Shown one piece after another: positions 1 to 64,000 of a stretch of DNA of 64,000 bases (the stretch's first letter is position 1; each line of letters starts with the position of its first letter). Origin of the DNA: a virus; the IMG/VR virus record IMGVR_UViG_3300031972_002446, positions 1-64,000 of that record. One strand, given 5' to 3'. The translations under genes and the position numbers were made by a program. The notes below the pieces were generated by a model. It saw only the letters and a list, made by a program, of their open reading frames with translations, had not been told where the DNA came from and did no database searches.

Positions 1-518
1 GTATCATCTGTAGAACCTTCGCTTTGCCCTCCATTATAATCAATGAAACAAATTAAATTATTTAAATTTTCTTTAGGAGCATACATAAGAGCTTCCCATA
101 TTTGACCTTCTTGTATTTCTCCATCGCCAAGTATACAAAATACAAAACCTTCTTCTTTTTTAATTTTCTTAGCCAAAGCATGTCCTATACTTATGCTAAG
201 ACCTTGACCTAAAGATCCTGTGGTTGCATCTAATAATGGCAATCTTAATTTGTCTGGATGTCCTTGTAGCGGTGAATCTATTTCTCTAAATAATTTTAAA
301 TCTTCATCCGATATTTTTCCTAATTCATGTAGTGCTGCATATATAATTGGTACAGCATGTCCTTTTGATAATATCAGCTTATCCTTACCATTAATATCAT
401 AATCGTTGTAAAGAACGCTAATAAGTTCAGCAATAGAGAAACTACCACCAATATGGCCTGATTGTTTTCCATAAACCATATCTAGTACTTTTATTCTTAA
501 TATATTAGGATCAAGCAT
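1..518 (-). CDS. Transketolase N-terminal (TPP-binding) subunit, truncated by window edge
   Basis: Not in ORF track. Manual translation MLDPNILRIKVLDMVYGKQSGHIGGSFS...SKGHAVP...LQGHP...TTGSLGQGLS...LGDGEIQEGQIWEA carries the transketolase motifs. Confidence 0.92.
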   Translation of the reverse strand, partial: MLDPNILRIKVLDMVYGKQSGHIGGSFSIAELISVLYNDYDINGKDKLILSKGHAVPIIYAALHELGKISDEDLKLFREIDSPLQGHPDKLRLPLLDATTGSLGQGLSISIGHALAKKIKKEEGFVFCILGDGEIQEGQIWEALMYAPKENLNNLICFIDYNGGQSEGSTDD

Positions 519-1143
519 TTTGTATCCTTTGTTTAATTACTCCGCAGGCCAAATGTGTCAATTTAGAAATAATATCTTCAAAATGAAAATTATTATTATT
601 ACCTCCTATTTGCCCCGGAAAATACGACTCTCCTTTTAAAGATATAGATAAGTCAGCATATTCATTGCATTTATTGTCCGAGTTTCTAGTCAGCAAGACT
701 GTTTTTCCATTACTATATACACAATATTTCATAGCTTTCACAATATTTTTTGAGTTACCAGAGCCAGACATGCCAATGAATACATCTCCAGTTTCAAACT
801 GATATTTTAACTGCTCTAAATATACGTTTTCATATCCTAAGTCATTAGTAATTCCTGTTAAGGTCGCTTGATCTGAACATAGATTAACGCATTTAAATTT
901 ATTTCTTATTACTGAACTAGGCTTTGTCTTATCATCAGACACAAAAGGATGCATATTAAAGTCAACCACAAAATTTTGCAGATACCCAGCCGTTCCACCA
1001 TTTCCTGCTACAAATATTGTTTTTTGTTTTAGATAGGCTTCAAATATAATATCTATAAATCTAGATATTGATTCATTATCAATTTCATTGAATCTAGCCG
1101 AAGATTCTTTTTTATATAAATCAATTAGATCTGTAGCAGTCAT
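511..1143 (-). CDS. gmhA: SIS-domain phosphoheptose isomerase (GmhA-like)
   Basis: AGNGGT, TGITNDLGYENVY..QL, GDVFIGMSGSGNSKNIVKA motifs. Confidence 0.85.
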   Translation of the reverse strand: MTATDLIDLYKKESSARFNEIDNESISRFIDIIFEAYLKQKTIFVAGNGGTAGYLQNFVVDFNMHPFVSDDKTKPSSVIRNKFKCVNLCSDQATLTGITNDLGYENVYLEQLKYQFETGDVFIGMSGSGNSKNIVKAMKYCVYSNGKTVLLTRNSDNKCNEYADLSISLKGESYFPGQIGGNNNNFHFEDIISKLTHLACGVIKQRIQNA

Positions 1144-2680
1144 TGTCTTCCTTATATTTTGCTAGTAAGTATTTGCTATATAAAAATAAAAAATCACCAT
1201 ATTTATTATTGTCAAAATCTCTGTATAAATTACATATACTCATATAGTGTATAATAGCTAAAAGCTTAATATTTTGCCAACAAAATTTATTATTTTTACA
1301 AAACTTTTTGAATATATTTTTTAAATTATACAAATTATTTTTTATCATAAAACTAACTTCAGCTCTATTTTCTTCTAAAGAATACCCATAATATCCTCGC
1401 ATAATTGTAGTACCATTAATTAACAACCCATGATATATCTTAGATAAATCATAGTAAGCATCACCAAATTCTATACTGGAACCAAATGATTCTCTCCAGT
1501 CTATGATAGAGAATTCTTTATTTCTTATATTATAAAGTATATTTTCTGGTTGTAAATCCCCATGAAATCTTACAGGAATGGCTTTACTGTATATACTTCT
1601 CCAATCTATATCATTTAAAAGTTGTTTTAGTGGTTTAACTTCTAGTCCGTTAATATAGGTAATTTGATCTAAATCACTACCCAATAAGGGTGCTAAACGA
1701 TTGAGTGTTTTTTCTTGATACATTAATTTACAATTATTTATAAATATTTCATCTTTTTCTGAGTTATATTTGTAAAAATTATCTAAATAATATTGTAAAA
1801 ACTTTTTAAATATTCTTTCATCATATATATCTGAAAGCATATATCCTTGAATATAGTCATATGAATACATGTTTTCATTTATTAATTTAATATTAGTATT
1901 TGGTATAAAATCGCATCTAGCAATTCTTTGTGTAATCCTATCAGCATCATCAAAAAATTTAGTAACTATTCCATTGTCTATTAGTAATGTTTCATTATTC
2001 TTATTTGCCACAACTTCTTTATTAAATTTTTGTCGTACTATATTATAAGATTCTGTATTTCCTATATCGTACCATGTGTGTTTTAATATTTGTAAGTTTA
2101 ACCCTTTAAACCCATCAATAACTTGGTGTTCATTATTTATGATGGTCGGGTTTTTAAGGTTATGCCAAAAATGATCGTAGTCATAAATACCAGCGATACC
2201 TGTATAAGCATACTCCCCCTTTCCATAGTATAATTCATTGAAGTGATTATTACTATCACAACCTATCAAGCAGTATCTGTGCGATTCTGATTCTTCTACT
2301 TTTGAAGCACCAATCCAATTATAAGTACATTCCAGATAAGGATACTCTTCTTCTATTATTGTATCAATAGATGTGAAAATAAAAGGTTCTTGTAAAAAAA
2401 TTTCACAACACAATAAACTATACCCAGGTCCAGAGTTATCACCGTCATAGTTATCTATATCAACAAATGTAATTTTTCTATCTTTATAAATATTATTTAT
2501 ATATGTTTTAATTTGTTTAGATTTGTATCCAACGGCTATAACTATATCAGTAGTTGTCGGAATTTTATCTATAATATATGATATAGCAGGTTTATTTTGT
2601 ATAGGAAGTAGAGCTTTATGCAATCCTTTTATACTTGAGTTTCTGGTTCCTTTACCAGCAGCTAATAAACACACTTTCAT
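1121..2680 (-). CDS. Fused sugar nucleotidyltransferase + APH/choline-kinase-like phosphotransferase
   Basis: N-terminal LLAAGKGTR...HKALLP; C-terminal HGDLQPENIL and IIDWR. Confidence 0.85.
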   Translation of the reverse strand: MKVCLLAAGKGTRNSSIKGLHKALLPIQNKPAISYIIDKIPTTTDIVIAVGYKSKQIKTYINNIYKDRKITFVDIDNYDGDNSGPGYSLLCCEIFLQEPFIFTSIDTIIEEEYPYLECTYNWIGASKVEESESHRYCLIGCDSNNHFNELYYGKGEYAYTGIAGIYDYDHFWHNLKNPTIINNEHQVIDGFKGLNLQILKHTWYDIGNTESYNIVRQKFNKEVVANKNNETLLIDNGIVTKFFDDADRITQRIARCDFIPNTNIKLINENMYSYDYIQGYMLSDIYDERIFKKFLQYYLDNFYKYNSEKDEIFINNCKLMYQEKTLNRLAPLLGSDLDQITYINGLEVKPLKQLLNDIDWRSIYSKAIPVRFHGDLQPENILYNIRNKEFSIIDWRESFGSSIEFGDAYYDLSKIYHGLLINGTTIMRGYYGYSLEENRAEVSFMIKNNLYNLKNIFKKFCKNNKFCWQNIKLLAIIHYMSICNLYRDFDNNKYGDFLFLYSKYLLAKYKEDNDCYRSN

Positions 2681-2689
2681 ATTGATACT

Positions 2690-3160
2690 TTACTCATGTT
2701 CTGTATTGATTTTTCCACTTTCTCTATTACTATCATCTTCAAATCTAAGACAGTCATTTAAATGAGCAGTCGAACACTCTAGTGCTTTATAATCTGTGAT
2801 CGCACACACTCGATGCTTGCGATTTACAGGCACACACCAACCTTCACCCGCTTTATAAACCTTGCTCTCTAGTGTTCCATCTTCTTTTTGTAAAATAACT
2901 TCCGCTTCACCTTCAATAACAAAGTTTGTTTCTATTTTCTTTTCATGTGATTGTAAACTACTTCTATTCCCAGCTTTCATAAAAATAATTTTATAAGCAT
3001 AAAATTCATTTAACTCTAACCATATTTCATAGCCCCAAGGTTTATCTACTCTATAAGAACTAACATCTAATGGATGAGATTTTTGGCTGTCAATCTTGTC
3101 TTTGTATTCCTCTAGAGCTTCTCTAACCCAATTATCTTTAATATTATCATATTTTGACAT
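2690..3160 (-). CDS. Cupin, mannose-6-phosphate isomerase type II C-terminal-like
   Basis: KPWGYE...SLQSHEKKIET...HRV. Confidence 0.8.
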   Translation of the reverse strand: MSKYDNIKDNWVREALEEYKDKIDSQKSHPLDVSSYRVDKPWGYEIWLELNEFYAYKIIFMKAGNRSSLQSHEKKIETNFVIEGEAEVILQKEDGTLESKVYKAGEGWCVPVNRKHRVCAITDYKALECSTAHLNDCLRFEDDSNRESGKINTEHE

Positions 3161-3170
3161 TATATTCCTT

Positions 3171-3524
3171 TCATATTAAAAAATGTTCTTCTGTCAAACC
3201 TTTGTTTCTCTCTACATTAATTGCTGTAGCTGTTTTGGTTCCGTTTGGCTTTGAATCATTAATCACTATTCTTTCACCTCTTGGTAAACCCATAATCAAC
3301 ATATCATAAAAAATACCAAAATTATTTAATTGGTCTATGGTTAATTGTCTCATGCTTTCTGGACGACCAGTAGTAAGAATAATCTTATAATCTTTTGCTT
3401 TCCATATACTAATTACATCAATTACATTAGGCAACAATTCTGGTTCATTTTGTGTAATTTGATGTAATCCTCCATGATGTTTTAAAAGAGTTCCATCTAT
3501 ATCGCAAAAAATAGTTTTATTCAT
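3171..3524 (-). CDS. Small HAD-superfamily phosphatase (capsule biosynthesis type)
   Basis: DIDGTL motif I, TTGR, YDMLIMG. Confidence 0.8.
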   Translation of the reverse strand: MNKTIFCDIDGTLLKHHGGLHQITQNEPELLPNVIDVISIWKAKDYKIILTTGRPESMRQLTIDQLNNFGIFYDMLIMGLPRGERIVINDSKPNGTKTATAINVERNKGLTEEHFLI

Positions 3525-3525
3525 T

Positions 3526-4194
3526 TTATGATACGCTATGAGAAAAATATTGAGAACAATTTCTACTATCCTTACATTGTGCTGTACATTGACCTTTAAA
3601 ATTTACTGGTAATAAATATTTTGTTGGCATGGACATATGTAGATAGTGTCCTGTCTTCATTCCTTCAAGTGATGTGTAATGTAAAAATTTTTTATATAAT
3701 CTTTTGGGTATGATATGCACCATATCTACAGTTCTATCAAAATTATTAGTTTCTTTACACATGACGTACATGGATTTACTATCATATTTTGTAGATCTAA
3801 TTAATTCTATAAATTTATTTGTGATTAATAAATCAGATCTTAATATTAAGCCATGGTCACTTATACTATCTATATCTTTAATTAATAAAGATAATGCATT
3901 CGTGAGTGTGGTGAACTGTGTTGAGTTTTGTTCTGTGTGTAAATAAATAGCCCGTGGACTTAACTTAGTTTTAATATTATTGATAATATCATCCGGGGTG
4001 TTGTCGTAAGATGTTACATAGGTGGCTACTTCGTATTTCTGTTTAAGGGATAGTATTAGTTTTTCATAATCTTCAATACATTTATTAAAATCTATAGTAT
4101 AATTTCTATGCTTTTTTCTTCTTGTTGAAAGTGGGGTCCAGTTTTCTTTATATAAATAGCCCCTTAGTATTACATCCAATGTGGGTTTAGACAT
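3526..4194 (-). CDS. Hypothetical protein, possibly glycosyltransferase-like
   Basis: 222 aa ORF in sugar cluster with LILRSDL motif. Confidence 0.45.
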   Translation of the reverse strand: MSKPTLDVILRGYLYKENWTPLSTRRKKHRNYTIDFNKCIEDYEKLILSLKQKYEVATYVTSYDNTPDDIINNIKTKLSPRAIYLHTEQNSTQFTTLTNALSLLIKDIDSISDHGLILRSDLLITNKFIELIRSTKYDSKSMYVMCKETNNFDRTVDMVHIIPKRLYKKFLHYTSLEGMKTGHYLHMSMPTKYLLPVNFKGQCTAQCKDSRNCSQYFSHSVS

Positions 4195-4218
4195 TTATGT
4201 GCGTATCCTTGTATTATA

Positions 4219-5055
4219 TTATCTTCTTAAAGTATCTTTTTTAAGTTTTTCTTTTTCTAGTAAAATTCTAGCAGCTGGTGGTGCGCTAATGCTAGACTCT
4301 ACATCCCTAATACCTTTTACTAATTTAAATACACCGGAAGGTTCTAGACTAGAGAGATGGTCGCTTCCCCACATACTATGATCTAGTGTTATATGTCTTT
4401 CTATCCACTCAGCACCCAAAGCAACAGCTGCAAAAGTAGTAACCAAACCATATTCATGTCCACTATAACCTATCTGTCTTGTAGGCCATCTTTTTTGTAG
4501 CCATTTAATATAGTTCAGATTGATTTCATTAACCGGGCAGGGATAGGTGCTATTTGTATGCATTACAATATCAGGTCCACAAGAATAAATACATTCTTCT
4601 ATTTCTTGTTCTGTGCTCATACCAGTAGATATTATTAGTGTGTTAAATTTTTTTCTAGCATGACTGCAAAGTTTTTCATTTGTAATAAGAGCAGAAGGTA
4701 TTTTTGCTATATCTGTGTATTTGCTCATCATATTTGAACTAGCAATATCCCAAACACTAGCAAACATTTTGATATTTTGATTTGCAGCATAGTCTATCAG
4801 CTCTCTAATTTGCTCTTCATTAAATTCAATTTTTTCTTTATACTCAAGATAAGTCATGTCTCCCCAAGGTGTTTTGCGTATCTTGTTTTTTTGATCTTCT
4901 GGAACACAAATACTTGGTGTTCTTTTTTGAATTTTCACATAATCACAGCCAGAAGAGCTGGCTATATTTATAAGCTTTTTGCAATTCTCAGGAGATCCGT
5001 TATGATTGATCCCTATTTCTGCTATAATCTTGGTATTACTCTTGGTATTTGTCAT
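4219..5055 (-). CDS. neuB: N-acetylneuraminate/nonulosonate synthase (NeuB family, no C-terminal SAF domain)
   Basis: IIAEIGINHNG, VKIQKR, ISTGMS, STYP, GYSGHE, IERHITLD, GSDH. Confidence 0.93.
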   Translation of the reverse strand: MTNTKSNTKIIAEIGINHNGSPENCKKLINIASSSGCDYVKIQKRTPSICVPEDQKNKIRKTPWGDMTYLEYKEKIEFNEEQIRELIDYAANQNIKMFASVWDIASSNMMSKYTDIAKIPSALITNEKLCSHARKKFNTLIISTGMSTEQEIEECIYSCGPDIVMHTNSTYPCPVNEINLNYIKWLQKRWPTRQIGYSGHEYGLVTTFAAVALGAEWIERHITLDHSMWGSDHLSSLEPSGVFKLVKGIRDVESSISAPPAARILLEKEKLKKDTLRR

Positions 5056-5704
5056 AAAAAAAGCCTTTTAAGCCAATAGGATTTATAACATTAATTTGAA
5101 CATTAGGATACTCTGTATCTACAAAAGATCTAAATAATGCCCAACTTTTCTTTAAATACTCTAAATTGCTTTTTCTGTTTTGTTTATGGAAATGTTTAGA
5201 CCCAGATATATCGCAACCAACTATATTGATTTCTTTAAAACCAGCAAATAAAGCAAATTGCATACATATAAATATAGTAGAGACTCCTGCATCACCAAAA
5301 TGATGTTTGTCTATATCTTTTTGAAAATTACCTTTAGGATGACCCCACATAGGACCTTGAGTATCATACCATAAAGCATCCGATTCTATAGCAAATTTTT
5401 GACTACAACCAAAACCATGATCTCCTATAAATGTTCCTATAAATTTTTGAGATTTAGCATTGTACTTTTGTATTTTATTTTTTAATTCTTTAGAACCCCA
5501 AGCACAATCTTGAAAAAATAAATAATCAAAATTTAATTTATCATAGTACACACAACTATTACAACCTATATGTAACGCTTTATCAATAACTTTATATTGA
5601 GTTAGTGTTTCGCCAGTTCCGCATACGGTAGCAATATCGTTTTTATGTTTATTTTTATATGGCCGAAAAGTATTCCAGTTTAGCTTAGAATACGGGTAGT
5701 TCAT
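5036..5704 (-). CDS. DUF115/Maf-like (MptE-like fold) putative nonulosonate transferase
   Basis: VCGTGETL, IGCN, STIFICMQFALFAGFKEINIVGCD; adjacent to neuB. Confidence 0.6.
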   Translation of the reverse strand: MNYPYSKLNWNTFRPYKNKHKNDIATVCGTGETLTQYKVIDKALHIGCNSCVYYDKLNFDYLFFQDCAWGSKELKNKIQKYNAKSQKFIGTFIGDHGFGCSQKFAIESDALWYDTQGPMWGHPKGNFQKDIDKHHFGDAGVSTIFICMQFALFAGFKEINIVGCDISGSKHFHKQNRKSNLEYLKKSWALFRSFVDTEYPNVQINVINPIGLKGFFYDKYQE

Positions 5705-5926
5705 TCTCTTACTCCGTTATTTATAATAGTCTTGCCAATATTCCCAATCTTCTTCTTTTGGTTTCTCTCGTTTTTCTTTTTTGAATTGTACACTTTGTTT
5801 GTGTTTTACTTTCTCATCTATAAATTTTTTATCTTTATTATTTTTGCAATGATTCCTGGTTTTCCTTGGTTCTTCATTAGAAAAATTATTAGACATTGTA
5901 TCTAGACCTTTCTACTGTGTAAATAT

Positions 5927-7522
5927 TTAATGCCAATTTTCTCCATATATAGGCAAATCTGCATGATACGCCACGGATCCTCTATCCATAAAAATTTTAC
6001 CACCTTGGCTACGCAACGCTGCACATACCGTATAATGATCCGTAAAAGAAGGATGGTCTTCATATTGTACAATATTATCAAAAATTTTATGATTATTAAC
6101 TTTAGCCATTCTAAAAACTTTTAGAAGCTCATCTTGCAATTTACCGTAACCTTTTTGGAATGTTGATGTTGGCACAACATAAGTACAGCCGACACAATCT
6201 ATTTCTACTAATCTATTATCGTTTTTGACATAAGGGGGATTAAGATCAAAGTTTCTAGAGGCACAGCCTTTTTTCATAATGTCTCTAGCATATTTTGAAT
6301 TAATAGAAGTTCTATCTTTTTGTTGATAGCCACACCAATCATAAAAAACATTTGAATTTTCTATTAACATCACTGGGGCTGTAATGCCTTCAGGATTTAA
6401 GCCAATAGCTCTTGAAACAAAATTATAAGGGTAACTCACTATATCGGAATCTATTACATACAAGTAATCGTAATCATCTAGATTTGTTCTAGAAAGCATA
6501 ATATTTCTTATTCTTTTAACCCTAGACCAAGGTGTATAATCTTTAGATTCCTTGCCGACCCTATCATTTTCAAAGTAATAATGTATATCTAAGTGTGGGT
6601 TATGTTCTTTTAAGCTATAAGCGTGATCCAACATTTTTTGCAACAAATATGGCTCTTGATTTTCTAAGTATGCTATGTGCAATAATACTCTTGGTTTTTG
6701 TGGCAAGGAGCTTAGATGGTCTGTTATTTGTTTGTTTTCTTGTTCTAGGTCTTTTTTACATTTAGACTGCATATATTCTATAACAGATGCTGAGTCTTGA
6801 TTCCTAATAAAAGATGTGAATTTTTCTATTTCTTCAGGAGTTGGTAATTGACCGTTGATTCTGATTGATAGTTGACTAAATATACTATCTTTCAATTCTT
6901 TGAATAAGTCTGAGAATTTACTGCACTTTGTTTTAATTAGTGTTCTTAATTTATTTTGAGAACCACATGTTGCTACAGTCTTTCCTGTAAGCCCTTTAAC
7001 CAACAGGCAAAGAGTTACAAAAGATATATAATATATAAAATTATTATAAGTTTTTAAGCTATCTATAAATTTATCACCATTGAATAAATATTCTTTATGA
7101 GGAAACATTGTTATTCTGTTATTATTCGCAATACTGTTAATGAGTGATAGTTTCAGATTTTGTATATCAATCTCAGATCCTGCACTGTTTTTTAATGAAT
7201 TTAATACTATATCAAATATTTTACTATACGGAGATCTATCTATTAAATCAGTCTTTGCTGATTTAGATATGTAAGTTTTCCTATCTCCTTTCATCGAGTC
7301 AAATTTTTCAGTAACATTATCTTGAATTTGCTTATTCGGATTCTGGGTTTTTAAATATTCTGCTGAATTTTGAAGAGAGCGAACAATCTGATCGACCTGT
7401 CCGTTTTCAATAAGTCGTAAATAGGTTTTAATACCTGATTCATCGACATCTCTGCCCAAAATATTATTATATAATTGGTTTAATTTATTGATATTATGAT
7501 TCATGAAAATAACCTTTTCCAT
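5927..7522 (-). CDS. DUF4214-like N-terminal domain + GT-A (Anp1-like) glycosyltransferase
   Basis: LYNNILGRDVDESG...SAEY; RIRN..L, YVIDSDIV, EIDCVGC; likely start 7504. Confidence 0.65.
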   Translation of the reverse strand: MEKVIFMNHNINKLNQLYNNILGRDVDESGIKTYLRLIENGQVDQIVRSLQNSAEYLKTQNPNKQIQDNVTEKFDSMKGDRKTYISKSAKTDLIDRSPYSKIFDIVLNSLKNSAGSEIDIQNLKLSLINSIANNNRITMFPHKEYLFNGDKFIDSLKTYNNFIYYISFVTLCLLVKGLTGKTVATCGSQNKLRTLIKTKCSKFSDLFKELKDSIFSQLSIRINGQLPTPEEIEKFTSFIRNQDSASVIEYMQSKCKKDLEQENKQITDHLSSLPQKPRVLLHIAYLENQEPYLLQKMLDHAYSLKEHNPHLDIHYYFENDRVGKESKDYTPWSRVKRIRNIMLSRTNLDDYDYLYVIDSDIVSYPYNFVSRAIGLNPEGITAPVMLIENSNVFYDWCGYQQKDRTSINSKYARDIMKKGCASRNFDLNPPYVKNDNRLVEIDCVGCTYVVPTSTFQKGYGKLQDELLKVFRMAKVNNHKIFDNIVQYEDHPSFTDHYTVCAALRSQGGKIFMDRGSVAYHADLPIYGENWH

Positions 7523-8343
7523 TTATTATTAGACTGAGAAACCCTCTTCCAATTAAAGGGGTATAGTTCGATTTGGCTACATTCTGTGCCAGCGGCTTTT
7601 TTATCAAATATCCATTGATCTGGTATATAAACATCTTTATGTTGGTTTTTATCTGATAATAGGGAAGCCCACCATGAGAAAGTGCTATTGGCTATAATAT
7701 TCATACCGCTTAAGTACATAATATAGAAATCGTGGTAAGAGTCAAGATTGTCAACAAAAACTATATTATCTTGTTTGATATTATATTGATGAAATTCTCT
7801 TTTAACTAATTCTATATCGTCGCTAATTATAAATACATTAATATAATCTAAACTCTTCATTATACCAGTATAATAGGATATATCTAAAAATCCATGTTTG
7901 GATTGCAGGGATGTATAGTCTGTTCTTCTGAAATGTAAACATAATGTTTTTTCTAAATTATATTTTTTGCTATACTTTTTAATATACTCATTAGACTCTT
8001 TAAGTATTTTATTATTGGGTTGCAACTCTAATCTGATTTCATTTAAAAATATTTTATAGTAATTAAGATTTTGAAAAAAACCACATAAATCTATATTGCT
8101 ATATTTTAAAATGTCTTTATCGAATTCAAATGGATCTTTTTCTATATATTTATGGATACTATTTTCATATAGTTTTTTATAAGATAAATTTTTAGTATTA
8201 AAAAATTTTAAAAAATGTTTAGATGGATTCAGGTGAAAGTCACAGTTGTGTAAGACCGATAAGGCTTTGCATAAACTATATTGAAATAATTGATTTCCAA
8301 ATCTACCATAATCTATATGATTAAAAATTGAGCAAGATATCAT
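7501..8343 (-). CDS. Alpha-1,2-fucosyltransferase (GT11)
   Basis: GRFGNQLFQY, GFFQ, HFRRTDY, IIANSTFSWW. Confidence 0.92.
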   Translation of the reverse strand: MISCSIFNHIDYGRFGNQLFQYSLCKALSVLHNCDFHLNPSKHFLKFFNTKNLSYKKLYENSIHKYIEKDPFEFDKDILKYSNIDLCGFFQNLNYYKIFLNEIRLELQPNNKILKESNEYIKKYSKKYNLEKTLCLHFRRTDYTSLQSKHGFLDISYYTGIMKSLDYINVFIISDDIELVKREFHQYNIKQDNIVFVDNLDSYHDFYIMYLSGMNIIANSTFSWWASLLSDKNQHKDVYIPDQWIFDKKAAGTECSQIELYPFNWKRVSQSNNKWKRLFS

Positions 8344-9203
8344 TTTATCAAGATATTGGATCCTTCTTTTACTGCTTTATGAAGTAATTTGTAGTCTTTA
8401 TCCATACAATACAAGAATTTTTGAGCCCCAGGAACAGGGTCTCCTTTAAGGTCTTCTGGGTTTACTTTTGTTATATTTATAGTTTTTATACTCTCCGTAA
8501 CATCAGCCAGAATCCCATAGTAAGCGCTAATGATTTTAGCTTTGCTTTTCTTAGTTGGTAAAGTTGTTTTTTTTCTAAGTTCAGAAATTTTTGTTCTTAC
8601 CGCAGATAAAAGCATTATTTTATGTTGAAGCCCTACAGTGTAGTTCGCATGAAACATTTTAATAGGTCTTAATATATGAAAATCTTCACCATTCCATTGT
8701 CTATGCTCAAATGATATATTAAAGAAATCACGAGATAAAAATTTACCTTTTACTTCTTTAATATTATCATTAATAGCATTTTGATCACAGCTATATTTAG
8801 AGTAATTGTTTTTAATTAATTCAAAAAATCTTTTAGTATTATTGTTTATTTTACATATAAAGAATCCAGCACAATATTCTTCATTAACACCTTCTTGAAA
8901 TGCTATATCATAATCCCCTAATTCATCTACGCATTGCTGAACAAAAGAAGAATAAAACTCTATATCGACGTCTGACCAAATGAAATATTGATCATTAGTA
9001 TTTACTGCTTGTAAATATATATCTATTTTTTGTTCCATAGATTCCTTCCAGCCATCTGCATAATAACTCCCATTTGTACAGACGGCGTTATCTTGTTCTA
9101 CAGCAACCAATTCTATCTCTGGTTCAACTCTATTTAAGCTATTGGTAAAAAACTCATCATATAAAAATCTATGTGAGTTAGATACCATAGTGTAAATTTT
9201 CAT
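8340..9203 (-). CDS. Nucleotide-diphospho-sugar transferase (GT77-like)
   Basis: WSDVDI, CAGFF, DQNAIN, FHANY motifs. Confidence 0.75.
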   Translation of the reverse strand: MKIYTMVSNSHRFLYDEFFTNSLNRVEPEIELVAVEQDNAVCTNGSYYADGWKESMEQKIDIYLQAVNTNDQYFIWSDVDIEFYSSFVQQCVDELGDYDIAFQEGVNEEYCAGFFICKINNNTKRFFELIKNNYSKYSCDQNAINDNIKEVKGKFLSRDFFNISFEHRQWNGEDFHILRPIKMFHANYTVGLQHKIMLLSAVRTKISELRKKTTLPTKKSKAKIISAYYGILADVTESIKTINITKVNPEDLKGDPVPGAQKFLYCMDKDYKLLHKAVKEGSNILIK

Positions 9204-9263
9204 CTTGACTTTCCTTATGTCCTAGTTATATTTATACAGGTCCGGGGATATTAATACTATCTA

Positions 9264-9587
9264 CTACTCACTACTTACTGATACGTCATCTACTGCTAGT
9301 TGAACTCTAATTGTATAAATTTTAGTTATCGTATCAACTCCAAGCGAAGAAGATATAGAAGAACTTGTAGTTATTGTTGTTTTTCCTGGTCTGTCTGCAT
9401 CTGATGTATTAGCCCATTTATCAGAAAATGCTTCGCATAAATTATACATTACTTCTCTTACGTCACCAGTATCAGGGTCTGATTTCGTTTGATTCAAATC
9501 ATTAAGAGCTGAGTAAGGTATAGTTAATTCTGTTGCAGATGCGGTTAAACCAGAGAACCAGCCAGATGGTGATGCGTCAAATGCCAT
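9264..9587 (-). CDS. Hypothetical acidic Ser/Thr-rich protein, possibly virion component
   Basis: Strong GGGAG RBS and own GGTGTAT motif upstream. Confidence 0.6.
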   Translation of the reverse strand: MAFDASPSGWFSGLTASATELTIPYSALNDLNQTKSDPDTGDVREVMYNLCEAFSDKWANTSDADRPGKTTITTSSSISSSLGVDTITKIYTIRVQLAVDDVSVSSE

Positions 9588-9642
9588 TTTAATCTCCCAT
9601 ATTTGTGAAGTTTACTATTCAATATTTTATATACACCTATAA

Positions 9643-10557
9643 TCATAAATTTGGATGTATTATACCAAATCCTTGATATTTCTTATCTCTAAATCTAGAA
9701 TCTTTAAGAGGTGTTGAATCTTTCTTTAATATATCTATCATTTCCTGTCTAGTCAACTTGCTTTTACTATATTTCTGTCTATAATAGGATATGTATAAAG
9801 CAGCGACGCCTGAAGCAAACGGGTTACTCATACTGGTTCCACTCATCAAGGCGTACCTATTGTAAGGTAGTATACTCATTATGTCATGTCCTGGAGCCAA
9901 AAAGTCTAAACTTGGACCACTACAAGTGAAGTTAGTTCTATTTAAATTTCTATCTATAGCGCCGATACTTATTGTATTATTATACTTAGCTGGGTATAGT
10001 ATATCAACTTTAGGGCCTGAATTTCCAGCTGCGCAGAAAACTAGACATCCTTCATTATTTGCTAATTCTACTGCTTTTTTGACAGCCCCTGACGACCCTC
10101 TGGAACCTAATGACATTGTAATTATATCTACTTTTTCCTTAGCTGCAAATCTTATGGCCTTTGCTACATTAGACAAACTACCTCCACCGTTTTTATCTAA
10201 AGCTTTTAATGCTAATATTTTAGCTTTAGGCGCTACCCCAACCATACCTATTCCATTATTTACAGCAGCAATAGTGCCGCAAACATGCGAACCATGACCA
10301 TTATCGTCGAAAGCATCTTGTGTATTATTGATAAAATTATATTGACCTATAATATTACCTTTTATATCTGGATGATTAATATCGCATCCTGTATCTATTA
10401 CAGCAACAGTTACTCCATCTCCAGTACTTTTAATCCACTGCTTATCTACATTTAACTTTGTTATTTCCCATCCCACCATTTGAGGATCTCTAGGACTTAA
10501 TCCGAAAAATTCTTCGGTTTTATAAGGAAACAGGAAAGCATTATCTCTATGACTCAT
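9643..10557 (-). CDS. Subtilisin-like S8 serine peptidase
   Basis: VAVIDTG, GHGSHVCG, AAGN, SGTSMS catalytic triad; start chosen at MSHRD after GAGG RBS. Confidence 0.95.
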   Translation of the reverse strand: MSHRDNAFLFPYKTEEFFGLSPRDPQMVGWEITKLNVDKQWIKSTGDGVTVAVIDTGCDINHPDIKGNIIGQYNFINNTQDAFDDNGHGSHVCGTIAAVNNGIGMVGVAPKAKILALKALDKNGGGSLSNVAKAIRFAAKEKVDIITMSLGSRGSSGAVKKAVELANNEGCLVFCAAGNSGPKVDILYPAKYNNTISIGAIDRNLNRTNFTCSGPSLDFLAPGHDIMSILPYNRYALMSGTSMSNPFASGVAALYISYYRQKYSKSKLTRQEMIDILKKDSTPLKDSRFRDKKYQGFGIIHPNL

Positions 10558-10564
10558 AATATCC

Positions 10565-10882
10565 TCATACATTCTTGAAAGGTTTATTTTTGATTTTATA
10601 TAAATATTTTTTAGAATCTTCTATTACATTAGTATTCCAGCTTTTATAGTTCATCAAGTGACCAAATATAAAATGGCAGTACTTATCACAAAGAGTAATT
10701 AAATTATCAGGATCCAACTCTTTTGATGGATCTAGATGTACTGGTATAATATGATGCACTTCTGGTCTTTTGCATGATCCACAAGCCTGACAACAAGGTT
10801 GCTTTTCTATATGCTCTTTGCGCAAGGCTGCCCAACCGGGAGACCGAACAGCATAACGAATTTTTTTATTAAAAGGCCACAT
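10565..10882 (-). CDS. HNH endonuclease
   Basis: CQACG...VHHIIP...NLITLC...CH. Confidence 0.85.
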   Translation of the reverse strand: MWPFNKKIRYAVRSPGWAALRKEHIEKQPCCQACGSCKRPEVHHIIPVHLDPSKELDPDNLITLCDKYCHFIFGHLMNYKSWNTNVIEDSKKYLYKIKNKPFKNV

Positions 10883-11886
10883 TAGTCTAAAATGGAAGCC
10901 GCTATAAGGCATCCTTTAGATACTGAGTGCAGAGGGTCTTCTGCATGCTTTACTTCTTCAATAGGTAAAGGAAACTCAGCTTCGAGTAATTTTTCATTCA
11001 GTTTTTCTATATAACCATCTGCTCTCGATGTTCCGCCAGCAACAACAATTCTAATCGGATCTTTAAATTTAGGAAGGGCTTTATGTCCAGATAAAGCAGC
11101 TGAAAGTTGTTTAGCTGTATACTCTATTAATCTTTCATAATAAGAAGCTACTGCTCCAAGTACTGCGTTTTCGTTAGGTTCACCAACCTTAAAACCACCT
11201 CCCTCTTTTTCTACTTGAACAACACTATCTGGCTCTCCGGTTGCTACAGCACTCATACGATCAACCCAATCTCCAGATTTTGTTGTACTGAATACTACAG
11301 TAGGTTCTCCATTAAGCATAACACATACATTTGTCATGCCAGCTCCGCAACTTATACCGATACCAGTATAATCACTAGACTCTAACTCTGCATAACATAA
11401 TGCTTCAGCTTCATTGATTGCTCTAGCATCATAACCAGTTTCTGCAAGTATAGCCGTGACTACATCTTCATGATATCCAACATCAAAGTCATCATCTTCT
11501 TGATCAACTGGTTGAGCAGGAACGCAGAATACTAATTTTTCGCCGGGTTCAGATGCTTGCCCGACTACTTCTTTTAATATATAAGCAAGAACTCTTTTCG
11601 CTTCTTTTTCTTTGACTGATACCACTCCACGATACATAGGTCTTCTAGCAGCTTCGTTTCTTTCCACTGCTTTTTCTATTGCGTCTTTACCTAGAATAAT
11701 AAATGAACCATCGGTATCTTTAACAAATACTTTACCAGCCAAACCTTTTTCAATCATTTTTGTAGCGATTGGTGTTGTTGGTTTAATTACATAAAAAGCA
11801 TCTCTAAAATCTTTAAATCTTATATTATCTCCTTCATAAGAAGATAAAACTATAAAACTTGTACCTACGTCTAAACCTTTACTCAT
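10882..11886 (-). CDS. Actin-fold ATPase (MreB/MamK/FtsA superfamily)
   Basis: GLDVGTS (phosphate 1), INEAEA (connect 1), SCGAGMTN (phosphate 2), VVAGGTS (adenosine), DPLHSVSKG (connect 2). Confidence 0.88.
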   Translation of the reverse strand: MSKGLDVGTSFIVLSSYEGDNIRFKDFRDAFYVIKPTTPIATKMIEKGLAGKVFVKDTDGSFIILGKDAIEKAVERNEAARRPMYRGVVSVKEKEAKRVLAYILKEVVGQASEPGEKLVFCVPAQPVDQEDDDFDVGYHEDVVTAILAETGYDARAINEAEALCYAELESSDYTGIGISCGAGMTNVCVMLNGEPTVVFSTTKSGDWVDRMSAVATGEPDSVVQVEKEGGGFKVGEPNENAVLGAVASYYERLIEYTAKQLSAALSGHKALPKFKDPIRIVVAGGTSRADGYIEKLNEKLLEAEFPLPIEEVKHAEDPLHSVSKGCLIAASILD

Positions 11887-11887
11887 A

Positions 11888-12190
11888 TCATTTACCCTTC
11901 ATGTTTTTCAGTTTATTAATGGCTGACTGAGTATTATCTTTCTTGCTTGTTGTGTTACCCAGTTTTTTACTGCTTTTACTCATACTATCTGTAGATACAC
12001 CTAAAACTATCTTTTTGTCGTTTATATCTATTTTTACAGACTTTTCTTGCTGTTTACTATTTTTATCAAAAAAACTTTTAGGTTTTTGAGAATGCTCTAT
12101 ATTATTCTTATTTAAGATATATTTTTCAAAGAATATACCAAATGTAAACATAAGAAATAATAGTATAAATACCATCATTTGTTCTATCAT
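11888..12190 (-). CDS. Small protein with N-terminal transmembrane helix and basic C-terminus
   Basis: MMVFILLFLMFTFGIFF; ends 1 nt before the actin start. Confidence 0.7.
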   Translation of the reverse strand: MIEQMMVFILLFLMFTFGIFFEKYILNKNNIEHSQKPKSFFDKNSKQQEKSVKIDINDKKIVLGVSTDSMSKSSKKLGNTTSKKDNTQSAINKLKNMKGK

Positions 12191-12231
12191 ATTATATCTC
12201 CTGTATATTTTTACAGTATATAATACACTAT

Positions 12232-13185
12232 TTAGATTTCTATAGATATAGTCATTTTATTTATGAACTTTTTTTTATAAAGTTTATCTATATCTATATT
12301 ATTAGATATTTCTTTCAATTTATCTTTTAGTATGTTTGTATGTTTTTTCTGTATACATATAGTATGTTCTCTTATTCTTTTCCTTTCATTTAAATTTGGA
12401 TAATTATCAAGCCATTGTTGCACACATGAAGAGACACTCTCGATAGAGTCTTCCGCTATAATACAATTAGTGTCTGTAAAAAATACATCACGACCTCCTG
12501 TGGATTTAGTAGATACTATAGGTAATCCACATAATAGATACTCCACACTACTATACATGGCTCCTTCTTGGCTAGACAAACATAATCCTACTTTTGATTT
12601 ATTAAGTAAATCATTAACCTCGAAAGCTGTTAAATGCTGAGAACATAAAGTAAAAGAATTATTTTGATTATCTATTAGTGCAGAATGACCTTCTTTACTA
12701 TATTTATCATTATATTTATTGCCTGAAGTTAAATATAAAATATTATTTAAACCATAAGAAAGATAATGTCTTTTTAATTTACATACTCTAGCTGTATAAA
12801 CAGAGTTCCAAATATTATTACACTCTTGAATATTAAAAATTTCCCTATCAATAGTAGCGTTATGATTGCATAATATAGCAGAGAAACTACTTATACTTTC
12901 ATTAGATACGATTTCAAGAGAGTTAGTGTCATTGCAACACATAACTATTCTTAACCCAGTACATTCTTTTAAAATTTTTTCCACCGAACGCTTTAAAGAT
13001 GACCACCTGTTAGAATTCATTGTATAATATTGCCATATGAATAAAGTATATGGTTCTTTTTTACTTTTGATATACTTAGTAATTCTATCTAATCCTTTTT
13101 TATTTTGAGGTCTAATATTATTGTTTCTCATAAATGTAGAAGGTACAAATAATGTATTGATTTCTGGTAATTCAAAAACTTTCAT
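12232..13185 (-). CDS. GT-B glycosyltransferase (GT4-like)
   Basis: SSQEGAMYSSVEYLLCGLPIVST (EX7E motif). Confidence 0.8.
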   Translation of the reverse strand: MKVFELPEINTLFVPSTFMRNNNIRPQNKKGLDRITKYIKSKKEPYTLFIWQYYTMNSNRWSSLKRSVEKILKECTGLRIVMCCNDTNSLEIVSNESISSFSAILCNHNATIDREIFNIQECNNIWNSVYTARVCKLKRHYLSYGLNNILYLTSGNKYNDKYSKEGHSALIDNQNNSFTLCSQHLTAFEVNDLLNKSKVGLCLSSQEGAMYSSVEYLLCGLPIVSTKSTGGRDVFFTDTNCIIAEDSIESVSSCVQQWLDNYPNLNERKRIREHTICIQKKHTNILKDKLKEISNNIDIDKLYKKKFINKMTISIEI

Positions 13186-13190
13186 TAAAT

Positions 13191-14015
13191 CTAACCCTTT
13201 AGTCGTAGTTCTTTGATCTTTTCAGAAAATCTTAAAATTTGCATCCGATAATAACCTGTACCAATATATTCGTGCCACACTTTTTTATATTCCGCATCTT
13301 TGTTTTTAATAGCATGCTCTTGTTTAATTGACTGAATCTTTCCACCGAAAAACTCGTAGTGTTTTCCTCCTTTATTTGTAACGCTTTTGTAAGACTTTAA
13401 TCCGTTTATCATTTTAGTTTTAAAATGTTTATAGCCCATAATATGAAAATGCATATAGCATAAATTTGTTGAAACCCAATTTTTATTTACTGTTATCTCA
13501 CCGTTATGGTTGCCTTGATCTGTTTTAACAAAATATTTTGCTGGAAATAATGTTTTACTATTTTCATACATAGGTTCATGTAAAAAGTTAGTTATCTCAA
13601 TCAATGGGTCTTTATATTTAATTTCATCTGCGTATGCTCTTAATTCATGAACTTTATATCTACATTTTTTTGGCAGTGATATTAATTCATTTATAATTTT
13701 ATTCTTATTCGGAAAACACTCACCTTCATTTGAAAGATAACATAAGAACTCATCACAGTCTATTGGTATTAATATATCTACTTCATTCTTGTAGTTTTTT
13801 AATACTCTAGATATTTCTTTTTTTTTATTCTGAAATTCACCATTAAAAGAGTTATAAGATACTTTAAATTTACTAAGTATGTCAAAGGTTTTTTGATCGG
13901 GTTTATGATTTATGACATGAATTGACTCGATTCCAAATATATGACTATGATATAGCAACCAATCATTCAATAATATATGCTCATTTTTTTGAAATAATAC
14001 TAATTTTACTTTCAT
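13191..14015 (-). CDS. GT-A glycosyltransferase (GT2_4/GT92-like)
   Basis: KNE..LL.DWL.YH..IFG, IDCDEF, QGNH. Confidence 0.8.
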   Translation of the reverse strand: MKVKLVLFQKNEHILLNDWLLYHSHIFGIESIHVINHKPDQKTFDILSKFKVSYNSFNGEFQNKKKEISRVLKNYKNEVDILIPIDCDEFLCYLSNEGECFPNKNKIINELISLPKKCRYKVHELRAYADEIKYKDPLIEITNFLHEPMYENSKTLFPAKYFVKTDQGNHNGEITVNKNWVSTNLCYMHFHIMGYKHFKTKMINGLKSYKSVTNKGGKHYEFFGGKIQSIKQEHAIKNKDAEYKKVWHEYIGTGYYRMQILRFSEKIKELRLKG

Positions 14016-14311
14016 TTGAAGTACTCGTGTGCATTAATATTTTTGTCATCTATAAATAGATCATACACTGGTTTACCAAAAAGTATTTGGGTGTATTTCA
14101 CTAACCACTTATCAAATTGTCTTTCTGTAATATCTCTCCAATCAATACCGCTTTTAGTTCCTCTAGCAGTCCAATAAATAATCGTATGTCCTTGATTATA
14201 AAGATCATTCATTTTGGCAATCCTCTCGTAAATTGGAGAGGCTTCAGAATAGTCTTGACTATCTGTAGGTAGTTTACAAATTGTATTATCTATATCTATA
14301 TATATAATCAT
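14012..14311 (-). CDS. Small HAD-like phosphatase
   Basis: DIDNTIC, WTARG, GKP.YDLFIDDK. Confidence 0.8.
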   Translation of the reverse strand: MIIYIDIDNTICKLPTDSQDYSEASPIYERIAKMNDLYNQGHTIIYWTARGTKSGIDWRDITERQFDKWLVKYTQILFGKPVYDLFIDDKNINAHEYFK

Positions 14312-15396
14312 CTCATTGTCTTTTTTAAAAAATGTATAGTCTTATTATCTTGTAAAAAAGTGCCGTTATATTCCGTGTTGTTTATTTTACTAAAAACAGT
14401 AGTCTTCTCTTTATCTTTATTAAAAAATACTATTTTGCCATCATCTTCTAGACTCCAATATTTTTCATTGTCGCACCAATAACCTTTTATGCTACCATCA
14501 TTATCCAAAGTTATTGCTGCATATACTAAGTTGGCTTGTCCATCTTTTCTACCAAATAGCCATTCTGCTGGTTTAAGACTATCTATATCTTTAAAGTTAG
14601 TATTAAATACTACAGATCTATTTTCTTGCATTTTATCAATAAAATCTTGGTATCCTTCCCAATCTTTTAAAACATAATGAATATGAGTCAGTTTACCTGT
14701 TGGTGTTACAGCAGAGTAATCCTCAACATGCGCCCATGCACTCATAAATAAAGATTCTACGACAGGTACTTTACATATTTTGGCAACTACAGCGGGAGTA
14801 TTATCTCCGTATCCCGGTAAATATTTATCGGTTAATTCTAAATATCTAGGCAGTATCGGATGATTCTTAATTTTCACTGCTCCACCGCAGGAAAAAACAG
14901 AACCCTCCCAACTATGAATAAAGTATGGAGTATCTTTATAATTATTGATATCCATATTTCCAAAAAATATATTTTTAATCTCCATTTCTCTAAGTATAAG
15001 TTGTTGATGATAGTCCATATCTGGGGTTCTAGAACATAAGAACATAATAGGATCAACATAATCATAAAAATCATTTAAAAGTTCATAACTTCTGTCTATG
15101 TCTGTACTAGAGTCATCATCTACTTGCATTATCCACTCATAGTCCACTTTACTTTGTTCTATATACTTTATAAACCTAGTAGATAATTTTTCTTTTACAT
15201 CAACCCATTCAAAAAGCGGATTGTTTGATATGAAATCAGGAGCCTCTTCATTTTCAGCTAAAAATACAATTTTAATATTTATAGTATCTTTATTAGTAAA
15301 TTTAAAACCATACTTATAAATAAAATCTTTTAATCTTTCAACATATTTTTGTTTTTTAGCAGAGGCTAGTACCGCTAGTTTAAACTGATATTTCAT
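14308..15396 (-). CDS. Putative glycosyltransferase with C-terminal beta domain
   Basis: WIMQVDDDS DxD motif (GT31/fringe-like); C-terminal NEKYWSL domain. Confidence 0.5.
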   Translation of the reverse strand: MKYQFKLAVLASAKKQKYVERLKDFIYKYGFKFTNKDTINIKIVFLAENEEAPDFISNNPLFEWVDVKEKLSTRFIKYIEQSKVDYEWIMQVDDDSSTDIDRSYELLNDFYDYVDPIMFLCSRTPDMDYHQQLILREMEIKNIFFGNMDINNYKDTPYFIHSWEGSVFSCGGAVKIKNHPILPRYLELTDKYLPGYGDNTPAVVAKICKVPVVESLFMSAWAHVEDYSAVTPTGKLTHIHYVLKDWEGYQDFIDKMQENRSVVFNTNFKDIDSLKPAEWLFGRKDGQANLVYAAITLDNDGSIKGYWCDNEKYWSLEDDGKIVFFNKDKEKTTVFSKINNTEYNGTFLQDNKTIHFLKKTMR

Positions 15397-15961
15397 TAAT
15401 TTTTATATGACTATATTTTTCATCATAGGTTAAAAAAGAAGCAATAGTATATCTAACACCAGAAGTTATTTTTGTTACTCCATGTAAATATTTTAAAGTT
15501 CCCGGAAAGTATATAGAATATCCAGGCTTAGGTTCAATTTTTAAATTATGATCGGGGAAAAATAAAGTACCACCTTCAAAGTCGTCATTCAAAAAAGTAA
15601 CTAACGCAAAATCTCTCCAAGGGAAATTATGTTTTGGACTACCGGGAGGATTTTCTGCATCGGCATGTGGTTGTAATTCGTAACCCACAGGCCATCGAGC
15701 AATAGATAAATGCTCACAATATATTGGTTTTTCAATATTCATAGACTCTTTCATATGAGCAACGCCTTTAGACAATACATCTATGATTATATTTCTTACT
15801 CTACCATCTTCTATAGAGTCATGAAACAATGTCCTACCTTGCCAATAGTTGTTTTGGCTGACTTCTCCCCACTTATCGGTATGAGTATCTAAATAATTTC
15901 GCACGGTCTGTAGTTCATCTTGACTATCAATATTTTTAAATGTATTGGGGAATTTATCCAT
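15380..15961 (-). CDS. 2OG-Fe(II) oxygenase, prolyl 4-hydroxylase-like
   Basis: HAD (HxD), FLNDDFEGGTL, HGV..ITSGVRY. Confidence 0.9.
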   Translation of the reverse strand: MDKFPNTFKNIDSQDELQTVRNYLDTHTDKWGEVSQNNYWQGRTLFHDSIEDGRVRNIIIDVLSKGVAHMKESMNIEKPIYCEHLSIARWPVGYELQPHADAENPPGSPKHNFPWRDFALVTFLNDDFEGGTLFFPDHNLKIEPKPGYSIYFPGTLKYLHGVTKITSGVRYTIASFLTYDEKYSHIKINEISV

Positions 15962-15971
15962 GTGCTTCCTT

Positions 15972-16742
15972 TTAATCTAATGAAATTTGGTGATCTTGAA
16001 ATTTATTTCCATATACATCTTCGCCGTTAAAATACCTTCTACCATTTCTATGTCTTTTTTGTTGATCTGCACCTGCTCTTTCCAGACCATGTTGTTTAGC
16101 GCATTCTCTCTCTTTTGTTATATCGTCTTCAGATAAAATGTCAATCACATTGGTGAGAGTAAAGTTATCTATGAAATGTCTTGGGTAAGGAATAAAACAA
16201 CCTAAAATATCTCCTTTTTTAATCTTTATATTATAATTTGGTCTTGTTATCCTTAGATTAAAAGTAAAATCACGCCTTAAATTATCAGATTCAATAACTC
16301 CTGTCATATGATAAATACCGTCTATATAATGATTAGGCGGATTTATTGTCATTAAATTAATACCATCTGGAGTACGTAGAGAAAATGTTGTTTGTATTGT
16401 TATTGTACCCATACCGAAATGACTTTTTATAGACTGCAAAGCATTCAACTCGGCATGTTCTGTATCATTATGATGAGTAACCTTAACATCATTCGGACTG
16501 TTTCCCCCATTCCAGTTAACTGTAATATCGTAAAGACTTTTCATAATGAAACCATGCTGATTACCCATAACTAAAGGTAAACAAAAGTAAGCATGTTGAA
16601 CAAACCAATCTCTTTTTATTTGTCCTTTTAGGCTACTAAAAAGCATATTAACATACTCTTGCTTTTGCCATTTATCATCGTGTGCTATTAGACATATATT
16701 ATCTTTTGGTATTAAATCACTCATGTAAATAACAACCCCCAA
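15972..16742 (-). CDS. DUF6065-like protein
   Basis: RDWF...AYFCLPL.MGNQHG, SHFG.G, GVIESD. Confidence 0.7.
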   Translation of the reverse strand: MGVVIYMSDLIPKDNICLIAHDDKWQKQEYVNMLFSSLKGQIKRDWFVQHAYFCLPLVMGNQHGFIMKSLYDITVNWNGGNSPNDVKVTHHNDTEHAELNALQSIKSHFGMGTITIQTTFSLRTPDGINLMTINPPNHYIDGIYHMTGVIESDNLRRDFTFNLRITRPNYNIKIKKGDILGCFIPYPRHFIDNFTLTNVIDILSEDDITKERECAKQHGLERAGADQQKRHRNGRRYFNGEDVYGNKFQDHQISLD

Positions 16743-17761
16743 CTATCAGACACTTTATTAGTAATTTTTACATCTTCTTTTGTCTTATCAATTTCTTCAT
16801 CTTCTTTTGTCTTATCAATTTCTTCAAATTCTTTTTTAAAGAAATAAGAATATTCAATTCTCATTTGATTTGTTTGCATCTCGTAGGGAACCCAAAAAAT
16901 AGATTTACCAGAAGAATAATGTATAACATATATTTTTTCTTGTATGTCAGAGATATACGATCCAGTATCTTTAAGATTAATTGTATATCGAGGCCACTCC
17001 TCTGTATTAATATCCTTTCCATTAATTCTATATATCACTGGGTCTGCTGGATGGGTTATCTCTTCATAATTCAGTTCCTCATATTTTAATCCCATGTCCA
17101 TTAAAGTAAACTGACCACAATACTGTTCATTAAAATACTCATAACCCTCAAGCATTGTTTCGTCAATTTTTTTTGCTTCTAAAAGTTTACGACCTTTCTT
17201 CGAGAGATACATACGCTTTTTGACTATATTATTATACAGACTTTTTTTATTTCTAATAGATTTTGAGTCAATTATAAATTGCCCACTGTTCATATTTTTA
17301 ATATCAGGATATAATATATCATTAACAGGATCAATACATGATAAAGTCCATAACTTACCGTTTTCATATTTATTAAAAAAATCAGATGGATTTCTTACAA
17401 ACATAGAGTCGCAATCTAGGAAGAAAATTTTATCATAACCCATCTGCAACGCTTTTTGTAAATGATACCATTTAGACATATATGAGTCATGCTTGTAAGG
17501 TCTTTTGCGAACGACCTTATACTTATTAGTGTAGTCTGTTTTCACACACTTAACAAAATCAAAATCTGTAGATATATTATATTTATCATTTAATTTAAAA
17601 TGATTTATATCAATATTATCATAAAGATAATAAAAAACTAAAACATCGAAAGAATTATCATAAACTTCTGATAAAGTCTTTAAAGAATAGTATGCCATAG
17701 AATAATATTTCATATCCCATTCATTATCTATAAACATTGAATAATATAAGCAGTTTTTCAT
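16721..17761 (-). CDS. GT8-like glycosyltransferase
   Basis: KIFFLDCD, MNSGQF, NEQ, VIHY. Confidence 0.65.
   Translation of the reverse strand: MKNCLYYSMFIDNEWDMKYYSMAYYSLKTLSEVYDNSFDVLVFYYLYDNIDINHFKLNDKYNISTDFDFVKCVKTDYTNKYKVVRKRPYKHDSYMSKWYHLQKALQMGYDKIFFLDCDSMFVRNPSDFFNKYENGKLWTLSCIDPVNDILYPDIKNMNSGQFIIDSKSIRNKKSLYNNIVKKRMYLSKKGRKLLEAKKIDETMLEGYEYFNEQYCGQFTLMDMGLKYEELNYEEITHPADPVIYRINGKDINTEEWPRYTINLKDTGSYISDIQEKIYVIHYSSGKSIFWVPYEMQTNQMRIEYSYFFKKEFEEIDKTKEDEEIDKTKEDVKITNKVSDSWGLLFT
16771..16826. repeat. Perfect 27-nt tandem duplication (EEIDKTKED x2)
   Basis: catcttcttttgtcttatcaatttctt repeated twice. Confidence 0.95.
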
Positions 17762-18663
17762 ACTGGGGCTTTTCTAGATATAATTCTACCTTTTTGTGTT
17801 CTGTGTATATATCCCATTCTTATCATATAAGGCTCTATACTATTCTCTATAGTCTCTTGTGCTATACCTGTCATGCTAGAAATACTTTTTATACCTAAAG
17901 GAATTGTTCTATTTTTCTTTAATATCTTAATATATGTAATATCATTTTCATCGAAACCATTGCAATCTATACCTTGGCTAGAAAACACTTCATCAATATC
18001 ATTTTTTTCTGGATAGTATTCTGTATAACTTTTATACCACTGTAGTCTTGCATTTAATATTCTAGGAGTACCTTTGCTTCTTTTTGCTATTTCAAAAGCC
18101 TGCTCTTTGCTTAAAGATATACCTGTTCTATCAGCATTCGACCTTGCTAGTTCTGCTAAGACATCTAGACTATAAAAAGAAAGATGCTCTTTAATTGTGA
18201 AGCGATCATAAAAAGGCTGACTTAAACTACCCCCACTAGTAGTTGCCCCAATTAAAGTAAACACTGGAACATCAATAGAGTCTGGTTTATTTTCTACAAG
18301 CATATCTATACGAAAATCTTCCATCACAGGATACAAAAATTCTTCTACTAACTTAGGTAATCTGTGTATCTCGTCTATAAATAATACAGATTTAGTTGTC
18401 ATACCTATAAGATAGGGTATGATATTCTTAGGGCTACGAATCATAGCAGCGTTTACTGTATAAATACTGACACCCATTTCGTTAGCAATAGCATTAGATA
18501 AGGTCGTCTTACCGAGGCCGGGAGGCCCGTCTATTAATATGTGTGGCATAACGCCATCATTTTTTTTACTACCAGCACAGAGGATTCTCAGGCGAGATAC
18601 CACATCATCCTGACCTATAACGTCTTTAAAAGAACAAGGTCTATACGCATTGCCCATCTGCAT
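17758..18663 (-). CDS. ruvB: Holliday junction branch migration helicase RuvB
   Basis: RP..F.DVIGQ, GPPGLGKTT, LFIDEIHRL, LYPVMEDF, FTLIGATT, GTPR, IEPY. Confidence 0.95.
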   Translation of the reverse strand: MQMGNAYRPCSFKDVIGQDDVVSRLRILCAGSKKNDGVMPHILIDGPPGLGKTTLSNAIANEMGVSIYTVNAAMIRSPKNIIPYLIGMTTKSVLFIDEIHRLPKLVEEFLYPVMEDFRIDMLVENKPDSIDVPVFTLIGATTSGGSLSQPFYDRFTIKEHLSFYSLDVLAELARSNADRTGISLSKEQAFEIAKRSKGTPRILNARLQWYKSYTEYYPEKNDIDEVFSSQGIDCNGFDENDITYIKILKKNRTIPLGIKSISSMTGIAQETIENSIEPYMIRMGYIHRTQKGRIISRKAPV

Positions 18664-19117
18664 TTACTCCAATCTTTTGTATTGCTAATTTTACCAATAT
18701 TTTAACATCCTGATGTTTAGTTTCATCAAAAATTTCTTTAATCATTTCTGATGCTTCTTTTTTCTCGAAACCGTATTGTTCTAAAATAGCCGTACATTGT
18801 TTGAGAACTTTCTTATCAATCTTTATTTTCTTAGGTTCTGTAGAAGTTTGAGGTCTTTGCTCCTGATTGCTTGCAGAATCATTTTCCTCATTTTCTTTTG
18901 AGAAAAAGTCAATTTTACCTTCTTTATATATAATCTCAATATTTTTAATAGGTTTTGGAACAATGATAGATTTACAATCACATACTATCTTGTAGTTTTT
19001 TGTTGAAGCCTCAACAGAACTAAGCCAATGATTAAAACCACAGTTAGGACATATATACTCATAGTAAATATCGTGGCTACTAGGTTTTGCTTTAAGTATT
19101 TTCTTGATCTTTTTCAT
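18641..19117 (-). CDS. Zn-ribbon protein with C-terminal RuvA domain III-like helix bundle
   Basis: CPNC...CDC N-terminus; C-terminal AILEQYGFEKKEASEMI...LVKLAI resembles RuvA_C; overlaps ruvB start. Confidence 0.65.
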   Translation of the reverse strand: MKKIKKILKAKPSSHDIYYEYICPNCGFNHWLSSVEASTKNYKIVCDCKSIIVPKPIKNIEIIYKEGKIDFFSKENEENDSASNQEQRPQTSTEPKKIKIDKKVLKQCTAILEQYGFEKKEASEMIKEIFDETKHQDVKILVKLAIQKIGVNADGQCV

Positions 19118-19514
19118 TTTTATTTACCCAAAATATAAAGTCATTACGTTCTGCATCAAAAGCAGTTTCCAATAATCCTTTTCCAACCATACGCTGAACA
19201 ATATTTGATACAAACCTAGAATTTATTGCTTCCAAGATGTTTTCGTAATCCTCATCCCGTATGAATAATCTGATCTGTTTTGTTTTTTTATGTCTTTTTC
19301 TTATGATAAATTCATTAAAAATTATTTTAATTTCTTTGTGAGGTAAAATATCATTCATCTCTGCTAGTTCTATGTTATTGAACTTTGATAGGTTTTGAAA
19401 AAAGGTTTGATCTTCTTGATCTCTTTTATTAGGATCAAAATTGGAATAGATGAGTCGCCTGCTAAAGTCTATCAATTTATCTAAATTCTCTATTTCTAAC
19501 CAGTCTTGATCCAT
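19092..19514 (-). CDS. Hypothetical protein
   Basis: ORF with RBS, coupled to downstream gene. Confidence 0.6.
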   Translation of the reverse strand: MDQDWLEIENLDKLIDFSRRLIYSNFDPNKRDQEDQTFFQNLSKFNNIELAEMNDILPHKEIKIIFNEFIIRKRHKKTKQIRLFIRDEDYENILEAINSRFVSNIVQRMVGKGLLETAFDAERNDFIFWVNKNEKDQENT

Positions 19515-19525
19515 AATATCTACCT

Positions 19526-19924
19526 TTAATTTAAATTATCGTACAGACCTTTATAGTACTCTGGCTGTTGAACAAAATAAGATGCGTGTGATTGAATATG
19601 TTTTTTATATTGCTGATCTATCTTATCATTGATAAAATATTTAATTTTCCAAATTGCTTCATCATAATTATTATTACCTAGATATACAAAGCATTTATCG
19701 CTTAAAGAACCTTTGTTTTGCAGGTTATTACCAACTAACCATACATCGTCTTTCTCTTTTATTATATCCGACATAGCATCTTTAAGCCATTCTTCCCAAG
19801 CGGCCCAATCTATTTGAAATTCTTTGGGATATCCATGTTCATTATATTCATTAAATTGCCCGCCATCAGGATAATATTTGTATTCATCATCATCATAATC
19901 TTCATGTTCTGGTTCGTGATGCAT
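19526..19924 (-). CDS. Hypothetical acidic protein
   Basis: ORF track. Confidence 0.55.
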   Translation of the reverse strand: MHHEPEHEDYDDDEYKYYPDGGQFNEYNEHGYPKEFQIDWAAWEEWLKDAMSDIIKEKDDVWLVGNNLQNKGSLSDKCFVYLGNNNYDEAIWKIKYFINDKIDQQYKKHIQSHASYFVQQPEYYKGLYDNLN

Positions 19925-20024
19925 AATTTGCCTTTTACTTTAAAAAAGAATTATTTATTATGATGGATATCTTACTATACCCCGTAGTTTTATGAATGAA
20001 ACTTAAATTCATATCATAATATAA

Positions 20025-20074
20025 AGAGGGTGTGGTGGAGTCGAACCACCTTAGCCCAAATTGCTCACCCATCC
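20025..20074 (-). ncRNA. tRNA-like mini-element (acceptor-like stem, D-like arm, T arm, no anticodon arm)
   Basis: GGATGGGTG-AGC AATTTGG GCT-AA-GGTGG TTCGACT CCACC-A-CACCCTCT. Confidence 0.55.
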
Positions 20075-20096
20075 AATCACAGGAAATCACAGGCTA

Positions 20097-20936
20097 TTAA
20101 AATTCTTCGTCGTCTTCGTCTTCAAACTGATCCCAGTAATCTTCGTCGTACTCATCATAAACTGTTGAGTATTCATCTTCATCAACATAAGAGTCTGCCT
20201 CAAATTCAGCCTTATAAAGAGGCTTCGGTAGTTCTCCCTGATAAAGACCGACTACTTCATATTTACAAGTGCGAAGTTTTTCACAGTTGCAATCGCTAGG
20301 AACACTAACAACATCTTCAGGATTGATTTTAACAATCACAATATTATCACCAGCATCCACATTGCCATAATTTGCAACATAATTTAATGCCCCAGCATGA
20401 AGTCCAGCAGAACATCCTCTACCTCTATTGTCGTCTACCTTTGCTCGACGCATTTCGCAGACCTGACCAACCTTATTGTCGAATGTTCCTTTCCACTTGT
20501 CTTTAAAGTCACTATTGACTGCCTTGTATGCAAGGAAGCACCCATCTTCAGTGATAGGAAGATTTTCATGCTCCAAGAAGTCATACAGTTCTTGCTGGCT
20601 CTGCATACTTGGATTCTCCATAAGATTTTCCAAGAACTTTACAAGAGGCTCAAAGGGTAATCCCTTACTCATAAACTCTATAATTCTCTTGCTGATGCTG
20701 CCGTGAACTTCTTCACCCTCAAACATCACCTTGCCATTTACGATTGATACTTGTCCGTCACTAAAGGTAGTAATCGCTTTTTCAATATCTACCAGTTCTA
20801 GCAACTCATCTTCTGTTGCTGTTGGAAGTGCTTCCAGAATTAACTTGTAATTAGTATGATCTGGAATTACTTGGTGAGCCTTATTCTTTAAGATCACCGT
20901 TAAGTTACCGTCAACCCACATAAAAGGAACACTCAT
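20097..20936 (-). CDS. rIIB: T4 rIIB-like protein
   Basis: ITEDGCFLAYK, CSAGLH, VKINPEDVVSVP..D...KLRTCKYEVV. Confidence 0.9.
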   Translation of the reverse strand: MSVPFMWVDGNLTVILKNKAHQVIPDHTNYKLILEALPTATEDELLELVDIEKAITTFSDGQVSIVNGKVMFEGEEVHGSISKRIIEFMSKGLPFEPLVKFLENLMENPSMQSQQELYDFLEHENLPITEDGCFLAYKAVNSDFKDKWKGTFDNKVGQVCEMRRAKVDDNRGRGCSAGLHAGALNYVANYGNVDAGDNIVIVKINPEDVVSVPSDCNCEKLRTCKYEVVGLYQGELPKPLYKAEFEADSYVDEDEYSTVYDEYDEDYWDQFEDEDDEEF

Positions 20937-20961
20937 AATTTAAAACTCCTGTGAATAAAAC

Positions 20962-23607
20962 CTAAACCAAATTTCCTACTGCTGTTCTCAGTTCGCTGAG
21001 TTCAACATTGTCAAACCATTTATCTCGACCATAGTAACCATTGTTGTGAATATCTGTAGGAGAATCATTCTTGATCTTCTCAATATCCAACTCATCGTTA
21101 CCACTAACAATATACTTTAGTATCGGTGAACTGTCAATAGCACCTTTAAGAATTTTTCTAAGAGCATCCATCTTAGGCAGGGTCTTGATGATCTCCTGAC
21201 TGCGTGATTTCTTACCAGATGGCAATTCTTCGTAACCATATAGTTTCTTAAATTCACAAAGCATATTGTCTAGTTTAAGAATTTTAGTGTGAATATCTTT
21301 TGCATCTTCTACGATGTTGTATTCACCTGCTATATTATTTACATGCTGTTCAAGTCTTTGCCTACTAAATACCCTAAGATTAAAGTATTCACTATTTGCA
21401 ACCTGAGCAAAGTAGTACATAAGCAGCCATTGATCCATAGCCTTGGTGACTGTCTCGTTTTTAATATAGTCTTTGTAGTCAAGACCATAGATATTTAAAA
21501 GATTAGCCATTACAACTCTATCTGAACGCTCAGGCTGACTACTCCAACTTCTTTGCTTCTTAAAATCTGAAGTAGAATACTCTTTGTCACAGTAGTTTAT
21601 GACTGCATCATACTTACCTACTTCTTCTCTTAATTTCTTAGACATTTTTGCAGCCTTACTCTTAAACCATTTGTTAAAGCAAACTAGATTGATACCTTGC
21701 TTTTGTAGTTTAGATACAGAGCCTTGCTTGATAGCATAAATATTATATTTCTTGAATAGCAAAGCCCCTAAGACGTTATCTTTACCTGCTAGACTATAAA
21801 TACTATGAATGGCGGGATAAGGGCTAACAGAAGCATATCTAGTAATAGGAACATAGATTACTTGGTCAGCATCTTCTAGTTCTTCTACCAGACTATCACT
21901 TAATTCACTAAGCATATTAGAGTCATTAAGATTATTACCGCTAAGATCAGAACACTCATCCGGCTGATAATCTTTAGAACTTTTTAGTAGAAAGATTTCG
22001 TCTTTACTAATCATACCAGCACCAGTACCAGTTCTTCCCTTGGTGCTAGATTGCAGCAGACTACGGTACTCAGAGATATTCTTGACATTCTCTTCTCCAC
22101 CAATATCTTTGATAAGTTTAGTAAAACCTTCGCCAGAATCTTCTGCTGGGTTTTGAGTGTCTACCATAAGATATGCCATACAATCATTCTGATTACAATA
22201 TCTAATAGCAATCTTCTTGGCAGTTTCAGGACTTCTAGTATCGCAGACAAAGAAGGCTAGAGGATTACTCTTACGCTTATTATCCCAATAATTAGACGAT
22301 CTACCCTGTAGACTTTCATGATGGATTTTATCTGTTAGATATAGCATTCTCTTGGAACGATGACTAGCAGTACGATAATTAATAACATACAACTGTTTAT
22401 GCTTACCTAATTTATAATCTAAATCTTCACCAGCAGACAAATCATGTTTTTTACCTTCTGGATCGACCCACTCTGCACCAGCAGTATATCCACCAGCAAT
22501 ATCAGCCAACTTATAATATGTCTGGTAAGCATCTATAAGATTAGTACACTCTTCAACTTTGGTTGACATATTGCTCTTGAGTTGCAAATAAATATCTTGA
22601 GTCTTTTCTCTAAGAGTTTTAATAACACCCTTGGTATACTGTAGACCTTCTCTACTAACATCCATCTCTAGTTCACCAATATCGCAGGTAATTTCAAGAT
22701 ACATGCCAGAGTTTAGAATCTCTTTGACTAAGTTAGTCCAATTATCTACATCTGCTTTCTTAAATGCTCTGTTCCATCGCTGGATAGCATCACTCTTTTG
22801 CTCTTGTTCTTCTTTGCCGATAATTTTATCGGAATCTACTGGGTACGCAATATTACCCATGATAGCGACAATACCAGCACCGGGACTATTATATGTGCTA
22901 GGATATTTGTCATCATTATCAGAGATTCTACCAACACGCCAGTTCTTCCCTTCTATAATAACATTATGGTGACAATACGCATGGTTCTGAAGAAGATTAC
23001 AAGTACCACCCTCCATCATTGGCTTAGTCTTAAAGTAATGAAAGATTCTCTTAGACTTATTAGTAAACTCTTGGAAATCACTTTGTTTGACTGCAAAACT
23101 AATTTCAAGACCGTTAGGTTCATCAGTATGAGTGACCCCAAACAAACTTAGACTAGGTACTCCACCTTCATCCATAGCCGCTATGTAGTTGTACGCTTTG
23201 CCATTGAAGAAAGAAGTTGTGCTAAAACTCTTAGTGTAAGCAAATGGACTCTTAGAACCAAGACCAAGACAACCAGTAAAATCGTTACTGTCATTCTTGT
23301 TACTAGCCCCATAAGTTGTATAGAGTTCTTCCATGTCTTCTTGAGAAAGTCCTGTACCATAATCTCTCACCGTAAAGTTAGGGTTGGCTTGCGTAGGCAA
23401 ACTAACCTTGAAAGGATTTCTATTCCCTGATGCAACATGAGCATCGTTAGCATTTGTAGACAGTTCACGAATAACTGCCATTACTTTATCAGAATACAAT
23501 GAGTCTGATAAAATCTTGAACATTTTACTTGTTTGAGCAATACTAAACTGATTGCTTGCATCAACACCGTTTGAGTGAATTTCAACTGTACGATCTGCGA
23601 GTTTCAT
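20962..23607 (-). CDS. rIIA: T4 rIIA-like protein (N-terminal GHKL/HATPase_c)
   Basis: LYSDK..AVIRELSTNA.DAH, VRDYGTGLS, GLGSKSPFAY, SREGL; start at MKLAD with GGAG RBS, downstream of promoter. Confidence 0.9.
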   Translation of the reverse strand: MKLADRTVEIHSNGVDASNQFSIAQTSKMFKILSDSLYSDKVMAVIRELSTNANDAHVASGNRNPFKVSLPTQANPNFTVRDYGTGLSQEDMEELYTTYGASNKNDSNDFTGCLGLGSKSPFAYTKSFSTTSFFNGKAYNYIAAMDEGGVPSLSLFGVTHTDEPNGLEISFAVKQSDFQEFTNKSKRIFHYFKTKPMMEGGTCNLLQNHAYCHHNVIIEGKNWRVGRISDNDDKYPSTYNSPGAGIVAIMGNIAYPVDSDKIIGKEEQEQKSDAIQRWNRAFKKADVDNWTNLVKEILNSGMYLEITCDIGELEMDVSREGLQYTKGVIKTLREKTQDIYLQLKSNMSTKVEECTNLIDAYQTYYKLADIAGGYTAGAEWVDPEGKKHDLSAGEDLDYKLGKHKQLYVINYRTASHRSKRMLYLTDKIHHESLQGRSSNYWDNKRKSNPLAFFVCDTRSPETAKKIAIRYCNQNDCMAYLMVDTQNPAEDSGEGFTKLIKDIGGEENVKNISEYRSLLQSSTKGRTGTGAGMISKDEIFLLKSSKDYQPDECSDLSGNNLNDSNMLSELSDSLVEELEDADQVIYVPITRYASVSPYPAIHSIYSLAGKDNVLGALLFKKYNIYAIKQGSVSKLQKQGINLVCFNKWFKSKAAKMSKKLREEVGKYDAVINYCDKEYSTSDFKKQRSWSSQPERSDRVVMANLLNIYGLDYKDYIKNETVTKAMDQWLLMYYFAQVANSEYFNLRVFSRQRLEQHVNNIAGEYNIVEDAKDIHTKILKLDNMLCEFKKLYGYEELPSGKKSRSQEIIKTLPKMDALRKILKGAIDSSPILKYIVSGNDELDIEKIKNDSPTDIHNNGYYGRDKWFDNVELSELRTAVGNLV

Positions 23608-23647
23608 CTGTGATAGTCTCCAAAAGTTAATTTCTTGTGATAGCCTA

Positions 23648-23676
23648 AGTATACTATCGGATACATAGGTTGTCAA
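23648..23676 (-). promoter_or_regulatory. Sigma70-type promoter for rIIA
   Basis: TTGACA-acctatgtatccgatag(17)-TATACT. Confidence 0.8.
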
Positions 23677-23760
23677 GCGTTAATTTATTCTGTCCAAATG
23701 TTATCCACACACGGCAGTAAAGGATATTCTAATTCCTCATCTTCTATTTCAAACCAATCC

Positions 23761-24066
23761 TCAATATCCATGAGGTGTATCATCTTCATCATCGTAATCC
23801 TCATAATCTTCTGGATGATAATCTTCATCCTCATAAGGAGTCCAATCTGTGTTATAGATATTTTCCTCTTCGATTACTTGGTCTTCTAATATTTCAGCAG
23901 CATCCATAATTATTTCAAATTCTGCAAGTCTATCGGATATACTTTTAATTTGTTTTTCTAAATTTTTAAGTATCTTTTTTATATCCCTATTTTCTTTATC
24001 AATAGTTGATAAAGTTTTATTGGTTTCTGTCAGCATTTTAATAATTTTTTGAAATTCAGTATTCAT
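23761..24066 (-). CDS. Hypothetical coiled-coil protein with acidic tail
   Basis: ORF track. Confidence 0.6.
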   Translation of the reverse strand: MNTEFQKIIKMLTETNKTLSTIDKENRDIKKILKNLEKQIKSISDRLAEFEIIMDAAEILEDQVIEEENIYNTDWTPYEDEDYHPEDYEDYDDEDDTPHGY

Positions 24067-24368
24067 TATAGAGGCTTATACTCTTTAATATCACCATTTT
24101 CTATAATTTTTTTATCTTCATATGAGGTGGCAATACGACGATAAAACTCTTGCTTTATATTTTCTAATACACCAGTAATCATAGCAATCTTACTGTAAGA
24201 TATATTGCCCATACTTTTAGCAAGTATCCTACTAAAAGAGTAGTTAATTTCGCCTAATAATAGGGTAAATTCCTCATTGGTTACTTCATTGTTGTGCGTT
24301 AAGCACTCAACCATATTGTCTATACAGTCATCCAACTCTAATCTTGCGCTTTCATTTATATATGGCAT
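24066..24368 (-). CDS. Conserved phage protein (MPYI...GELNY type, DUF6899-like)
   Basis: MPYI, GEINY, GVLENIKQEFYRR...YEDKKI.ENGD. Confidence 0.7.
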   Translation of the reverse strand: MPYINESARLELDDCIDNMVECLTHNNEVTNEEFTLLLGEINYSFSRILAKSMGNISYSKIAMITGVLENIKQEFYRRIATSYEDKKIIENGDIKEYKPL

Positions 24369-24916
24369 AATTCATCCTCATAAGTACTAGAACAATAACA
24401 CTGATAATCATTACAATATGGACACTTTGGCCCCGGTTCAAGAAAACCCCAAGCATTACAATATGGAGTAAAACTTTCTGTTCCTGTATCTATACAAACT
24501 AATCTATTATTAATATAGCCAACATTTGTCCAATGACAATCCCAAAATTTAAGTCCTGTTTGTTCTTTGATTATACTTACAAGATATTCTAGTCTATCAT
24601 AGGGTTTTTCGTCTATATCTAATAGCCTCGCTTTTTCTGTAACATACCCCCAAGAGGTTACAGTTTCTTCTGGAGTCCAGTATTTTAAAATATTAGGGTC
24701 GTAGGAGTATGGTATTTTACAGACCTTTGTAATGGCTTGTGGGGCCAAATTAAACTTGGCTAATTTTTTCTGTATTTTATAAGTTTCTTTTGCTCTGGTT
24801 TTTAATTTAAAACTTTTAAACCCCAAATTATCCTCTCCCTTAATAGGGAGGAAATCACAGTAACTACCAGAATCATCCATATAAGATGTATCAACCAAAT
24901 AATCGTTATTTACCAT
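24356..24916 (-). CDS. Protein-kinase-like fold enzyme
   Basis: GFK, LAP, DCHWTNVG (DxHxxN loop), CIDTG (DFG-like). Confidence 0.6.
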   Translation of the reverse strand: MVNNDYLVDTSYMDDSGSYCDFLPIKGEDNLGFKSFKLKTRAKETYKIQKKLAKFNLAPQAITKVCKIPYSYDPNILKYWTPEETVTSWGYVTEKARLLDIDEKPYDRLEYLVSIIKEQTGLKFWDCHWTNVGYINNRLVCIDTGTESFTPYCNAWGFLEPGPKCPYCNDYQCYCSSTYEDELCHI

Positions 24917-25091
24917 TTACATTCCTATATTCTTCATCAGTCCACATTTTGTAGACCAAATAAAAATCTCTAGGTTTCCATTGTTTTACTTTTTCTTCAC
25001 TAGATACTTCTCCCCTTGGAACGGAGAGAAGCATCACCAGATATAAAAAGCACAACCCAATAATAATCCACAAACTTTTATCTTTAATCAA
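24906..25091 (-). CDS. Small membrane protein
   Basis: N-terminal hydrophobic helix. Confidence 0.5.
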   Translation of the reverse strand: MIKDKSLWIIIGLCFLYLVMLLSVPRGEVSSEEKVKQWKPRDFYLVYKMWTDEEYRNVNGK

Positions 25092-26091
25092 TACTTCCTA
25101 CTTCTCTTCCATTACGAGTAATTGCAGCAGCAAATGCTCTTAAATCTACGTTATCATTAATAGTTCTAGTAGAACCATCTGCATATACGCAATTCATTAC
25201 GCCGGGGTGCATACTATATGCTTCACCATCATTAATAACATTGAATGGTACATTACCAGAACAATTTTTACATTTATCACCATTAGCATCAACACCATGT
25301 AATTTAAATGGCCCTAATGAATCTGCCCAACCAATACACTGGTTAGTACCACCAATAGCAGTTTTACCATTACTAGCCTTATATATATCAGGTCTACTTG
25401 CACACTCTACAATCATAAGAGTATTAGAAAAACCATCAACAATTTCTTGCTCTTTAGTTACTTTATCTTTAATCAAGCAACCATCATCATTAGTTTTACT
25501 TGCGTAAGGATCGCTACCAGCAGGAAAAATCTTATCTTTTACTCCAGTAAACACCTCATAGTCTGTATAACCAAGTATATTCGGGTCTAAACTCGGTGCA
25601 GCACTATCGCTATCTCTACTAGGCCCATCAACACTGGCGTACCCACCATTAGGAGGAAGTGCGGTTGGACATTTAAATACAGATGCTTCTGTAGCAATAG
25701 CAGCAGTATTTTGCCACCAATGTTTATTGAAGTCATAAATGTTTGCTACGTTACCCTGTTCTAAATTTGCAAGAACAAATGCTCTCCAACTATGTTCTGT
25801 TCGTGAAGGATTACCTAGCGAACTAGGAGTCTCGGACAAATTCTTTGCTTCGATAGTCCATGCAGCAGCAGGGAAATATCTCTTCTGGTCTAAACTCATG
25901 TGCATAGCAAGACCTTGTTGTTTTAGATTATTTGAGCATGATGCTCGTCTTGCAGACTCTCTGGCAGACTGAACAGCGGGTAATAGCAATCCTACTAAAA
26001 CGCCGATGATTGCAATAACTACCAGTAATTCGATGAGAGTAAAACCTTTATTGTTTTTAGTTTTTTTACTTCGTTTGAAAAAGTTAAACAT
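25084..26091 (-). CDS. DUF1559 (SBP_bac_10) prepilin-type N-methylation protein with H-X9-DG motif
   Basis: KG|FTLIELLVVIAIIGVLVGLLLPAVQSARESARR..CSNNLKQ.GLA.H; DGFSNT; SMHPGVMNCVYADGS. Confidence 0.95.
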   Translation of the reverse strand: MFNFFKRSKKTKNNKGFTLIELLVVIAIIGVLVGLLLPAVQSARESARRASCSNNLKQQGLAMHMSLDQKRYFPAAAWTIEAKNLSETPSSLGNPSRTEHSWRAFVLANLEQGNVANIYDFNKHWWQNTAAIATEASVFKCPTALPPNGGYASVDGPSRDSDSAAPSLDPNILGYTDYEVFTGVKDKIFPAGSDPYASKTNDDGCLIKDKVTKEQEIVDGFSNTLMIVECASRPDIYKASNGKTAIGGTNQCIGWADSLGPFKLHGVDANGDKCKNCSGNVPFNVINDGEAYSMHPGVMNCVYADGSTRTINDNVDLRAFAAAITRNGREVGSID

Positions 26092-26211
26092 TTATATTTG
26101 CCCTTTTGTCAATGGATACTTTGGTAAGAAACTTACAGTAAGTTCTGATATCTCATTATACCCATATTAAGATACTATGGTGAGTCCGGCATTGTTAGAA
26201 TTGTGTTAAAA

Positions 26212-26565
26212 TCAATACGAGTAGATATGTACAGAATTACCAGTCAATTCTTCTATCAAACTGGTAGCCTCTTTAATCTGCCAGTAGTCACCTATAGCCC
26301 TTCTTCCTCTATGATAATCGTTTTTATAGACAGCAAACACTCTGTAAAATGGATCATCTAAACCAAATTCATTAGAACCTAAGAAGTCTTCCGCTGTTTT
26401 TAACTGTTCTATAATAGTGCCTCCGCTATAATCACTCACTTCTCTGCAAGTAATTATTTCAAAACCTTTTATAACAGATTTACTGTTTGTGTTTAACGCA
26501 AAAGCATTACATAGTCTGTTTGATCGTTCCATCTTATTGTTCCTGTAATTATTAATATAATTCAT
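26212..26565 (-). CDS. Hypothetical protein
   Basis: ORF track; probable start MERSN. Confidence 0.55.
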   Translation of the reverse strand: MNYINNYRNNKMERSNRLCNAFALNTNSKSVIKGFEIITCREVSDYSGGTIIEQLKTAEDFLGSNEFGLDDPFYRVFAVYKNDYHRGRRAIGDYWQIKEATSLIEELTGNSVHIYSY

Positions 26566-26947
26566 CGTCAGTTCTAAAAATTTTCATTCTCTTATAAGCG
26601 GTGCTGATATCAGGCATTGATCCTTTATCTTCTTTCTTACACCTAACCCACATGCCCTCGTGCCATTTGCAGTAATAATTATTTCTAATAGCATACTCTA
26701 TTGGGGTCTCTATATCTTTTTCTATACTAGTGTTATCTGGTATTTTATCCGCAACATTCCATAAAACCTCCAAATCACTCGCAGCACCAAAATCAGATAA
26801 AATTTGAATAATTCTTGATGGATTAGAGATTTGATGTTTTTCTAAGAATCTTTTCGTATAAATAAATCCATGAATATTTTCTCTTTTAGTCCTACTGGCA
26901 AATTTTTTTTCTATAAATAAATAAAGATCACCATATGTTTTATTCAT
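26552..26947 (-). CDS. Hypothetical protein, N-terminus weakly DUF2695-like
   Basis: TKRFL...L..FGA.SD.EVL.NV. Confidence 0.45.
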   Translation of the reverse strand: MNKTYGDLYLFIEKKFASRTKRENIHGFIYTKRFLEKHQISNPSRIIQILSDFGAASDLEVLWNVADKIPDNTSIEKDIETPIEYAIRNNYYCKWHEGMWVRCKKEDKGSMPDISTAYKRMKIFRTDDELY

Positions 26948-26960
26948 AACTAGCCCTTAG

Positions 26961-27033
26961 TAGGGTTGGCGGGAGTCGAACCCGCACTGTACGGATTTTA
27001 AGTCCGTTGTCTCTGCCTTTGGACTACAACCCC
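26961..27033 (-). tRNA. tRNA-Leu (anticodon UAA), short variable loop, CCA not encoded
   Basis: GGGGTTG acceptor/CAACCCT-A; ACGGA-CTTAAAA-TCCGT; GCGGG-TTCGACT-CCCGC. Confidence 0.93.
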
Positions 27034-27046
27034 GAATAGTATTTTA

Positions 27047-27331
27047 TTAAGTTCTATTCGACGCTTCCTTTAATCTACTAACAATCTCAATCATATTCTT
27101 CACGTTATCAATATTCTTTTCTGTTTTTTTTCTTTGCATATCTGGGATACTAACACCTTTTTCAGATAAACTTCTTTTAACTCTAGCATATCTAGCCATA
27201 GTGCTAGCGACTTTTTGACCTGTCTTCTCAGCGATCTCTGCATAAGTTTTACTAGAAAATATTGCTTCTAAAAATTTTTCGTCACTACAACGAATCCTTT
27301 TCTGTTTCGTTGTCATAATTACTTTAGTCAT
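27047..27331 (-). CDS. Putative HTH DNA-binding protein
   Basis: KTYAEIAEKTGQKVAS..AR. Confidence 0.55.
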   Translation of the reverse strand: MTKVIMTTKQKRIRCSDEKFLEAIFSSKTYAEIAEKTGQKVASTMARYARVKRSLSEKGVSIPDMQRKKTEKNIDNVKNMIEIVSRLKEASNRT

Positions 27332-27365
27332 TTTAAATCTCCATGTCCAAAAGTTTCTTGTTCCT

Positions 27366-27394
27366 ATTATACATTATGTTATCGTCACTGTCAA
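27366..27394 (-). promoter_or_regulatory. Sigma70-type promoter with CGAT spacer box
   Basis: TTGACA-gtgacgataacataatg(17)-TATAAT. Confidence 0.85.
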
Positions 27395-27404
27395 TACCAT
27401 ATCT

Positions 27405-27785
27405 TTATTTTTTTTTACCGAAACATACACACCAGAATAATATGTCGTCATCAGAATACCCGAAACCGCATCCTATATGAGTAAAAGTGCTACTCATTAT
27501 ATTAGCCCGATGCCCAGCACTATTCAACCATGTTTTCATTACGGTTGTTTCATTTTTTTGACCATAGGCTATATTTTCTCCAGCAGAATTAAAACCTAAA
27601 TTCATTATGTTTTTAATTTTACTATGATACATCCTCTCTTTTTGAGACATATATAAAGCCCAATCTTGAGCATACATCATTAATTTATTATCAGGTTCTA
27701 ATGGTTTTAATTTCCACCAATTATCTCCCCTTGCTTTATTATGCATTTCTATTAATGTAAACATATTTGGAAATATTAACTTCAT
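27405..27785 (-). CDS. CAP/SCP domain protein
   Basis: HN..R, GENIAYGQ, WLNSAGHRANI, IGCG. Confidence 0.9.
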   Translation of the reverse strand: MKLIFPNMFTLIEMHNKARGDNWWKLKPLEPDNKLMMYAQDWALYMSQKERMYHSKIKNIMNLGFNSAGENIAYGQKNETTVMKTWLNSAGHRANIMSSTFTHIGCGFGYSDDDILFWCVCFGKKK

Positions 27786-28618
27786 TGAATAAATACTCCA
27801 TCAAATTCCTCTATAAGAAAATCTCTTATTAATTTAGCATCTTTGTTGTTCTGCAAATTATTTAATAGAGAATCTTGTCCACTAGAAGGGAATATGGTTC
27901 TGCCTTCAAAAAAAACTTTTTCGGAACGGATTAAAAAAAACTGAATAGTATTTCTAAATTGTGGATAATTTTGCCAATAATCTGGTTGTTTTTCTTTTAT
28001 CGCTTTTGCTAAAGCAGTACAATATATACTAAACTCTAACGCACCAGACACACTATCGTAATTTTTTTGAGTTAACATATTATTCATGTGATCATCTACT
28101 GCACACTCAGCACCACTGATATATGCACTCCACTCATCAACTGGATACAAACAAACATTGTTCCAAGACTTTAATTGCTTAACAAAATACAATGTATATC
28201 TATAACCTCTGAGAGTATTAGGTATGTAAGGAATTATATCTTCCATTTTAAGATGATTTGGCTCTTTAAGCCATACGCATCTACAACACCCTGAATAGAA
28301 AGCCCTATAACCTTTTCTTGTATTACTGATTGCGTTATTGATACCATGAACTGTTTCGTGAGCGTTGGTGCTTCTACCATGTTTGTTTCCAAATGGTTTA
28401 GCAAAACAAGTTATAACTTGATTATAGATAGAATTTTTTTCTAAATGTTTTTTATCTTCTAATTCAAAAATATCTAAAACTATCGGCGTTGATCTCGGTT
28501 CCATTTCTGAAAAAGTTTTAACTTCAACAGTCTCATTACCGAGACAATATTGAAATGATGAAATGGATAACGCATAATAACACCATATAGTTAATATTGC
28601 TGTAAAGAATCTAACCAT
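27782..28618 (-). CDS. Secreted protein with HExxH zincin-like motif
   Basis: Signal-like N-terminus; AHETVHG; downstream DEWSAY. Confidence 0.5.
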   Translation of the reverse strand: MVRFFTAILTIWCYYALSISSFQYCLGNETVEVKTFSEMEPRSTPIVLDIFELEDKKHLEKNSIYNQVITCFAKPFGNKHGRSTNAHETVHGINNAISNTRKGYRAFYSGCCRCVWLKEPNHLKMEDIIPYIPNTLRGYRYTLYFVKQLKSWNNVCLYPVDEWSAYISGAECAVDDHMNNMLTQKNYDSVSGALEFSIYCTALAKAIKEKQPDYWQNYPQFRNTIQFFLIRSEKVFFEGRTIFPSSGQDSLLNNLQNNKDAKLIRDFLIEEFDGVFIQ

Positions 28619-29064
28619 TTTGAGTAATCCTTATCTTTATATCCTATTTTCCTTGAGAGTTCATTTCCTTTTAAATCAATTAGTATAGATGTAGGTAAAC
28701 TTCTAGGTCTATATTTATTAATATCATTACTATTATTATCCTTATTATCTGTGTCTAAAAAACAAATAATATAATCCTTAAACTGCTTAATCTTTTTAGA
28801 TGCTCTTTTCAAATCTTTACAGTAAGGACACCATTCAGCACCAAATATTACAATCACTTTTCTTTTATGCGTGGATGCTATCGCTTTGGCTTTTTTCAAA
28901 TCGTCGTATACAAAATTAGTATCTAATGTAGGAACAACAACAGGTTGATTATCTATATCAACTATATTAGTATCGGGTTTTGGATTCTCTTGTGTAACGC
29001 CACTTCTAAAAGCAATCACACTTACTAAGACTAAAAGGATAATATATAAAAATGATCTACTCAT
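28591..29064 (-). CDS. Exported thioredoxin-fold protein
   Basis: N-terminal TM, WCPYC, SLPT. Confidence 0.85.
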   Translation of the reverse strand: MSRSFLYIILLVLVSVIAFRSGVTQENPKPDTNIVDIDNQPVVVPTLDTNFVYDDLKKAKAIASTHKRKVIVIFGAEWCPYCKDLKRASKKIKQFKDYIICFLDTDNKDNNSNDINKYRPRSLPTSILIDLKGNELSRKIGYKDKDYSKWLDSLQQY

Positions 29065-29074
29065 ATTTGCAACA

Positions 29075-29260
29075 TCACTTCTTCTTGGGAAGCAATATTC
29101 CTAAAAGTAAATATATCCATAGTAAAATAGAACCAGAAGCAATAGTTCCAAAAACTACAGACAATCTAATAATACTAACATCAATGCCTGTGGCGTTAGA
29201 AATACCGGAACAAACGCCAAATATCATACCATTCTCTTTATCTTTAAATAATGATTTCAT
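29075..29260 (-). CDS. pspC: PspC domain membrane protein
   Basis: MIFGVCSGI....GID..IIRL...YLLL.ILLP. Confidence 0.85.
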   Translation of the reverse strand: MKSLFKDKENGMIFGVCSGISNATGIDVSIIRLSVVFGTIASGSILLWIYLLLGILLPKKK

Positions 29261-29581
29261 TATACATCGCCTTTAAATAATTTTTCATCAATATCTATTA
29301 AGGTCTGGGCGTTATCTTTTAGAAAGTTTTCTATCTTATTTTCGATAGAAGTAATTTGACCTTTTATTACTATTATATCCTTAACCGCTTCCTCGGACTT
29401 CTTAATTTTTTTCATAATATTTACCTCAAAAGGGAAGTCGAGTATTTGTATTCACAAACAATAATACACCAATTAATCTTTTTTATCTCTAACTATACTA
29501 AATAAGGTATATATTATAGCAATATCTATTATGTATTTTATCCATATAACACTTAAAACATCCATTAATCCATGTTGCATC

Positions 29582-30397
29582 TTATTCTCCTTTAATTCTG
29601 CTATATAGTTTAATTATATCGTCATTAAATACTTTTTCTGCTTGAACACTTTTGTAGTCCTTTTTTTTATACACCCTTTTAGTATTACATCCTCCAGACC
29701 TAGACATTTTATCTTCAAAAAAATCTTGATAACTTCTAGTATAATAATGATTAATTCGCATCACTCTGTCAATGATTGGTTCTGTTTTATTTTCGTCTTT
29801 AAGAGTATGGCCGTAAAAATTTATAAGTCTTTGCTTATCTACATTAACAGTTCCTCTTTGTGTAGTACAACCATGAGGACTACATATGTCAAGCACCCTC
29901 ATAGGATACACAAAAGATTTTATATGTAGATTAGCAGGATTATTTGGGCAGCATTGAGTATACGCTTGGATAACAGATTCTTGTCTATATTTATGATTAT
30001 TAGAACCAAACATTAGCCAATATAAACCTATACCATCAACGTCTTCATACCTACAAAGATAATCTTTAATATTTTTAGATTCTTCCAATAACACAACAAA
30101 TTCATCACTATCAACGAAACCCACCCACCTGTATCCATGTAATCTTTTTAAACAATTTTTATACGCTCTTAACTGTTTACCATCTTGATTATCTTTACGC
30201 CAAGAAATAATACTCACTAATCCTTTTTTTATATACAAAACCAATGAGTCATAAAGTATCTGTTTATCATATTCGCAATTATCATATATGCATATCTTAT
30301 CTATGCCAATATGTAAATGATATTCCACCCACTCTTTCACATATTCAGGTCTATCTCTACAAAACAGACACAATGCTACATAGTTATTGCTCTTCAT
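29582..30397 (-). CDS. GT92/GT2_4-like glycosyltransferase
   Basis: EWVEYH..IG.D...IYDN, WVGFVDSDEF, RINHYYTRS; start chosen at MKSNN. Confidence 0.85.
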   Translation of the reverse strand: MKSNNYVALCLFCRDRPEYVKEWVEYHLHIGIDKICIYDNCEYDKQILYDSLVLYIKKGLVSIISWRKDNQDGKQLRAYKNCLKRLHGYRWVGFVDSDEFVVLLEESKNIKDYLCRYEDVDGIGLYWLMFGSNNHKYRQESVIQAYTQCCPNNPANLHIKSFVYPMRVLDICSPHGCTTQRGTVNVDKQRLINFYGHTLKDENKTEPIIDRVMRINHYYTRSYQDFFEDKMSRSGGCNTKRVYKKKDYKSVQAEKVFNDDIIKLYSRIKGE

Positions 30398-30518
30398 TTT
30401 CTGTATCATTTTCTTGATCGTTTTGCTCTTGATCGCCAAAAATTCTTTCATAGTTTTGTGACCAAGTTTTGAAATCAATACCTAAAGGTCTATTTCTATC
30501 TCCTTTTCCGTTAGACAT
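30384..30518 (-). CDS. Small phage protein (GKGDR...NY.RIF type)
   Basis: Manual translation MSNGKGDRNRPLGIDFKTWSQNYERIFG..., GGAG RBS. Confidence 0.55.
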   Translation of the reverse strand: MSNGKGDRNRPLGIDFKTWSQNYERIFGDQEQNDQENDTENEEQ

Positions 30519-31168
30519 TAATATCTCCTTTGATTTTTTTGGTAATTAAATAAAGACTCGACATCCCAATTAATATTTTTATTTATAATATCTTTATGTC
30601 TATTTTCTATATTGTATGGTTGTTTGTGTTTTGTTTTTTCAAAATTTTTATTTTTTATTTTTATAGAAAACACTTCGGAAATACTTGCAATAACACCTTC
30701 CAAATTATTACATAAATCTTCATACCTTATATGGTAATGATTATTGTTCATTGACGGCACAGTATCGTGCAGATATAATAATTTTCTTTCTCTCATTTGG
30801 AAAATGTTTTTATGTCTAGAATTATCTTTCCAATATCTATCATCAGTTCTTTCTTTACCATAATCGGGATGTCTATTTCCATGATGTATAGAATACCATT
30901 CTGATAACAAAAAACTTTCAAATGTCTTCATATGAAAAGGCACATGATGTTTGCTTTCAAATAAAGCAGATAACCAATCATAAGGATTTCTTACTACACA
31001 TAAAAACAATGTATCATTAGAATCTTTCATGCCTTGATCATGCCAACCCATAAAGTGTTTTGGCCCAAAGTCAAAAGTATATTTTAAATCAAATACTTTA
31101 GGTATGAGTCTTTCTATATAGTTAGTTCCACAATTTCTTTCTGCACAAACTGTAAATTTTTTAATCAT
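30518..31168 (-). CDS. Sulfotransferase-like protein
   Basis: ERNCGTNY (5'-PSB), VRNPYDWL.A, IRYEDL. Confidence 0.75.
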   Translation of the reverse strand: MIKKFTVCAERNCGTNYIERLIPKVFDLKYTFDFGPKHFMGWHDQGMKDSNDTLFLCVVRNPYDWLSALFESKHHVPFHMKTFESFLLSEWYSIHHGNRHPDYGKERTDDRYWKDNSRHKNIFQMRERKLLYLHDTVPSMNNNHYHIRYEDLCNNLEGVIASISEVFSIKIKNKNFEKTKHKQPYNIENRHKDIINKNINWDVESLFNYQKNQRRY

Positions 31169-31869
31169 GCTTCTAATACATAACTCCAGTATCTACTATC
31201 TTCTTTATCTTGTAGAGCATCCCAGTAAACACATCTAGCAATATAAGAAGGCACTTTTATTTTCCCGCAATTTACGCTCCAGTGTTGCTCCATGCGCTTG
31301 TACTTTTGCGTTCCTTGCTTACTCTTATTATAAGATAAATGCTCCATGTCGTAAAGTCTTAATTGATGTACATCACCACATAAAACTCTGGCGAAGTTTG
31401 GATGAATCATTTCTAGAGCAAAAGATACTTTAGCCATACCTAAACCAGTCACTCGATTTACAATTTCATCACGTTTTTTAACATGATACTTTTTTGTTGT
31501 CAAATAAAAGTCAGTAGGTTTAGCCCAGAACTGTGTTGCAAAATCCCAGATGTATTTTGTACGATTGTTGTGCAGACCTACTCCTGAATTGGCTAATTTA
31601 GATAGGAGTTTTTCTTTGTCGTCGATCCATTCTTCATACTGCTTGATGGCTTCATAGCCACGACAATTCCCCTGCCAACTTGTATGAACAGAACAGTAAG
31701 CAAACAGATAACGCCTAAAAATATCGCCATGATTCTGTGGTCGTACACTTTCCCAATACTCCTTATATGCTTCTACTTTTTCTACAGGGAATGTCTTAAA
31801 AAAGTCGTCTGCTTTAGAGCGACAGTATGTAGTTTTTTTCTCAGGTTTAGTTTCTAATGCAATTACCAT
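31165..31869 (-). CDS. HhH-GPD DNA glycosylase-like protein (Ogg-like)
   Basis: GLGMAKVSF (HhH), DVH.LR; start downstream of promoter. Confidence 0.7.
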   Translation of the reverse strand: MVIALETKPEKKTTYCRSKADDFFKTFPVEKVEAYKEYWESVRPQNHGDIFRRYLFAYCSVHTSWQGNCRGYEAIKQYEEWIDDKEKLLSKLANSGVGLHNNRTKYIWDFATQFWAKPTDFYLTTKKYHVKKRDEIVNRVTGLGMAKVSFALEMIHPNFARVLCGDVHQLRLYDMEHLSYNKSKQGTQKYKRMEQHWSVNCGKIKVPSYIARCVYWDALQDKEDSRYWSYVLEA

Positions 31870-31906
31870 AACAGTCTCCAAATAGTTTCCAAATGTGATA
31901 CTATCC

Positions 31907-31935
31907 ATTCTACATTACTGTTATCGTCTTGTCAA
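31907..31935 (-). promoter_or_regulatory. Sigma70-type promoter with CGAT spacer box
   Basis: TTGACA-agacgataacagtaatg(17)-TAGAAT. Confidence 0.8.
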
Positions 31936-31967
31936 CTCAATTACTTGAGTCTTTTATATTTTATTGT

Positions 31968-32618
31968 TTATGTCCTTAAATTTGTAAACTTTTCAGTTGA
32001 ATATTTTACAGGATGATACAAACCGGGAGTGTTTATATTAAATTCTAAAGATTTATTATTTTCTATGAATTTAATATTTCTTAGTGATGGGTGACTTTCG
32101 ATTTTAATTTTATTACGATTAAGTATACTAGGAAGTCTTACCTCGCAACACATTCTCTCTTTGTATATTTGATCATATTTTTTATTTATTAAAATATCTA
32201 AACAGTTTTTAGACATGAAATATAAAGAAAAAGGCATACATCCAACCGCATATTTTTTCCATTCTTCTAATCTTAATATATGGGGCCAATTTCTCCATAT
32301 TGCAGATGTTTCGGGTATCATTTTTTTATGACATAATAGTTCGTTGTTTAGTTTAATATCAGGTAATCGTTGAGTTATTAATACATCATATTCTACTAAA
32401 GCAACATTATTATATTTTATATTATTTATCCTAGAAGGCTTTGATAAGAACCAATCTCTAACTATCATATCGCATTGAAAACCCGCAAGAGGATTTGGAT
32501 TTGTAAAATCTAATTTAATAATCTGAGCATCTGGATTGGATTCTTTTAAATATTTTAAATGTAAATATTCATTTTTGTGATTTGAGCAGGCTATTACCGT
32601 CCAATTATTTTTACTCAT
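31968..32618 (-). CDS. Hypothetical protein, glycosyltransferase-like
   Basis: VEYDV, CEVRLPS, YHPVK. Confidence 0.45.
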   Translation of the reverse strand: MSKNNWTVIACSNHKNEYLHLKYLKESNPDAQIIKLDFTNPNPLAGFQCDMIVRDWFLSKPSRINNIKYNNVALVEYDVLITQRLPDIKLNNELLCHKKMIPETSAIWRNWPHILRLEEWKKYAVGCMPFSLYFMSKNCLDILINKKYDQIYKERMCCEVRLPSILNRNKIKIESHPSLRNIKFIENNKSLEFNINTPGLYHPVKYSTEKFTNLRT

Positions 32619-33456
32619 ATGAAATGTATTTTTGTATGGACAAACTATCTTTTAAGAAATCTTCTTTGTTGATAAAATTATCTTCAATTTGCATATTGTC
32701 TTTAGATTGTTTTAATGTTGTTCTTAATTTTCTATGATTTGTTTCTAACTTTATACCGATTGTTTCATACAATAGTTTATATAGTTCGTCGGTACTCTGG
32801 TTAACTATATCTTCATAAGATAGCCAAATTTTAGGTTTTGTGCATTGTTTATATATCTCCAAGTATTCTTTCAATATATTCTTATGTGTTTCAGCATAAG
32901 ATATGAAATATTCTTTATTCCATAAAATTTTAACTTCTTGATTATTATTTAATATTGTTGGATTCTTTTTTAACGTATTTCTATTGACATTCCACAAGCC
33001 TGTTTTATGTGCTTTATTTAAACTAATAAACTGTGCTAAAACATCTTTTCTATTTAAAAATATAACAAAGTCTACCATTTCTATTATTTTATTAATTTCT
33101 TTGCTCTGACCATATAATAACTTCATGCACACATATTCGTATTTATCTGCTAACTCATCCAGTTTTACAGATAAGTGCCTATGATTTATCACACCTATAT
33201 CTAAATAGGCGGGATTGTATTGCATACTAGATACATTTTCTAGAAAATCCTTATATAGATATAATTTTTCTATTTTATTTTGTTTTATATATTTTTTTAT
33301 ATCTTCTAAGTGTTTATCTATATGGAATTTAGATCTATTAAAAAACTCAGCCAGATTATAAACATTTGATAATCCATTGCATAATTGTGTGAGTAAAAAT
33401 GAACTACCGCTTCGCATACTTGCTAATATTAGTATTTTTTTTGGTTTAGAAATCAT
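32611..33456 (-). CDS. Stf0-like sulfotransferase
   Basis: MRSGSSFL, E.FN, L.RKD.LAQFIS..KA..TG.W, SYED. Confidence 0.8.
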   Translation of the reverse strand: MISKPKKILILASMRSGSSFLLTQLCNGLSNVYNLAEFFNRSKFHIDKHLEDIKKYIKQNKIEKLYLYKDFLENVSSMQYNPAYLDIGVINHRHLSVKLDELADKYEYVCMKLLYGQSKEINKIIEMVDFVIFLNRKDVLAQFISLNKAHKTGLWNVNRNTLKKNPTILNNNQEVKILWNKEYFISYAETHKNILKEYLEIYKQCTKPKIWLSYEDIVNQSTDELYKLLYETIGIKLETNHRKLRTTLKQSKDNMQIEDNFINKEDFLKDSLSIQKYISYE

Positions 33457-34033
33457 ATTTAAAAAAATTTATCTCCTCTTTGTATCTATTTAGAACAATA
33501 TTCTTTGTTTCTTCAGTATAGTACTCTCGGTAATTTTTATGATCTGATTGATGAACATGCGGGAGGTTAGTAATATCTTCTTTAATATTAAGTTTATCAC
33601 AAACATATTGGATATCTTCTTTAAGATTTTCAAAACTTATAAAAGCATTCATTATATTTTGCTTACATTGATAATGTTTATACAAATTTTCTATTGGAAA
33701 CTTACTATTTACAAAATCATAAAAAGTAGAATCACTATCTATTGTATTTCTTTTTTTCATCCAAAAAAATTTAGAAACCATTCTGTCCCAAGTATTTCTA
33801 ATATTAGCAAATTTGAAATATGATTCCCATTGCTCTTCAGTCACATAAGGTTTAACGTGACAGGGTTTCATATGGTTCCAAAATGTTGTGCCTTCAGGGA
33901 TTGGGGGGTTTCCTCTCCATCCTACTATATCTATATTTTTATCACAAAATTGTTCAAAAAACATTTCTGTGGATGTTCCAGCAGTTTTACCAATTTTAAA
34001 ATATATGAATTTTTTGGTATGCGATATGATCAT
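33446..34033 (-). CDS. Sulfotransferase family 2
   Basis: KTAGTS, FKFANIRNTWDRMVS, FENLKED, YREYY. Confidence 0.88.
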   Translation of the reverse strand: MIISHTKKFIYFKIGKTAGTSTEMFFEQFCDKNIDIVGWRGNPPIPEGTTFWNHMKPCHVKPYVTEEQWESYFKFANIRNTWDRMVSKFFWMKKRNTIDSDSTFYDFVNSKFPIENLYKHYQCKQNIMNAFISFENLKEDIQYVCDKLNIKEDITNLPHVHQSDHKNYREYYTEETKNIVLNRYKEEINFFKYDF

Positions 34034-35349
34034 ACTGTTCTCATATCCCCATGTAGTATTTTAAATGTTGGAAATCTAAGACTAATACCTCCTTCTTGAT
34101 TTTTAGTTTCTTCAAAGTATTGTACTGTTATAATCTTGCCCACAATAGCATCAGGATTTTTATAAAAGTCTTGTCTCTGATCTATAGAGAATCCACTACC
34201 CACTCTAACTGTATTATCTTTATGTTTGATATATACACAAGAAAGCATCTCTTCTTCAGTTTCTTTACCATTTATTGTTAGAGGAAACATACCTATTTCA
34301 GTATCTAACACTTCATACTCAGCATCATGGAAAGTTTTTACTTTAAGTAAGTCTTTACTACGCTTACCTTTATACTGAACATTTTTGCGTAGCATGACAC
34401 CTTCCCATTCGTTAACATCTGCTTTAGATACCCACTGCTGGAAATGGTCGTCATCATTTACTATCTCCATTTCTAACACAGATAGACAGGGACACTCGTT
34501 GTCTTCCATAGTAAATAATAATTCTTTATATCTCTGGTAAAGATTGTGTTCACTTTTCTTTGCTTTAAACTCATCTTGTGTCATCATGTCAAAGATTTTA
34601 TAAGAAGGATTCTCGATAGTGTGATCTTTCTTGCGAAGTTGTTTCATAATACCCTGAAAGTCTTCATTACCATCTTTATCAACTAAACATAGTTCGCCAT
34701 CAAACACTATGTCAGTAAGTCCCAAAGCACTAATACTATCAGCGACCACGCCAAGAGTAAGGAACTCTTTTCCTGTGCGGGAATAGAAGGTAGTGTTGCC
34801 AAAATGATCAACAATAGCGAGACATCTAACACCATCCAGTTTCCTTGAAACAAACCACTCATCTTCCCACTCCACTAATTTAGGTTCATACTTTTCTGCA
34901 AGAGCGACACTGAACTCTGGAATAAAATCGGGTATAACTTTATTGATAAGTTTTACGCCAACTTTAGTTTTAAGGTCTTTGTCTAAAATACAATAAACAA
35001 GTTCTTCTTGTTCTGGATGCTTATTAATATAAGCATTTACAATTCTAATAGCATCATGTCCTGTAAATCTTCTAATATTCAAATCACTGAACAGTTGACA
35101 CAAGCCATATCCCGGTTCACAATCTCCGAAAAACAGGTCTGATCTTTTCTTAACTTGACTACTTGTTAAGCCATACATAAGATAATCATTGTGTGCTAGA
35201 TTCAATACGTTTCTAGCATGAAGTTGATCTCCGTTATCCTCCTCTTTACCTGCTTTACAATACTTGGCAATGATTTCCTGCTTGGCTATAGTACCACTGT
35301 TGTTACGCAGTTCGTTGATCATAGACATAACGTATTCTGTACTGTTCAT
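34030..35349 (-). CDS. lig: ATP-dependent DNA ligase
   Basis: SRKLDGVRC (KxDG), FDGEL, EGVMLR, LLKVK, VGSGFS, SLRFP. Confidence 0.95.
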   Translation of the reverse strand: MNSTEYVMSMINELRNNSGTIAKQEIIAKYCKAGKEEDNGDQLHARNVLNLAHNDYLMYGLTSSQVKKRSDLFFGDCEPGYGLCQLFSDLNIRRFTGHDAIRIVNAYINKHPEQEELVYCILDKDLKTKVGVKLINKVIPDFIPEFSVALAEKYEPKLVEWEDEWFVSRKLDGVRCLAIVDHFGNTTFYSRTGKEFLTLGVVADSISALGLTDIVFDGELCLVDKDGNEDFQGIMKQLRKKDHTIENPSYKIFDMMTQDEFKAKKSEHNLYQRYKELLFTMEDNECPCLSVLEMEIVNDDDHFQQWVSKADVNEWEGVMLRKNVQYKGKRSKDLLKVKTFHDAEYEVLDTEIGMFPLTINGKETEEEMLSCVYIKHKDNTVRVGSGFSIDQRQDFYKNPDAIVGKIITVQYFEETKNQEGGISLRFPTFKILHGDMRTV

Positions 35350-35385
35350 TATAATATCCTGTGTCCTGTGATTCCTGTTACTTGC

Positions 35386-35414
35386 AGTATATACTATTCA
35401 TCGGTAATTGTCAA
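35386..35414 (-). promoter_or_regulatory. Sigma70-type promoter with CGAT spacer box (ligase)
   Basis: TTGACA-attaccgatgaatagta(17)-TATACT. Confidence 0.8.
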
Positions 35415-35665
35415 TCACAATCTTTAGTGGAATCACCAGTAAATAACTCTTGTATAGATTCTATTTTTGATGACAAAATTTCTTTTTGAAGTTGGGCAGT
35501 TTCTTGCTCTGTTTTTAGGTCGTCTATATCCTGTTGTGCTATAGTATTTCTTACTAATTTATTAGCATGTTCATATCTTTGTATTTTTTTTGCTAAATTT
35601 TTCTCCAAAATTTCTTGTTGTTTTAATTCTAGTTTTAGAATTTTTAATTCTGTGTCTTTACTCAT
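35411..35665 (-). CDS. Hypothetical coiled-coil protein
   Basis: ORF track. Confidence 0.55.
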   Translation of the reverse strand: MSKDTELKILKLELKQQEILEKNLAKKIQRYEHANKLVRNTIAQQDIDDLKTEQETAQLQKEILSSKIESIQELFTGDSTKDCD

Positions 35666-35706
35666 TATGATATCCTATCAATTAATAACTAATATTTGTT
35701 AAATCT

Positions 35707-36462
35707 TTACATAAAATTTTCATATTGATCAATATTCATGTAATCTTGAAGATCAAATCCCTTTTTCTTCCAAAAACCATGCATATTTCTAGGCATTCTT
35801 ATATCACTATCTCTAATCTCACTAATACAAAGAGGTGGATTTAATATAGTGGATTTAAGTTTAGATGCTTCCTTCCAAACAATATGATCTATTGGTACTA
35901 TTTCACTATAATCTAAATTGTTTAATTTGTCTGACAGTTTGTGTATTGCTTTCAATGAATACCAAATAGCATATGTTCCACAAGTAATAAATTTTCTGTT
36001 TTCGGATACTGGTATATTCTTTTGATTGGTTTGGATCGCTGTTTGTTGAACTGTAGATAGAGAGTAATTATTGTAACCAAAATAAATTAAATCATACTGA
36101 TCAAATATATTCTCTAAATATAGATTGTTTAAATTTTCTTTAAACTTTTTATGAAAATACACATCATCTTCTATTACTAAACAAGAATTTATTTCTTCTG
36201 TTAGTAAGTGATTAAATAACATCTGGTAACTTAATAGACATCCAAAAGCGCCTTTATCTCCAGTTAAAATTTTCTGATGGTTTTTTCTACAGTAATTTTC
36301 ATAATCGTTATACGATTTACATTTCTTACCATCTATTGCATTGAAGTATAAGTAATTATTTAATCCTATATTTTTCATCTTAAAATTCATAAATTTTCTT
36401 CTATGAATACTTTTGCTCATTGATAATATGATTATGCTACCTAGCATTTTTGATAAAATCAT
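35707..36462 (-). CDS. GT25 glycosyltransferase
   Basis: FNAIDG, GAFGCLLS, LVIEDD, GTYAI, PID. Confidence 0.85.
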   Translation of the reverse strand: MILSKMLGSIIILSMSKSIHRRKFMNFKMKNIGLNNYLYFNAIDGKKCKSYNDYENYCRKNHQKILTGDKGAFGCLLSYQMLFNHLLTEEINSCLVIEDDVYFHKKFKENLNNLYLENIFDQYDLIYFGYNNYSLSTVQQTAIQTNQKNIPVSENRKFITCGTYAIWYSLKAIHKLSDKLNNLDYSEIVPIDHIVWKEASKLKSTILNPPLCISEIRDSDIRMPRNMHGFWKKKGFDLQDYMNIDQYENFM

Positions 36463-37216
36463 TCACTTTTTCCCTATAGACTCTCATTTCTGAGTTACAT
36501 ATAGCATCATTTACACCATTAATATTATCAACATAATGATAGTATGAAGTATTATACCGTATAGAATTATTTGTATTGTAAACATAAATTGGTTTATCAA
36601 TATATTTAGGTCTGCTGTTTTCTTGTTCTAAAACATAAAACATTTCAGCCATATCTGTTCCTACTTGTATCCATTGATTATCTATTTGTAAATAATGGGA
36701 TGGATTTATACTATTGATTAATTGACTCTTCATAGTTCTTAAATGAGATGCCGAGTTTGACATAGTATTTCTATAAGATTTTTGACGATGAACAATATTA
36801 CGAAAATCTTTTCTAGGTCTAGACATATTAGTACCCGTGCTGAGATACGAACCATAAGTGCAATTATATCCAGCATCATATTCAGTGTTTAAAATATTTA
36901 AAACACTATCTCCGTACAACCAATCATCTCCATCTAGCATACAGCATATTTCATCATCATTAGTATTCATATACCCTTGATATCTTGATCCTGCTGGCCC
37001 TATTTTTTTTGGGTTTTGTAGATAAGTAAATTTTTTAGTTAAGCCTAAATTTTTCACATAGTCTTTTACTAATTTCAATGTATTATCAGTAGAGTGATCA
37101 TCTATATATATTACTCTCCAATTATCGTATTTTTGTTTTGCTATTGACTTAATATTGTACTCATACCAATCTTTATTGTTATAAGAAGGTATAATAAACA
37201 CAAAATTAAAACCCAT
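36437..37216 (-). CDS. GT2 glycosyltransferase
   Basis: IIPSYN, IDDHSTD, LDGDDWL, SHLRT. Confidence 0.88.
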   Translation of the reverse strand: MGFNFVFIIPSYNNKDWYEYNIKSIAKQKYDNWRVIYIDDHSTDNTLKLVKDYVKNLGLTKKFTYLQNPKKIGPAGSRYQGYMNTNDDEICCMLDGDDWLYGDSVLNILNTEYDAGYNCTYGSYLSTGTNMSRPRKDFRNIVHRQKSYRNTMSNSASHLRTMKSQLINSINPSHYLQIDNQWIQVGTDMAEMFYVLEQENSRPKYIDKPIYVYNTNNSIRYNTSYYHYVDNINGVNDAICNSEMRVYREKVNDFIKNAR

Positions 37217-37823
37217 AATTAAAAGCCTTTATGTCTTTTTTGAACAGATTAAAAACGTGTTCTTTAGTTTCTTTATCATAATATGTTGAGTAGTGTTGAT
37301 GCTTAGTACTATTACAATTATCTAGTTGTATTGAGGTTATATTCATATGCTTACAAACTTTATTGAAATCATTTTGTAAATTTTCAAACTTTCCTACAAA
37401 ATCTACTGCTAAATCACCATTCACAGTTAAACAGTCATATTGTGTAGATGCTTGCCACATAATAGGTTCTCGTTTTTTATCATTCATCAACCATTCTCTA
37501 AAAGGAGTGTCGATTGTTTCTTCATGTCCCTCCCTCTGTCTGTAAAAATAATGAGAAACACATAAATCCCAAGGATTTCTAACAAAAGAGAATTTAAATA
37601 ACTTATCCCAAATAGAATTTATTTCTGGACAATCAGCAAGTATTTCTGCTGAATTATGTTTATACCTAAAGTTTGGTCTTTTTTTGATTTTAACTGTACT
37701 AGATACAACATGCGGATATAAATACTCTCGTAATGCTTTTTCTATACTGGTTGTTCCTGTTTTTTGTATTGCTATAAACAATATAGCATATGTTTTACTT
37801 AGGATCATATCCGAACCTTTCAA
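37206..37823 (-). CDS. Sulfotransferase family 2
   Basis: KTGTTS, FKFSFVRNPWD..VS, DFVGKFENL. Confidence 0.88.
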   Translation of the reverse strand: MKGSDMILSKTYAILFIAIQKTGTTSIEKALREYLYPHVVSSTVKIKKRPNFRYKHNSAEILADCPEINSIWDKLFKFSFVRNPWDLCVSHYFYRQREGHEETIDTPFREWLMNDKKREPIMWQASTQYDCLTVNGDLAVDFVGKFENLQNDFNKVCKHMNITSIQLDNCNSTKHQHYSTYYDKETKEHVFNLFKKDIKAFNYGF

Positions 37824-37945
37824 AATCTTGTTTATATTTTTCGTATACTTTATCTCTCAATGCTTTATTATAATACTCTGAATTGTGTTTATGTCCCAAG
37901 CAAGGTTTATATAATCTAGAATCTGGCATTATTCACGTTTTTGAC

Positions 37946-38200
37946 TTATGATTTATATATATTATTAAATTTTTCAATCTTATCTTTTACTTTTAACCAC
38001 TCGTTTTGATCTGTAAAAACTGTATTTAATTTGTTTGTTAGATTAGCACCGGCTTTAGAAAAACATGCGGGGATAATTGAATGGAAAATTAATAAACACC
38101 CAGCAATTATACATTTAAAACCATAGACTGAAGCAAATCTGAGATGCTGTAAATATGTCATATCATTATCTCTCAAATGCTGTTTAGATTTTTTAAACAT
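37946..38200 (-). CDS. DUF6356-like small membrane protein
   Basis: HL....MTY.QHLRFA...HSIIP..F. Confidence 0.7.
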   Translation of the reverse strand: MFKKSKQHLRDNDMTYLQHLRFASVYGFKCIIAGCLLIFHSIIPACFSKAGANLTNKLNTVFTDQNEWLKVKDKIEKFNNIYKS

Positions 38201-38249
38201 CAGATGTTTCTCCAAGTTATAGTGTGTTGTAACACTATTACTATACACC

Positions 38250-38531
38250 TTATGTTTTTACAAACTTAATATATCTCCAATGAATTGTATTGTGTAAATG
38301 GAAATTTTCAAAAAATATATATATATTCATACATTGAAAAGCGGCACAATCTTTTCTTATCTCTGGTTCAGTAACTTCGATTTCAATATGGGTAAACATG
38401 AACGTACTATGAAAGTATGTTATCTGCTTCGGTCTGCCGTCTATTAAAAATCTGAATACCTGATTATGCCGAACTATTTCAACGGCATTTAAAAGCAAGA
38501 AGAACGATAGTAAGACTGCTTTAGTTTTCAT
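38250..38531 (-). CDS. Hypothetical protein with signal-like N-terminus
   Basis: ORF track. Confidence 0.45.
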   Translation of the reverse strand: MKTKAVLLSFFLLLNAVEIVRHNQVFRFLIDGRPKQITYFHSTFMFTHIEIEVTEPEIRKDCAAFQCMNIYIFFENFHLHNTIHWRYIKFVKT

Positions 38532-38534
38532 AAG

Positions 38535-38873
38535 TGGAGGCGAGGGGAGTCGAACCCCTGTCCAGTATAAATTCCATATAAACTTCTACATCGTTAGTCT
38601 GTTGTTATTAATACTACAGACAAAACTGTTTGTCTTTCCAACGGCAAAGTGATTACACTTATCTTTATATTTAATTCAGGTATAATTCCCTATCCGATTA
38701 TCGGAGTCAACATAATTGGGTAAAAAGGTTTATGTAACCCCTCCCACCTAAGCGGCGAGTGCTAATACAGAAGTATCGGCAATTAAAATGTGATCTATTT
38801 TTAAACTGGCCTTTAGATCAACCAGTCGATGCAATCTATACTTCTATTTATCTGTCGATACCAGTACGCCCCC
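38535..38873 (-). ncRNA. ssrA: tmRNA; tag reading frame 38780-38748 encodes ADTSVLALAA*
   Basis: 5' GGGGGCG pairs with 3' CGCCTCC-A with G3:U70; GGTATCGAC; T-arm AGGGG TTCGACT CCCCT; PK1-like CTGGT/GCCAG + GATCTA/TAGATC; tag ends LALAA. Confidence 0.95.
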
Positions 38874-39050
38874 TTATATAAATCTAATGCCTTCTGGTGG
38901 TTTAGTGAAAACCTCAATGTTCTGTCTAATTATAACAGGTTGCAACTCTTTTTCAAGTTTTTTTATCTGAGAATGTTGCAGCCAATTTGTCGCTATACTA
39001 ATCATTAATAATCCCCATAAAATCCATGTAGCGGGATGTATTCTATTCAT
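38874..39050 (-). CDS. Small membrane protein (58 aa)
   Basis: Manual translation MNRIHPATWIFMGLLMISIATNW...; stop abuts tmRNA 5' end. Confidence 0.55.
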   Translation of the reverse strand: MNRIHPATWILWGLLMISIATNWLQHSQIKKLEKELQPVIIRQNIEVFTKPPEGIRFI

Positions 39051-39161
39051 AGTAGACCTTTATATAAAAATAAATAGCGTGATAGCAAGCCTAACCATCT
39101 GTATCAGTATAGATTTTTGATGATACACCCTTGGCTTTAATAGGGACGCTAATTATTCGGC

Positions 39162-39392
39162 TTAACGCCTAGTGCTTTTTTGTTTACGCTTTTTGGTAGT
39201 AGTTACACCATATCTTGTTTCACCATTCCTACCTGTAGACTTAGTGACCAGATAACCCTCTGATTTTAGCATAGGTTTAATATCGCTAATAGTTGCCCTT
39301 AGATTGCCAACATCAAACATACTTGCTGCGCTATGTTGGCTCAAAGTTCTACCCTTAACTAGATAGTTAATAACACGATCCTGTTTAGTCAT
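39162..39392 (-). CDS. Small winged-HTH-like DNA-binding protein
   Basis: VINYL..G.TLS...A...F.V.NLRA.ISDI. Confidence 0.65.
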   Translation of the reverse strand: MTKQDRVINYLVKGRTLSQHSAASMFDVGNLRATISDIKPMLKSEGYLVTKSTGRNGETRYGVTTTKKRKQKSTRR

Positions 39393-39472
39393 TTTTACCT
39401 CTAAACTTTAATGGCGTATTTAAAATAAATAATATTGCATTGTCGCCACAACCAAAACAATATTCCTGTTTT

Positions 39473-39501
39473 ATGATATTGATAACTTGTGTTTTTGTCA
39501 A
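39473..39501 (-). promoter_or_regulatory. Sigma70-type promoter
   Basis: TTGACA-17-TATCAT. Confidence 0.6.
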
Positions 39502-39503
39502 CC

Positions 39504-39818
39504 TTATTTTAAAATTGCTATAGCATCTGCAAACACTGAACTCTTGTTTACAATTTGCATATCAGTAAATACTATATTAAGATCACTAAATCTACACAAT
39601 GGACAAGCATAGCGGCAGGGGTCGGCTAATCCACTATCTAGTCTGTTTTTATAAGTTATGTAATATCCTCTTTCATCTTTACAAATAACTTTATCTGATG
39701 GAACATTGTGTCCTCTTGCTTCAGCGTCTAAATTAACAACCATACTAGAGTGACTTCCATACGGAGATGGAGTTTCGATAGTTCTTATGCTATCTTTGTC
39801 TTTGTGTATTTTTGCCAT
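39504..39818 (-). CDS. Hypothetical protein
   Basis: GSHSSMV...DERGYY.T...RLDSGLADP.R. Confidence 0.6.
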   Translation of the reverse strand: MAKIHKDKDSIRTIETPSPYGSHSSMVVNLDAEARGHNVPSDKVICKDERGYYITYKNRLDSGLADPCRYACPLCRFSDLNIVFTDMQIVNKSSVFADAIAILK

Positions 39819-39853
39819 TTATAATCTCCAATGTATAATATAACTATCTATAA

Positions 39854-40261
39854 TTACACCTGTTGGAGATTCTTTTTCTTTAATTTTACTAACCTGTGCT
39901 TAGTTCTCCAAATTTTAGTTAAAGCACATTGAGAGTCTTCTCCCATCCAAATGTGACAAAAGCCGCCCTCTTTTGATCCATAGGCTATAACCCCGTTCTT
40001 ATCAACGCTTATGACAGTAAACCTACCTCTACATCCCATAGGAATAAATTCACCGTCTACCACAGAATATGGGCCTCCTGTGGCTTTAATAGTATCTCCC
40101 TTTTCTAACTCTCTCCAATCAAATTTCCTAATCATTTTTGTAGTTTTTTTCTCTTTGCTTTGAACCGCAAAAACAAAAGGATGTTGACATTCTGGACACA
40201 TATATGCTCTTGGGCCACACTGATGTCCACATTTTTCGCAAGTCTTTTTACCTTTAGGCAT
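39854..40261 (-). CDS. Zn-ribbon protein
   Basis: GKKTCEKCG...CPECQH.F. Confidence 0.65.
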   Translation of the reverse strand: MPKGKKTCEKCGHQCGPRAYMCPECQHPFVFAVQSKEKKTTKMIRKFDWRELEKGDTIKATGGPYSVVDGEFIPMGCRGRFTVISVDKNGVIAYGSKEGGFCHIWMGEDSQCALTKIWRTKHRLVKLKKKNLQQV

Positions 40262-40295
40262 TGATCGTTCTCCTGTGAAATAAACTGATAATAAC

Positions 40296-40323
40296 AGTAT
40301 AACATACTTATCGTCAATGTCAA
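40296..40323 (-). promoter_or_regulatory. Sigma70-type promoter with CGAT spacer box
   Basis: TTGACA-ttgacgataagtatgt(16)-TATACT. Confidence 0.75.
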
Positions 40324-40351
40324 GACATATCTTGAGTTTTTTTACTTAATT

Positions 40352-40358
40352 GGTGTAT
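40352..40358 (+). promoter_or_regulatory. GGTGTAT motif (candidate phage-specific promoter) for the plus-strand protease
   Basis: Same motif that lies upstream of many minus-strand genes, here flipped with its gene. Confidence 0.6.
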
Positions 40359-40399
40359 TCTTAATAGAACTATAATATATAAAACAATAAAGGTGTGGC

Positions 40400-41176
40400 A
40401 TGAAAATACTATTCTTAATAATGCTACTATTTTCTTCTACTATTACTTTAGCAGGAACGATAGACCCAGATAACTCAGATGAGCAGTATCTTGACTATGG
40501 TAAAAAACATGAATGTGTTTTAAAATTAATAGGACATATGAATGATGAATTAAATAGTTCTTATAGCGGTTCTTGTGTTGTGATTGATCCTTATTACGTT
40601 ATTACAGCGGCTCATGTTGTTGCCAATGGTATAACTTTTACTGTGATACACGATGGTAAACCTCATGTCGCTAGTATAGTTGCGACACATATAAATTTTA
40701 AGCCCAAAGAATTTGGTTCAAATGATATATCTTTAATTAAATTAGCAACTCCTATCAAATTAGATTTTTATCCAGACTTATATAAGAAAAAAGACGAGTT
40801 AAATCAGGTGTGTAGTATAGCAGGGTATGGTTACGCAGGAACTTTTATTACTGGTTATGATAGTAAAAAATTTGATAACAAGAAAAGGGCTGGCTCAAAT
40901 GTTATTAACTCAATAAGAGATAACGTATTATTATGCTCTACTACAGATCAAAAAACTACTTTAGAATTTTTAATAACTCCCGGTGATAGCGGTGGTGGTT
41001 TATTTATAGACAATAAATTAGCGGGCATTAATTCATGTGTATTTGCTAAAGACGGAAATGGTAATTCTGATTATGGTGATGAATCTGGTCACACAAGAAT
41101 TAGTGATTATCTTGAATGGATACAAAAAACAAAAGCAACTATAGAAAAAATATCTCAACAAGATTTAGTAGAGTAA
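40400..41176 (+). CDS. Secreted trypsin-like (S1) serine protease
   Basis: Signal peptide, ITAAHV, DISL, GDSGGG. Confidence 0.93.
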   Translation: MKILFLIMLLFSSTITLAGTIDPDNSDEQYLDYGKKHECVLKLIGHMNDELNSSYSGSCVVIDPYYVITAAHVVANGITFTVIHDGKPHVASIVATHINFKPKEFGSNDISLIKLATPIKLDFYPDLYKKKDELNQVCSIAGYGYAGTFITGYDSKKFDNKKRAGSNVINSIRDNVLLCSTTDQKTTLEFLITPGDSGGGLFIDNKLAGINSCVFAKDGNGNSDYGDESGHTRISDYLEWIQKTKATIEKISQQDLVE

Positions 41177-41346
41177 GTATTATTCTTGTTTTTTAGGTGT
41201 TTGTTTTAAATATTCTTTTGAGTTTTCTATAATATCATGTAATTCTTTTTCAATGCTTGGCATAGGTATCCTTTTTACATCTGGTATTTTAGGTGTTGTT
41301 GGATCAAGAGGTATTCTTTTTGGTTCTTTCATATTGGAACTCCTTT

Positions 41347-41493
41347 TTATTTTGAAGCCAGTAAATATAGACCTATATTAGAAAAAGCATAACCTAAGTA
41401 CGCTATAAACATCCCCGGATTTCCTTTATATAATTGTTCTAAACTAACATATAAATATATACAGCCAGTTAACGCTATTAACCAACTACTCAT
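41347..41493 (-). CDS. Small two-TM phage membrane protein (48 aa)
   Basis: Manual translation MSSWLIALTGCIYLYVSLEQLYKGNPGMFIAYLGYAFSNIGLYLLASK. Confidence 0.6.
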   Translation of the reverse strand: MSSWLIALTGCIYLYVSLEQLYKGNPGMFIAYLGYAFSNIGLYLLASK

Positions 41494-42407
41494 AATACTA
41501 ATACACCTTCTATATACTTTGATATTGCTTTATCTTTCATTTTTATTTCCATATCTATATCAAAATCCAATCCATATGTATTAAAGGTATGTTCTGCATA
41601 ATCTGCGTGTTTGCGAGGGTTTGGGTGATCTGGTATATTTTCGCTGTAATGAAATAGTGGTCTATATTCATGCCATGTAAGATAACACTCTTCTAATGCT
41701 TGTTGCTCTGTCCAGCCATCTGGATGGCAGTGATGGTGTAAATAATCGAATGTAATTGGTATATTAGTTTTAGGATAAAAGTCTTCTATTAATTGTTTTA
41801 CAGACCAGCAATTAAGTTTATCGTCGTTTTCAATAACCAGACGGCTACGACAATTATCGTCAAGTCTATTAAAATTTTGTATAAATCTTCCCACAACTTC
41901 ATCGTTACTTCCTTGTCGATTATTGATGTGTAAATTCATTGGACAATTATAATCGGTAGAACAACCTATTCTGTCAAGAAAACTACTGTAAAAATTTAAT
42001 TCAGTAATTGTCTTATCTACTGCCTCGGTATTTGTCGATGCTAAGACATTAAACTCGCTTGGATGACAAGAAACCCTAACATTAGTTTGCTGAATAGTGT
42101 AAGCAATTTTATCAAAGGATTCTTCTATTTGCTGGTAGTTTGGAAGTTGATCCAGATTAATATCGGCATTAGCATAAGTAATGAGAGGAAAAAGATTACT
42201 ACTGATCCTATAGCAATAATTATTGTTGGCGCAATGTTGTATTGTTGCATCAGTAACTTTCATGTTGTTAAGTATTCGATCACCCAATATAGACAATGCT
42301 TCACTACGATCTAATTGGCTAAATCTTTTATAAGTCATCGTTTGAAACTTGAGAGTTTTATCAAGTTCTTGTAAATCTAAAGAAATACAACATAAACCAA
42401 ATCTCAT
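41490..42407 (-). CDS. uvsE: UV damage endonuclease UvsE/UVDE
   Basis: GLCC, YRISS.LFP, SCHPSEFNVL, LVIENDD, FDYLHH, HADY, DMEIK.K. Confidence 0.93.
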   Translation of the reverse strand: MRFGLCCISLDLQELDKTLKFQTMTYKRFSQLDRSEALSILGDRILNNMKVTDATIQHCANNNYCYRISSNLFPLITYANADINLDQLPNYQQIEESFDKIAYTIQQTNVRVSCHPSEFNVLASTNTEAVDKTITELNFYSSFLDRIGCSTDYNCPMNLHINNRQGSNDEVVGRFIQNFNRLDDNCRSRLVIENDDKLNCWSVKQLIEDFYPKTNIPITFDYLHHHCHPDGWTEQQALEECYLTWHEYRPLFHYSENIPDHPNPRKHADYAEHTFNTYGLDFDIDMEIKMKDKAISKYIEGVLVL

Positions 42408-42426
42408 ATCTTACCTCCATGCAGTT

Positions 42427-42454
42427 ATTATACATAATATCGGCAATTTGTCAA
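42427..42454 (-). promoter_or_regulatory. Sigma70-type promoter with CGAT spacer box (uvsE)
   Basis: TTGACA-aattgccgatattatg(16)-TATAAT. Confidence 0.8.
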
Positions 42455-42461
42455 CTGTACT

Positions 42462-43103
42462 TTATACGAATCGACCATCTTCGTATTGTCCATGTAGATA
42501 GAAATGGGATTTAGCATACAATATTTGTTTCTCTAAATCGTTTGGGAACATTGCTTTGCTAACTCTTTCTATATCTGGATTTAATTTTAGATATCTTTCG
42601 CTATTAAAATTATTAATCGAAGTTACTTTTTTAAATTGAGCAAGAGAATATGGTTTCAAATATTTGGAAAAACTTGAATCATTGTCTTTATTCTCCAGAC
42701 ACCCTTTGTAATATAATTCTCTATCTTCTTCATTTTTCCATGAGAGCATTGAGGTATCGCATAAAGTTAAATCTATATTCTCATTTAATAAAATAATACT
42801 TTGATTAAACTGTTCTTTTGTAGGCTGATAGTGTCCAGATTTATTATCAATATAATATACCTTACCACTTTTATTAATTTTTAAAGAACCTGCGCCTAAA
42901 ACCGTAGGTGCGTTTTTAATTAAATAATAATGACTAAGACCAATGTGTAATCTTTGATTTATATCTAGTATGTAATCTAAACTTTTATTAAAACACCCTT
43001 CGTATGAAGGGTATATATTTCTGTTGTCAATTATGAAATTAATTTTATTTATAACTTGTCTGGGTTTTTTAAATAAACCTCTTTTATCTTTTAATTCAAT
43101 CAT
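42462..43103 (-). CDS. Hypothetical protein: NxSGHYxP domain + YLxxNPD...HxxxxG module
   Basis: SH...GAGSL...IDNKSGHYQP; FNSERYLKLNPDI...HFYLHGQYEDGR. Confidence 0.5.
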   Translation of the reverse strand: MIELKDKRGLFKKPRQVINKINFIIDNRNIYPSYEGCFNKSLDYILDINQRLHIGLSHYYLIKNAPTVLGAGSLKINKSGKVYYIDNKSGHYQPTKEQFNQSIILLNENIDLTLCDTSMLSWKNEEDRELYYKGCLENKDNDSSFSKYLKPYSLAQFKKVTSINNFNSERYLKLNPDIERVSKAMFPNDLEKQILYAKSHFYLHGQYEDGRFV

Positions 43104-43244
43104 ATTTTTATGATAGCAATATTCATTATTAAAAAAAATTCTTCTATCGCCGGAAATAATTTTTCTTTGTATTCTTGTTTACATTATCATAACTATATAA
43201 AGGATGTTTGTGTTTATTTTTCCAAAAATTTATACTACTTTTCA

Positions 43245-43901
43245 TTAATTGGTTGATTGAGGGTCTATCCATGATAATGCTTCAGATATAATTGGAAATT
43301 GTTTACAGAATATTTTTTTACACTCCAAGGCAATATCCATGTGTTCTTTTTGTGTTCCGTTTTTTTCTCTAAGTTCTATATAATGAATCCAATTACGAAT
43401 ACTGCCACTCATATATAACCTTGTAGGAGTCGCTAAAGGCAGTACGAATCTAGCACATTCTTTTGCTATCCCATCTTTAATCATTTCATCATACAGTCCT
43501 TTTGCTCTAGCAAAATGCTCTCTTATTTGTCTATTCCATTTAAATACTATGTCTTGATCTACATCATCAATACTATTTTGTCTATTTTTATTATCCTGAC
43601 TTCTTAAATTAAATACAGGTATTTCTTCTGCAAGATGCGTTGTATCAGCATATCTTTGACTAAATTCTTGAAATGTAAAACTTCTGTGCCTTAATATTTG
43701 TGCTGCTATACCCCTATTAGTATTAATTTCAATAGTCATAAATGCCATTTCAAATATAGACCAGTGCTTATGTTTAATGCAGTAATTAAGCAAACCGGAT
43801 ATATTGTCATTATCTTGATTGTTTGGGTTAGACACTCTAGCACAATAGGCTATATTTTTTTCTGCTTCTGGAGTTACGCTGATTAATTTGATATCACTCA
43901 T
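43245..43901 (-). CDS. thyX: Flavin-dependent thymidylate synthase
   Basis: ARVS, HWSIFE, QILRHRSFTFQEFSQRY, ECARFVLP, TQKEH. Confidence 0.97.
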   Translation of the reverse strand: MSDIKLISVTPEAEKNIAYCARVSNPNNQDNDNISGLLNYCIKHKHWSIFEMAFMTIEINTNRGIAAQILRHRSFTFQEFSQRYADTTHLAEEIPVFNLRSQDNKNRQNSIDDVDQDIVFKWNRQIREHFARAKGLYDEMIKDGIAKECARFVLPLATPTRLYMSGSIRNWIHYIELREKNGTQKEHMDIALECKKIFCKQFPIISEALSWIDPQSTN

Positions 43902-44080
43902 TTATCTTCTTTATCCTTTTTATTTTCCCACCATTTGACCAGTTTCTTCCACACTGGCTCAAAGAACCATAAAACAATATATGCAACCACCGCTTCTATT
44001 GCTTTTCCTATAATAGTACTAACAGTAATAGATTGTTTTTTAATTTTATTATCTTCACCATGCTTTGTAGACATAATCAA
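43898..44080 (-). CDS. Small membrane protein
   Basis: Hydrophobic central helix. Confidence 0.5.
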   Translation of the reverse strand: MIMSTKHGEDNKIKKQSITVSTIIGKAIEAVVAYIVLWFFEPVWKKLVKWWENKKDKEDK

Positions 44081-44318
44081 TTTCCTGTTGTAATTGCTGT
44101 TGCCTATATCTTTCTTGATGCTTTATATGCTTGTTATTAGTTATATCATTATAAATATTCATAGCCAGTTTACTTAAACTATTAATAGCGCCTTTTCTTT
44201 CAGGATTATCTATAAGATACCATTCGTAATTATAAGGATTGCCTTCATCTCCAGATTTTTCTCTATTAACCTTATACCCTTTATCTTTAGCCCATTTTTT
44301 AATATTAGTCCAATTCAT
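44055..44318 (-). CDS. Hypothetical protein
   Basis: ORF track. Confidence 0.55.
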   Translation of the reverse strand: MNWTNIKKWAKDKGYKVNREKSGDEGNPYNYEWYLIDNPERKGAINSLSKLAMNIYNDITNNKHIKHQERYRQQQLQQEIDYVYKAW

Positions 44319-44502
44319 CTAATTCAACCTCATCCATTTTCAAATCTTTATTTTGTAAATACTCTATTAATATATACAGTTCATTTATGTGTTGTTGTAC
44401 AGAATGGGGTTTTTCTGTATGAAATATTTTATTTTTAGTTTTTTGTTTTATACAATTATATTTTAAATCAGAATTAAGATAATTCCTCAGTACATCGTTC
44501 AT
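44305..44502 (-). CDS. Hypothetical protein (paralog of 44499-44786)
   Basis: LKY.C...HINELYILIE. Confidence 0.5.
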   Translation of the reverse strand: MNDVLRNYLNSDLKYNCIKQKTKNKIFHTEKPHSVQQHINELYILIEYLQNKDLKMDEVELDELD

Positions 44503-44786
44503 TTCTTATAACTTCTAGTTTCAGGGTTATACTCCTTTATATCCTTATCATATCTTTTCCATGCTTCAATGTGTTTAATTGCAATCATTTGCTTTTCTTG
44601 TCTCATTTGTTGCATCATTTGATGTTCTACTAATTTATAAAGATCATCAATGTGTCCTCTAATTTCATTAGAGTTGCCCATACCATCAAGAACTTGAGAT
44701 ATGTGTTGTCTTACTTCTGGCTGAAAACAAGCATACTTTAAGGGTAACTTGTCTTTCTTACTCATTTGCTTGTATTCTTCAGGCAT
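44499..44786 (-). CDS. Hypothetical protein
   Basis: LKYAC...HIDDLYKLVE. Confidence 0.55.
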   Translation of the reverse strand: MPEEYKQMSKKDKLPLKYACFQPEVRQHISQVLDGMGNSNEIRGHIDDLYKLVEHQMMQQMRQEKQMIAIKHIEAWKRYDKDIKEYNPETRSYKK

Positions 44787-45015
44787 CCGAGACCCTTGGA
44801 TAAATTTCTAATGCGTTTTGTAAAGCAGATATTAATTGAAATAGATACATACTTTGGGTATTGCTGATATCTTCAATATGATCTAAATCTTCTATCATAT
44901 ACCTAAACATATTTTCATAACCAACATCTTCTAGAGTCTTCCTTATACAATGCTTCTGTTCTAAATACTTTGCCTCTTTTTTAATTGCTTGTCTTTTTTC
45001 TTTACTTATTGACAT
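44779..45015 (-). CDS. Hypothetical protein
   Basis: ORF track; GGTGTAT upstream. Confidence 0.55.
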   Translation of the reverse strand: MSISKEKRQAIKKEAKYLEQKHCIRKTLEDVGYENMFRYMIEDLDHIEDISNTQSMYLFQLISALQNALEIYPRVSDA

Positions 45016-45120
45016 CCTAAAAACCCTTTAAACTCCATATGTATATAATATATTCCTTTAAATAATTTAATTGTTATCCTATTGCTTTATACACCGTCTA
45101 GTATTCTGAGATAAGTCTTC

Positions 45121-45363
45121 TTAATTATCACTATTTTGATTATGGTCTTTAAATACTTTTTGAATAATGTCTAATTTGGAGGTATTAGATTCTAATATAT
45201 TTATATACTCATCTAAAACTGATAAAATATCTGGATGTTCTCCAACACCTACAGATTTAGTAATATATAAATCTATAGTTGCTATTGCCTCATCAATTTT
45301 AGCCTGATATTTTGACTCTAACGCTTTAACAAATCTATTCATCTGTATCCTCCGAATGCACAT
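45121..45363 (-). CDS. Conserved small phage protein (VGVGEHPD type)
   Basis: AL...Y.A.I..A.A....Y....VGVGEHPDI. Confidence 0.65.
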   Translation of the reverse strand: MCIRRIQMNRFVKALESKYQAKIDEAIATIDLYITKSVGVGEHPDILSVLDEYINILESNTSKLDIIQKVFKDHNQNSDN

Positions 45364-45462
45364 AAGTAAAAGTAAATTGTTGTTGTTCTACGGGTATGTC
45401 TACCGTATCAGAAGATTCATCTCCCTCTGTCATAATTTCCTCCATAATATTTATTATATCCA

Positions 45463-45753
45463 TTATCTAATATACAAAGGTTGATAATACCATTGTACTT
45501 GTGGTTGGTAAGTAATTTGTTTTTCTCTTCTTAAAAACCAACAACGTCTTTCTGTCACAACTGGAACATTATAGTAATAAGGAACCCATCCATACAATAC
45601 TGTAGGTTGCGGTACTGTATAAGTTACCGCAGGAACGGGGGTTGTTATAACCATAGGTGGTGGTGCGGGTGCAACTGGTACACTCGCCACCCACTCACCA
45701 GTATATCCGATAGATGCCCATAATGCAACTACTAAAAATAAAAATGTCCTCAT
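45463..45753 (-). CDS. Secreted Pro/Tyr-rich small protein
   Basis: Signal peptide, VPVAPAPPP, repeated W/Y-P. Confidence 0.65.
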   Translation of the reverse strand: MRTFLFLVVALWASIGYTGEWVASVPVAPAPPPMVITTPVPAVTYTVPQPTVLYGWVPYYYNVPVVTERRCWFLRREKQITYQPQVQWYYQPLYIR

Positions 45754-45770
45754 AACACTCCTCTTTCTTT

Positions 45771-46322
45771 TTAAAATTTAATATGATTACTTTCTATGCC
45801 CTTCATCTCATCCCTGAGTCTCCAAGCCCTATCTGTTTCTCGGCTATTTAATGAACCTTCTTCAATATACTTTTTCATTTCTTCCACATCCCAAGGATCA
45901 AAAGCCTCATCTTCATAATAATATTCCCAAGGTTTCCATCTAATTCTAGTGTGGTCTATATTTATTTTTGTATTTCCATTCTTATCCGTATAACTATATT
46001 TACACCAGTACCATTCTTCTGCTGCTATAGCCTCTTCAATTACTTTGAAGTCTTTAGGATAAGCATTAAAAGCGAATATCTTAAATTGCCCTCGACTGTA
46101 AAGCCACTGTAAAACACCCTCGTCTTCAAAGTCGATAGGAAAGAATGTATTATAAAATGAATTGTGAACAATAGGGTATTTCCACCCCAGATATTCTGCG
46201 TTTAACAAAAAGCCTACAGATAATCCAACAAATAATAAAAAGAACTGATAAAATAAAGTTCGACAAACAGTTATAAGTATCATAAAAAAACCTATATTTT
46301 TAAGGTAGGATATTAATAGCAT
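45771..46322 (-). CDS. Hypothetical membrane-anchored protein
   Basis: N-terminal TM. Confidence 0.55.
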   Translation of the reverse strand: MLLISYLKNIGFFMILITVCRTLFYQFFLLFVGLSVGFLLNAEYLGWKYPIVHNSFYNTFFPIDFEDEGVLQWLYSRGQFKIFAFNAYPKDFKVIEEAIAAEEWYWCKYSYTDKNGNTKINIDHTRIRWKPWEYYYEDEAFDPWDVEEMKKYIEEGSLNSRETDRAWRLRDEMKGIESNHIKF

Positions 46323-46426
46323 AATACTTATTTTTACACCTATTTGTTGTTATTATTAAAATAGTTATGTAATATTGTCTCTATTACCATAATTAATGCC
46401 ATGAAAATTAATAATACTGTCATTTA

Positions 46427-46606
46427 TTAATTTAATTTTATGATATGTAAAATTCTACGGGCTAATGCTGCTTGACCTACGATTCTACCATCATCATAAT
46501 CATTATAGTACCCAGCGTTAGATTCGTGAGTGTGTTGATCTTTTATTTTTTGGTTACACAACTTTATTATTTGTGTTATTTTTTCTTCAAGTACTGGATC
46601 AATCAT
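46427..46606 (-). CDS. Small hypothetical protein (59 aa)
   Basis: Manual translation MIDPVLEEKITQIIKLC...DDGRIVGQAALARRIL. Confidence 0.55.
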   Translation of the reverse strand: MIDPVLEEKITQIIKLCNQKIKDQHTHESNAGYYNDYDDGRIVGQAALARRILHIIKLN

Positions 46607-46859
46607 TTTTCTTTTTTTTAGTATATTTACTTTTTAACAAATCTGCTATTTGACCAGCAGTAAACTGAACAGTATTACCTCCCCAAAAATACTCATTAAC
46701 AAGATCAACTATACTTCCAGCCATAGGACTCTCGGAAAATAACCTATATATTCTAGGACTATATTCTTCCGTTATGTAAATACATACATCCTCATAGAAC
46801 ATTTGTTGCATCGCTCTTATTTTTGCTTCTCTTAATTCTCTTCTGGATTTCTTTTTCAC
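46599..46859 (-). CDS. 56-aa helical family A paralog 1
   Basis: Ungapped alignment with three other ORFs (see findings). Confidence 0.6.
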   Translation of the reverse strand: MKKKSRRELREAKIRAMQQMFYEDVCIYITEEYSPRIYRLFSESPMAGSIVDLVNEYFWGGNTVQFTAGQIADLLKSKYTKKKKND

Positions 46860-47092
46860 GATGGTATAATCCTTAACATAGCCATAATTTTATGTGCTGT
46901 TTTATCTACAGTATATTCTTTTGATATAGAATCATCTGTGATATTCTTAATGATCTCAATGTTATCTTTATTTTTTACTTGCTTGATAACTTTTTTCCCA
47001 TAGGTCACTTCGATAAAAGCAAACACCTCGCTGGTGAAATCGGTAACAGTAGCAGTCATAAATCCCTCTTTAAAAAGTATATAAAATTTCAA
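46856..47092 (-). CDS. 56-aa helical family A paralog 2
   Basis: Probable start MTATV with GAGGG RBS. Confidence 0.6.
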   Translation of the reverse strand: MKFYILFKEGFMTATVTDFTSEVFAFIEVTYGKKVIKQVKNKDNIEIIKNITDDSISKEYTVDKTAHKIMAMLRIIPS

Positions 47093-47105
47093 TCTCTCTA
47101 ATCTT

Positions 47106-47133
47106 AGTATAACATAAATATCGTCATTGTCAA
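47106..47133 (-). promoter_or_regulatory. Sigma70-type promoter with CGAT spacer box
   Basis: TTGACA-atgacgatatttatgt(16)-TATACT. Confidence 0.8.
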
Positions 47134-47158
47134 GAACAATCTTTAGATCATTACGAAT

Positions 47159-47314
47159 TTATTGATACCAACTTTTTAGAATGTTAACAACTATAAATAG
47201 ATTGGTAAGGATAGCCTGTAATACAAGCGCAGACCTAATAAAAGCAATACCATCGCTTTGTCTATCGGTCGTACCAGATTTTTCACCCAATGCTTTGCAC
47301 CAAATCTTCCACAT
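47159..47314 (-). CDS. Small phage membrane protein (W.KALGEK type)
   Basis: Manual translation MWKIWCKALGEKSGTTDRQSDGIAFIR... Confidence 0.6.
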   Translation of the reverse strand: MWKIWCKALGEKSGTTDRQSDGIAFIRSALVLQAILTNLFIVVNILKSWYQ

Positions 47315-47384
47315 TACTTAGTCTTTCTAAATAATAATAAAAATAAACATCTAGGTACAGATAATAAAAAATAAATTATGCTTT

Positions 47385-47666
47385 TCATTTGTTATTACAA
47401 TAATCATATATGAAGTCTGCAAGTTTAAGAAGTCTATATTTATCTACATACGAATTAACATTAGCAAATCCTTTATATGCAGTTTGTTCGTGGGTACATT
47501 TTGTATCTTTTATGATCATAAATGTTTTACCATCGAGTTCTTCTAACTCAAAACTCATCTTGCATGTATCGTCCAATTTACAATGTTTTCTTTTCATTTT
47601 AATAAACTCTGAACATATAAAACTAAAACGACCATCATCACTGTTAAAATAATTGGTGCAATCCAA
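47385..47666 (-). CDS. Hypothetical protein (possible family B member)
   Basis: ORF track; probable start MKRKH. Confidence 0.45.
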   Translation of the reverse strand: MDCTNYFNSDDGRFSFICSEFIKMKRKHCKLDDTCKMSFELEELDGKTFMIIKDTKCTHEQTAYKGFANVNSYVDKYRLLKLADFIYDYCNNK

Positions 47667-47857
47667 TAATGGAGAAGAATATTAGACTGTATATGAATAG
47701 ACCAATAATCACTGATCGCATTGTCAATTTCAGTCTTTGAGTATCCTTCATTCTTTAACACCCAATATAATTGCTTTTCTGTTAATTGATCCTCTTCATC
47801 CCAATATCTTCTCGCCATTATCAATAGACGTTCATCTTCATCAATATTCCTGTACAT
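47594..47857 (-). CDS. Hypothetical protein with C-terminal TM
   Basis: ORF track. Confidence 0.5.
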   Translation of the reverse strand: MYRNIDEDERLLIMARRYWDEEDQLTEKQLYWVLKNEGYSKTEIDNAISDYWSIHIQSNILLHYWIAPIILTVMMVVLVLYVQSLLK

Positions 47858-47944
47858 TGTTCTATTATCATTTCTACCGCCTTTAAATTAGGTAAAAATT
47901 TACTGAAAATATGTAGAGGTTTGATATTATCTCCCCTCTCATAT

Positions 47945-48130
47945 TTAAACTTTAGCATTTTGCAAAACTTCTTTTTCTTTTTCTAATTGTAGTCTTGCTT
48001 TTTGTAACTGCCTTAATTTTTCTTTTTCAAAATATTTATAATATCCTAGAAAAACTTCTGAAGTAATCACACCCATACCAGAGATGAGCGTAATTACAAT
48101 ACCACATACAAATAAGGTAAAGTTATCCAT
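47945..48130 (-). CDS. Small membrane protein
   Basis: LFVCGIVITLISGMGV. Confidence 0.55.
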   Translation of the reverse strand: MDNFTLFVCGIVITLISGMGVITSEVFLGYYKYFEKEKLRQLQKARLQLEKEKEVLQNAKV

Positions 48131-48139
48131 AATTATTCC

Positions 48140-48310
48140 TTACTTATTACATTTACCAAAATATGTTCCTAAAGTCAAAATGCTAGGAACCCATAGTCCT
48201 ACAAAAATTCCTTGCTCTTTTGCAACTGCTTGGTCTCCAAGAAACCAAAGAGAAACGCTAAGAACAAAACTAGCAAATGCTGCTACAAGAAAATAATTTT
48301 TATTACTCAT
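48140..48310 (-). CDS. Small two-TM protein (GIFVGLWVPSIL type)
   Basis: Manual translation; GAGG RBS; own promoter. Confidence 0.65.
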   Translation of the reverse strand: MSNKNYFLVAAFASFVLSVSLWFLGDQAVAKEQGIFVGLWVPSILTLGTYFGKCNK

Positions 48311-48354
48311 AATCCTCATTCTTTCCGTTTGTTAAAACAATAAACCACAACTAT

Positions 48355-48383
48355 AGTATAGCCTAAACAATATTGTTTGTCAA
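48355..48383 (-). promoter_or_regulatory. Sigma70-type promoter with palindromic spacer AAACAATATTGTTT
   Basis: TTGACA-aacaatattgtttaggc(17)-TATACT. Confidence 0.75.
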
Positions 48384-48739
48384 TGCCTTGAGTATCTTTT
48401 GCAACAATACCACATACCAGATTTACCTTGGGCGTAACCGACATCAATAACAAACATTCCGCTATTACTGTAGCAACAGTTGTTATATGCTTCGTTTTGA
48501 CTCCAACCGCTACCACAACCCTCGTAATTATTACTATGTCCACCAAAATGAGCAACACAATTTCTCGATGCCATTGTGTTAGCAACTCCTTGTGCGGAGG
48601 TATTATCTACTGTCGTAGAGTATGTATACTTATAAGTTGTGTTAGTTTTCTTTCTATTTCTTCTAGCCTCACAAACATTTGTTAATAAAGTTACAGCAAT
48701 TAAACATAATACTATTTTTTGCATAATTATTTCCTCCAT
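48380..48739 (-). CDS. Secreted Cys-rich minimal CAP-like protein, planctomycete type
   Basis: Signal peptide; H.GG...YEG.G...A..NCCY...G.WY.C.RY. Confidence 0.65.
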   Translation of the reverse strand: MEEIIMQKIVLCLIAVTLLTNVCEARRNRKKTNTTYKYTYSTTVDNTSAQGVANTMASRNCVAHFGGHSNNYEGCGSGWSQNEAYNNCCYSNSGMFVIDVGYAQGKSGMWYCCKRYSRH

Positions 48740-48743
48740 GAAA

Positions 48744-48778
48744 TGAAAGGGGGTTTGATGTTATCTCACCCCCCATAA
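48744..48778 (-). terminator. Putative intrinsic terminator
   Basis: GGGGGG-TGA...TCA-AA-CCCCC followed by TTTCATTT after the stop at 48781. Confidence 0.5.
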
Positions 48779-48780
48779 AA

Positions 48781-49101
48781 TTACTTGCAATTACAAGTGT
48801 TGCCGTTGCAAATAGTTCTACTAAAAGTTCTTGAACGAAGAACATTACAGCACCCATCTGTAACTGTTCTGGTTCTTGAGTATGTGCTGCCAGTTTTATT
48901 GCAAGCACAATCTGTAGAACGAATAAAAAGTCTCCTGCCAAACAAGCCTCTACGCACCCTACAGTTGCATGTGCTACATTCACAAGGACTGCAATCACAA
49001 TCTGCCGATACTGTAGTTTGAGGTTCAGATACTACTGGTGCTTCCCCGGCAAAAGCAGGCAAAGTTAAACCAGCCAATAATACTGCAATAAAAATCTTCA
49101 T
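48781..49101 (-). CDS. Secreted Cys/Arg/Thr-rich small protein
   Basis: GGAGG RBS, signal peptide, CDCSPCECSTCNC, RRGLFGRR. Confidence 0.65.
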   Translation of the reverse strand: MKIFIAVLLAGLTLPAFAGEAPVVSEPQTTVSADCDCSPCECSTCNCRVRRGLFGRRLFIRSTDCACNKTGSTYSRTRTVTDGCCNVLRSRTFSRTICNGNTCNCK

Positions 49102-49166
49102 ATTTCCTCCTGAAATTAAAAGTAAAATAATCACAAAACGTATTGTGATTCACAAAATTAATTGTT

Positions 49167-49547
49167 TTAAAATTTGGATCTAAATGTATAGAAAATTATA
49201 CCTATCAACATTGTTATTACTAACCATAAAATCCATTTATAAATTGGCGTTAAAATCATCATTGTACTTCTATTTATTGTGTGTTTTATATCTTGTGGAT
49301 TATTGTTACTTTTTTTTATTAATTCTTTTAATTCACATTTTGCATTTATGATATCAAACAAATCAATTTCTTTACCTTGTTTTAAACGAGACAAAACATA
49401 TTCTATAGGTTCTCCATACCTTTGTCTAGTTTCTTCTTTGTATTCTTTATGATTCAATCTAATCTCCCACTCATGTCTGTCCATATCATAAGGTCTGCTT
49501 GAGCCAATGTCAAGCCTGTATAATGTTGCTCCATTAGATATTTGCAC
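49167..49547 (-). CDS. Hypothetical protein with C-terminal TM
   Basis: ORF track; true start uncertain, probably shorter. Confidence 0.45.
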   Translation of the reverse strand: MQISNGATLYRLDIGSSRPYDMDRHEWEIRLNHKEYKEETRQRYGEPIEYVLSRLKQGKEIDLFDIINAKCELKELIKKSNNNPQDIKHTINRSTMMILTPIYKWILWLVITMLIGIIFYTFRSKF

Positions 49548-50035
49548 AATCCTGCGTACTGAGCGTATTTTTCTGGATTTTGTGGAGTATTCTTTGGTGC
49601 TTCTTTAACATCACACCTTTCTCTCATCCACCTAAGTATATGAGTATCTAATACAACTTCATCACAAAATTCTCTAGTATGAAGCAAAAAGAATCTGGCA
49701 GTCTTTGGCCCAACACCATAAACATCCATCAAGTCTTCTCTTGTGCAAGTTCTCAAGTTTAATTTAGATGAGAAATATAAAGCCTTGCGTATCCTATCAT
49801 ACTGTCCTGTCTTATGTGCCTTCAAATAATTATGAAGTTCTGATAACTTGAGGCTTTTAATAAACTCAAATGGAGTCATATCTCCTCTGTCTTTGAGTAG
49901 TTTAGTAACTAATCTAGCAGTTGTGTCGCTATTCTTACCGGCAACGAGGATGCAGAATATCCAGAAAGATTGCAATTCTGAATCGGTACGATTGTAGTTA
50001 GTAATATCTTTAGGATCAATCAAAGTTTCCATCAT
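49454..50035 (-). CDS. HhH-GPD DNA glycosylase-like protein
   Basis: VAGK, GVGPKTARFFL (HhH with Lys), LDTHILRW. Confidence 0.8.
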   Translation of the reverse strand: MMETLIDPKDITNYNRTDSELQSFWIFCILVAGKNSDTTARLVTKLLKDRGDMTPFEFIKSLKLSELHNYLKAHKTGQYDRIRKALYFSSKLNLRTCTREDLMDVYGVGPKTARFFLLHTREFCDEVVLDTHILRWMRERCDVKEAPKNTPQNPEKYAQYAGLCKYLMEQHYTGLTLAQADLMIWTDMSGRLD

Positions 50036-50100
50036 TAAAATCCGTTATCCAAAGTAGTAGATAGACCAAAGTAAACAACAACAAAATAGTGATATTGTCC

Positions 50101-50129
50101 ATTATATAACTCTATTCGTCTTTTGTCAA
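50101..50129 (-). promoter_or_regulatory. Sigma70-type promoter (CGAA variant)
   Basis: TTGACA-aaagacgaatagagtta(17)-TATAAT. Confidence 0.75.
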
Positions 50130-50798
50130 CTGGCAACTTGAATTTTTTTTATAATTTAAAGTTGACTCAAAATTTTCACATTGACCAATTAAGTCGGTTA
50201 TAGGCGTATATATATTTAGTCTCGGATGAATGTAATATTTATATACTTGGTCTATATGGCTTAGTCTTTTAAGACCTTGATCTTTTTTGATCGCACCACT
50301 CTCCATATTATTTATATGGTCTATTAGCGTTTGAACCACATCTTTAATAATTTTTGGATTCATAATATATGCATGTGTTTGTAATTGCCACTCCGGTTTA
50401 TAAATATAATTATCAACTAATTTAGTTTCGGAGATTAATTTTGCATTTTGGCTTTCTTTATTAAAATAAACAGGCTTATCAAAATATATCATATCCCAAT
50501 TCAGAGACAAATTGTTTTTCAGTATATAATCTATATACTTATTTACTTCGTCAATATCATAAATTTCGGCATCGTCTTCTAAAATTAAGCACAGTTCATC
50601 TATATCTGTAATACTTTTAAGAATCTCTAAATGAGTTAAAAATAAAGATTTGATATTCGTATTATAAAAGTTTGTAAAATGATTACATTTTATAGAATTA
50701 ATAATTTGATATTTTAATTTAAATTTCTCAAATTGTTTTTTTTGAAAATATAACCTATCAATAAGTTTAGGATGGTTTATTAAAAATATTTTATCCAC
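50112..50798 (-). CDS. GT25 glycosyltransferase
   Basis: KIFLIN, SLFLTH, LILEDDA, WDMIYF, THAYI; GTG start inferred. Confidence 0.8.
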   Translation of the reverse strand: MDKIFLINHPKLIDRLYFQKKQFEKFKLKYQIINSIKCNHFTNFYNTNIKSLFLTHLEILKSITDIDELCLILEDDAEIYDIDEVNKYIDYILKNNLSLNWDMIYFDKPVYFNKESQNAKLISETKLVDNYIYKPEWQLQTHAYIMNPKIIKDVVQTLIDHINNMESGAIKKDQGLKRLSHIDQVYKYYIHPRLNIYTPITDLIGQCENFESTLNYKKNSSCQLTKDE

Positions 50799-50805
50799 AG
50801 AAGTT

Positions 50806-51252
50806 TTATTTGGTGCTTCGTGGATGTCCTTTTGGTAGTAAGTCATTGTCTTGCTTATAGCCAGAATTTGATGGCCTTCCCGTTCTGAGTATTGTAAGAA
50901 AAGCATTTACTCTTGCCATAGCCCAACCATCTCTACTCATTTTAGGGGCGTGAGAAGTTGAATACGCTCCAGCGCCTCTTCTGTATACTGCTTTTAACAT
51001 ACCTAATGTAGCCTTACTCCCTTTACCCTTCTTTTTAATTTTTTCATTATGTTCACTAACTTTATTCTTTAATTTATCTATAGTCTTTTTACTAAACGTA
51101 ATCTTGCTTTTGTCGTCTTTGGCACTATCAGGTTTATTTTTCTTACTACCTTTTTTCTGATCTTTTTTAGGAGCAGGAGTTCTTCGTGGGTCTTTTGGCC
51201 CAGGTTTATCTGCTACTGTTTTTAACGCCTCTAGAAATTTGTTAGTTCTCAT
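50806..51252 (-). CDS. Basic protein with DUF5824-like domain
   Basis: AVYRRG.GAY.TSH...WAMARVNAF...D.DLLP..HP. Confidence 0.7.
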   Translation of the reverse strand: MRTNKFLEALKTVADKPGPKDPRRTPAPKKDQKKGSKKNKPDSAKDDKSKITFSKKTIDKLKNKVSEHNEKIKKKGKGSKATLGMLKAVYRRGAGAYSTSHAPKMSRDGWAMARVNAFLTILRTGRPSNSGYKQDNDLLPKGHPRSTK

Positions 51253-51275
51253 AATATCTCCTTTATTAGAAATGG

Positions 51276-51662
51276 TTATACACCATTTTTTTTACCTTTT
51301 AAATCTGCTATATTTTGTGCAATATCTACTAGCCTATCCCAATTTGCATCAATATATTCTTTTGGCCCACCCATATCAGCCTGTGCCTGTGCTATTTCTT
51401 CGGTAGGAACCATCTCGATAGCATCCCAAGGACAGACTTTAAGATCATATTTCTTACCTTTACCGCCGGGAACATGAATACATTGTTCGCAACCTATACA
51501 AGTAGACAAATCAATCTCACACCATTGAGTTACTCCCTGTTTTATCTGGAATATACAATCAACAGGACATACTTCTAAACAAGCCTCACAACCAGTACAA
51601 TTATCTGCTTGAATTATTGCTAATTCTTTAGGAATCTTTTTTCTTGGTTTTTTGTTTGCCAT
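51276..51662 (-). CDS. 2x[4Fe-4S] ferredoxin-like protein
   Basis: CTGCEACLEVCP and CIGCEQC...CPWDAI. Confidence 0.9.
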   Translation of the reverse strand: MANKKPRKKIPKELAIIQADNCTGCEACLEVCPVDCIFQIKQGVTQWCEIDLSTCIGCEQCIHVPGGKGKKYDLKVCPWDAIEMVPTEEIAQAQADMGGPKEYIDANWDRLVDIAQNIADLKGKKNGV

Positions 51663-52957
51663 TATGCTATAATATCGTGTTGAATGTTACCAAATACATC
51701 AGTTAGTCTAAAGTCTCTACCACTATATCTATATGTTAATTTACTATGGTCAATACCCATTAGATGTAATATAGTAGCATGTAAATCATGCATGTCCATA
51801 CCATCCACTGCTTTATGCCCAAAATCATCAGTAGAACCATATCTCATACCACCTTTAACACCACCACCTGCCATCCACATAGAAAATCCACTATTATTAT
51901 GATCTCTACCTGTTGCTCCTTCTTTTATACCGGGAGTTCTGCCAAACTCACTTCCAAATAATATAATTGTATCTTCAAATAATCCAGAATCTTTTAAGTC
52001 TTGGATCAAAGCAGCGATAGGTTTATCAATAGCAGAAGTATTCTTTTTTAAATTATCATTAATGTTCTGGTGCATATCCCATCCACCATGACCAATCTCT
52101 ACGAATCTAACTCCTGCTTCACTAAATTTCTTTGCTAATAAACACTGTTTGCCAAATTTAGCAGTGGCTTTATCATTGATACCATACTTCTGTAAGGTTT
52201 GTTGCGATTCTTTTGATATATCAATAGTATTAGGAACACTTGTCTGCATCCTAAAAGCCAACTCATAACTCTCAATCAATCCTTCTAGTCTACCATTTTC
52301 TGCACCATCTTTTAGGTGCATCTGGTTAAAGTCTCTTAATAAATCTAAATCTTTTCTTTGTCTGTCTTTAGTTGTAGATGTATTTACAAGATTAGGTATA
52401 GCACTTTTACTACCAGCATTAATAGCAGTGCCTTGATATACTGCTGGTAAGAATGAACTACCATAATTATCAGGCCCAATGTTAGCATCTATAGTTATAA
52501 ACCCCGGCAACTCTTTATTCTCTGTGCCTAATCCATACAATAACCAACTACCCATACTAGGTCTACTGAATTGAAAATTCCCGGTATGTAATAAACTTCT
52601 TGCTTGATTATGATTACCTGTTTTACTCTTCATACCATTCAACAGACATAAATCATCTGCATGTTTACGCAAGTGTGGGAAGTTCTCGCTAATTTCTATG
52701 CCGCTATCTCCTGCTGGAGTTAAAGGCACTCCCGGTTTCATAATCTTTCTACCTTTACTTACAGGATCATCTATACCTGCTTTTTCTACCATTAAAGGCT
52801 TATGATCAAAAGTATCAGTATGAGTCATACCACCATTCATATACATGAATATAACTCTCTTATTACTTTTCATAGCCTCTTCTGCCATTAATCCTTTTAA
52901 TGCTAACATACCGAAACCAAAACTACTGGCTTGTAATAAACTTCTTCTATTTAACAT
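51662..52957 (-). CDS. DUF1501 family protein (alkaline phosphatase/sulfatase-like), Tat-exported
   Basis: NRRSLL, GG..H.DTFD, RPSMGSW..YGLG, GWDMH, EFGRTP, GRDH, DLHATILH..G. Confidence 0.93.
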   Translation of the reverse strand: MLNRRSLLQASSFGFGMLALKGLMAEEAMKSNKRVIFMYMNGGMTHTDTFDHKPLMVEKAGIDDPVSKGRKIMKPGVPLTPAGDSGIEISENFPHLRKHADDLCLLNGMKSKTGNHNQARSLLHTGNFQFSRPSMGSWLLYGLGTENKELPGFITIDANIGPDNYGSSFLPAVYQGTAINAGSKSAIPNLVNTSTTKDRQRKDLDLLRDFNQMHLKDGAENGRLEGLIESYELAFRMQTSVPNTIDISKESQQTLQKYGINDKATAKFGKQCLLAKKFSEAGVRFVEIGHGGWDMHQNINDNLKKNTSAIDKPIAALIQDLKDSGLFEDTIILFGSEFGRTPGIKEGATGRDHNNSGFSMWMAGGGVKGGMRYGSTDDFGHKAVDGMDMHDLHATILHLMGIDHSKLTYRYSGRDFRLTDVFGNIQHDIIA

Positions 52958-52959
52958 AT

Positions 52960-53583
52960 TTACTCTCCGAATTTATAGTTTAATAATTCTATATCTTGTT
53001 CATATTTGTCTTTAACTATTTGTTGAGTTTCCTCATTATAATATTCTTGATATGGTCTGTGTTTGGATTTGTGCATTGTTTTAAATTTCTTACGTTTGGG
53101 CATACCTATTGCATCACACACAAAACCAAGATCATTTGCAAAATTTTCAAAACGACCTACAAAATCTATTTGATCAATAGGATACAATTCTGTTTGTAAC
53201 CTATAATGTCTATCGCATGTCTTAGTCTTTACATTTCTTATATAATGTATAAACTTATCAAATGTTTTAAAGTTATTCTTATTGAAGTTCTCATAACCAT
53301 CCTCCATTTTATTAAAATAACAACTAACTAATCTATCCCAAGGGTTTCTAACAAAAGCAAATTTAAAATAATTATCAGAATACATTCGGTTTTTCCATAG
53401 CAGATATTCCTGCCAAACATTTTCATCGTTCTGATATATATTAATTCTATTACAAAAACTTATTTTAGTATGTTGGCATAAGTGGGAAAGAATCGTTGTT
53501 GTTGCTGCTTTCGCAACCCTGAACCACAAATATTTATTTTTTTGTGATGAAGTTATCATAAATTTTGTTTTAATATACTTCAT
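52960..53583 (-). CDS. Sulfotransferase family 2
   Basis: KAATTT, FKFAFVRNPWDRLVS, DFVGRFE, YQEYY. Confidence 0.88.
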   Translation of the reverse strand: MKYIKTKFMITSSQKNKYLWFRVAKAATTTILSHLCQHTKISFCNRINIYQNDENVWQEYLLWKNRMYSDNYFKFAFVRNPWDRLVSCYFNKMEDGYENFNKNNFKTFDKFIHYIRNVKTKTCDRHYRLQTELYPIDQIDFVGRFENFANDLGFVCDAIGMPKRKKFKTMHKSKHRPYQEYYNEETQQIVKDKYEQDIELLNYKFGE

Positions 53584-55952
53584 TTAATATTTCTAAATTC
53601 TCCTGTACAGATTATTATTTGAATAAGTTTGGCAAGATCGCTATCTTGTTTAATAAACTCTATAGATTTTTTATTCTCTTGCTCTGTCGGTGGACGACCT
53701 AAAAACTTTAGAAATATTTTATTTATGTTGTTGCGATATAATATACTGGGCATGGTTTTACCCATCTTTTTATTATGTTCAATCAATACTTTGGCTTCTT
53801 CTTGTGCCAATGCTATAATCTTAGGATTATTCATTAGAAATAACGCTTGTGTAGAAACTGTCGTAACGCTTCTCTCTGCATTAAGCAAACTATTATCTGG
53901 TCTATCAAATATATCCAGCACCTCAATCTTATTATCTCTTAACGATGGAATATAAATTGATCTTGCTCTTGTTTCTCCAATATACTTTCTTAATTCTTTA
54001 CTAGGATTTTTTATACCTGTTTGAAAATCACTTACATTTTTATGCGACCCGTCTAGTTTACCTGATACAAATAATAATGAATCCCTAATTTGTTCAGCCT
54101 CTAATCTTTTCTCATTCATTCTCCAGAAATAAATATTGTCAGGATCAATCTCATAATTATTTTTATCAAACTTACTACTACGCCTATAAGCATTGCTCAT
54201 TACAATAGTTTTTATAAGTCTTTTATTTGATAGTCTACCAGTAATAAATTTAGTGGATAAATAGTTCATAAGTTTAAGATTAGTAGGCTCTCCACCAAGT
54301 ATACCAAAATTATCAAAACTATCCAGTATACCTTTACCAAACAAATGTCTCCATACCCTATTAACATGAACCCTATAAGTTAATGGATTAGTTTTATGCG
54401 TTATCCATTCCGCAAACTCATATCGTCCACTGGTATTATCAAAATTAAGATTAGGTCTATCGCTAAATATTTCTGGTAATCTTCTAGGTACTTCATCACC
54501 CAGATTATTTACCTCTCCTCTGATCGCTAACTTAACCTCGCTCATTTTTTCTTTATCTTTAACAGACATAACCGGCTCAAGATATTCTAGCGTAGGAAAT
54601 TCTTCCTTGCCAGTAATCTCTTTTAGTTTATTCATCTTTTCTGTTAGTTGTTTTTCTCTTTTTCCTAATTCTTTATCTAATTGTTGTTCTGTTGCTCTTT
54701 TATTCCATGTTTTAATAGAATCTATTTGTGTCTGTAAATTTTTAATATCACATAATAAAAACCATTCCTCTATTTTTTTCTTCTTATATAAATCTTCTGT
54801 TTCTTTTGTCACAAGATAATCATAGTTTCCAAGATATCCAGTATTATTATTTCCCCGATACAAACCATCCATATTTTCTGTATTATTAAACACCCCAGCA
54901 ACACCATAATAGTCTTGCTGAGAAAATGGATCAAACTTATGATCATGGCATCTAGCACAACTTAAAGTCATACCTAGAAAACCCCTAGTGATTACATCTA
55001 TCTGATCGTCATTACGATCTGCCTCAAACTGTTTGGTTTGTGCCTGTATATTTTTAGTACCTATAGTTAAAAATCCTGTAGCGATCCTGTTATTGTTATA
55101 TTCTTCATAACTTTTATGTGGTAGTAGATCACCAGCGATTTGTTCTTTGATAAATTGATCGTATGGTTTGTCTTGATTAAAACTATCTATAACATAATCT
55201 CTATATCTCCAAGCATAAGGACTAATTAAATTCCTATCTTGCCCAGATGATTCTGCGTACCTTGCCACATCAAGCCAGTGTCGTCCCCATTTCTCTCCAA
55301 ACCCCTCATCTTGCAATAAACTATCAACTAACTTTTCATACTTATCTTCTGAAGTATCATCAGTATAGCCTTTTATTTGTTCAATACTTGGTGGCAAACC
55401 AATCAGGTCAAAATAAAGTCTGCGAACAATAGTATAATCGTCTGCTGCCTCTACTGGTTTTAGTTTGTTCTTTTCTATTTCTAAATTTAATATAGCATCT
55501 ATCTCTGTACCATCATCGTATTTGGCTACAGGAGGTCTCGCAACCTTTTTAAATGCCCAGAAATTTCTAGCCTGCTTTAATTCTACTGCCCTATTCTCAT
55601 GCTTATATCTTGGGTCAGGCATACCCATTTTAATCCATTGTCTAAAATTATTGACAACTTCTTCGCTGAGAGGATTATCTGGAGGCATATCACCAGACTC
55701 AATATAATCTAATAACAAACTCTCATCTGTCTTACCGGGAACAACTGATGGGCCAGAATCACCACCGTTTAATATGCCTTGCCTAGTATCTACAGACAAT
55801 CCACCCTTTACATCTTTAGAATTGGAAGAGTGACAAGAATAACATTGAGTGGTCAAAACTGGCTTAATATTTTGTTCAAAAAACTTTATACCGTTGTCTT
55901 GGGCAAATAATGATCCAGATAATAACACAAAGATAATACAGGACGACCTCAT
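53580..55952 (-). CDS. PSD1/planctomycete cytochrome c protein (PSCyt1-DUF1549-DUF1553)
   Basis: Signal peptide, FFE..I.PVL...CYSCH, RRLYFDLIGLPP, WLDVARYAES, CARCHDHKFDP, VNRVW.HLFG.G, RLEAEQIRD, QALFLMN. Confidence 0.95.
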   Translation of the reverse strand: MRSSCIIFVLLSGSLFAQDNGIKFFEQNIKPVLTTQCYSCHSSNSKDVKGGLSVDTRQGILNGGDSGPSVVPGKTDESLLLDYIESGDMPPDNPLSEEVVNNFRQWIKMGMPDPRYKHENRAVELKQARNFWAFKKVARPPVAKYDDGTEIDAILNLEIEKNKLKPVEAADDYTIVRRLYFDLIGLPPSIEQIKGYTDDTSEDKYEKLVDSLLQDEGFGEKWGRHWLDVARYAESSGQDRNLISPYAWRYRDYVIDSFNQDKPYDQFIKEQIAGDLLPHKSYEEYNNNRIATGFLTIGTKNIQAQTKQFEADRNDDQIDVITRGFLGMTLSCARCHDHKFDPFSQQDYYGVAGVFNNTENMDGLYRGNNNTGYLGNYDYLVTKETEDLYKKKKIEEWFLLCDIKNLQTQIDSIKTWNKRATEQQLDKELGKREKQLTEKMNKLKEITGKEEFPTLEYLEPVMSVKDKEKMSEVKLAIRGEVNNLGDEVPRRLPEIFSDRPNLNFDNTSGRYEFAEWITHKTNPLTYRVHVNRVWRHLFGKGILDSFDNFGILGGEPTNLKLMNYLSTKFITGRLSNKRLIKTIVMSNAYRRSSKFDKNNYEIDPDNIYFWRMNEKRLEAEQIRDSLLFVSGKLDGSHKNVSDFQTGIKNPSKELRKYIGETRARSIYIPSLRDNKIEVLDIFDRPDNSLLNAERSVTTVSTQALFLMNNPKIIALAQEEAKVLIEHNKKMGKTMPSILYRNNINKIFLKFLGRPPTEQENKKSIEFIKQDSDLAKLIQIIICTGEFRNIK

Positions 55953-56086
55953 GTGTGATACCTCCTAAATTGGTATATTGAAATACACCGTACTATGTTT
56001 TTATACTACCTTTCTTATGTTTAGGTATATATGGACAATTCCTGCATCCACTACCACAACACTCTTTTCTCGATAATAATAATTCT

Positions 56087-56275
56087 CTAGTTAATGCATT
56101 TGTCATTTAATTTAATAATTGTCCAGTACTTACTGCCACAATGATTATCCACCCATTCTTCTGCCATGTATTTTTCTTCAAAAGGCCCGAATATTCTATC
56201 ATCTCTATCACCAATACGAAAATTTTTTAATTCAATAGCGTATTTACTCATGTTGCTAGTAACAACAATATACAT
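56087..56275 (-). CDS. Hypothetical protein
   Basis: FGPF motif; AGGA RBS. Confidence 0.5.
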   Translation of the reverse strand: MYIVVTSNMSKYAIELKNFRIGDRDDRIFGPFEEKYMAEEWVDNHCGSKYWTIIKLNDKCIN

Positions 56276-56295
56276 ATTACATCCTTATATTTTTA

Positions 56296-56670
56296 TTACA
56301 GACAATTCTTTGTAAAAATTATTCCTTTGTTTTGTGGTGCTGGTTGAGGCTTAGGGAATTTAACCACATCACTAACAACCCACCCATATTTGTTTTTATC
56401 GTCCCATTTATACGACATATCATTATCTGGTACAAGATGACGGTTATAATCATCACGCCACTCATTTTCATCTTTATATTGAAAACTATGAGAGAAAGTA
56501 ACTATACCAATGATCCTAGCCTTGAAATTCCCTGTCTTGCCGGGAGTTTCTATTAAGGCTAGTTCTTCGCCCTCATATTTCTCTGGCAGGGGGTAACTTC
56601 TCGTTTCCACACATTTATTTCCAATAATTAAATTTTCTGCCCAAGGACACTGAATATTAATACCAGTCAT
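56296..56670 (-). CDS. ASCH domain protein
   Basis: IQCPWA..II.G.K.VETR, IIG.V, YGW. Confidence 0.8.
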   Translation of the reverse strand: MTGINIQCPWAENLIIGNKCVETRSYPLPEKYEGEELALIETPGKTGNFKARIIGIVTFSHSFQYKDENEWRDDYNRHLVPDNDMSYKWDDKNKYGWVVSDVVKFPKPQPAPQNKGIIFTKNCL

Positions 56671-56860
56671 TTTTATGCAAATACTCCTGAAGGAAATTTT
56701 TTAAGGCATGAAGTTCTATTTTACTCATCGGACTGAAACTGTCAATATATCCAGTTTTTTCTTCGCCTTCTTCTGTTTTATAAACTCTGTAAAATTGAAT
56801 AGAGTGTATATCCTTATGTATATTTTCTTGTATTTTGAAATCTACTGTTTTAGGTAACAT
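56657..56860 (-). CDS. Small protein, family B
   Basis: Similar to 59940-60137; GGTGTAT upstream. Confidence 0.55.
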   Translation of the reverse strand: MLPKTVDFKIQENIHKDIHSIQFYRVYKTEEGEEKTGYIDSFSPMSKIELHALKNFLQEYLHKNDWY

Positions 56861-56917
56861 AATTAATAATCCGGTTCTACAATGTAAAAATAATACAGTT
56901 TGTATACACCTTTATAT

Positions 56918-57745
56918 TTAATTATTCGTATAGTATTTTAATATGTCGTCAATACCTTTTTTTATAGTGATTTGAGGATGCCAGAAGTTCATTATGTATT
57001 CATCTGGAGGATTTAGTTTATTAAATTGTACTTCATCTGTTTGCGTGTCCTTTACTATATCACAATTTGTTTTATTGCTAATCAGTTTAGCAATATCTAT
57101 TATTTTCACCCATTCAAAACTAGTTATATGATAGGGCTTAGTCTTGTCTAGACTATGAAACTGTTCAGCCAGTATACTTAAACAATTACTACAATCATCT
57201 GCGTGTAAAAACTGCCTAGATTCCTCACCATCTGTTAACATATCAATAACGCCATTATTAATTGCTTTTAATATAAAGTCTGTTATTACATGGAATTTGT
57301 TTGCATCTTTTTCTATTCCGTAAACATTCCAAAACTTAACAACTAAACCACCCAATAATTTTGTATAAATTTCCCCTATGTTTTTTAATGCGCCATAGGT
57401 CGATTGTTCCATGTTGGACATTTGAGAGGAAGCAAATATAAAAGGTTTCGCATGTCTTCCTATAAGACTCATAGTATTTTCTATGATTCTCATATTATTG
57501 GAAACAAATTTTGGATCATTTTGATATTCTTTTAAATATCTTGAACCACCAACATCAAACGCTAAAAAATATATAAAATCACTTTTACATATGTAGTCTT
57601 CTAAGATTGTATTATTTGGTATTCGTAAATCATGGTTGTGAGTAATACTAATATCAAATTCTAAAACTTTTTCTTGTTTGTTTTTTAAGAAAGAAGTTAG
57701 ATGGTTGCCTATTTGACCAGATGATCCTATAATTAAACTTGTCAT
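56918..57745 (-). CDS. NAD-dependent epimerase/dehydratase (extended SDR)
   Basis: GSSGQIG, YGALK (YxxxK), NVYG, RQFLH. Confidence 0.9.
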   Translation of the reverse strand: MTSLIIGSSGQIGNHLTSFLKNKQEKVLEFDISITHNHDLRIPNNTILEDYICKSDFIYFLAFDVGGSRYLKEYQNDPKFVSNNMRIIENTMSLIGRHAKPFIFASSQMSNMEQSTYGALKNIGEIYTKLLGGLVVKFWNVYGIEKDANKFHVITDFILKAINNGVIDMLTDGEESRQFLHADDCSNCLSILAEQFHSLDKTKPYHITSFEWVKIIDIAKLISNKTNCDIVKDTQTDEVQFNKLNPPDEYIMNFWHPQITIKKGIDDILKYYTNN

Positions 57746-58587
57746 TATGCTACATACCTTATATGTTTATCTATCATGGTATAAGGACTATTAGAGTATA
57801 AAGCACTAAAGAATCCTAAATTACTATTAACCAATAATTTATGATGACATTTACTCATCAGCAAAGCCTCTAAAACAGCCGCTTCACCTTTATCATAATT
57901 ATTGTTATTAAAAAGCCAAGTAGTATCAATATTATTTTTATCCGATATATATGGATGATCATAGAATATAATACTATTACCGAAATATTTTCTAATATAA
58001 TCTCTGGGTTCTTTATCATTAGACATTACATAAACTTTATCGTAATCGTCTATGTAAGATTTAATAGTTTTAACATAGTATTCGTTGTCCATCAAATATT
58101 GTTGATGTCTACCATGTCCTCTGTTATTATTGGCGTAATGTTCCCCATTTCTAATATGTATACCAATTACTTTGTATTGACTGAATAATGTTTGATGTAA
58201 AATATCTAATTTGTGTTGTATATGAGGCTGGATTTTAATATATTTGTCAATTATTGTCTTGGCAAAATGTATAACATCTTGATCTTTATCTAAAACATAT
58301 CTACCATTTTTTACAGTGAACATTAGGTTATTGACGAAATTTTGATTAACTATAATATCGGAGGTTGTCTCGGAAGATATATCTACATCTAAAAAAGGTT
58401 GTTGAAAATAATATTCCCAAACATTGTTGGTTTTATTATAATTAGTGTCGTAATAAGGCGTGGTATTAATTAAAGAAATATATAAAGCATCTTCTGAATT
58501 TTTTAAATATTTAAAAGCATCTACGACAGTCCAAAAATATGCAAACAAACCTCTGGAAGCAAAATTATCTTTATAAATATAAATCAT
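57745..58587 (-). CDS. NodZ/GT23-like fucosyltransferase
   Basis: G.FA, NVWEYYFQQ, IGIHIR, EALLMSKC...SN. Confidence 0.75.
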   Translation of the reverse strand: MIYIYKDNFASRGLFAYFWTVVDAFKYLKNSEDALYISLINTTPYYDTNYNKTNNVWEYYFQQPFLDVDISSETTSDIIVNQNFVNNLMFTVKNGRYVLDKDQDVIHFAKTIIDKYIKIQPHIQHKLDILHQTLFSQYKVIGIHIRNGEHYANNNRGHGRHQQYLMDNEYYVKTIKSYIDDYDKVYVMSNDKEPRDYIRKYFGNSIIFYDHPYISDKNNIDTTWLFNNNNYDKGEAAVLEALLMSKCHHKLLVNSNLGFFSALYSNSPYTMIDKHIRYVA

Positions 58588-59310
58588 TTATCTATCAGAT
58601 TGTACTGTTCCATCGTTGTTTAGTCTATCGTGCAAATAACACAATCTATTAATTTTACTTCTATCAATATTGTTTTGTTTTAAATGCTCTAAAAGCCTTA
58701 ACTCTGAGTTACCATTACCAATGTTGTCTTTTAAAATACTTAAATACTTTTCACAATATATTTTAATTGTTTCTATTGGGCCAATAGCAAACCTGTCATA
58801 CACACCTCCTAAATAATCTTTAATATTAGTTTTATTATGACATAGAGGAATATTTAACGTGTCTTTATTTATTTTATCAATCGGAAAATTTTCCCACGGT
58901 ATATGATCACATCTTAATCTACATACTAAATCATATTTAATATTATTAATTTTAACATACTCTTGAAATAATTGAAAACAGCGATAAACACCATACCATT
59001 GTAGTATATAATGTTCCATTCTGTTTTTTAAAATATATTCGTTTTTTTCTATCTTGGGTTTGCTAAAAGTTATGCCATTTTTGTGACTTATATCTTTAGT
59101 TTCTGAATTTTTCATAGAGTCTTTTTCAAAACATAAGACGTTTGGTTTTAATTTTTGAAGAGAGGATACGTTTATTTCGGTTAAATCCTCATCAGGTATG
59201 TAGAAATATGTATCAAATCCATCAAACTGTGAAAAAAGTTTGTTGTGTATTTCTGGTAGTGCATATGCAAAGCCTCTCATTTGACCACTAAACAAAAAAG
59301 CACAGTTCAT
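58588..59310 (-). CDS. Putative glycosyltransferase (SGQ.R / YD.V.R.R.D family)
   Basis: FSGQMR, YDLVCRLRCD, DRFAIG, E..L..HL. Confidence 0.6.
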   Translation of the reverse strand: MNCAFLFSGQMRGFAYALPEIHNKLFSQFDGFDTYFYIPDEDLTEINVSSLQKLKPNVLCFEKDSMKNSETKDISHKNGITFSKPKIEKNEYILKNRMEHYILQWYGVYRCFQLFQEYVKINNIKYDLVCRLRCDHIPWENFPIDKINKDTLNIPLCHNKTNIKDYLGGVYDRFAIGPIETIKIYCEKYLSILKDNIGNGNSELRLLEHLKQNNIDRSKINRLCYLHDRLNNDGTVQSDR

Positions 59311-59939
59311 TATATCTTCCTTAATATAGTTAAACCATGACTAATTGGTAATGTACTATATTCGTAAGAATCTCCATATATCTCCATAAATTTCAATAAA
59401 CCACCGTAAACACCATTACCTCCAAATTCATGGTTGGGAGGATAATTGTTTCGGTTGTATTCCGGTTGATTATTAGTATGCATAGTATCGTGTAGCAAAA
59501 CTAAAGATTTATTATTAATAATTTGATCTATTAAACATAATTCTTTAAATACATGATCTGAACTGTGCCAGTCATCTACAAGTACGATATCGTAAATATC
59601 TTTATTTTCAACTGATTCTTCTAAAAATTTTAAACTATCTTTTTGATGAAAAATCCAATAAAGTAATAAGTTATTAGGTAAACGCCCTCCAATATGACGA
59701 AATTGAGGGATATTTTTATCTACAGAGCATACCTCGCCATCAGTAATTTCTGCACCAAGCACTAGGGGTAATGTACTACCACCATCTCTACAGCCTAGTT
59801 CAAGAATATTTTTGGCTTTTAAACCAGTAACTAAGGATATAAATATTGGGCCTAATGCTGGAGTTTCATTGTTTCTGGGGTTAATTTCTTGGGTAATTTT
59901 AAACGTGTTGTGGATATGCCACATCGCATCAAAATCCAT
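59310..59939 (-). CDS. Class I SAM methyltransferase (Methyltransf_24-like)
   Basis: ILELG...G.ST, SVD, DD.H, LLHDT, GLTILR. Confidence 0.85.
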   Translation of the reverse strand: MDFDAMWHIHNTFKITQEINPRNNETPALGPIFISLVTGLKAKNILELGCRDGGSTLPLVLGAEITDGEVCSVDKNIPQFRHIGGRLPNNLLLYWIFHQKDSLKFLEESVENKDIYDIVLVDDWHSSDHVFKELCLIDQIINNKSLVLLHDTMHTNNQPEYNRNNYPPNHEFGGNGVYGGLLKFMEIYGDSYEYSTLPISHGLTILRKI

Positions 59940-60137
59940 TTACTTTTCCTTTTTCGATTTTATGAAAAGATTAATTAAAAAATTTCTTAATTCTTTTAAT
60001 TCTGATACTGATATATCTTCCAACTTTTCATACAATACCCAATCGTCTTTGTTTTCTCCAAACTTTCTCCAAACTTCTAATATTGTTTTTTTAGTTTCAG
60101 AATCCTGAGTAACTCTAAACTTGGTATTATCACTCAT
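59940..60137 (-). CDS. Small protein, family B
   Basis: GGAGG RBS; similar to 56657-56860. Confidence 0.55.
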   Translation of the reverse strand: MSDNTKFRVTQDSETKKTILEVWRKFGENKDDWVLYEKLEDISVSELKELRNFLINLFIKSKKEK

Positions 60138-60337
60138 AATGACCTCCTAACTTTTATCGGCCATATATAACAATACACCTATTTACTCACTATGAACAAT
60201 TTTTTTCATTTTCTTTTCTATATTAGTAAGAGTCTTTTTTACTTGGGTTGATAATTCATAATCTTTTTTATATGCTAAAACAGCATCTAAAATCTTCCAT
60301 GCTTCTGCTGGACTTATTTCTATAGACATAATTTTCC

Positions 60338-60835
60338 CTAGTAAGAATGAACAGTCCAAGTGGTCTCAGTAATAAATTCCATCTGTAATGTTTTAGCAAG
60401 TTCCTTGCCCAGTTTTGTCATTTTAGTTTCAAAAAGACCATAAGGCTCAAACATGATGTACAAAACACCTGTCATTATATCGTAACCTGATTCTCTATTA
60501 CTATCAAATATTCTCAAATTCCAATCAGGTAAATCATCAGCATCAATTCCTGTATGCTGGCAAAATGTTCTGAGCATAAACTGATTATGCTCTCTATCAT
60601 TTTCATAACCAGATGAATATTCACCCTGTTCCATACTGAGCGCATTAATAAATGTGTCGATAAATCCATCTCTGTTTTTAATCATAGTAGCAAATACTTC
60701 TTCATCAATATATTTTTCTTGATATAGAACATTTGCAATAATTTGCCTAACTGCTTTCTTTTTAATTTCATTTCTACGAAGAAAATCTACAAACTCAACA
60801 GCAACAGCACTTTCTGTATAAATATCACTTCCCAT
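60338..60835 (-). CDS. Hypothetical protein
   Basis: GGAGG RBS; ORF track. Confidence 0.6.
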   Translation of the reverse strand: MGSDIYTESAVAVEFVDFLRRNEIKKKAVRQIIANVLYQEKYIDEEVFATMIKNRDGFIDTFINALSMEQGEYSSGYENDREHNQFMLRTFCQHTGIDADDLPDWNLRIFDSNRESGYDIMTGVLYIMFEPYGLFETKMTKLGKELAKTLQMEFITETTWTVHSY

Positions 60836-61008
60836 TATTCATCAACCTCCTTAGTAAATCTATAATATAATCTTTCTACCTCTTTTAAATTGTAAGAATA
60901 AGGAGCAACATTATCCTCATTCTGATTGTTCCATCGCATATCTTCATGTAGAGAATCTAGTGCGTCAAGAACAATATCCATGTCATTTTCCTCAATAAGA
61001 TACTTCAT
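60835..61008 (-). CDS. Small protein, family C (57 aa)
   Basis: Manual translation MKYLIEENDMDIVLDALDSL...YSYNLKEVERL. Confidence 0.55.
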   Translation of the reverse strand: MKYLIEENDMDIVLDALDSLHEDMRWNNQNEDNVAPYSYNLKEVERLYYRFTKEVDE

Positions 61009-61547
61009 GCTTCTGACCCGTATCTTTGACCTGCCTCATAACTCAACTGTATAATATCATCTAATTCACAGAATAAACTATCAGACATACCTAATTGCCA
61101 ATCTTCACCATTGTACCCTTTATCGAATACCTCTTGACAAATCTCCCAAAGCATATTGCTAGTTTCACCTTCATGTATCATTCGATGAACACAACCACTG
61201 TCTGTATAATCCTCAACGTCATCTTCTGTATAATCAGGATTCTCGTCTAAATAACCATCAATATAATGGTTCATTCTTGGTTCTGCTACCTCAACCCACC
61301 AACTATCAAATGTTTTAAATTCTACTTCATTCATTACATTTCCTCTCACACTTTTTAAGTATTTAGCAATAGTTGCAGCAGTATCCTGTACTGGTATTCC
61401 TGCCTGTTCATGTATAATTAATGCCATTATAGCAGTATCAGCAACATCTTCTCTTAACAAAATAGTAAATAAATCCTCTCCATATTCTTGTTTTATGTAA
61501 TCAGCGACTTTATTAGTATAAGTGTCATTATGCTTCATAATTGTCAA
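61005..61547 (-). CDS. Family A paralog 3 fused to an acidic domain
   Basis: N-terminal 56-aa family domain; internal RBS plus ATG at 61334. Confidence 0.6.
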   Translation of the reverse strand: MTIMKHNDTYTNKVADYIKQEYGEDLFTILLREDVADTAIMALIIHEQAGIPVQDTAATIAKYLKSVRGNVMNEVEFKTFDSWWVEVAEPRMNHYIDGYLDENPDYTEDDVEDYTDSGCVHRMIHEGETSNMLWEICQEVFDKGYNGEDWQLGMSDSLFCELDDIIQLSYEAGQRYGSEA

Positions 61548-61771
61548 TCATCTAATTCTTCACCATACATTTTTTTCCAACAATTATCACAAGTTCCGCT
61601 AATTAGCAATTCTCTTTCTGCTACTGTTAAATAATCTAAACAATTTTGTATGTAGCAATCTCCTTTTTGCCAAGCGTCAAAATCTCGCTCATCTAAAGTT
61701 ATAGCATATTCTACATTACAATGCCTGCAAACTACATGCATAACATCATTTCTTTCATTAAATGCTATCAT
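61544..61771 (-). CDS. Small Zn-finger protein
   Basis: CRHC...IQN..DYL...ERELLISGTCDNCW. Confidence 0.65.
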   Translation of the reverse strand: MIAFNERNDVMHVVCRHCNVEYAITLDERDFDAWQKGDCYIQNCLDYLTVAERELLISGTCDNCWKKMYGEELDD

Positions 61772-61944
61772 TTTAAATATTCATTAATTTTATTAGACAA
61801 ATCCTGCAATTCATTTGTTGTTACCCTCATTCTAATATAATCCGAACTGATAACATTAGTAATATCTAACACATGATGTCCACACTCTTCACTTACCCTG
61901 AATTTATAAACATCAAATTCATAAACCAAGTCTTGTTTAAGCAT
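61768..61944 (-). CDS. Small protein, family B (58 aa)
   Basis: Manual translation ...KFRVSEE...NELQDLSNKINEYLK. Confidence 0.5.
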   Translation of the reverse strand: MLKQDLVYEFDVYKFRVSEECGHHVLDITNVISSDYIRMRVTTNELQDLSNKINEYLK

Positions 61945-62150
61945 TATTTCCTCTTTTTTCTTAAAAAACCTATAAGATGATGTGCAGCGTTATTAATGCT
62001 TTCTCCTGATTCATAGCAGTAATTTATAATAGCACCTGCATTATTTGCGTCTTCATCAGAAATTTGTAATTCCTGTGTCATATCTCCGTATTCATCCACC
62101 AAATAATCAGCAACAGCACTACTGTATTCGTTAACATTTTGAAATTGCAT
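61944..62150 (-). CDS. 56-aa helical family A paralog 4
   Basis: YSSAVADYLVDEYG...GESINNAAHHLIGFLR. Confidence 0.6.
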   Translation of the reverse strand: MQFQNVNEYSSAVADYLVDEYGDMTQELQISDEDANNAGAIINYCYESGESINNAAHHLIGFLRKKRK

Positions 62151-62183
62151 TGTTGTTTCTTTCTGAAAAGGTCGGTTTTTATT

Positions 62184-62212
62184 AGTATATCATACTTATC
62201 GTCTGTTGTCAA
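62184..62212 (-). promoter_or_regulatory. Sigma70-type promoter with CGAT spacer box
   Basis: TTGACA-acagacgataagtatga(17)-TATACT. Confidence 0.85.
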
Positions 62213-62376
62213 TCAATATCTTTACAAGAATTTTCATCTATGGTATCACCTAGTAAAACTACAGCATTTTCTAGTAAAACACCCATAATTTTGGGTTCGA
62301 TATTATCTATATGGGTTAATTGATTCTCATAGTCGATAATGAATTTTTCAATCCTTAGCCTTAATTGATTAGTCAC
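62209..62376 (-). CDS. Small protein, family D (55 aa)
   Basis: Manual translation MTNQLRLRIEKFIIDYENQLTHIDNI. Confidence 0.55.
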   Translation of the reverse strand: MTNQLRLRIEKFIIDYENQLTHIDNIEPKIMGVLLENAVVLLGDTIDENSCKDID

Positions 62377-62384
62377 ATATTATC

Positions 62385-62561
62385 CTATTTTAAATCTCTA
62401 ATATTATAAAACCCATCAAGAAAATTAACCATATTATTTATCTGATCAACAGTATAAGGTTGATACCCTGTACTCTTTTCCAGTTTTTTCATAACTTCGC
62501 CCATATGCTCCAATGAGTCCACAATCATGGTAATATCATGTTTATCTAATTCTACAAGCAT
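62385..62561 (-). CDS. Small protein, family C (58 aa)
   Basis: Manual translation MLVELDKHDITMIVDSLEH...YTVDQINNM. Confidence 0.5.
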   Translation of the reverse strand: MLVELDKHDITMIVDSLEHMGEVMKKLEKSTGYQPYTVDQINNMVNFLDGFYNIRDLK

Positions 62562-62562
62562 C

Positions 62563-62715
62563 TTAATTGTCCTTTTTTACAACTTCTGTTAGTAGATCAA
62601 TAGCACCCTCTAAAAATATATCTGTAGTTGCCACATCCATATTATCTATATCATTAATTTGATTCTCATAGGCCAGAATAAACTTTTCTATATTTTGTCG
62701 TAATTCATCTGTCAT
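62563..62715 (-). CDS. Small protein, family D (50 aa)
   Basis: Manual translation MTDELRQNIEKFILAYENQINDIDNM. Confidence 0.55.
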   Translation of the reverse strand: MTDELRQNIEKFILAYENQINDIDNMDVATTDIFLEGAIDLLTEVVKKDN

Positions 62716-62933
62716 ACTGACACCCTCTCTTTGCTAAATCTATCCTCTAAATTAAAGACTTCCCACATTTCCCTAGACAATCTATTAATATCTTCCATAT
62801 TATAATCTTTACCCATATCAGGGAAACCTTTTTCTTGGTCTTTTCTCATCCTTGCACGTTTTTCCAATAGAGCGTCGTACAACATAAGATAATCTTGGTC
62901 TGTAATATCAAATAATTCATTAAAGTATTTCAT
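62712..62933 (-). CDS. Small protein, family C
   Basis: ITDQDYLMLYDAL...YNMEDINRL. Confidence 0.55.
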   Translation of the reverse strand: MKYFNELFDITDQDYLMLYDALLEKRARMRKDQEKGFPDMGKDYNMEDINRLSREMWEVFNLEDRFSKERVSV

Positions 62934-63256
62934 ACCGCCACCTTCCTTCCACTGTATAAATAACCCCCATGAGGATCGCAAACCTCTAAAATTCTATCAA
63001 AATTCTCTGCCAGATTATATCTAGCACCTTTTGCTGGAGAGTTCCATGTAGCCGCTTTTAGTATATCCAAATTATTATTATCCACAAAAGCATGAACACT
63101 ACTACCACCGCCAGCATCTACTCTGATAATTTTAGTATACTTTTTATTTACTTTAAAGTCATACTTGACAGGAGGGTTTGTAGGATATTTAGCCTTAAAT
63201 TTAGACTCCAATATTTCACACCATTCTTCTACAAAATTAATATACTTATTAATCAT
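62930..63256 (-). CDS. Conserved phage hypothetical protein
   Basis: KY.KII......SVHAFVD...DILKAA.W..PAKG.RYNL. Confidence 0.7.
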   Translation of the reverse strand: MINKYINFVEEWCEILESKFKAKYPTNPPVKYDFKVNKKYTKIIRVDAGGGSSVHAFVDNNNLDILKAATWNSPAKGARYNLAENFDRILEVCDPHGGYLYSGRKVAV

Positions 63257-63409
63257 ACTTTCTTTCTCCTTTTATCTACTTTCCATTCTCTGTAAGATGC
63301 TATAAAAAACCACGCTGTAGCCACAATAGCCACGATATGTAATACTCTTCCGACTATTTCCATTTGATTTCTATTTCATTTCTTTTTGATTTGTGGGTGA
63401 TTAACCCAT

Positions 63410-63586
63410 TTAGGTCATTTGATTCTTATTTTTGGTGGGAATCGTACCCAATAAGGTTCTATCAATTATATGCAGATTCTTTATTTCTTGATGCTTTATA
63501 TCTATTGGATTTGTATGTAAATGAGTGTGTAAAACCTTGCGTAATAGTTTGATTTCGCTATCTGTGAGAAGTATGCTTTTATACAT
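63410..63586 (-). CDS. Small hypothetical protein (58 aa)
   Basis: Manual translation MYKSILLTDSEIKLLRKVL...; directly below promoter. Confidence 0.5.
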   Translation of the reverse strand: MYKSILLTDSEIKLLRKVLHTHLHTNPIDIKHQEIKNLHIIDRTLLGTIPTKNKNQMT

Positions 63587-63631
63587 TTTTTCCTATACCT
63601 ATTACATAAACTACTACTAGTACTAATAGAC

Positions 63632-63659
63632 ATTATACCATAAGTAACCATAGAGTCAA
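63632..63659 (-). promoter_or_regulatory. Sigma70-type promoter heading the small-ORF cluster
   Basis: TTGACT-16-TATAAT, preceded by long AT-rich non-coding DNA. Confidence 0.65.
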
Positions 63660-64000
63660 TATCGGAATTTAGAGCGTCTGGACTTTAGTTTTTTTATGCT
63701 CTTTTTTCCCTTAGAAAACCCTTATTTTACAAGTCAGTTATATTTAATAAGTAAATTAAGGTTATATTTATGACAAAATTGGTCTAAAAAACGATAAAAA
63801 CCAGTTCATTATTATTAATACAGGAAAGATAAACCCTAAAAACGGACATAAAAGATGTCTAAAATATGAAAAAATTCAAGAAACATGATGATAATTCCTA
63901 ATAGTTATATATTCTTTAGTAGTAGGGAAAATGTTATTAAAACTCTATTATAATCAATATTTTTTATTTTGATACTTGACCCTTCATTTCTATAGATACT

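Follow-up and report, generated by a model that had tools for sequence, protein, structure and literature searches.

For phages that build a cytoskeleton of their own, the main known examples are the PhuZ tubulin of nucleus-forming jumbo phages and a single prophage actin, AlpC. In the Volactin family, filaments in vivo have been shown only for VolA (HVO_2015) of Haloferax volcanii; they are dynamic and ParM-like, and microscopy shows them touching the membrane with their tips (PMC10869688). The volA gene adjoins that of a membrane protein, the CdpA-like HVO_2016 with its four transmembrane (TM) helices (PMC12126565). In the ParM system, the C-terminal 17 residues of the adaptor ParR occupy the gap between ParM subdomains IA and IIA, and do so at just one end of the filament (PMC3794156), and in Anabaena CorR recruits actin-like CorM filaments to the membrane (bioRxiv 10.1101/2025.06.27.661541). 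Here, we describe two adjacent phage genes, one for an actin of the Volactin family and the other for a small predicted membrane protein, and we hold with moderate confidence that this pair builds dynamic actin filaments of the phage, whose ends are tethered to the host inner membrane. In the literature that we searched for phage volactin, for PF25216 and for actin homologues encoded by phages, jumbo phages included, volactin-type actins of phages are not described.

The genes lie in the first 64 kb (hereafter the window, meaning the whole stretch of DNA that was analysed) of a 165,940-bp IMG/VR virus record that CheckV rates as complete. The window has a G+C content of ~30% and carries nearly all of its genes on the minus strand. 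The phage of this record is a tailed one, since an ORF of 678 aa beyond the window has a match to the large terminase (phrog_2, E 2.2e-23). What is its host? Genes typical of Planctomycetota are present in the window, namely those for a PSCyt1-PSCyt2-PSD1 protein, for DUF1501 and for DUF1559 with a prepilin-type N-methylation motif (N_methyl), and they support the planctomycete host that an earlier note on this DNA had assumed. This aquatic phage thus probably infects planctomycetes, bacteria which, to our knowledge and by textbook account, lack FtsZ. The two minus-strand ORFs of 100 and 334 aa that the same note had read are both there, and the sequence of their junction reads as a TGA stop, one base and an ATG (Table 1).

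Table 1. Features of the gene pair, with positions counted from the first letter of the window
Feature	Position	Strand	Evidence
Volactin-family actin-like ATPase, 334 aa	10882..11886	(-)	PF25216, AlphaFold2 model, Foldseek, motifs, tree
Predicted adaptor of 100 aa that passes the membrane once, encoded 1 nt ahead of the actin gene	11888..12190	(-)	Adjacency in 79/79 loci
Predicted transmembrane helix of the adaptor, ~residues 4-22, predicted N-out/C-in	12125..12181	(-)	Hydrophobicity, charge counts
Conserved C-terminal tail of the adaptor, residues 76-100, ending in ..SAINKLKNMKGK, predicted actin-binding helix	11891..11965	(-)	Conservation, predicted interface
41-nt spacer with AGTGTAT (12223-12229) and AGGAG ribosome-binding site, candidate promoter of the pair	12191..12231	(-)	Sequence, related loci

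To which family does the 334-aa protein belong? It matches PF25216 (Volactin) with 227.5 bits against a cut-off of 35 (E 3.8e-67), residues 1-330 aligning with profile positions 1-321 of 321, and the match was repeated in a six-frame search of the genome. An identity as MreB was rejected, since the score on MreB_Mbl (PF06723) falls below the curated cut-off (22.2 bits versus 27, in one partial stretch; 14.7 bits in the genome search); true MreBs of planctomycetes score 427-472 bits on this model. A Pfam scan at E up to 0.1 listed Volactin, MreB_Mbl, ROK (E 0.086, which is noise) and the UBA-like domain UBA_N4BP1, and no ParM-type family. The five actin-superfamily motifs that had been recognized from the sequence are all in place, as phosphate-1 (GLDVGT, residues 4-9), connect-1 (NEAEA, 158-162), phosphate-2 (GISCGAGMTN, 177-186), the adenosine motif (VAGGTS, 282-287) and connect-2 (DPLHSVSKG, 317-325), and they occupy invariant or near-invariant columns of a 68-sequence family alignment. 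Invariant throughout these 68 sequences are D6, G8, E159, G181, G183, G284, G285 and G325, and the nucleotide site is intact. An AlphaFold2 model computed from the family alignment (pLDDT 94.6, pTM 0.91) has as its best PDB neighbours in Foldseek the MamK filament 5ljv, the BeeR filament 8r2n and many MreB entries, at TM scores of ~0.65-0.73, and sugar kinases and Hsp70 do not lead this list. A phmmer search of the PDB sequences at E up to 1 returned nothing for the protein, BFVD held no close viral structural relative (best TM ~0.5-0.6, mostly Hsp70 homologues), and PHROGs contained no family for either member of the pair.

The same placement emerges from a maximum-likelihood tree in which DnaK, the MreB of planctomycetes and another actin-like family from these bacteria served as outgroups (55 sequences in all). 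The Volactin clade (45 rows; SH-aLRT 100) stands apart from these outgroups and contains a phage clade, made up of the window's protein and nine relatives (SH-aLRT 99). Metagenomic sequences with 44-51% identity are its sisters (SH-aLRT 97-99), and phage clade and sisters together are separate from the planctomycete cellular clade. VolA of H. volcanii is itself absent from the tree, so that membership of the Volactin family is given by the Pfam model. Together, the PF25216 match, the Foldseek neighbours and the tree agree with the actin-fold ATPase proposed in the earlier note and, as far as sequence comparison can tell, the protein is a genuine Volactin-family actin. It is also a widespread one. 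A large protein collection holds more than 2,000 matches to it, the top 120 clusters all being at least 80% identical, and clustering of the family at 50% leaves 942 representatives at E up to 1e-3. IMG/VR contains 363 contigs with a relative of the actin, of which 80 were retrieved (77-91% identical, including contigs of 140-230 kb); mean pairwise identity among related phage loci is ~81%. In a phage collection that may lack close relatives, the only tblastn matches were to two uncultured huge phages (32-35% identity), and look-ups of the clusters gave no name beyond 'hypothetical protein'.

The neighbouring gene accompanies the actin with great regularity. In each of the 79 retrieved phage loci with a complete actin gene, this gene is preceded at a distance of 1-8 nt (43 nt in one case) by the end of an ORF of 95-132 aa, and the outer neighbours of the pair, that is, the gene further upstream and the gene downstream, vary between these loci. 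All 80 partner proteins, the window's included, have exactly one strongly hydrophobic 19-mer near the N-terminus, which begins around residue 7 (Kyte-Doolittle at least 1.77, median 2.58). Lysines and arginines around this stretch average 0.2 in the N-flank and 1.68 in the C-flank; because the positive charges follow the hydrophobic stretch, the positive-inside rule predicts a cytoplasmic C-terminal part. In the window's own partner we find one hydrophobic N-terminal segment (~residues 4-22) and the basic amphipathic end SAINKLKNMKGK, and thus both features that had been reported for it, the TM helix being a prediction. Mean pairwise identity is 39% for the partner as compared to 81% for the actin, and loci that differ more in one of the proteins tend to differ more in the other (r = 0.71). 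Hydrophobic stretch and linker are free to change from locus to locus, and the last ~50 residues are conserved (I.IDD.K.V..I.TDGLEKKYD.LG..K....NIS.SVNKLKNMKG), with K93 and L94 invariant in the tail and K95 and K98 nearly so. The partner family comprises 717 clusters, all of proteins of ~100 aa, and has neither a Pfam domain match nor a name.

Is the membrane anchor common to all volactin partners? At a more distant locus (L084, 51% actin identity), the arrangement is the same, with a TM helix and a tail ending in ..INKLKELKKR. At L086 (47%) and in the huge phage LR745208.1 (35% actin identity), the upstream protein has a similar basic tail without a TM helix. Since these distant partners lack the helix, the predicted membrane anchor is a feature of the phage clade and not of the whole volactin family. 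Loss of the TM partner next to homologues, which the earlier note had named as grounds for giving up its reading, is therefore not what we observe in the phage clade, where the partner is kept in 79 of 79 loci and down to 51% actin identity; what parts of the wider family lack is the membrane anchor.

Cellular volactins add a second comparison. Species-representative genomes were scanned with a narrow planctomycete-type alignment (A3), and the 143 loci that this returned are nearly all in MAGs of Planctomycetota, as expected of a query that biases matches towards the planctomycete type. In an even sample of the phylum, 62 of 151 genomes carry a Volactin gene above the Pfam cut-off, and a true MreB is present as well in planctomycete genomes with a volactin. 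In at least 18 planctomycete loci, the ORF that ends directly at the actin gene or shortly ahead of it encodes a coiled-coil protein of 159-549 aa with the N-terminal motif L.DL.KKGFK.VKVL, a glycine run and a C-terminal tail of the form ..LESN...V.VK..KA.GV...LAKLK.L..GG. A simple hydrophobicity scan of these partners found no TM helix, which is why we gave up the view that partners throughout the family are anchored to the membrane. Aligned by hhalign, phage and cellular tails are in register over 31 columns, in a match that is weak and short (E 0.0019, probability 14%), and the upstream protein at the locus with P0165 ends in ..STVERLKQIK, the same pattern. To judge from these sequences, the tail looks like a volactin-binding module common to phage and cellular systems, and the phage version looks as if it joined this tail to a bare membrane anchor in place of the coiled coil.

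Given such relatives in the probable hosts, the phage proteins might act on the cytoskeleton of the host. Host volactin filaments would then be capped or moved elsewhere by the adaptor tail, or else poisoned or supplanted by the phage actin, and host shape or division would be arrested or altered to the benefit of the phage. The frequency of volactin genes in the phylum, the similar KLK tail at the end of planctomycete upstream partners and the planctomycete-signature genes in the window all speak for this view. However, the phage actin shares only ~35-38% of its residues with planctomycete volactins and branches in a deep clade of its own, making co-polymerisation unlikely, and the strong linkage of both phage genes fits a self-sufficient pair. 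We therefore consider such a takeover unlikely, even if it is the alternative that survives best.

Does the small protein bind the actin at all, or is it merely syntenic? The earlier note had proposed AlphaFold models of the filament and of the partner. In our fold test, the actin (alignment A2) was combined with residues 48-100 of the partner (alignment A1) and compared with three controls. The pair scored 0.73 and the best control 0.00; 58 of 80 solved complexes attain this mark, as do 2 of 110 mismatched pairs, counts that are rough, as self-made alignments were used, and the score may owe part of its height to solved look-alike complexes (ParM-ParR, actin-WH2). The runs share at least 86% of their contacts, with a partner pLDDT of at least 57. 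In the predicted interface, partner residues 76-98 face actin residues 17-27 (first hairpin), 165-173 (end of the connect-1 helix and following loop), 192-193 and 317-332 (C-terminal helix), which places the tail in the cleft between subdomains IA and IIA, in a position like that of ParR. WH2-type helices bind actin in this cleft, too. Its core is invariant in the phage clade (I103, V107, Y165, A166, Y173, G193 and I328). The model supports binding of the partner tail to the actin, and makes the basic amphipathic tail more likely an actin-binding than a membrane-binding element.

If the partner were a neighbour only, it would have some other job, for instance in lysis, exclusion or as a transport accessory, leaving the actin to act by itself or with some other factor. 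Mere synteny would be compatible with the dense packing of phage genes, in which neighbours often have no functional connection, with the lack of any known domain in the partner and with support for binding that is purely computational. Against it stand the adjacency of the two genes in all 79 loci despite varying flanks, the correlated divergence of their products, a tail that is the most conserved part of the partner and recurs beside cellular volactins, and a fold test in which the pair scored well above its controls. On balance, an unrelated neighbour seems improbable to us.

The predicted arrangement of the adaptor tail in the cleft resembles ParR on ParM, and a prophage actin with a DNA-binding adaptor is known in AlpC/AlpA (PMC4446434). 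Might the pair, then, move DNA in the manner of ParMRC or AlpAC, with an adaptor that binds phage DNA at a centromere-like site and a filament that pushes or positions genomes, for example in a plasmid-like prophage state? The basic, non-TM upstream partners of the distant relatives L086 and L082 would suit such a role. The partner studied here, however, has a TM helix and, by Pfam, no DNA-binding domain; region 10400-13300 contains no iteron array or centromere-like repeats, and the spacer ahead of the pair is short (only 41 nt). Moreover, Pfam listed no ParM-family match for the actin, and no second protein with such a tail was found in the phage genome. This makes a DNA mover quite improbable for the window's pair, while the same explanation may apply to the distant relatives whose partners lack the TM helix. 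A non-polymerising ASKHA enzyme or chaperone, kinase-like or Hsp70-like, is very improbable, for although the fold is common to kinases and Hsp70 and the viral neighbours in BFVD are mostly Hsp70 homologues, the Volactin match is full-length and that to ROK only noise, the PDB neighbours are filament-forming actins, and DnaK is a distant outgroup in the tree, in place of the grouping with such enzymes by which the earlier note would have withdrawn its actin reading.

How might the pair be expressed? The AGTGTAT that had been noticed ahead of the two genes is present, 33 nt upstream of the partner's ATG; as a word alone, it is not enriched in the window (5 matches versus 12.4 expected), and GGTGTA (25 versus 18.7) was likewise counted as not enriched there. 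Upstream of the partner gene, [AG]GTGTA occurs within 60 nt in 18 of the 21 distinct related loci that have a spacer of at least 30 nt, and in only 4 of the 34 where the partner gene abuts its neighbour. Because the motif recurs where there is a spacer and is rare where there is none, a promoter element is plausible. In some of the related loci, the motif comes right after a terminator-like hairpin. As for the wider surroundings, ruvB directly precedes the pair in L084 and many other loci, and in the window a glycosyltransferase island (12232-17761) lies between the pair and ruvB. This position near ruvB suggests, by gene order only, that the pair is expressed with replication and recombination genes.

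We return to the reading that we favour, in which actin and adaptor together form membrane-tethered filaments. From their place next to ruvB, the two genes would be expressed alongside those for replication and recombination; they would be co-transcribed and probably translationally coupled. The Volactin actin would bind ATP and polymerise into dynamic filaments, as suggested by its family membership and its intact, conserved nucleotide site. Hydrophobicity and the positive-inside rule predict that the adaptor sits in the host cytoplasmic membrane by its one N-terminal helix, with the rest of the protein in the cytoplasm. There, its last ~20 residues would form an amphipathic helix, whose hydrophobic face (A90, I91, L94, M97) is predicted to insert into the IA/IIA cleft. 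Since the corresponding cleft of ParM is free at only one filament end, the filaments would likely be held to the membrane by their tips, an end-binding that we extrapolate from ParM. Tip tethering of this kind fits the microscopy of Haloferax volactin and the membrane protein encoded beside volA. The filaments might serve to place sites of replication or assembly, or to reshape the membrane or the cell.

A broader picture is possible, and we put it forward tentatively. Hundreds of aquatic phages, probably of Planctomycetota, may encode a self-contained, tip-anchored actin cytoskeleton, whose adaptor tail would be an ancient end-binding motif common to phage and cellular volactins. The phage would have swapped the coiled-coil cargo domain for a bare anchor, and its filaments would organise replication or assembly in FtsZ-less hosts with elaborate inner membranes. 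If true, this would make the pair the actin counterpart of the PhuZ tubulin spindle. The phage actin belongs to a different family from AlpC, one described so far only in a haloarchaeon, and is kept at ~80% identity across hundreds of uncultured phage contigs together with a minimal membrane adaptor. It thereby offers a small two-protein system in which to study the end-anchoring of volactin filaments, a way into the uncharacterised planctomycete operons that pair volactin with a coiled-coil protein, and a hypothesis, open to test, on how infection by large phages is organised where the host has an unusual cell plan. Conserved tail and cleft are direct targets for mutagenesis.

How does the phage pair compare with the systems described before? 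With Volactin of H. volcanii it shares the Pfam family (PF25216, over the full length) and the place of the actin gene beside that of a membrane protein. The two differ in that one is archaeal and the other viral, with the phage actins forming a separate deep clade, and in that HVO_2016 has four TM helices, whereas the phage partner is a predicted single-pass protein of 100 aa with a KLK tail; the role of VolA in disk-shape formation in H. volcanii is not transferable to the phage. The uncharacterised volactin operons of Planctomycetota have the same actin family and an upstream gene ending in a similar ..L.KLK.L..GG tail. Their partners, however, are 159-549-aa coiled coils with a conserved N-terminal motif and without a TM helix, compared with the 100 aa and TM helix of the phage partner, and their actins, unlike that of the phage, often carry N-terminal extensions or occur in tandem. 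ParM-ParR, the type II partition system of plasmid R1, likewise combines an actin-like filament with an adaptor whose C-terminal peptide lies at the IA/IIA cleft, as predicted for the phage. It belongs to another actin family, though, and has the reverse gene order; the phage adaptor is membrane-anchored by prediction and has no DNA-binding domain, and the phage locus has no centromere repeat. CorM-CorR is the nearest functional precedent for adaptor-driven recruitment of an actin-like filament to the membrane, but it is ParMR-derived and cellular and binds the membrane by an amphipathic helix in place of a TM helix. AlpC-AlpA of the Corynebacterium prophage CGP3 (PMC4446434) and jumbo-phage PhuZ are phage-encoded cytoskeletal filaments that serve phage replication or positioning; AlpC, from another actin-like family, works with an adaptor that binds DNA, PhuZ is a tubulin, and neither has a TM adaptor. 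Set beside these systems, the phage pair is a variation on the known theme of an actin plus its adaptor rather than a new kind of system.

The highly conserved actin gene is a target of selfish elements. An HNH endonuclease gene overlaps its stop (Table); should translation begin at the second Met of the HNH frame, the two genes would likely share a TAATG overlap. This endonuclease gene is found in only some relatives. In another phage, the actin P0122 (53% identical) is encoded by a gene split by an intein of roughly 360 aa, inserted after FSTTK.

What else surrounds the pair formed by the actin and its membrane-anchored partner? A subtilase is encoded downstream of the actin gene and its HNH neighbour, and in the related locus L084, too, the pair is followed by an S8 protease, together with two trypsin-like proteases. 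In the window, ruvB and the pair are separated by a gene island of glycosyltransferase type (GT1, GT2, GT11, nucleotide-diphospho-sugar transferases and DUF6065); in L084, ruvB immediately precedes the partner gene.

Features of the window, with coordinates and strand
Feature	Position	Strand	Match or remark
Subtilase S8 protease	9643-10572	-	phrog_3677, E 2.6e-78
HNH endonuclease gene	10565-10912	-	overlaps stop of actin gene
Glycosyltransferase-type gene island	12232-17761, also 7501-9203	-	
Planctomycete-signature gene set	51276-55952 and 25084-26091	-	
tRNA-Leu(TAA)	26960-27033	-	
tmRNA gene, full-length	38532-38873	-	Rfam RF00023, 113 bits

The planctomycete-signature set comprises a 790-aa protein with the domain order PSCyt1-PSCyt2(DUF1549)-PSD1(DUF1553), a DUF1501 match (447 bits), a sulfotransferase, a ferredoxin and a DUF1559 protein that bears a prepilin N-methylation motif. 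Besides a tRNA, the phage encodes a tmRNA, which is unusual on a phage; its tag peptide reads ADTSVLALAA, and this gene could help in host assignment.

Planctomycetes also possess a second actin-like family (L170-L173; about 350 aa, GIDLGTSRT...). Its members score 65-73 bits against the MreB model, and the tree places them apart from MreB and Volactin alike.

As for the cellular volactins of planctomycetes (loci L088-L165 and L176), their operons also encode a coiled-coil protein, which combines a Gly run and a KLK tail with an N-terminal motif that is conserved. The volactins themselves often occur as tandem paralogues, or with long N-terminal extensions; P0126 is a tandem fusion. In P0125 and P0129 the actin seems fused to an N-terminal motif similar to that of the coiled-coil protein. 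The volactin/coiled-coil operons look like an uncharacterised cellular cytoskeleton.

What the first reader, a model, noticed from the sequence alone, without database searches (positions are those of the whole stretch)
17758..19117. RuvB motor paired with a Zn-ribbon/RuvA-domain-III chimera instead of RuvA
Seen: ruvB is overlapped by an upstream 158-aa ORF. Its C-terminal ~50 aa (LKQCTAILEQYGFEKKEASEMIKEIF...VKILVKLAIQKI) match the pattern of RuvA domain III (AL..LG[YF]...EA...V...LI..AL). Its N-terminus is a CPNC...CDC Zn-ribbon plus a low-complexity linker, not an OB-fold plus HhH. The RuvB beta-hairpin (RIDMLVENKPDSIDV) also looks shorter than in bacterial RuvB. Known: domain III is the RuvB-docking module, binding that hairpin, while RuvA domains I-II bind the Holliday junction. 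Inference: a phage adaptor redirects the RuvB translocase to a different substrate, such as forks, packaging or recombination intermediates, or protein-DNA complexes. The coupled ORF 19092-19514 could be a third component. I know of no description of this architecture.
Basis: partly seen in the sequence, partly recalled or inferred. Interest (0 to 1): 0.82.

Follow-up and report, generated by a model that had tools for sequence, protein, structure and literature searches.

The report
Phage RuvB with a mini-RuvA adaptor
A large marine phage carries the DNA motor RuvB but no RuvA. Instead it has a small protein that keeps only RuvA's RuvB-docking domain, joined to a zinc ribbon, which suggests a natural way of re-aiming this motor.

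Summary
ruvB (17758-18663, minus strand) is overlapped by a 158-aa ORF (18641-19117).

That ORF has three parts:
- a zinc ribbon with four invariant cysteines
- a disordered linker of very variable length
- a three-helix C-terminal module homologous to RuvA domain III (D3), the part of RuvA that docks on and activates RuvB

Evidence for D3 homology:
- Family profiles hit RuvA D3 first in the PDB (E 1.4e-4 and 2.5e-4).
- A full-length RuvA model matches only this spot in the 166-kb genome.
- Two structure aligners rank RuvA D3 first.
- A sister viral family (membrane anchor + D3) passes Pfam's RuvA_C cut-off.
- RuvA L167 and L170, essential for RuvB activation, align to a conserved Leu and an aromatic residue.

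Four complete genomes of the clade have no RuvA_N match. This genome also has no RuvC, RusA or endonuclease VII, but it does encode RecA. The order 140-aa gene, adaptor, ruvB holds in 21 of 23 related viral loci, and also when searched from the adaptor side. The family has about 474 clusters, apparently all viral. Predicted docking on RuvB got only "weak support".

What the zinc ribbon binds, and so whether the motor is aimed at something other than a Holliday junction, is untested. This is a new variant of RuvAB, and I found no description of it.

The parts
17758..18663 (-). ruvB (301 aa; more likely 299 aa from the ATG at 18657). An intact AAA+ dsDNA translocase whose presensor-1 beta-hairpin is 4 residues shorter than in bacterial RuvB.
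   Evidence: RuvB_N 160 bits, AAA_lid_4 and RuvB_C all over their cut-offs. PDB RuvB hits at E about 1e-63, with a 4-residue gap in the hairpin. Walker A and B, sensor 1, Arg finger, sensor 2 and the basic residues of the C-terminal hairpin are invariant in the clade.
18641..19117 (-). Adaptor gene (158 aa): zinc ribbon, flexible linker, RuvA-domain-III-like module.
   Evidence: The family has 474 cluster representatives.
18938..19084 (-). Zinc-ribbon domain (residues about 12-60). C23, C26, C46 and C48 are invariant. A Lys-rich N-terminal tail precedes it.
   Evidence: Alignment A1. pLDDT 85-91. Only generic zinc-ribbon matches.
18815..18937 (-). Linker (residues about 61-101), disordered and low-complexity. 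It is 5 to 70 residues long in the 17 aligned homologues.
   Evidence: pLDDT below 50 for residues 72-96. Lengths.
18665..18814 (-). D3 module (residues 102-151): a three-helix bundle homologous to RuvA domain III. L112, Y115, G116 and F117 align to RuvA L167, L170, G171 and Y172.
   Evidence: for homology. for the role of L167 and L170.
19092..19514 (-). 140-aa co-conserved partner gene, overlapping the adaptor start by 26 nt. It folds confidently but its function is unknown.
   Evidence: Present upstream of the adaptor in 21 of 21 loci that have one and in L030 and L032-L034. Absent together with the adaptor from complete genome G001. pLDDT 85. No clear structural match.
19526..19924 (-). 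132-aa acidic protein, syntenic between rIIB and the 140-aa gene.
20097..20936 (-). rIIB homologue, upstream neighbour in the same direction.
   Evidence: phrog_609, E=1.4e-71.
20962..23676 (-). rIIA homologue with a GHKL ATPase N-terminal domain.
   Evidence: phrog_612, E=4.8e-110. HATPase_c_3 below cut-off (22.8 bits against a cut-off of 25).
21109..21137 (-). Promoter-like site (TTGACA-17-TATATT) upstream of rIIB. It may drive the run from rIIB to ruvB.
   Evidence: This is a consensus match only. There is no minus-strand terminator-like site, and no equally good promoter-like site, between here and ruvB.

Best explanation
The 158-aa protein is a minimal RuvB adaptor. Its C-terminal three-helix module is a diverged RuvA domain III.

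Proposed mechanism, by analogy with RuvA-D3: the module docks on the phage RuvB's hydrophobic surface formed by helix alpha3 and the presensor-1 hairpin. There it both tethers the hexamer and drives its nucleotide cycle. A flexible linker connects it to a zinc-ribbon domain that supplies the targeting. That domain probably binds DNA, or the co-encoded 140-aa protein, and so takes the place of RuvA's junction-binding domains I and II.

With the phage RecA, the module most likely moves branched recombination or replication intermediates of the phage genome without any RuvA tetramer.

Shown:
- the domain architecture
- D3 homology
- an intact RuvB
- no detectable RuvA
- conserved, overlapping gene order

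Inferred:
- physical binding to the phage RuvB
- activation of RuvB
- what the zinc ribbon binds
- the DNA substrate
For: D3 homology:
- The 16-sequence profile of the C-terminal module has RuvA as its six best PDB hits, all aligned in domain III (E 1.4e-4 to 2.7e-3).
- The 120-sequence profile's best hit is 1ixs_A, the RuvA D3 crystallised with RuvB. It aligns across all three helices (E 2.5e-4).
- The full-length RuvA model TIGR00084 matches one place in the 166-kb genome, namely this C-terminus, at model positions 144-202 of 202 (E 1.6e-4). PF07499 gives the same single place.
- RuvA_C is the Pfam family hit by the most homologues (7 of 17, best E 0.0017).
- Foldseek ranks 1-5 and 7-11 are RuvA. 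TM by target is 0.74-0.82 against the isolated D3 chains, and rmsd is 1.2-1.6 A for most of the ten.
- VIA-align's top 4 of 48,161 chains are RuvA D3: Z 7.3-7.9, rmsd 1.5-2.0 A, 48-51 residues aligned. The next, unrelated, hit has Z 6.2.
- A sister viral family (TM helix + linker + D3) passes Pfam's RuvA_C cut-off at 31.5 bits. It matches the adaptor profile at E 3.8e-7 and by hhalign at 80-84% probability, E about 1e-5.
- RuvA L167 and L170 are needed for RuvB activity but not for junction binding (PMC2628435). They align to the family's conserved Leu and to Tyr/Phe/Leu. G171 aligns to the invariant Gly.

Pairing with RuvB:
- The stop and start codons overlap.
- The order 140-aa gene, adaptor, ruvB holds in 21 of 23 loci found through RuvB.
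- It also holds in every long-enough contig found through distant adaptors.

Docking prediction: weak support.
- ipSAE is 0.55 and the best of 3 controls is 0.02.
- The mark was reached by 58 of 80 solved complexes and 2 of 110 mismatched pairs.
- At 0.60 or under, it was reached by only 7 of those 80 solved complexes and by both mismatches that passed.
- The runs agree in at least 68% of their contacts, and the partner's pLDDT is at least 80.
- Because RuvA-D3/RuvB complexes have been solved, this pass may reflect likeness to them rather than binding by this copy.

No RuvA:
- No RuvA_N match in this genome or in three other complete genomes of the clade.
- No HhH match on this protein.
- No RuvC.

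Other context:
- RuvB's catalytic and DNA-binding residues are invariant.
- RecA is present.
- D3 acts as a nucleotide-exchange factor and fulcrum as well as a tether (PMC9477746).
Against: - The window protein itself is below Pfam's RuvA_C cut-off (13.4-14.9 bits against 24).
- Sequence E-values stay near 1e-4. A three-helix UBA-like bundle is a common fold, and VIA Z values below 8 can arise by chance for small domains.
- The complex verdict is only 'weak support', and no interface was reported.
- A complete relative (G001) keeps RuvB with neither the adaptor nor the 140-aa gene, so RuvB can exist without them.
- In the TM-D3 clade the D3 gene lies about 21 kb from ruvB.
- The net charge of the zinc-ribbon domain ranges from -2 to +13 across homologues, which does not fit a simple conserved DNA-binding surface.
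- A roughly 60-residue zinc-ribbon domain is not an obvious substitute for the RuvA tetramer platform.
Confidence: 0.65

Rival explanations
1. Host-directed decoy or hijacker. The D3 module targets the host's RuvB rather than the phage's. It either blocks host RuvAB by competing with host RuvA or captures host RuvB for phage use.
For: RuvA-D3 is a self-contained RuvB-binding module. RuvA and RuvB complement each other across species (PMC9477746). D3 genes need not sit beside ruvB (TM-D3 clade). One relative has RuvB without an adaptor.
Against: The adaptor and ruvB overlap and stay adjacent in more than 20 loci, from both search directions. This is the usual signature of a cognate pair. The phage RuvB has its own altered hairpin, and the pair gave a predicted interface well above controls (weak support). 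The host is unknown, so nothing could be tested against a host RuvB.
Confidence: 0.12
2. The C-terminal bundle is a generic UBA-like three-helix domain with a different partner, and the protein is, for example, a small zinc-ribbon regulator. Its position next to ruvB reflects operon packing rather than a physical partnership.
For: The single-sequence Pfam score is below cut-off. UBA, CUE and EF-Ts domains appear lower in the structural lists. A designed helical repeat protein intrudes at rank 2 of one profile search.
Against: The sequence profiles pick RuvA and no other natural UBA-like family. The RuvB-contact residues are the conserved ones. The bridging family passes the RuvA_C cut-off. Finding the only RuvA-like segment of a 166-kb genome directly upstream of the only ruvB is unlikely by chance.
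Confidence: 0.08
3. Anchor for a DNA pump. D3 adaptors (zinc-ribbon or membrane-anchored) fix RuvB to a stationary structure, such as the membrane or an rIIA/rIIB complex. RuvB then reels duplex DNA, for example during genome internalisation, segregation or replication anchoring, rather than migrating junctions.
For: A sister family replaces the zinc ribbon with an N-terminal TM helix. The positive residues after the helix put D3 in the cytoplasm. In both clades the D3 gene lies directly after, or a few genes after, rIIA-rIIB. D3 acts as a fulcrum for a lever that pulls DNA.
Against: There is no evidence that the zinc-ribbon form is membrane- or rII-associated. RecA is present, which fits recombination. 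The rII linkage may be inherited gene order. Nothing here tests any interaction with rII proteins.
Confidence: 0.12

Closest known systems
Bacterial RuvA (of the RuvAB branch-migration complex; PDB 1IXR/1IXS, 7PBL series, 7X7Q)
   Same: The C-terminal three-helix domain III, joined by a flexible linker. The hydrophobic residues equivalent to L167, L170 and Y172 and the Gly equivalent to G171 are conserved. The gene sits immediately upstream of ruvB, as ruvA does in many bacteria.
   Different: It has no OB-fold domain I and no HhH domain II, so it lacks the tetramer platform and the known junction-binding surface. A 4-Cys zinc ribbon sits in their place. The linker is 5-70 residues long in the aligned homologues, against about 15 in E. 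coli RuvA. The protein is 158 aa against about 200.
Isolated RuvA domain III as used in structural work (1IXS; 7X7P, dsDNA-RuvB-RuvA domain 3)
   Same: A D3 without RuvA's junction-binding domains I and II that still binds RuvB. According to the literature D3 regulates branch migration and raises RuvB ATPase activity.
   Different: Those are laboratory truncations. Here a natural protein family carries D3 on a different targeting domain.
Viral TM-linker-D3 family (P0151-P0159; L028:1495-1941)
   Same: It has the same logic (a targeting module, a Pro/Lys-rich linker, then D3), occurs in related marine phages that also encode RuvB, and sits in the rIIA-rIIB neighbourhood.
   Different: The N-terminus is a membrane anchor instead of a zinc ribbon. 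Its D3 is closer to canonical RuvA_C (31.5 bits). The gene is not adjacent to ruvB. The family is small (9 clusters).
Tethering adaptors of other AAA+ motors (e.g. SspB for ClpX; from general knowledge)
   Same: The design principle: a cargo-binding domain, a flexible linker, and a small motor-docking element.
   Different: They are unrelated in sequence and fold, and they serve protein unfoldases rather than a DNA translocase.

Membership tests
RuvA (full-length; TIGR00084 / PF01330 + PF14520 + PF07499) | Domain I OB-fold (RuvA_N) | tested here: not met
   No RuvA_N hit on the protein or anywhere in the genome (the control search matched in 10 bacterial genomes). The model shows a zinc ribbon instead.
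RuvA (full-length; TIGR00084 / PF01330 + PF14520 + PF07499) | Domain II with two helix-hairpin-helix motifs | tested here: not met
   No HHH_5 hit on the protein. The weak genome hits lie elsewhere, at about 160.3 kb and 49.7 kb.
RuvA (full-length; TIGR00084 / PF01330 + PF14520 + PF07499) | Score over the curated whole-protein cut-off (85 bits) | tested here: not met
   17.8 bits, covering only model positions 144-202.
RuvA_C domain (PF07499, RuvA domain III) | Score over the Pfam gathering cut-off (24 bits) | tested here: not met
   The window protein scores 13.4-14.9 bits. The best E-value in the family is 0.0017. The sister TM-D3 family scores 31.5 bits.
RuvA_C domain (PF07499, RuvA domain III) | Profile-level sequence homology to solved RuvA D3 | tested here: met
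   The top PDB hits are RuvA D3, E 1.4e-4 and 2.5e-4 across all three helices. hhalign to the TM-D3 family gives 80-84% probability.
RuvA_C domain (PF07499, RuvA domain III) | Three-helix fold that superposes on D3 | tested here: met
   VIA Z 7.3-7.9, rmsd 1.5-2.0 A over 48-51 residues, ranks 1-4. Foldseek TM by target 0.74-0.82 against isolated D3 chains.
RuvA_C domain (PF07499, RuvA domain III) | Hydrophobic RuvB-contact residues (E. coli L167, L170) | tested here: met
   They align to L112 and Y115. In 148 representatives the positions are mostly L and Y/F/L/V/I. Their role is taken from PMC2628435.
RuvA_C domain (PF07499, RuvA domain III) | Binds RuvB | tested here: inconclusive
   Complex prediction gave weak support: ipSAE 0.55 with the best control at 0.02, and possibly from likeness to solved complexes. 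This needs biochemistry.
RuvB (PF05496 / PF17864 / PF05491) | The three RuvB domains over their cut-offs | tested here: met
   160.1, 31.9 and 74.8 bits. PDB RuvB hits at E about 1e-63.
RuvB (PF05496 / PF17864 / PF05491) | Walker A and B, sensor 1, Arg finger, sensor 2, and basic residues of the DNA-binding C-terminal hairpin | tested here: met
   All are invariant in alignment A3. PaRuvB R314, R317 and R319 align to R, K and R.
RuvB (PF05496 / PF17864 / PF05491) | Presensor-1 beta-hairpin (the D3 docking site) | tested here: met
   Present, but 4 residues shorter than in PaRuvB, probably at the hairpin turn. The shortening is clade-wide.
Zinc ribbon (4-Cys) | Two Cys pairs on a small beta fold | tested here: met
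   C23, C26, C46 and C48 are invariant. The strands are modelled with confidence. All Pfam zinc-ribbon families score below their cut-offs. Metal binding cannot be tested here.

The most novel reading that the evidence does not exclude
RuvA domain III is a portable RuvB-recruiting module in a lineage of large marine phages. It is fused either to a zinc ribbon or to a membrane anchor and is kept in the rIIA-rIIB neighbourhood. In this reading RuvB is held on a fixed structure (the membrane or an rII complex) and works as a duplex-DNA pump rather than as a Holliday-junction motor. That would also give the long-enigmatic rII proteins a DNA-handling partner.
Probability: 0.12. Interest if true: 0.85.

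Novelty: new variant of a known kind. Interest (0 to 1): 0.66.

Why it matters
RuvAB is the textbook branch-migration machine, and RuvA is normally thought necessary to load RuvB and aim it at junctions. This finding is a large viral family, with about 474 clusters at 50% identity. It keeps only the motor-docking and motor-activating domain of RuvA and puts it on a different targeting domain. A sister family puts the same domain on a membrane anchor.

If the pairing is confirmed, it would be a natural experiment that separates two jobs of RuvA: activating RuvB (D3 as nucleotide-exchange factor and fulcrum) and recognising the junction. It would show that RuvB can be retargeted in a modular way, as AAA+ proteases are by their adaptors. 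It would also point to how large marine phages process recombination or replication intermediates. The residues to mutate and the constructs to make are already clear from the alignments.

Tried and rejected
- **Isolated phages.** Nucleotide and protein searches of the locus and the adaptor against 50,697 phage records found nothing. RuvB's best matches there are below 40% identity. Most are unannotated fragments, or records that probably carry bacterial flanking DNA, so no cultured relative was identified. rIIA gave only distant matches.
- **Zinc ribbon.** The profile against the PDB, and the Atlas search, gave only generic zinc-ribbon matches. The best was E 0.039, to a gliding-motility protein's ribbon. 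No function can be read from it.
- **140-aa partner.** The sequence profile against the PDB (best E 0.36, AdcR), Foldseek (MarR-type hits at low probability and high rmsd) and VIA-align (best Z 5.1, tied with unrelated chains) gave no assignment. The winged-helix idea remains a hint only.
- **Fused forms.** A search for adaptors fused to RuvB or to the 140-aa protein, among proteins of 351-2000 aa, found none. The tool calls this weak evidence.
- **140-aa family in G001 and G002.** No match. G002 is a 22% fragment, so only G001 is informative.
- **Hairpin co-variation.** I considered that the shortened RuvB hairpin co-varies with the zinc-ribbon adaptor and rejected the idea. The shortening is also present where the adaptor is absent or replaced.
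- **HHH_5 hits.** I considered that the weak HHH_5 hits could be a hidden RuvA domain II and rejected it. They lie at about 160.3 kb and 49.7 kb, not here.
- **Literature.** Searches for phage RuvB/RuvA_C/zinc-ribbon combinations found nothing relevant. One hit was a false lead, the ruvAC genes.
Full report
**What is there.** The window is the first 64 kb of a 165,940-bp viral contig that CheckV rates as complete. On the minus strand a run of same-direction genes reads:
- rIIA (20962-23676)
- rIIB (20097-20936)
- an acidic 132-aa protein (19526-19924)
- a 140-aa protein (19092-19514)
- the 158-aa ORF of the finding (18641-19117)
- ruvB (17758-18663)
- a glycosyltransferase-like gene and a DUF6065 gene

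The 140-aa gene overlaps the 158-aa gene by 26 nt. The 158-aa gene overlaps ruvB by 23 nt. That overlap is 17 nt if ruvB starts at the second ATG (18657), which matches the homologues' N-termini and has GGAG 9 nt upstream. No strong minus-strand promoter-like or terminator-like site lies between a TTGACA-17-TATATT site upstream of rIIB and ruvB. A single transcription unit is therefore plausible but not shown.

**RuvB is a real, intact RuvB.** All three RuvB Pfam domains score over their cut-offs, and solved RuvBs match at E about 1e-63 over the whole length. Walker A and B, sensor 1, the arginine finger and sensor 2 are invariant across 13 viral homologues. The three basic residues of the C-terminal hairpin that contact DNA in P. 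aeruginosa RuvB (R314, R317, R319; PMC10071043) align to R, K and R.

The presensor-1 beta-hairpin, which is the D3 docking site, is 4 residues shorter than in P. aeruginosa RuvB, probably at the hairpin turn. However, this is a trait of the whole viral clade. It is also present in a genome with no adaptor and in one whose D3 protein is membrane-anchored.

**Anatomy of the 158-aa protein.** Seventeen homologues align with four invariant cysteines (C23, C26, C46, C48) and two invariant glycines in the C-terminal module. The AlphaFold model, built on that alignment, shows three parts:
- a zinc-ribbon domain (residues about 12-60, pLDDT 85-91)
- a disordered stretch (residues 72-96, pLDDT below 50)
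- a three-helix bundle (residues 102-151, pLDDT about 80)

The linker is 5 to 70 residues long in the aligned homologues. The net charge of the ribbon domain ranges from -2 to +13.

**Is the C-terminal bundle RuvA domain III?** On its own the protein scores below Pfam's cut-off (E=0.11). The case rests on several lines that agree:
1. A 16-sequence profile of the module has RuvA as its six best PDB hits, all in domain III (E 1.4e-4 to 2.7e-3). A 120-sequence profile puts 1ixs_A first, aligned across all three helices (E 2.5e-4). 1ixs_A is the T. thermophilus D3 crystallised on RuvB.
2. The full-length RuvA model TIGR00084 matches exactly one place in the genome, this C-terminus, at model positions 144-202 of 202 (E 1.6e-4). 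PF07499 finds the same single place.
3. RuvA_C is the Pfam family hit by the most homologues (7 of 17).
4. Foldseek ranks 1-5 and 7-11 are RuvA, aligned over 45-51 columns. TM by target is 0.74-0.82 against the isolated D3 chains. An independent aligner ranks RuvA D3 first to fourth among 48,161 chains (Z 7.3-7.9, rmsd 1.5-2.0 A, 48-51 residues). The next, unrelated, chain has Z 6.2.
5. A sister viral family passes the RuvA_C cut-off (31.5 bits). It matches the adaptor profile at E 3.8e-7 and by hhalign at 80-84% probability.
6. The conserved residues are the functional ones. E. coli RuvA L167A and L170A abolish RuvB activity in vivo without affecting junction binding in vitro (PMC2628435, citing Nishino 1998). 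In the alignments L167, L170, G171 and Y172 correspond to L112, Y115, G116 (invariant) and F117. Across 148 representatives these positions are mostly L, Y/F/L/V/I and F/Y.

I rate D3 homology at about 0.9.

**Is it paired with RuvB?** Starting from RuvB, 21 of 23 related viral loci have the 140-aa gene, the adaptor and ruvB in that order. Starting from distant adaptors, every contig long enough shows ruvB immediately downstream and a 129-146-aa gene upstream.

The profile finds 474 cluster representatives among 1.84 billion proteins. The 150 listed are all 107-215 aa long, and 148 of those 150 carry the D3 module. The nearest Atlas clusters are 94-100% viral, and in one of them half the members carry an automatic RuvA_C hit.

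A docking prediction of D3 (residues 98-158) on RuvB gave weak support:
- ipSAE was 0.55 and the best of three controls was 0.02.
- The mark was reached by 58 of 80 solved complexes and 2 of 110 mismatched pairs.
- At 0.60 or under, it was reached by only 7 of the 80 and by both mismatches that passed.
- The runs agree in at least 68% of contacts, and the partner's pLDDT is at least 80.

Because RuvA-D3/RuvB complexes have been solved, the pass may reflect likeness rather than binding by this copy. No interface was reported.

**No RuvA.** RuvA_N is absent from this genome and from three other complete genomes of the clade. The only weak HhH hits lie elsewhere in the genome. RuvC, RusA and endonuclease VII were not found. 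A RecA-family recombinase is present at 143,190-143,993.

**How it most likely works.** In bacteria, D3 docks on a hydrophobic surface of RuvB made of helix alpha3 and the presensor-1 hairpin. It tethers the motor to the RuvA-junction core, acts as a nucleotide-exchange factor, and serves as the fulcrum of the lever that pulls DNA (PMC9477746).

The adaptor keeps that module and its flexible tether, but replaces the junction-binding tetramer platform with a zinc ribbon. My best reading (0.65) is that it binds and activates the phage RuvB and ties it to whatever the ribbon recognises. With RecA present, that points to branched recombination or replication intermediates of the phage genome.

The 140-aa protein is a plausible third subunit. 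It is translationally coupled, present wherever the adaptor is, and absent together with the adaptor from complete genome G001. It folds confidently (pLDDT 85) but has no convincing structural relative.

Binding, activation, the ribbon's target and the DNA substrate are all inferences.

**The unexpected extra.** In a more distant viral clade (RuvB 45% identical), the gene right after rIIA-rIIB encodes an N-terminal transmembrane helix, a Pro/Lys-rich linker and a near-canonical D3. The positive residues after the helix place D3 in the cytoplasm. In the one contig of this clade that also holds ruvB (G002), the two genes lie about 21 kb apart. The family has 9 clusters.

D3 therefore appears on at least two different N-terminal modules in related phages, each time in the rII neighbourhood. 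This supports the idea that D3 is a portable recruiter of RuvB. It also keeps open a less conventional reading, in which RuvB is held on a fixed structure and pumps duplex DNA.

**Rivals.**
- A host-directed decoy or hijacker of host RuvB (0.12) fits the self-contained nature of D3 and the non-adjacent TM-D3 genes. It fits poorly with the overlapping, conserved adaptor-ruvB pair.
- A generic UBA-like domain with another partner (0.08) fits poorly with the RuvA-specific profile hits and the conserved contact residues.
- The anchor-for-a-pump reading (0.12) rests on the TM-D3 family and the rII linkage only.

**Novelty.** I found no description of this architecture in the held literature and no cultured phage relative. 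Databases hold the proteins as hypothetical, and a minority carry automatic RuvA_C hits. The protein fails membership of RuvA, because domains I and II were tested and are absent, but it contains a domain III homologue. I class it as a new variant of the RuvAB system.

Noticed in passing
L028:1495-1941 (-), in G002 (the contig of L025); also P0151-P0159, L035:6001-6363 and L036:6001-6363: A small viral family made of an N-terminal transmembrane helix, a Pro/Lys-rich linker and a RuvA_C domain over Pfam's cut-off. It is encoded immediately after rIIA-rIIB and followed by a DUF1501 gene. In G002 its ruvB lies about 21 kb away.
   Followed up: partly
L022:3593-4004 (G001, a 151-kb complete viral genome): This relative keeps RuvB (63% identical) directly after rIIB and a 64-aa remnant of the acidic protein. 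It has neither the adaptor, nor the 140-aa gene, nor any RuvA_C or RuvA_N match anywhere in the genome. Here RuvB exists without any detectable D3 partner.
   Followed up: partly
window 18657-18663: ruvB more likely starts at the second ATG (18657, MGNAYRP...). That start aligns with the homologues' N-termini and has GGAG 9 nt upstream, whereas GGAG is only 3 nt from the first ATG.
   Followed up: yes
window 23608-23676: The listed rIIA ORF starts at a TTG that lies inside a near-consensus promoter-like site (TTGACA-17-TATACT, 23676-23648). The true start is probably the internal Met (MKLADRT...), which is where the L022 homologue begins.
   Followed up: no
window 15972-16742 (-); L015, L017, L018, L026 and L027 immediately downstream of ruvB: A DUF6065 protein (E=7.6e-39) lies near ruvB here and overlaps the ruvB stop codon in several relatives. 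It may be a further conserved neighbour of RuvB. Its function is unknown.
   Followed up: no
L032-L034 downstream of ruvB; L016:3704-5004; window 10882-12190: In several relatives ruvB is followed by a roughly 100-aa protein and then an actin-fold ATPase (Pfam Volactin). In L016 the small protein has a hydrophobic N-terminus, suggesting a membrane anchor. In this window the corresponding pair lies about 6 kb downstream.
   Followed up: no
G000:C1:143190-143993 (-), outside the window: A RecA-family recombinase (69 bits, over cut-off). No RuvC, RusA or endonuclease VII resolvase was detected in the genome, so how junctions would be resolved is open.
   Followed up: partly
window 19526-19924 (-): A 132-aa protein with a strongly acidic, Tyr-rich N-terminus and a conserved C-terminal ...YY(K/R)G(L/M)(F/Y)(D/E)x(L/M)N end. 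It is syntenic between rIIB and the 140-aa gene in nearly all relatives and matches no family.
   Followed up: no

Follow-up and report, generated by a model that had tools for sequence, protein, structure and literature searches.

Four open reading frames on the minus strand occupy positions 51276-55952 of the window, that is, of the whole stretch of 64,000 nucleotides that was analyzed. In their order they encode a PSCyt1-PSCyt2(DUF1549)-PSD1(DUF1553) protein of 790 aa (53580..55952; PSCyt in the following), a Sulfotransfer_2-family protein of 207 aa (52960..53583), a DUF1501 protein of 431 aa (51662..52957) and a 2x[4Fe-4S] ferredoxin of 128 aa (51276..51662). The three junctions consist of a 4-nt overlap, a 2-nt gap and a 1-nt overlap. 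A signal peptide is absent from the sulfotransferase and from the ferredoxin.

A promoter-like GGTGTAT motif is located on the minus strand at 55983..55989, about 30 nt upstream of the ATG of PSCyt, and an AGGAGG ribosome-binding site (55961-55966) lies 8 nt before this start codon. A second GGTGTAT (51278..51284, minus strand) is situated at the ferredoxin stop codon, just ahead of the next gene, which encodes a DUF5824 protein (50806-51252). The motif therefore brackets the four genes, with its second copy at the end of the unit. It occurs 18 times in the window compared with 6.6 expected copies, a number reached in none of 100 shuffles. Genome-wide there are 29 copies, roughly half of which lie 20-60 nt before a start codon, judged by eye from the printed contexts. 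The copy upstream of PSCyt is found at the same distance in two relatives (L003, L005) and further upstream in L006-L008, and it is missing in L011, L017 and L014/L016. The GC3 of the four genes (0.20-0.23) corresponds to that of the large terminase (TerL, 0.20), in agreement with the AT-rich codon use noted in a preliminary description of this DNA.

That description had assigned the genes to an apparent operon behind GGTGTAT. Layout and motif bear this out, but the sulfotransferase gene inside the unit had been overlooked. This gene product matches PF03567 with an E-value of 1.7e-21 (77.9 bits against a gathering cut-off of 22), and by eye its sequences AKAATTT and VRNPWDRLVS resemble two PAPS-binding motifs. 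All nine relatives that span the junction between PSCyt and DUF1501 lack the sulfotransferase there and have an 11-nt overlap of the two genes instead (9/9). Among 18 close relatives L015 alone has a match to this protein, which is weak (29%) and located about 8 kb away from the module, and the sister phage L108 carries an HNH endonuclease at the same junction. The sulfotransferase is a strain-specific insertion, a passenger at a site where a homing endonuclease can insert as well, and the conserved unit consists of PSCyt and DUF1501 only.

Sequence features of PSCyt and DUF1501

The Pfam search suggested in the preliminary description matched all of the families named there. For PSCyt the E-values were 1.2e-13 (PSCyt1), 2.4e-81 (PSCyt2/DUF1549) and 1.4e-71 (PSD1/DUF1553), with scores of 51.9, 273.1 and 241.2 bits clearing the gathering scores of 22, 29.8 and 28.5. 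For the DUF1501 protein the E-value was 1.1e-133. Export of both proteins is predicted from their N-termini, as originally proposed. PSCyt begins with a Sec-type signal peptide, read as MRSSCIIFVLLSGSLFA followed by QD, and DUF1501 with the twin-arginine Tat signal N-R4-R5-S-L-L (R4-R5 at 52943-52948), both arginines of which are retained in 50-51 of 53 sequences. Beyond this signal DUF1501 has no membrane anchor.

Translation and alignment located the two CxxCH sites already recognized in PSCyt. CYSCH, the motif in PSCyt1 for the attachment of haem c, comprises residues 37-41 (55830..55844, minus strand), and CARCH at the end of PSCyt2 comprises residues 332-336 (54945..54959, minus strand) and is followed by an invariant DHKFDP. 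Across 32 sequences from phages and cells, residues C37, C40, H41 and M89 and the stretch C332-ARCHDHKFD-P342, including C335 and H336, do not vary. M89, which lies in an M-P-P motif, is a candidate for the distal haem ligand. PSCyt2/PSD1 gave no match to any solved fold. In the DUF1501 alignment H116, S134, E250, D294, H296, D311, E337, R340, R351 and H353 are invariant, and D294, H296, D352/H353, D48, T49 and S134, which are candidates from the alignment for the Asp/His ligands of a bimetal site and for a Thr/Ser nucleophile of the NPP/PafA type, are invariant or nearly so. Degeneration of haem or catalytic residues in relatives, which would have spoken against a functional system, was not found at the haem motifs or at these candidate catalytic positions.

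The AF2 model of DUF1501 (pLDDT 88.6) is predicted to have the fold of the alkaline-phosphatase superfamily. Structure comparison of this model gave Z-scores of 19-20 to NPP/PafA and of 18 to S1 sulfatases; the individual values were 19.8 (ENPP6), 19.5 (ENPP7), 19.4 (Xac NPP) and 19.3 (PafA). The S1 sulfatases as a group reached 16-18 with an rmsd of 3.3-3.9 Å over about 250 residues (choline sulfatase 18.1), and Foldseek matched the S1 sulfatase-type alpha/beta core fold with an E-value of 3e-8. Since NPP/PafA and the sulfatases are only about 2 Z units apart, the fold does not separate the phosphatase/phosphodiesterase branch from the sulfatase or transferase branches. A regular expression for the formylglycine motif C/S-x-P/A-x-R found none in the DUF1501 protein (P0003); of the 53 aligned homologues only 8 contain any such string, and it does not fall into a conserved column. 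The Pfam models Sulfatase and Phosphodiest did not match the protein.

Capture and retention of the module in a large phage

The complete record comprises 165,940 bp with a CheckV completeness of 100%. It is linear and has no terminal repeats. Genes for TerL, RIIA, a DNA ligase and a DnaE-type polymerase are located on the same contig as the pair, and the GC content is even along the contig; the Pfam models Gp23 and Portal_T4 had no match in the record. About 18 closely related IMG/VR contigs from independent metagenomes contain the same pair together with the same flanking phage genes, and the pair was also detected in a sister lineage and in further large phages. In the relative G011 synteny is kept at genome scale, with a distance of about 39 kb between the module and TerL in each of the two genomes. 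The wider family is patchy: of seven TerL relatives with a completeness of at least 90% two contain DUF1501, and the module is absent from the other five and hence not essential to the phage family. Other related large phages possess 2-3 DUF1501 genes each, so that the single compact copy of the preliminary description applies to this genome only. Two interrupted copies, a PSCyt with 2 stop codons (L019) and a DUF1501 split into 317 and 128 aa (G029), may reflect assembly errors or real decay. Neither protein matched any of 50,697 GenBank phage records, and we found no published description of a phage-borne PSCyt-DUF1501 module.

The record belongs to a large uncultured aquatic phage, most probably with a planctomycete as host. 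This host is indicated by an N_methyl+DUF1559 gene in the phage, by ferredoxin orthologues from genomes named Planctomycetota and by phage tRNAs only for A/T-ending codons. The suspected link to Planctomycetota was confirmed by the tree of DUF1501, in which the phage clade (support 100) is nested within this phylum (supports 91, 96 and 95). Phage PSCyt is monophyletic as well, with a poorly supported placement among the cellular sequences (74 and 18). Of 80 cellular loci about 70 have PSCyt beside DUF1501, almost always directly upstream of it, and no other conserved cellular neighbor of the pair was found; the variable neighbors of the cellular orthologues include S1 sulfatases.

The GC3 of the pair is 0.22, compared with a GC content of 46-73% in donor loci. 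Its dN/dS of 0.03-0.10 (0.094 for PSCyt, 0.062 for DUF1501), with dS from about 0.7 to saturated, indicates strong purifying selection and confirms the long retention that had been assumed. DUF1501 is 90.7% identical to its counterpart in G011, which places it at the 99th percentile among 87 pairs of orthologues; the value for TerL is 72%. Taken together, these analyses show that a complete two-gene cassette was captured once from Planctomycetota by an ancestor of the phage clade, that it is fully adapted to the base composition of the phage, and that both of its products belong to the most constrained (slowest-evolving) proteins in the phage genome. With a bona fide phage genome, cellular homologues and conservation in related phages, the pair is shown to be a genuine host-derived auxiliary gene module.

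The ferredoxin, which had been counted as part of the module, is present with matches to Fer4 and Fer4_21 (Fer4 families about 1e-9) and with eight cluster cysteines (C22/C25/C28/C32-P33 and C55/C58/C61...C77-P78). However, it does not belong to the cellular module: no ferredoxin was found beside the pair in 80 cellular loci, and in cells the orthologous gene stands alone, surrounded by unrelated housekeeping genes. Within the phage clade the ferredoxin was lost at least two times and is missing from the complete relatives G011 and G014, which both keep the pair. Where it is present, its start overlaps the DUF1501 stop by 1 nt in 10 of 10 loci, across lineages with saturated dS. Its dN/dS is 0.050, and in a comparison of G000 with G028 it is the most conserved protein (93.6%). 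In the sister lineage a thioredoxin-like gene is located downstream of DUF1501 where the ferredoxin would be. Judged from these sequence comparisons, it is a separately captured and dispensable planctomycete housekeeping gene.

Proposed function and comparison with known systems

A biochemical function is known for no member of the PSCyt/DUF1549/DUF1553 and DUF1501 families (Kamneva et al. 2012, PMC3542564; He et al. 2017, PMC5615132), and we therefore infer both the chemistry of the module and its benefit to the phage. The explanation that we favor, with a probability of roughly 0.55, is a phage auxiliary module, captured once, in which an exported haem protein and DUF1501 would form a catalytic pair. 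During infection a GGTGTAT-type phage promoter would drive transcription of the four genes as one unit. PSCyt would be exported via Sec, and the cytochrome c maturation of the host would attach haem at C37xxCH and perhaps also at C332xxCH, while DUF1501 would fold and acquire metal in the cytoplasm before Tat export. In the periplasm the two proteins could assemble into a roughly 1:1 complex. DUF1501, with its Asp/His/Ser-rich invariant site, would be the catalytic subunit acting on a phospho- or sulfo-ester-type substrate, and PSCyt would contribute substrate binding and/or electron transfer. The most likely benefit would be that periplasmic scavenging of nutrients (P, S or C) bound in esterified organic matter is maintained or boosted during a long infection of a slow-growing host. 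The ferredoxin would be co-translated with DUF1501 and dispensable.

With respect to the ferredoxin, it comes close to an even chance that this protein is a general cytoplasmic electron-carrier auxiliary gene, comparable to petF of cyanophages, which clusters here by accessory-gene location, so that only PSCyt and DUF1501 cooperate. Its independent origin and variable presence fit this reading, as do the unrelated genes accepted by the junctions at this locus. The invariably conserved 1-nt overlap with DUF1501 does not, and a radical-SAM gene, which would encode one obvious type of client for a ferredoxin, was not detected in the phage.

It seems rather unlikely that the module serves envelope remodeling or superinfection exclusion, with DUF1501 modifying a glycan or lipid of the envelope as a transferase or hydrolase and thereby altering the phage receptor or the surface of the infected cell. 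EptA/MCR-1, LtaS and PbgA belong to the alkaline-phosphatase superfamily, and EptA, MCR-1, LtaS and PbgA/YejM match the DUF1501 structure with Z-scores of 15-16. Sugar-modifying genes (an epimerase, NodZ-like, CmcI-like methyltransferase, GT25-like) are located nearby, and a carbohydrate-type sulfotransferase lies within the operon. However, neither these sugar genes nor the sulfotransferase are kept beside the module in relatives, the soluble NPP, PafA and sulfatases score higher, DUF1501 lacks a membrane anchor beyond its Tat signal, and the neighbors of the cellular orthologues vary.

Clearly more doubtful is a phage-specific three-protein periplasmic redox enzyme, in which the ferredoxin would hitch-hike on DUF1501 through Tat, as DmsB does with DmsA, and would relay electrons between the haem of PSCyt and DUF1501. 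The Tat route would account for the presence of an Fe-S protein in the periplasm, and the persistent gene overlap, the strong conservation of the ferredoxin and the thioredoxin-like gene in its place in the sister lineage point in the same direction. Against this stand the 80 cellular loci without a ferredoxin, the stand-alone cellular orthologue and the complete phages that retain the pair after loss of the ferredoxin. If it were true, it would indicate for the first time that DUF1501 needs electron transfer for its chemistry.

An artefact (contaminating cellular DNA, a chimeric assembly or a recently acquired, neutral passenger), to which the missing terminal repeats and the unmatched Gp23 and Portal_T4 models might point, is highly improbable in view of TerL, RIIA, the ligase and other phage genes on a contig of uniform GC, about 18 recurring viral contigs, GC and GC3 values that equal those of the phage core genes and lie far away from those of every donor, and saturated dS with a dN/dS below 0.1.

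The family itself is already known. PSCyt/DUF1549/DUF1553 and DUF1501 are among the largest families without known function in Planctomycetota and Verrucomicrobiota, and their tens to hundreds of copies per genome make genetics in these bacteria almost impossible. The phage pair, exactly one and without accessory domains, represents a minimal version to express and assay, and its stronger constraint than that of the phage's own terminase identifies one paralogue that is important by itself. As an enzyme system that is exported and linked to haem, the pair would be a new kind of phage auxiliary metabolic gene. To our knowledge, hardly any viruses of planctomycetes have been characterized, and the pair together with the DUF1559 and ferredoxin genes may provide a marker set for recognizing such phages.

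In cells, PSCyt1/PSCyt2/PSD1 and DUF1501 constitute a "conserved genetic module" of Planctomycetes, Verrucomicrobia and Lentisphaerae (Kamneva et al. 2012; He et al. 2017). The phage version shares with it the three-domain architecture, the position of PSCyt directly upstream of DUF1501, the signal peptide of PSCyt, the twin-arginine motif of DUF1501 and the invariant CxxCH, at an identity of 50-55% for DUF1501 and 37-41% for PSCyt. It differs in being phage-encoded, in its own long-stemmed clade, in a GC content of 33%, in one copy per genome instead of dozens, and in the lack of carbohydrate-binding or protein-interaction inserts; moreover, it is followed by a translationally coupled ferredoxin and is interrupted here by the sulfotransferase. 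With the alkaline-phosphatase superfamily (ENPP6, PafA, choline sulfatase) DUF1501 shares the predicted core fold over residues ~30-431, and its GSEFG aligns with the metal-binding TSDNG of sulfatases; PhoX and PhoD resemble it in being Tat-exported. In contrast to these enzymes, DUF1501 lacks a formylglycine motif and has other invariant residues and an obligatory haem-motif partner gene. The phage ferredoxin shows 60-68% full-length identity and the same eight cluster cysteines as a planctomycete ferredoxin of about 131 aa, often auto-annotated as RnfB (e.g. in Anatilimnocola aggregata), but it is joined to the DUF1501 operon whereas the cellular gene stands alone. Cyanophages likewise carry auxiliary metabolic genes of host origin (petF, pstS, phoA), which are ameliorated, under purifying selection, patchy in distribution and presumed to sustain host metabolism. 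Unlike these, the pair described here is predicted to be exported to the periplasm and belongs to a family without known function.

Layout of the locus and its conserved pair

ORF calling revealed that 51276-55952 is occupied by four closely spaced minus-strand genes. From the first gene to the last, these encode a PSCyt protein of 790 aa (53580-55952) with Pfam matches to PSCyt1 (E 1e-13), PSCyt2/DUF1549 (2e-81) and PSD1/DUF1553 (1e-71), a Sulfotransfer_2 protein of 207 aa (52960-53583; E 2e-21), a DUF1501 protein of 431 aa (51662-52957; E 1e-133) and a 2x[4Fe-4S] ferredoxin of 128 aa (51276-51662; identified with Pfam). The preliminary description had named the PSCyt, DUF1501 and ferredoxin genes; all three are present with the Pfam domains it proposed, and the sulfotransferase gene had been overlooked. 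According to the translations the PSCyt protein has a Sec-type signal peptide and the motifs CYSCH (37-41) and CARCH (332-336), the DUF1501 protein carries the twin-arginine motif N-R-R-S-L-L, and the ferredoxin, which lacks a signal peptide, contains eight cluster cysteines. The genes are translationally coupled, separated in order by a 4-nt overlap, a 2-nt gap and a 1-nt overlap, and an AGGAGG sequence is located 8 nt upstream of the ATG of PSCyt, the first gene.

One copy of the GGTGTAT motif noticed earlier precedes PSCyt by about 30 nt. A second is found at the stop codon of the ferredoxin gene and precedes the following gene; the two copies thus bracket the unit of four. The window contains 18 copies compared with 6.6 expected, an excess of nearly threefold, and none of 100 shuffles reached this number. 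By visual inspection of the printed contexts, roughly half of the 29 copies in the whole genome are found 20-60 nt before a start codon. The extended form GGTGTAT(A/T) is likewise enriched and often located 20-60 nt 5' of start codons in both genome arms (for example at 9631-9637, 56904-56910 and 60173-60179 of the window and at 81683 and 101424 of the whole record), and is plausible as a candidate phage promoter element of the -10 type.

Each of the nine relatives whose sequence covers this boundary shows an 11-nt overlap between the end of PSCyt and the beginning of DUF1501, and only in the present genome is this junction occupied by a sulfotransferase. The sister phage contig L108 contains exactly at the same position an ORF of 184 aa (L108:9460-10014, plus strand), which was rejected as a sulfotransferase and shows an HNH-endonuclease-type motif (HIDHIRP...N...N). 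The PSCyt/DUF1501 junction is thus a hot spot for insertions, and the sulfotransferase is best regarded as a passenger and not as evidence for a module acting on sulfate esters. Using exact-word patterns, no relatives of the sulfotransferase were found in IMG/VR. LR756500.1 was dismissed as a second carrier of this gene, as its single blastn match was an AT-rich stretch with a protein match of just 33% on the opposite strand.

An analysis of 80 cellular loci demonstrated that PSCyt adjoins DUF1501 in about 70 of them, nearly always directly upstream. No third gene is conserved beside the pair in cells, where the neighbors are as different as S1 sulfatases and restriction enzymes. In the phage genome the module is flanked by sugar-modification genes at 56918-59939 and 50112-50906 (both minus strand), encoding an NAD epimerase, a NodZ-like fucosyltransferase, a DUF7796-like protein, a CmcI-like methyltransferase and a GT25-like protein; in relatives, none of them was found adjacent to the module. 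In two relatives a gene of the module is interrupted, through either decay or assembly error: the PSCyt gene of L019 (L019:7569-9818) contains two in-frame stop codons, and the DUF1501 gene of G029 (G029:C1:192585-193779) is split into parts of 317 and 128 aa.

Fold, invariant residues and possible role of the pair

The predicted model of the DUF1501 protein is confident (pLDDT 88.6) and has the fold of the alkaline phosphatase superfamily, with Z scores of 19.8 for ENPP6, 19.3 for PafA, about 18 for S1 sulfatases and 15-16 for EptA, LtaS and PbgA. A formylglycine sulfatase was rejected because the C/S-x-P/A-x-R motif is absent from DUF1501. GSEFG is the only segment of DUF1501 that aligns with the metal-binding SDNG of sulfatases. 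The set of invariant residues differs from that of the known enzymes of the superfamily, and a profile comparison with a planctomycete S1 sulfatase aligned just 35 columns. Across 53 DUF1501 sequences with identities down to 27%, ten residues are invariant (H116, S134, E250, D294, H296, D311, E337, R340, R351 and H353), and the phage protein contains all of them.

The PSCyt model (pLDDT 78.7) consists almost entirely of helix with a central coiled-coil hairpin. Apart from this hairpin (390-450), a comparison of the whole-protein model with the PDB gave no match (Foldseek E ≥0.5, VIA Z ≤7.8), and phmmer matches to polyomavirus VP1 (E about 1e-3) were taken as chance. Invariant in PSCyt are C37, C40, H41, M89 and the whole block C332-ARCHDHKFD-P342. 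Degenerate heme or catalytic residues in relatives, named in the preliminary description as an argument against its own reading, were not observed; the PSCyt motif residues and the candidate residues of DUF1501 are invariant.

We propose a general model, to which we assign a probability of roughly 55%. PSCyt and DUF1501 would form a periplasmic complex, in which DUF1501 would be the metal-dependent catalytic subunit for an ester-type substrate, and PSCyt, as a predicted heme protein, would bind the substrate and/or move electrons. By means of this complex the phage could keep a scavenging step going during infection. That the same pair serves to remodel the envelope appears rather unlikely to us.

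The ferredoxin as a separate acquisition

Wherever the ferredoxin is present (10 loci), its start and the DUF1501 stop share exactly 1 nt. It is absent from six close relatives and from the complete related genomes G011 and G014. Mapped on the DUF1501 tree, at least two changes of ferredoxin state are needed, and since the gene is present in the earliest-branching subclade, losses are likely. No ferredoxin was found near the pair in the 80 cellular loci. Full-length orthologues with 60-68% identity are named from Planctomycetota. The first five genomes tried from the PVC group, which includes Planctomycetes, Verrucomicrobia and Lentisphaerae, did not contain the ferredoxin; among the next five, taken from the sister group of the phage DUF1501, four had one copy each. 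In one of these genomes the orthologue is an isolated gene with a decarboxylase gene on one side and a TIM-barrel gene on the other. The phage ferredoxin was therefore captured separately from the pair. It is not part of the cellular module, and we regard a three-component enzyme, with the ferredoxin exported as a Tat hitch-hiker of its partner, as quite improbable. The phage has no radical-SAM gene and thus no anSME-type maturase. In L108 the place of the ferredoxin is taken by a thioredoxin-like protein of 151 aa (L108:11498-11953, plus strand) about 180 nt downstream of DUF1501, which may be a thiol-disulfide oxidoreductase for heme attachment.

The phage genome and the history of the module

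The record is a phage. The window comprises the first 64 kb of 165,940 bp, rated 100% complete in IMG/VR, with a uniform GC content (26-37% per 2-kb window, 33% across the whole genome). It encodes RIIA, DNA ligase, the large terminase (TerL), a split DnaE-type polymerase and a giant protein of 4,205 aa. DUF1501 at 79-99% identity occurs in 18 viral contigs from independent metagenomes, accompanied by the phage genes that flank it here, the distance between module and TerL (about 39 kb) is the same in G011, and contamination by a cellular or chimeric contig, raised in the preliminary description, is excluded for practical purposes. A tblastn search of 50,697 GenBank phage records yielded no match to PSCyt or DUF1501. 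The Pfam models Gp23 and Portal_T4 gave no match in the genome, but as they also missed the controls, this negative carries no information. The phage is not demonstrably T4-like, and the polymerase is of the DnaE (Pol III alpha-like) type. The latter consists of two ORFs with an 865-nt gap beyond the window (133091-134698 and 135563-137434 of the record, minus strand), and even the best matches among GenBank phages reach only about 33% identity. Further minus-strand genes of the window encode a volactin-family actin homologue (10882-11886; Pfam 3.8e-67; 85.6% identity to the orthologue in the complete relative G028) and a subtilase S8 protease (9643-10572).

The best cellular DUF1501 matches are from Planctomycetota and Verrucomicrobiota MAGs (46-55% identity). 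A metagenome group with 61-64% identity (P0116-P0123) belongs, according to a viral-contig scan, with the sister-lineage viral contigs L107-L109. In the maximum-likelihood tree all phage DUF1501 copies and this group form one clade (SH-aLRT 100) with a long stem, which is nested, as the comparison with host copies suggested earlier now revealed, in Planctomycetaceae/Pirellulaceae sequences (supports 91, 96 and 95). The phage PSCyt proteins form a monophyletic group as well (100), with poor support for their placement among cellular sequences. The simplest reading is that the cassette was captured once and as a whole.

A second planctomycete hallmark gene encodes an N_methyl+DUF1559 prepilin-type protein of 335 aa (25084-26091, minus strand; best match 42% identity). 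Planctomycete genomes yielded 27-63 matches each to this family, compared with none in 14 control genomes, and the protein shares 89% identity with the G011 orthologue (98th percentile of the genome). The phage also has a tmRNA (tag ADTSVLALAA; 38534-38873, minus strand) and four tRNAs (Leu-TAA, Lys-TTT, Ile-TAT and Arg-TCT; 26960-27033, minus strand, and 67806-68927 of the record). The tRNAs read only A/T-ending codons, which is consistent with an AT-rich phage whose host is richer in GC. From these data we infer that the host is likely a planctomycete.

The module is old, in line with the long retention claimed before. Donor loci have a GC content of 46-73%, and GC3 of the phage genes (0.20-0.23) equals that of TerL. 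The dN/dS analysis proposed earlier gave median values among relatives of 0.094 for PSCyt, 0.062 for DUF1501 and 0.050 for the ferredoxin (median dS 0.6-1.1). Compared with a median orthologue identity of 57% to G011 and 50% to G028, DUF1501 shows 90.7% and 78.9% (99th and 93rd percentile) and PSCyt 86.5% and 72.3%; the ferredoxin, 93.6% identical to G028, is at the top of the orthologue distribution, and TerL is 72% identical to G011. Relative to G011, dS is 0.7-0.8 for the module and 1.0-1.8 for core genes; relative to G028 the values for PSCyt (1.6) and DUF1501 (4.4) range from high to saturated, and that for the ferredoxin is just 0.71. Some exchange of the module between related phages may have taken place.

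Only two of seven TerL relatives with at least 90% completeness have a DUF1501 gene of any kind, and the module is accessory in the wider phage family. Other large AT-rich viral genomes (180-243 kb; L108-L124, L020, L021 and G030-G034) contain two DUF1501 genes, L109 three. These belong to other subtypes (27-44% identity), frequently occur as tandems and in most cases have no recognizable PSCyt partner; in L118 this partner is weak, and in L108 and L109 it is full. This suggests that phages captured the DUF1501 family repeatedly.

A literature search on DUF1501, DUF1549/1553, DUF1800 and PSCyt retrieved no functional study and no publication reporting the module in a phage; the one phage paper naming DUF1501 concerns a weak match in a protein of 61 aa. 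In cells of the PVC group a module of DUF1501 and PSCyt/PSD1 is known (PMC3542564, PMC5615132), and the phage pair agrees with it in every testable respect.
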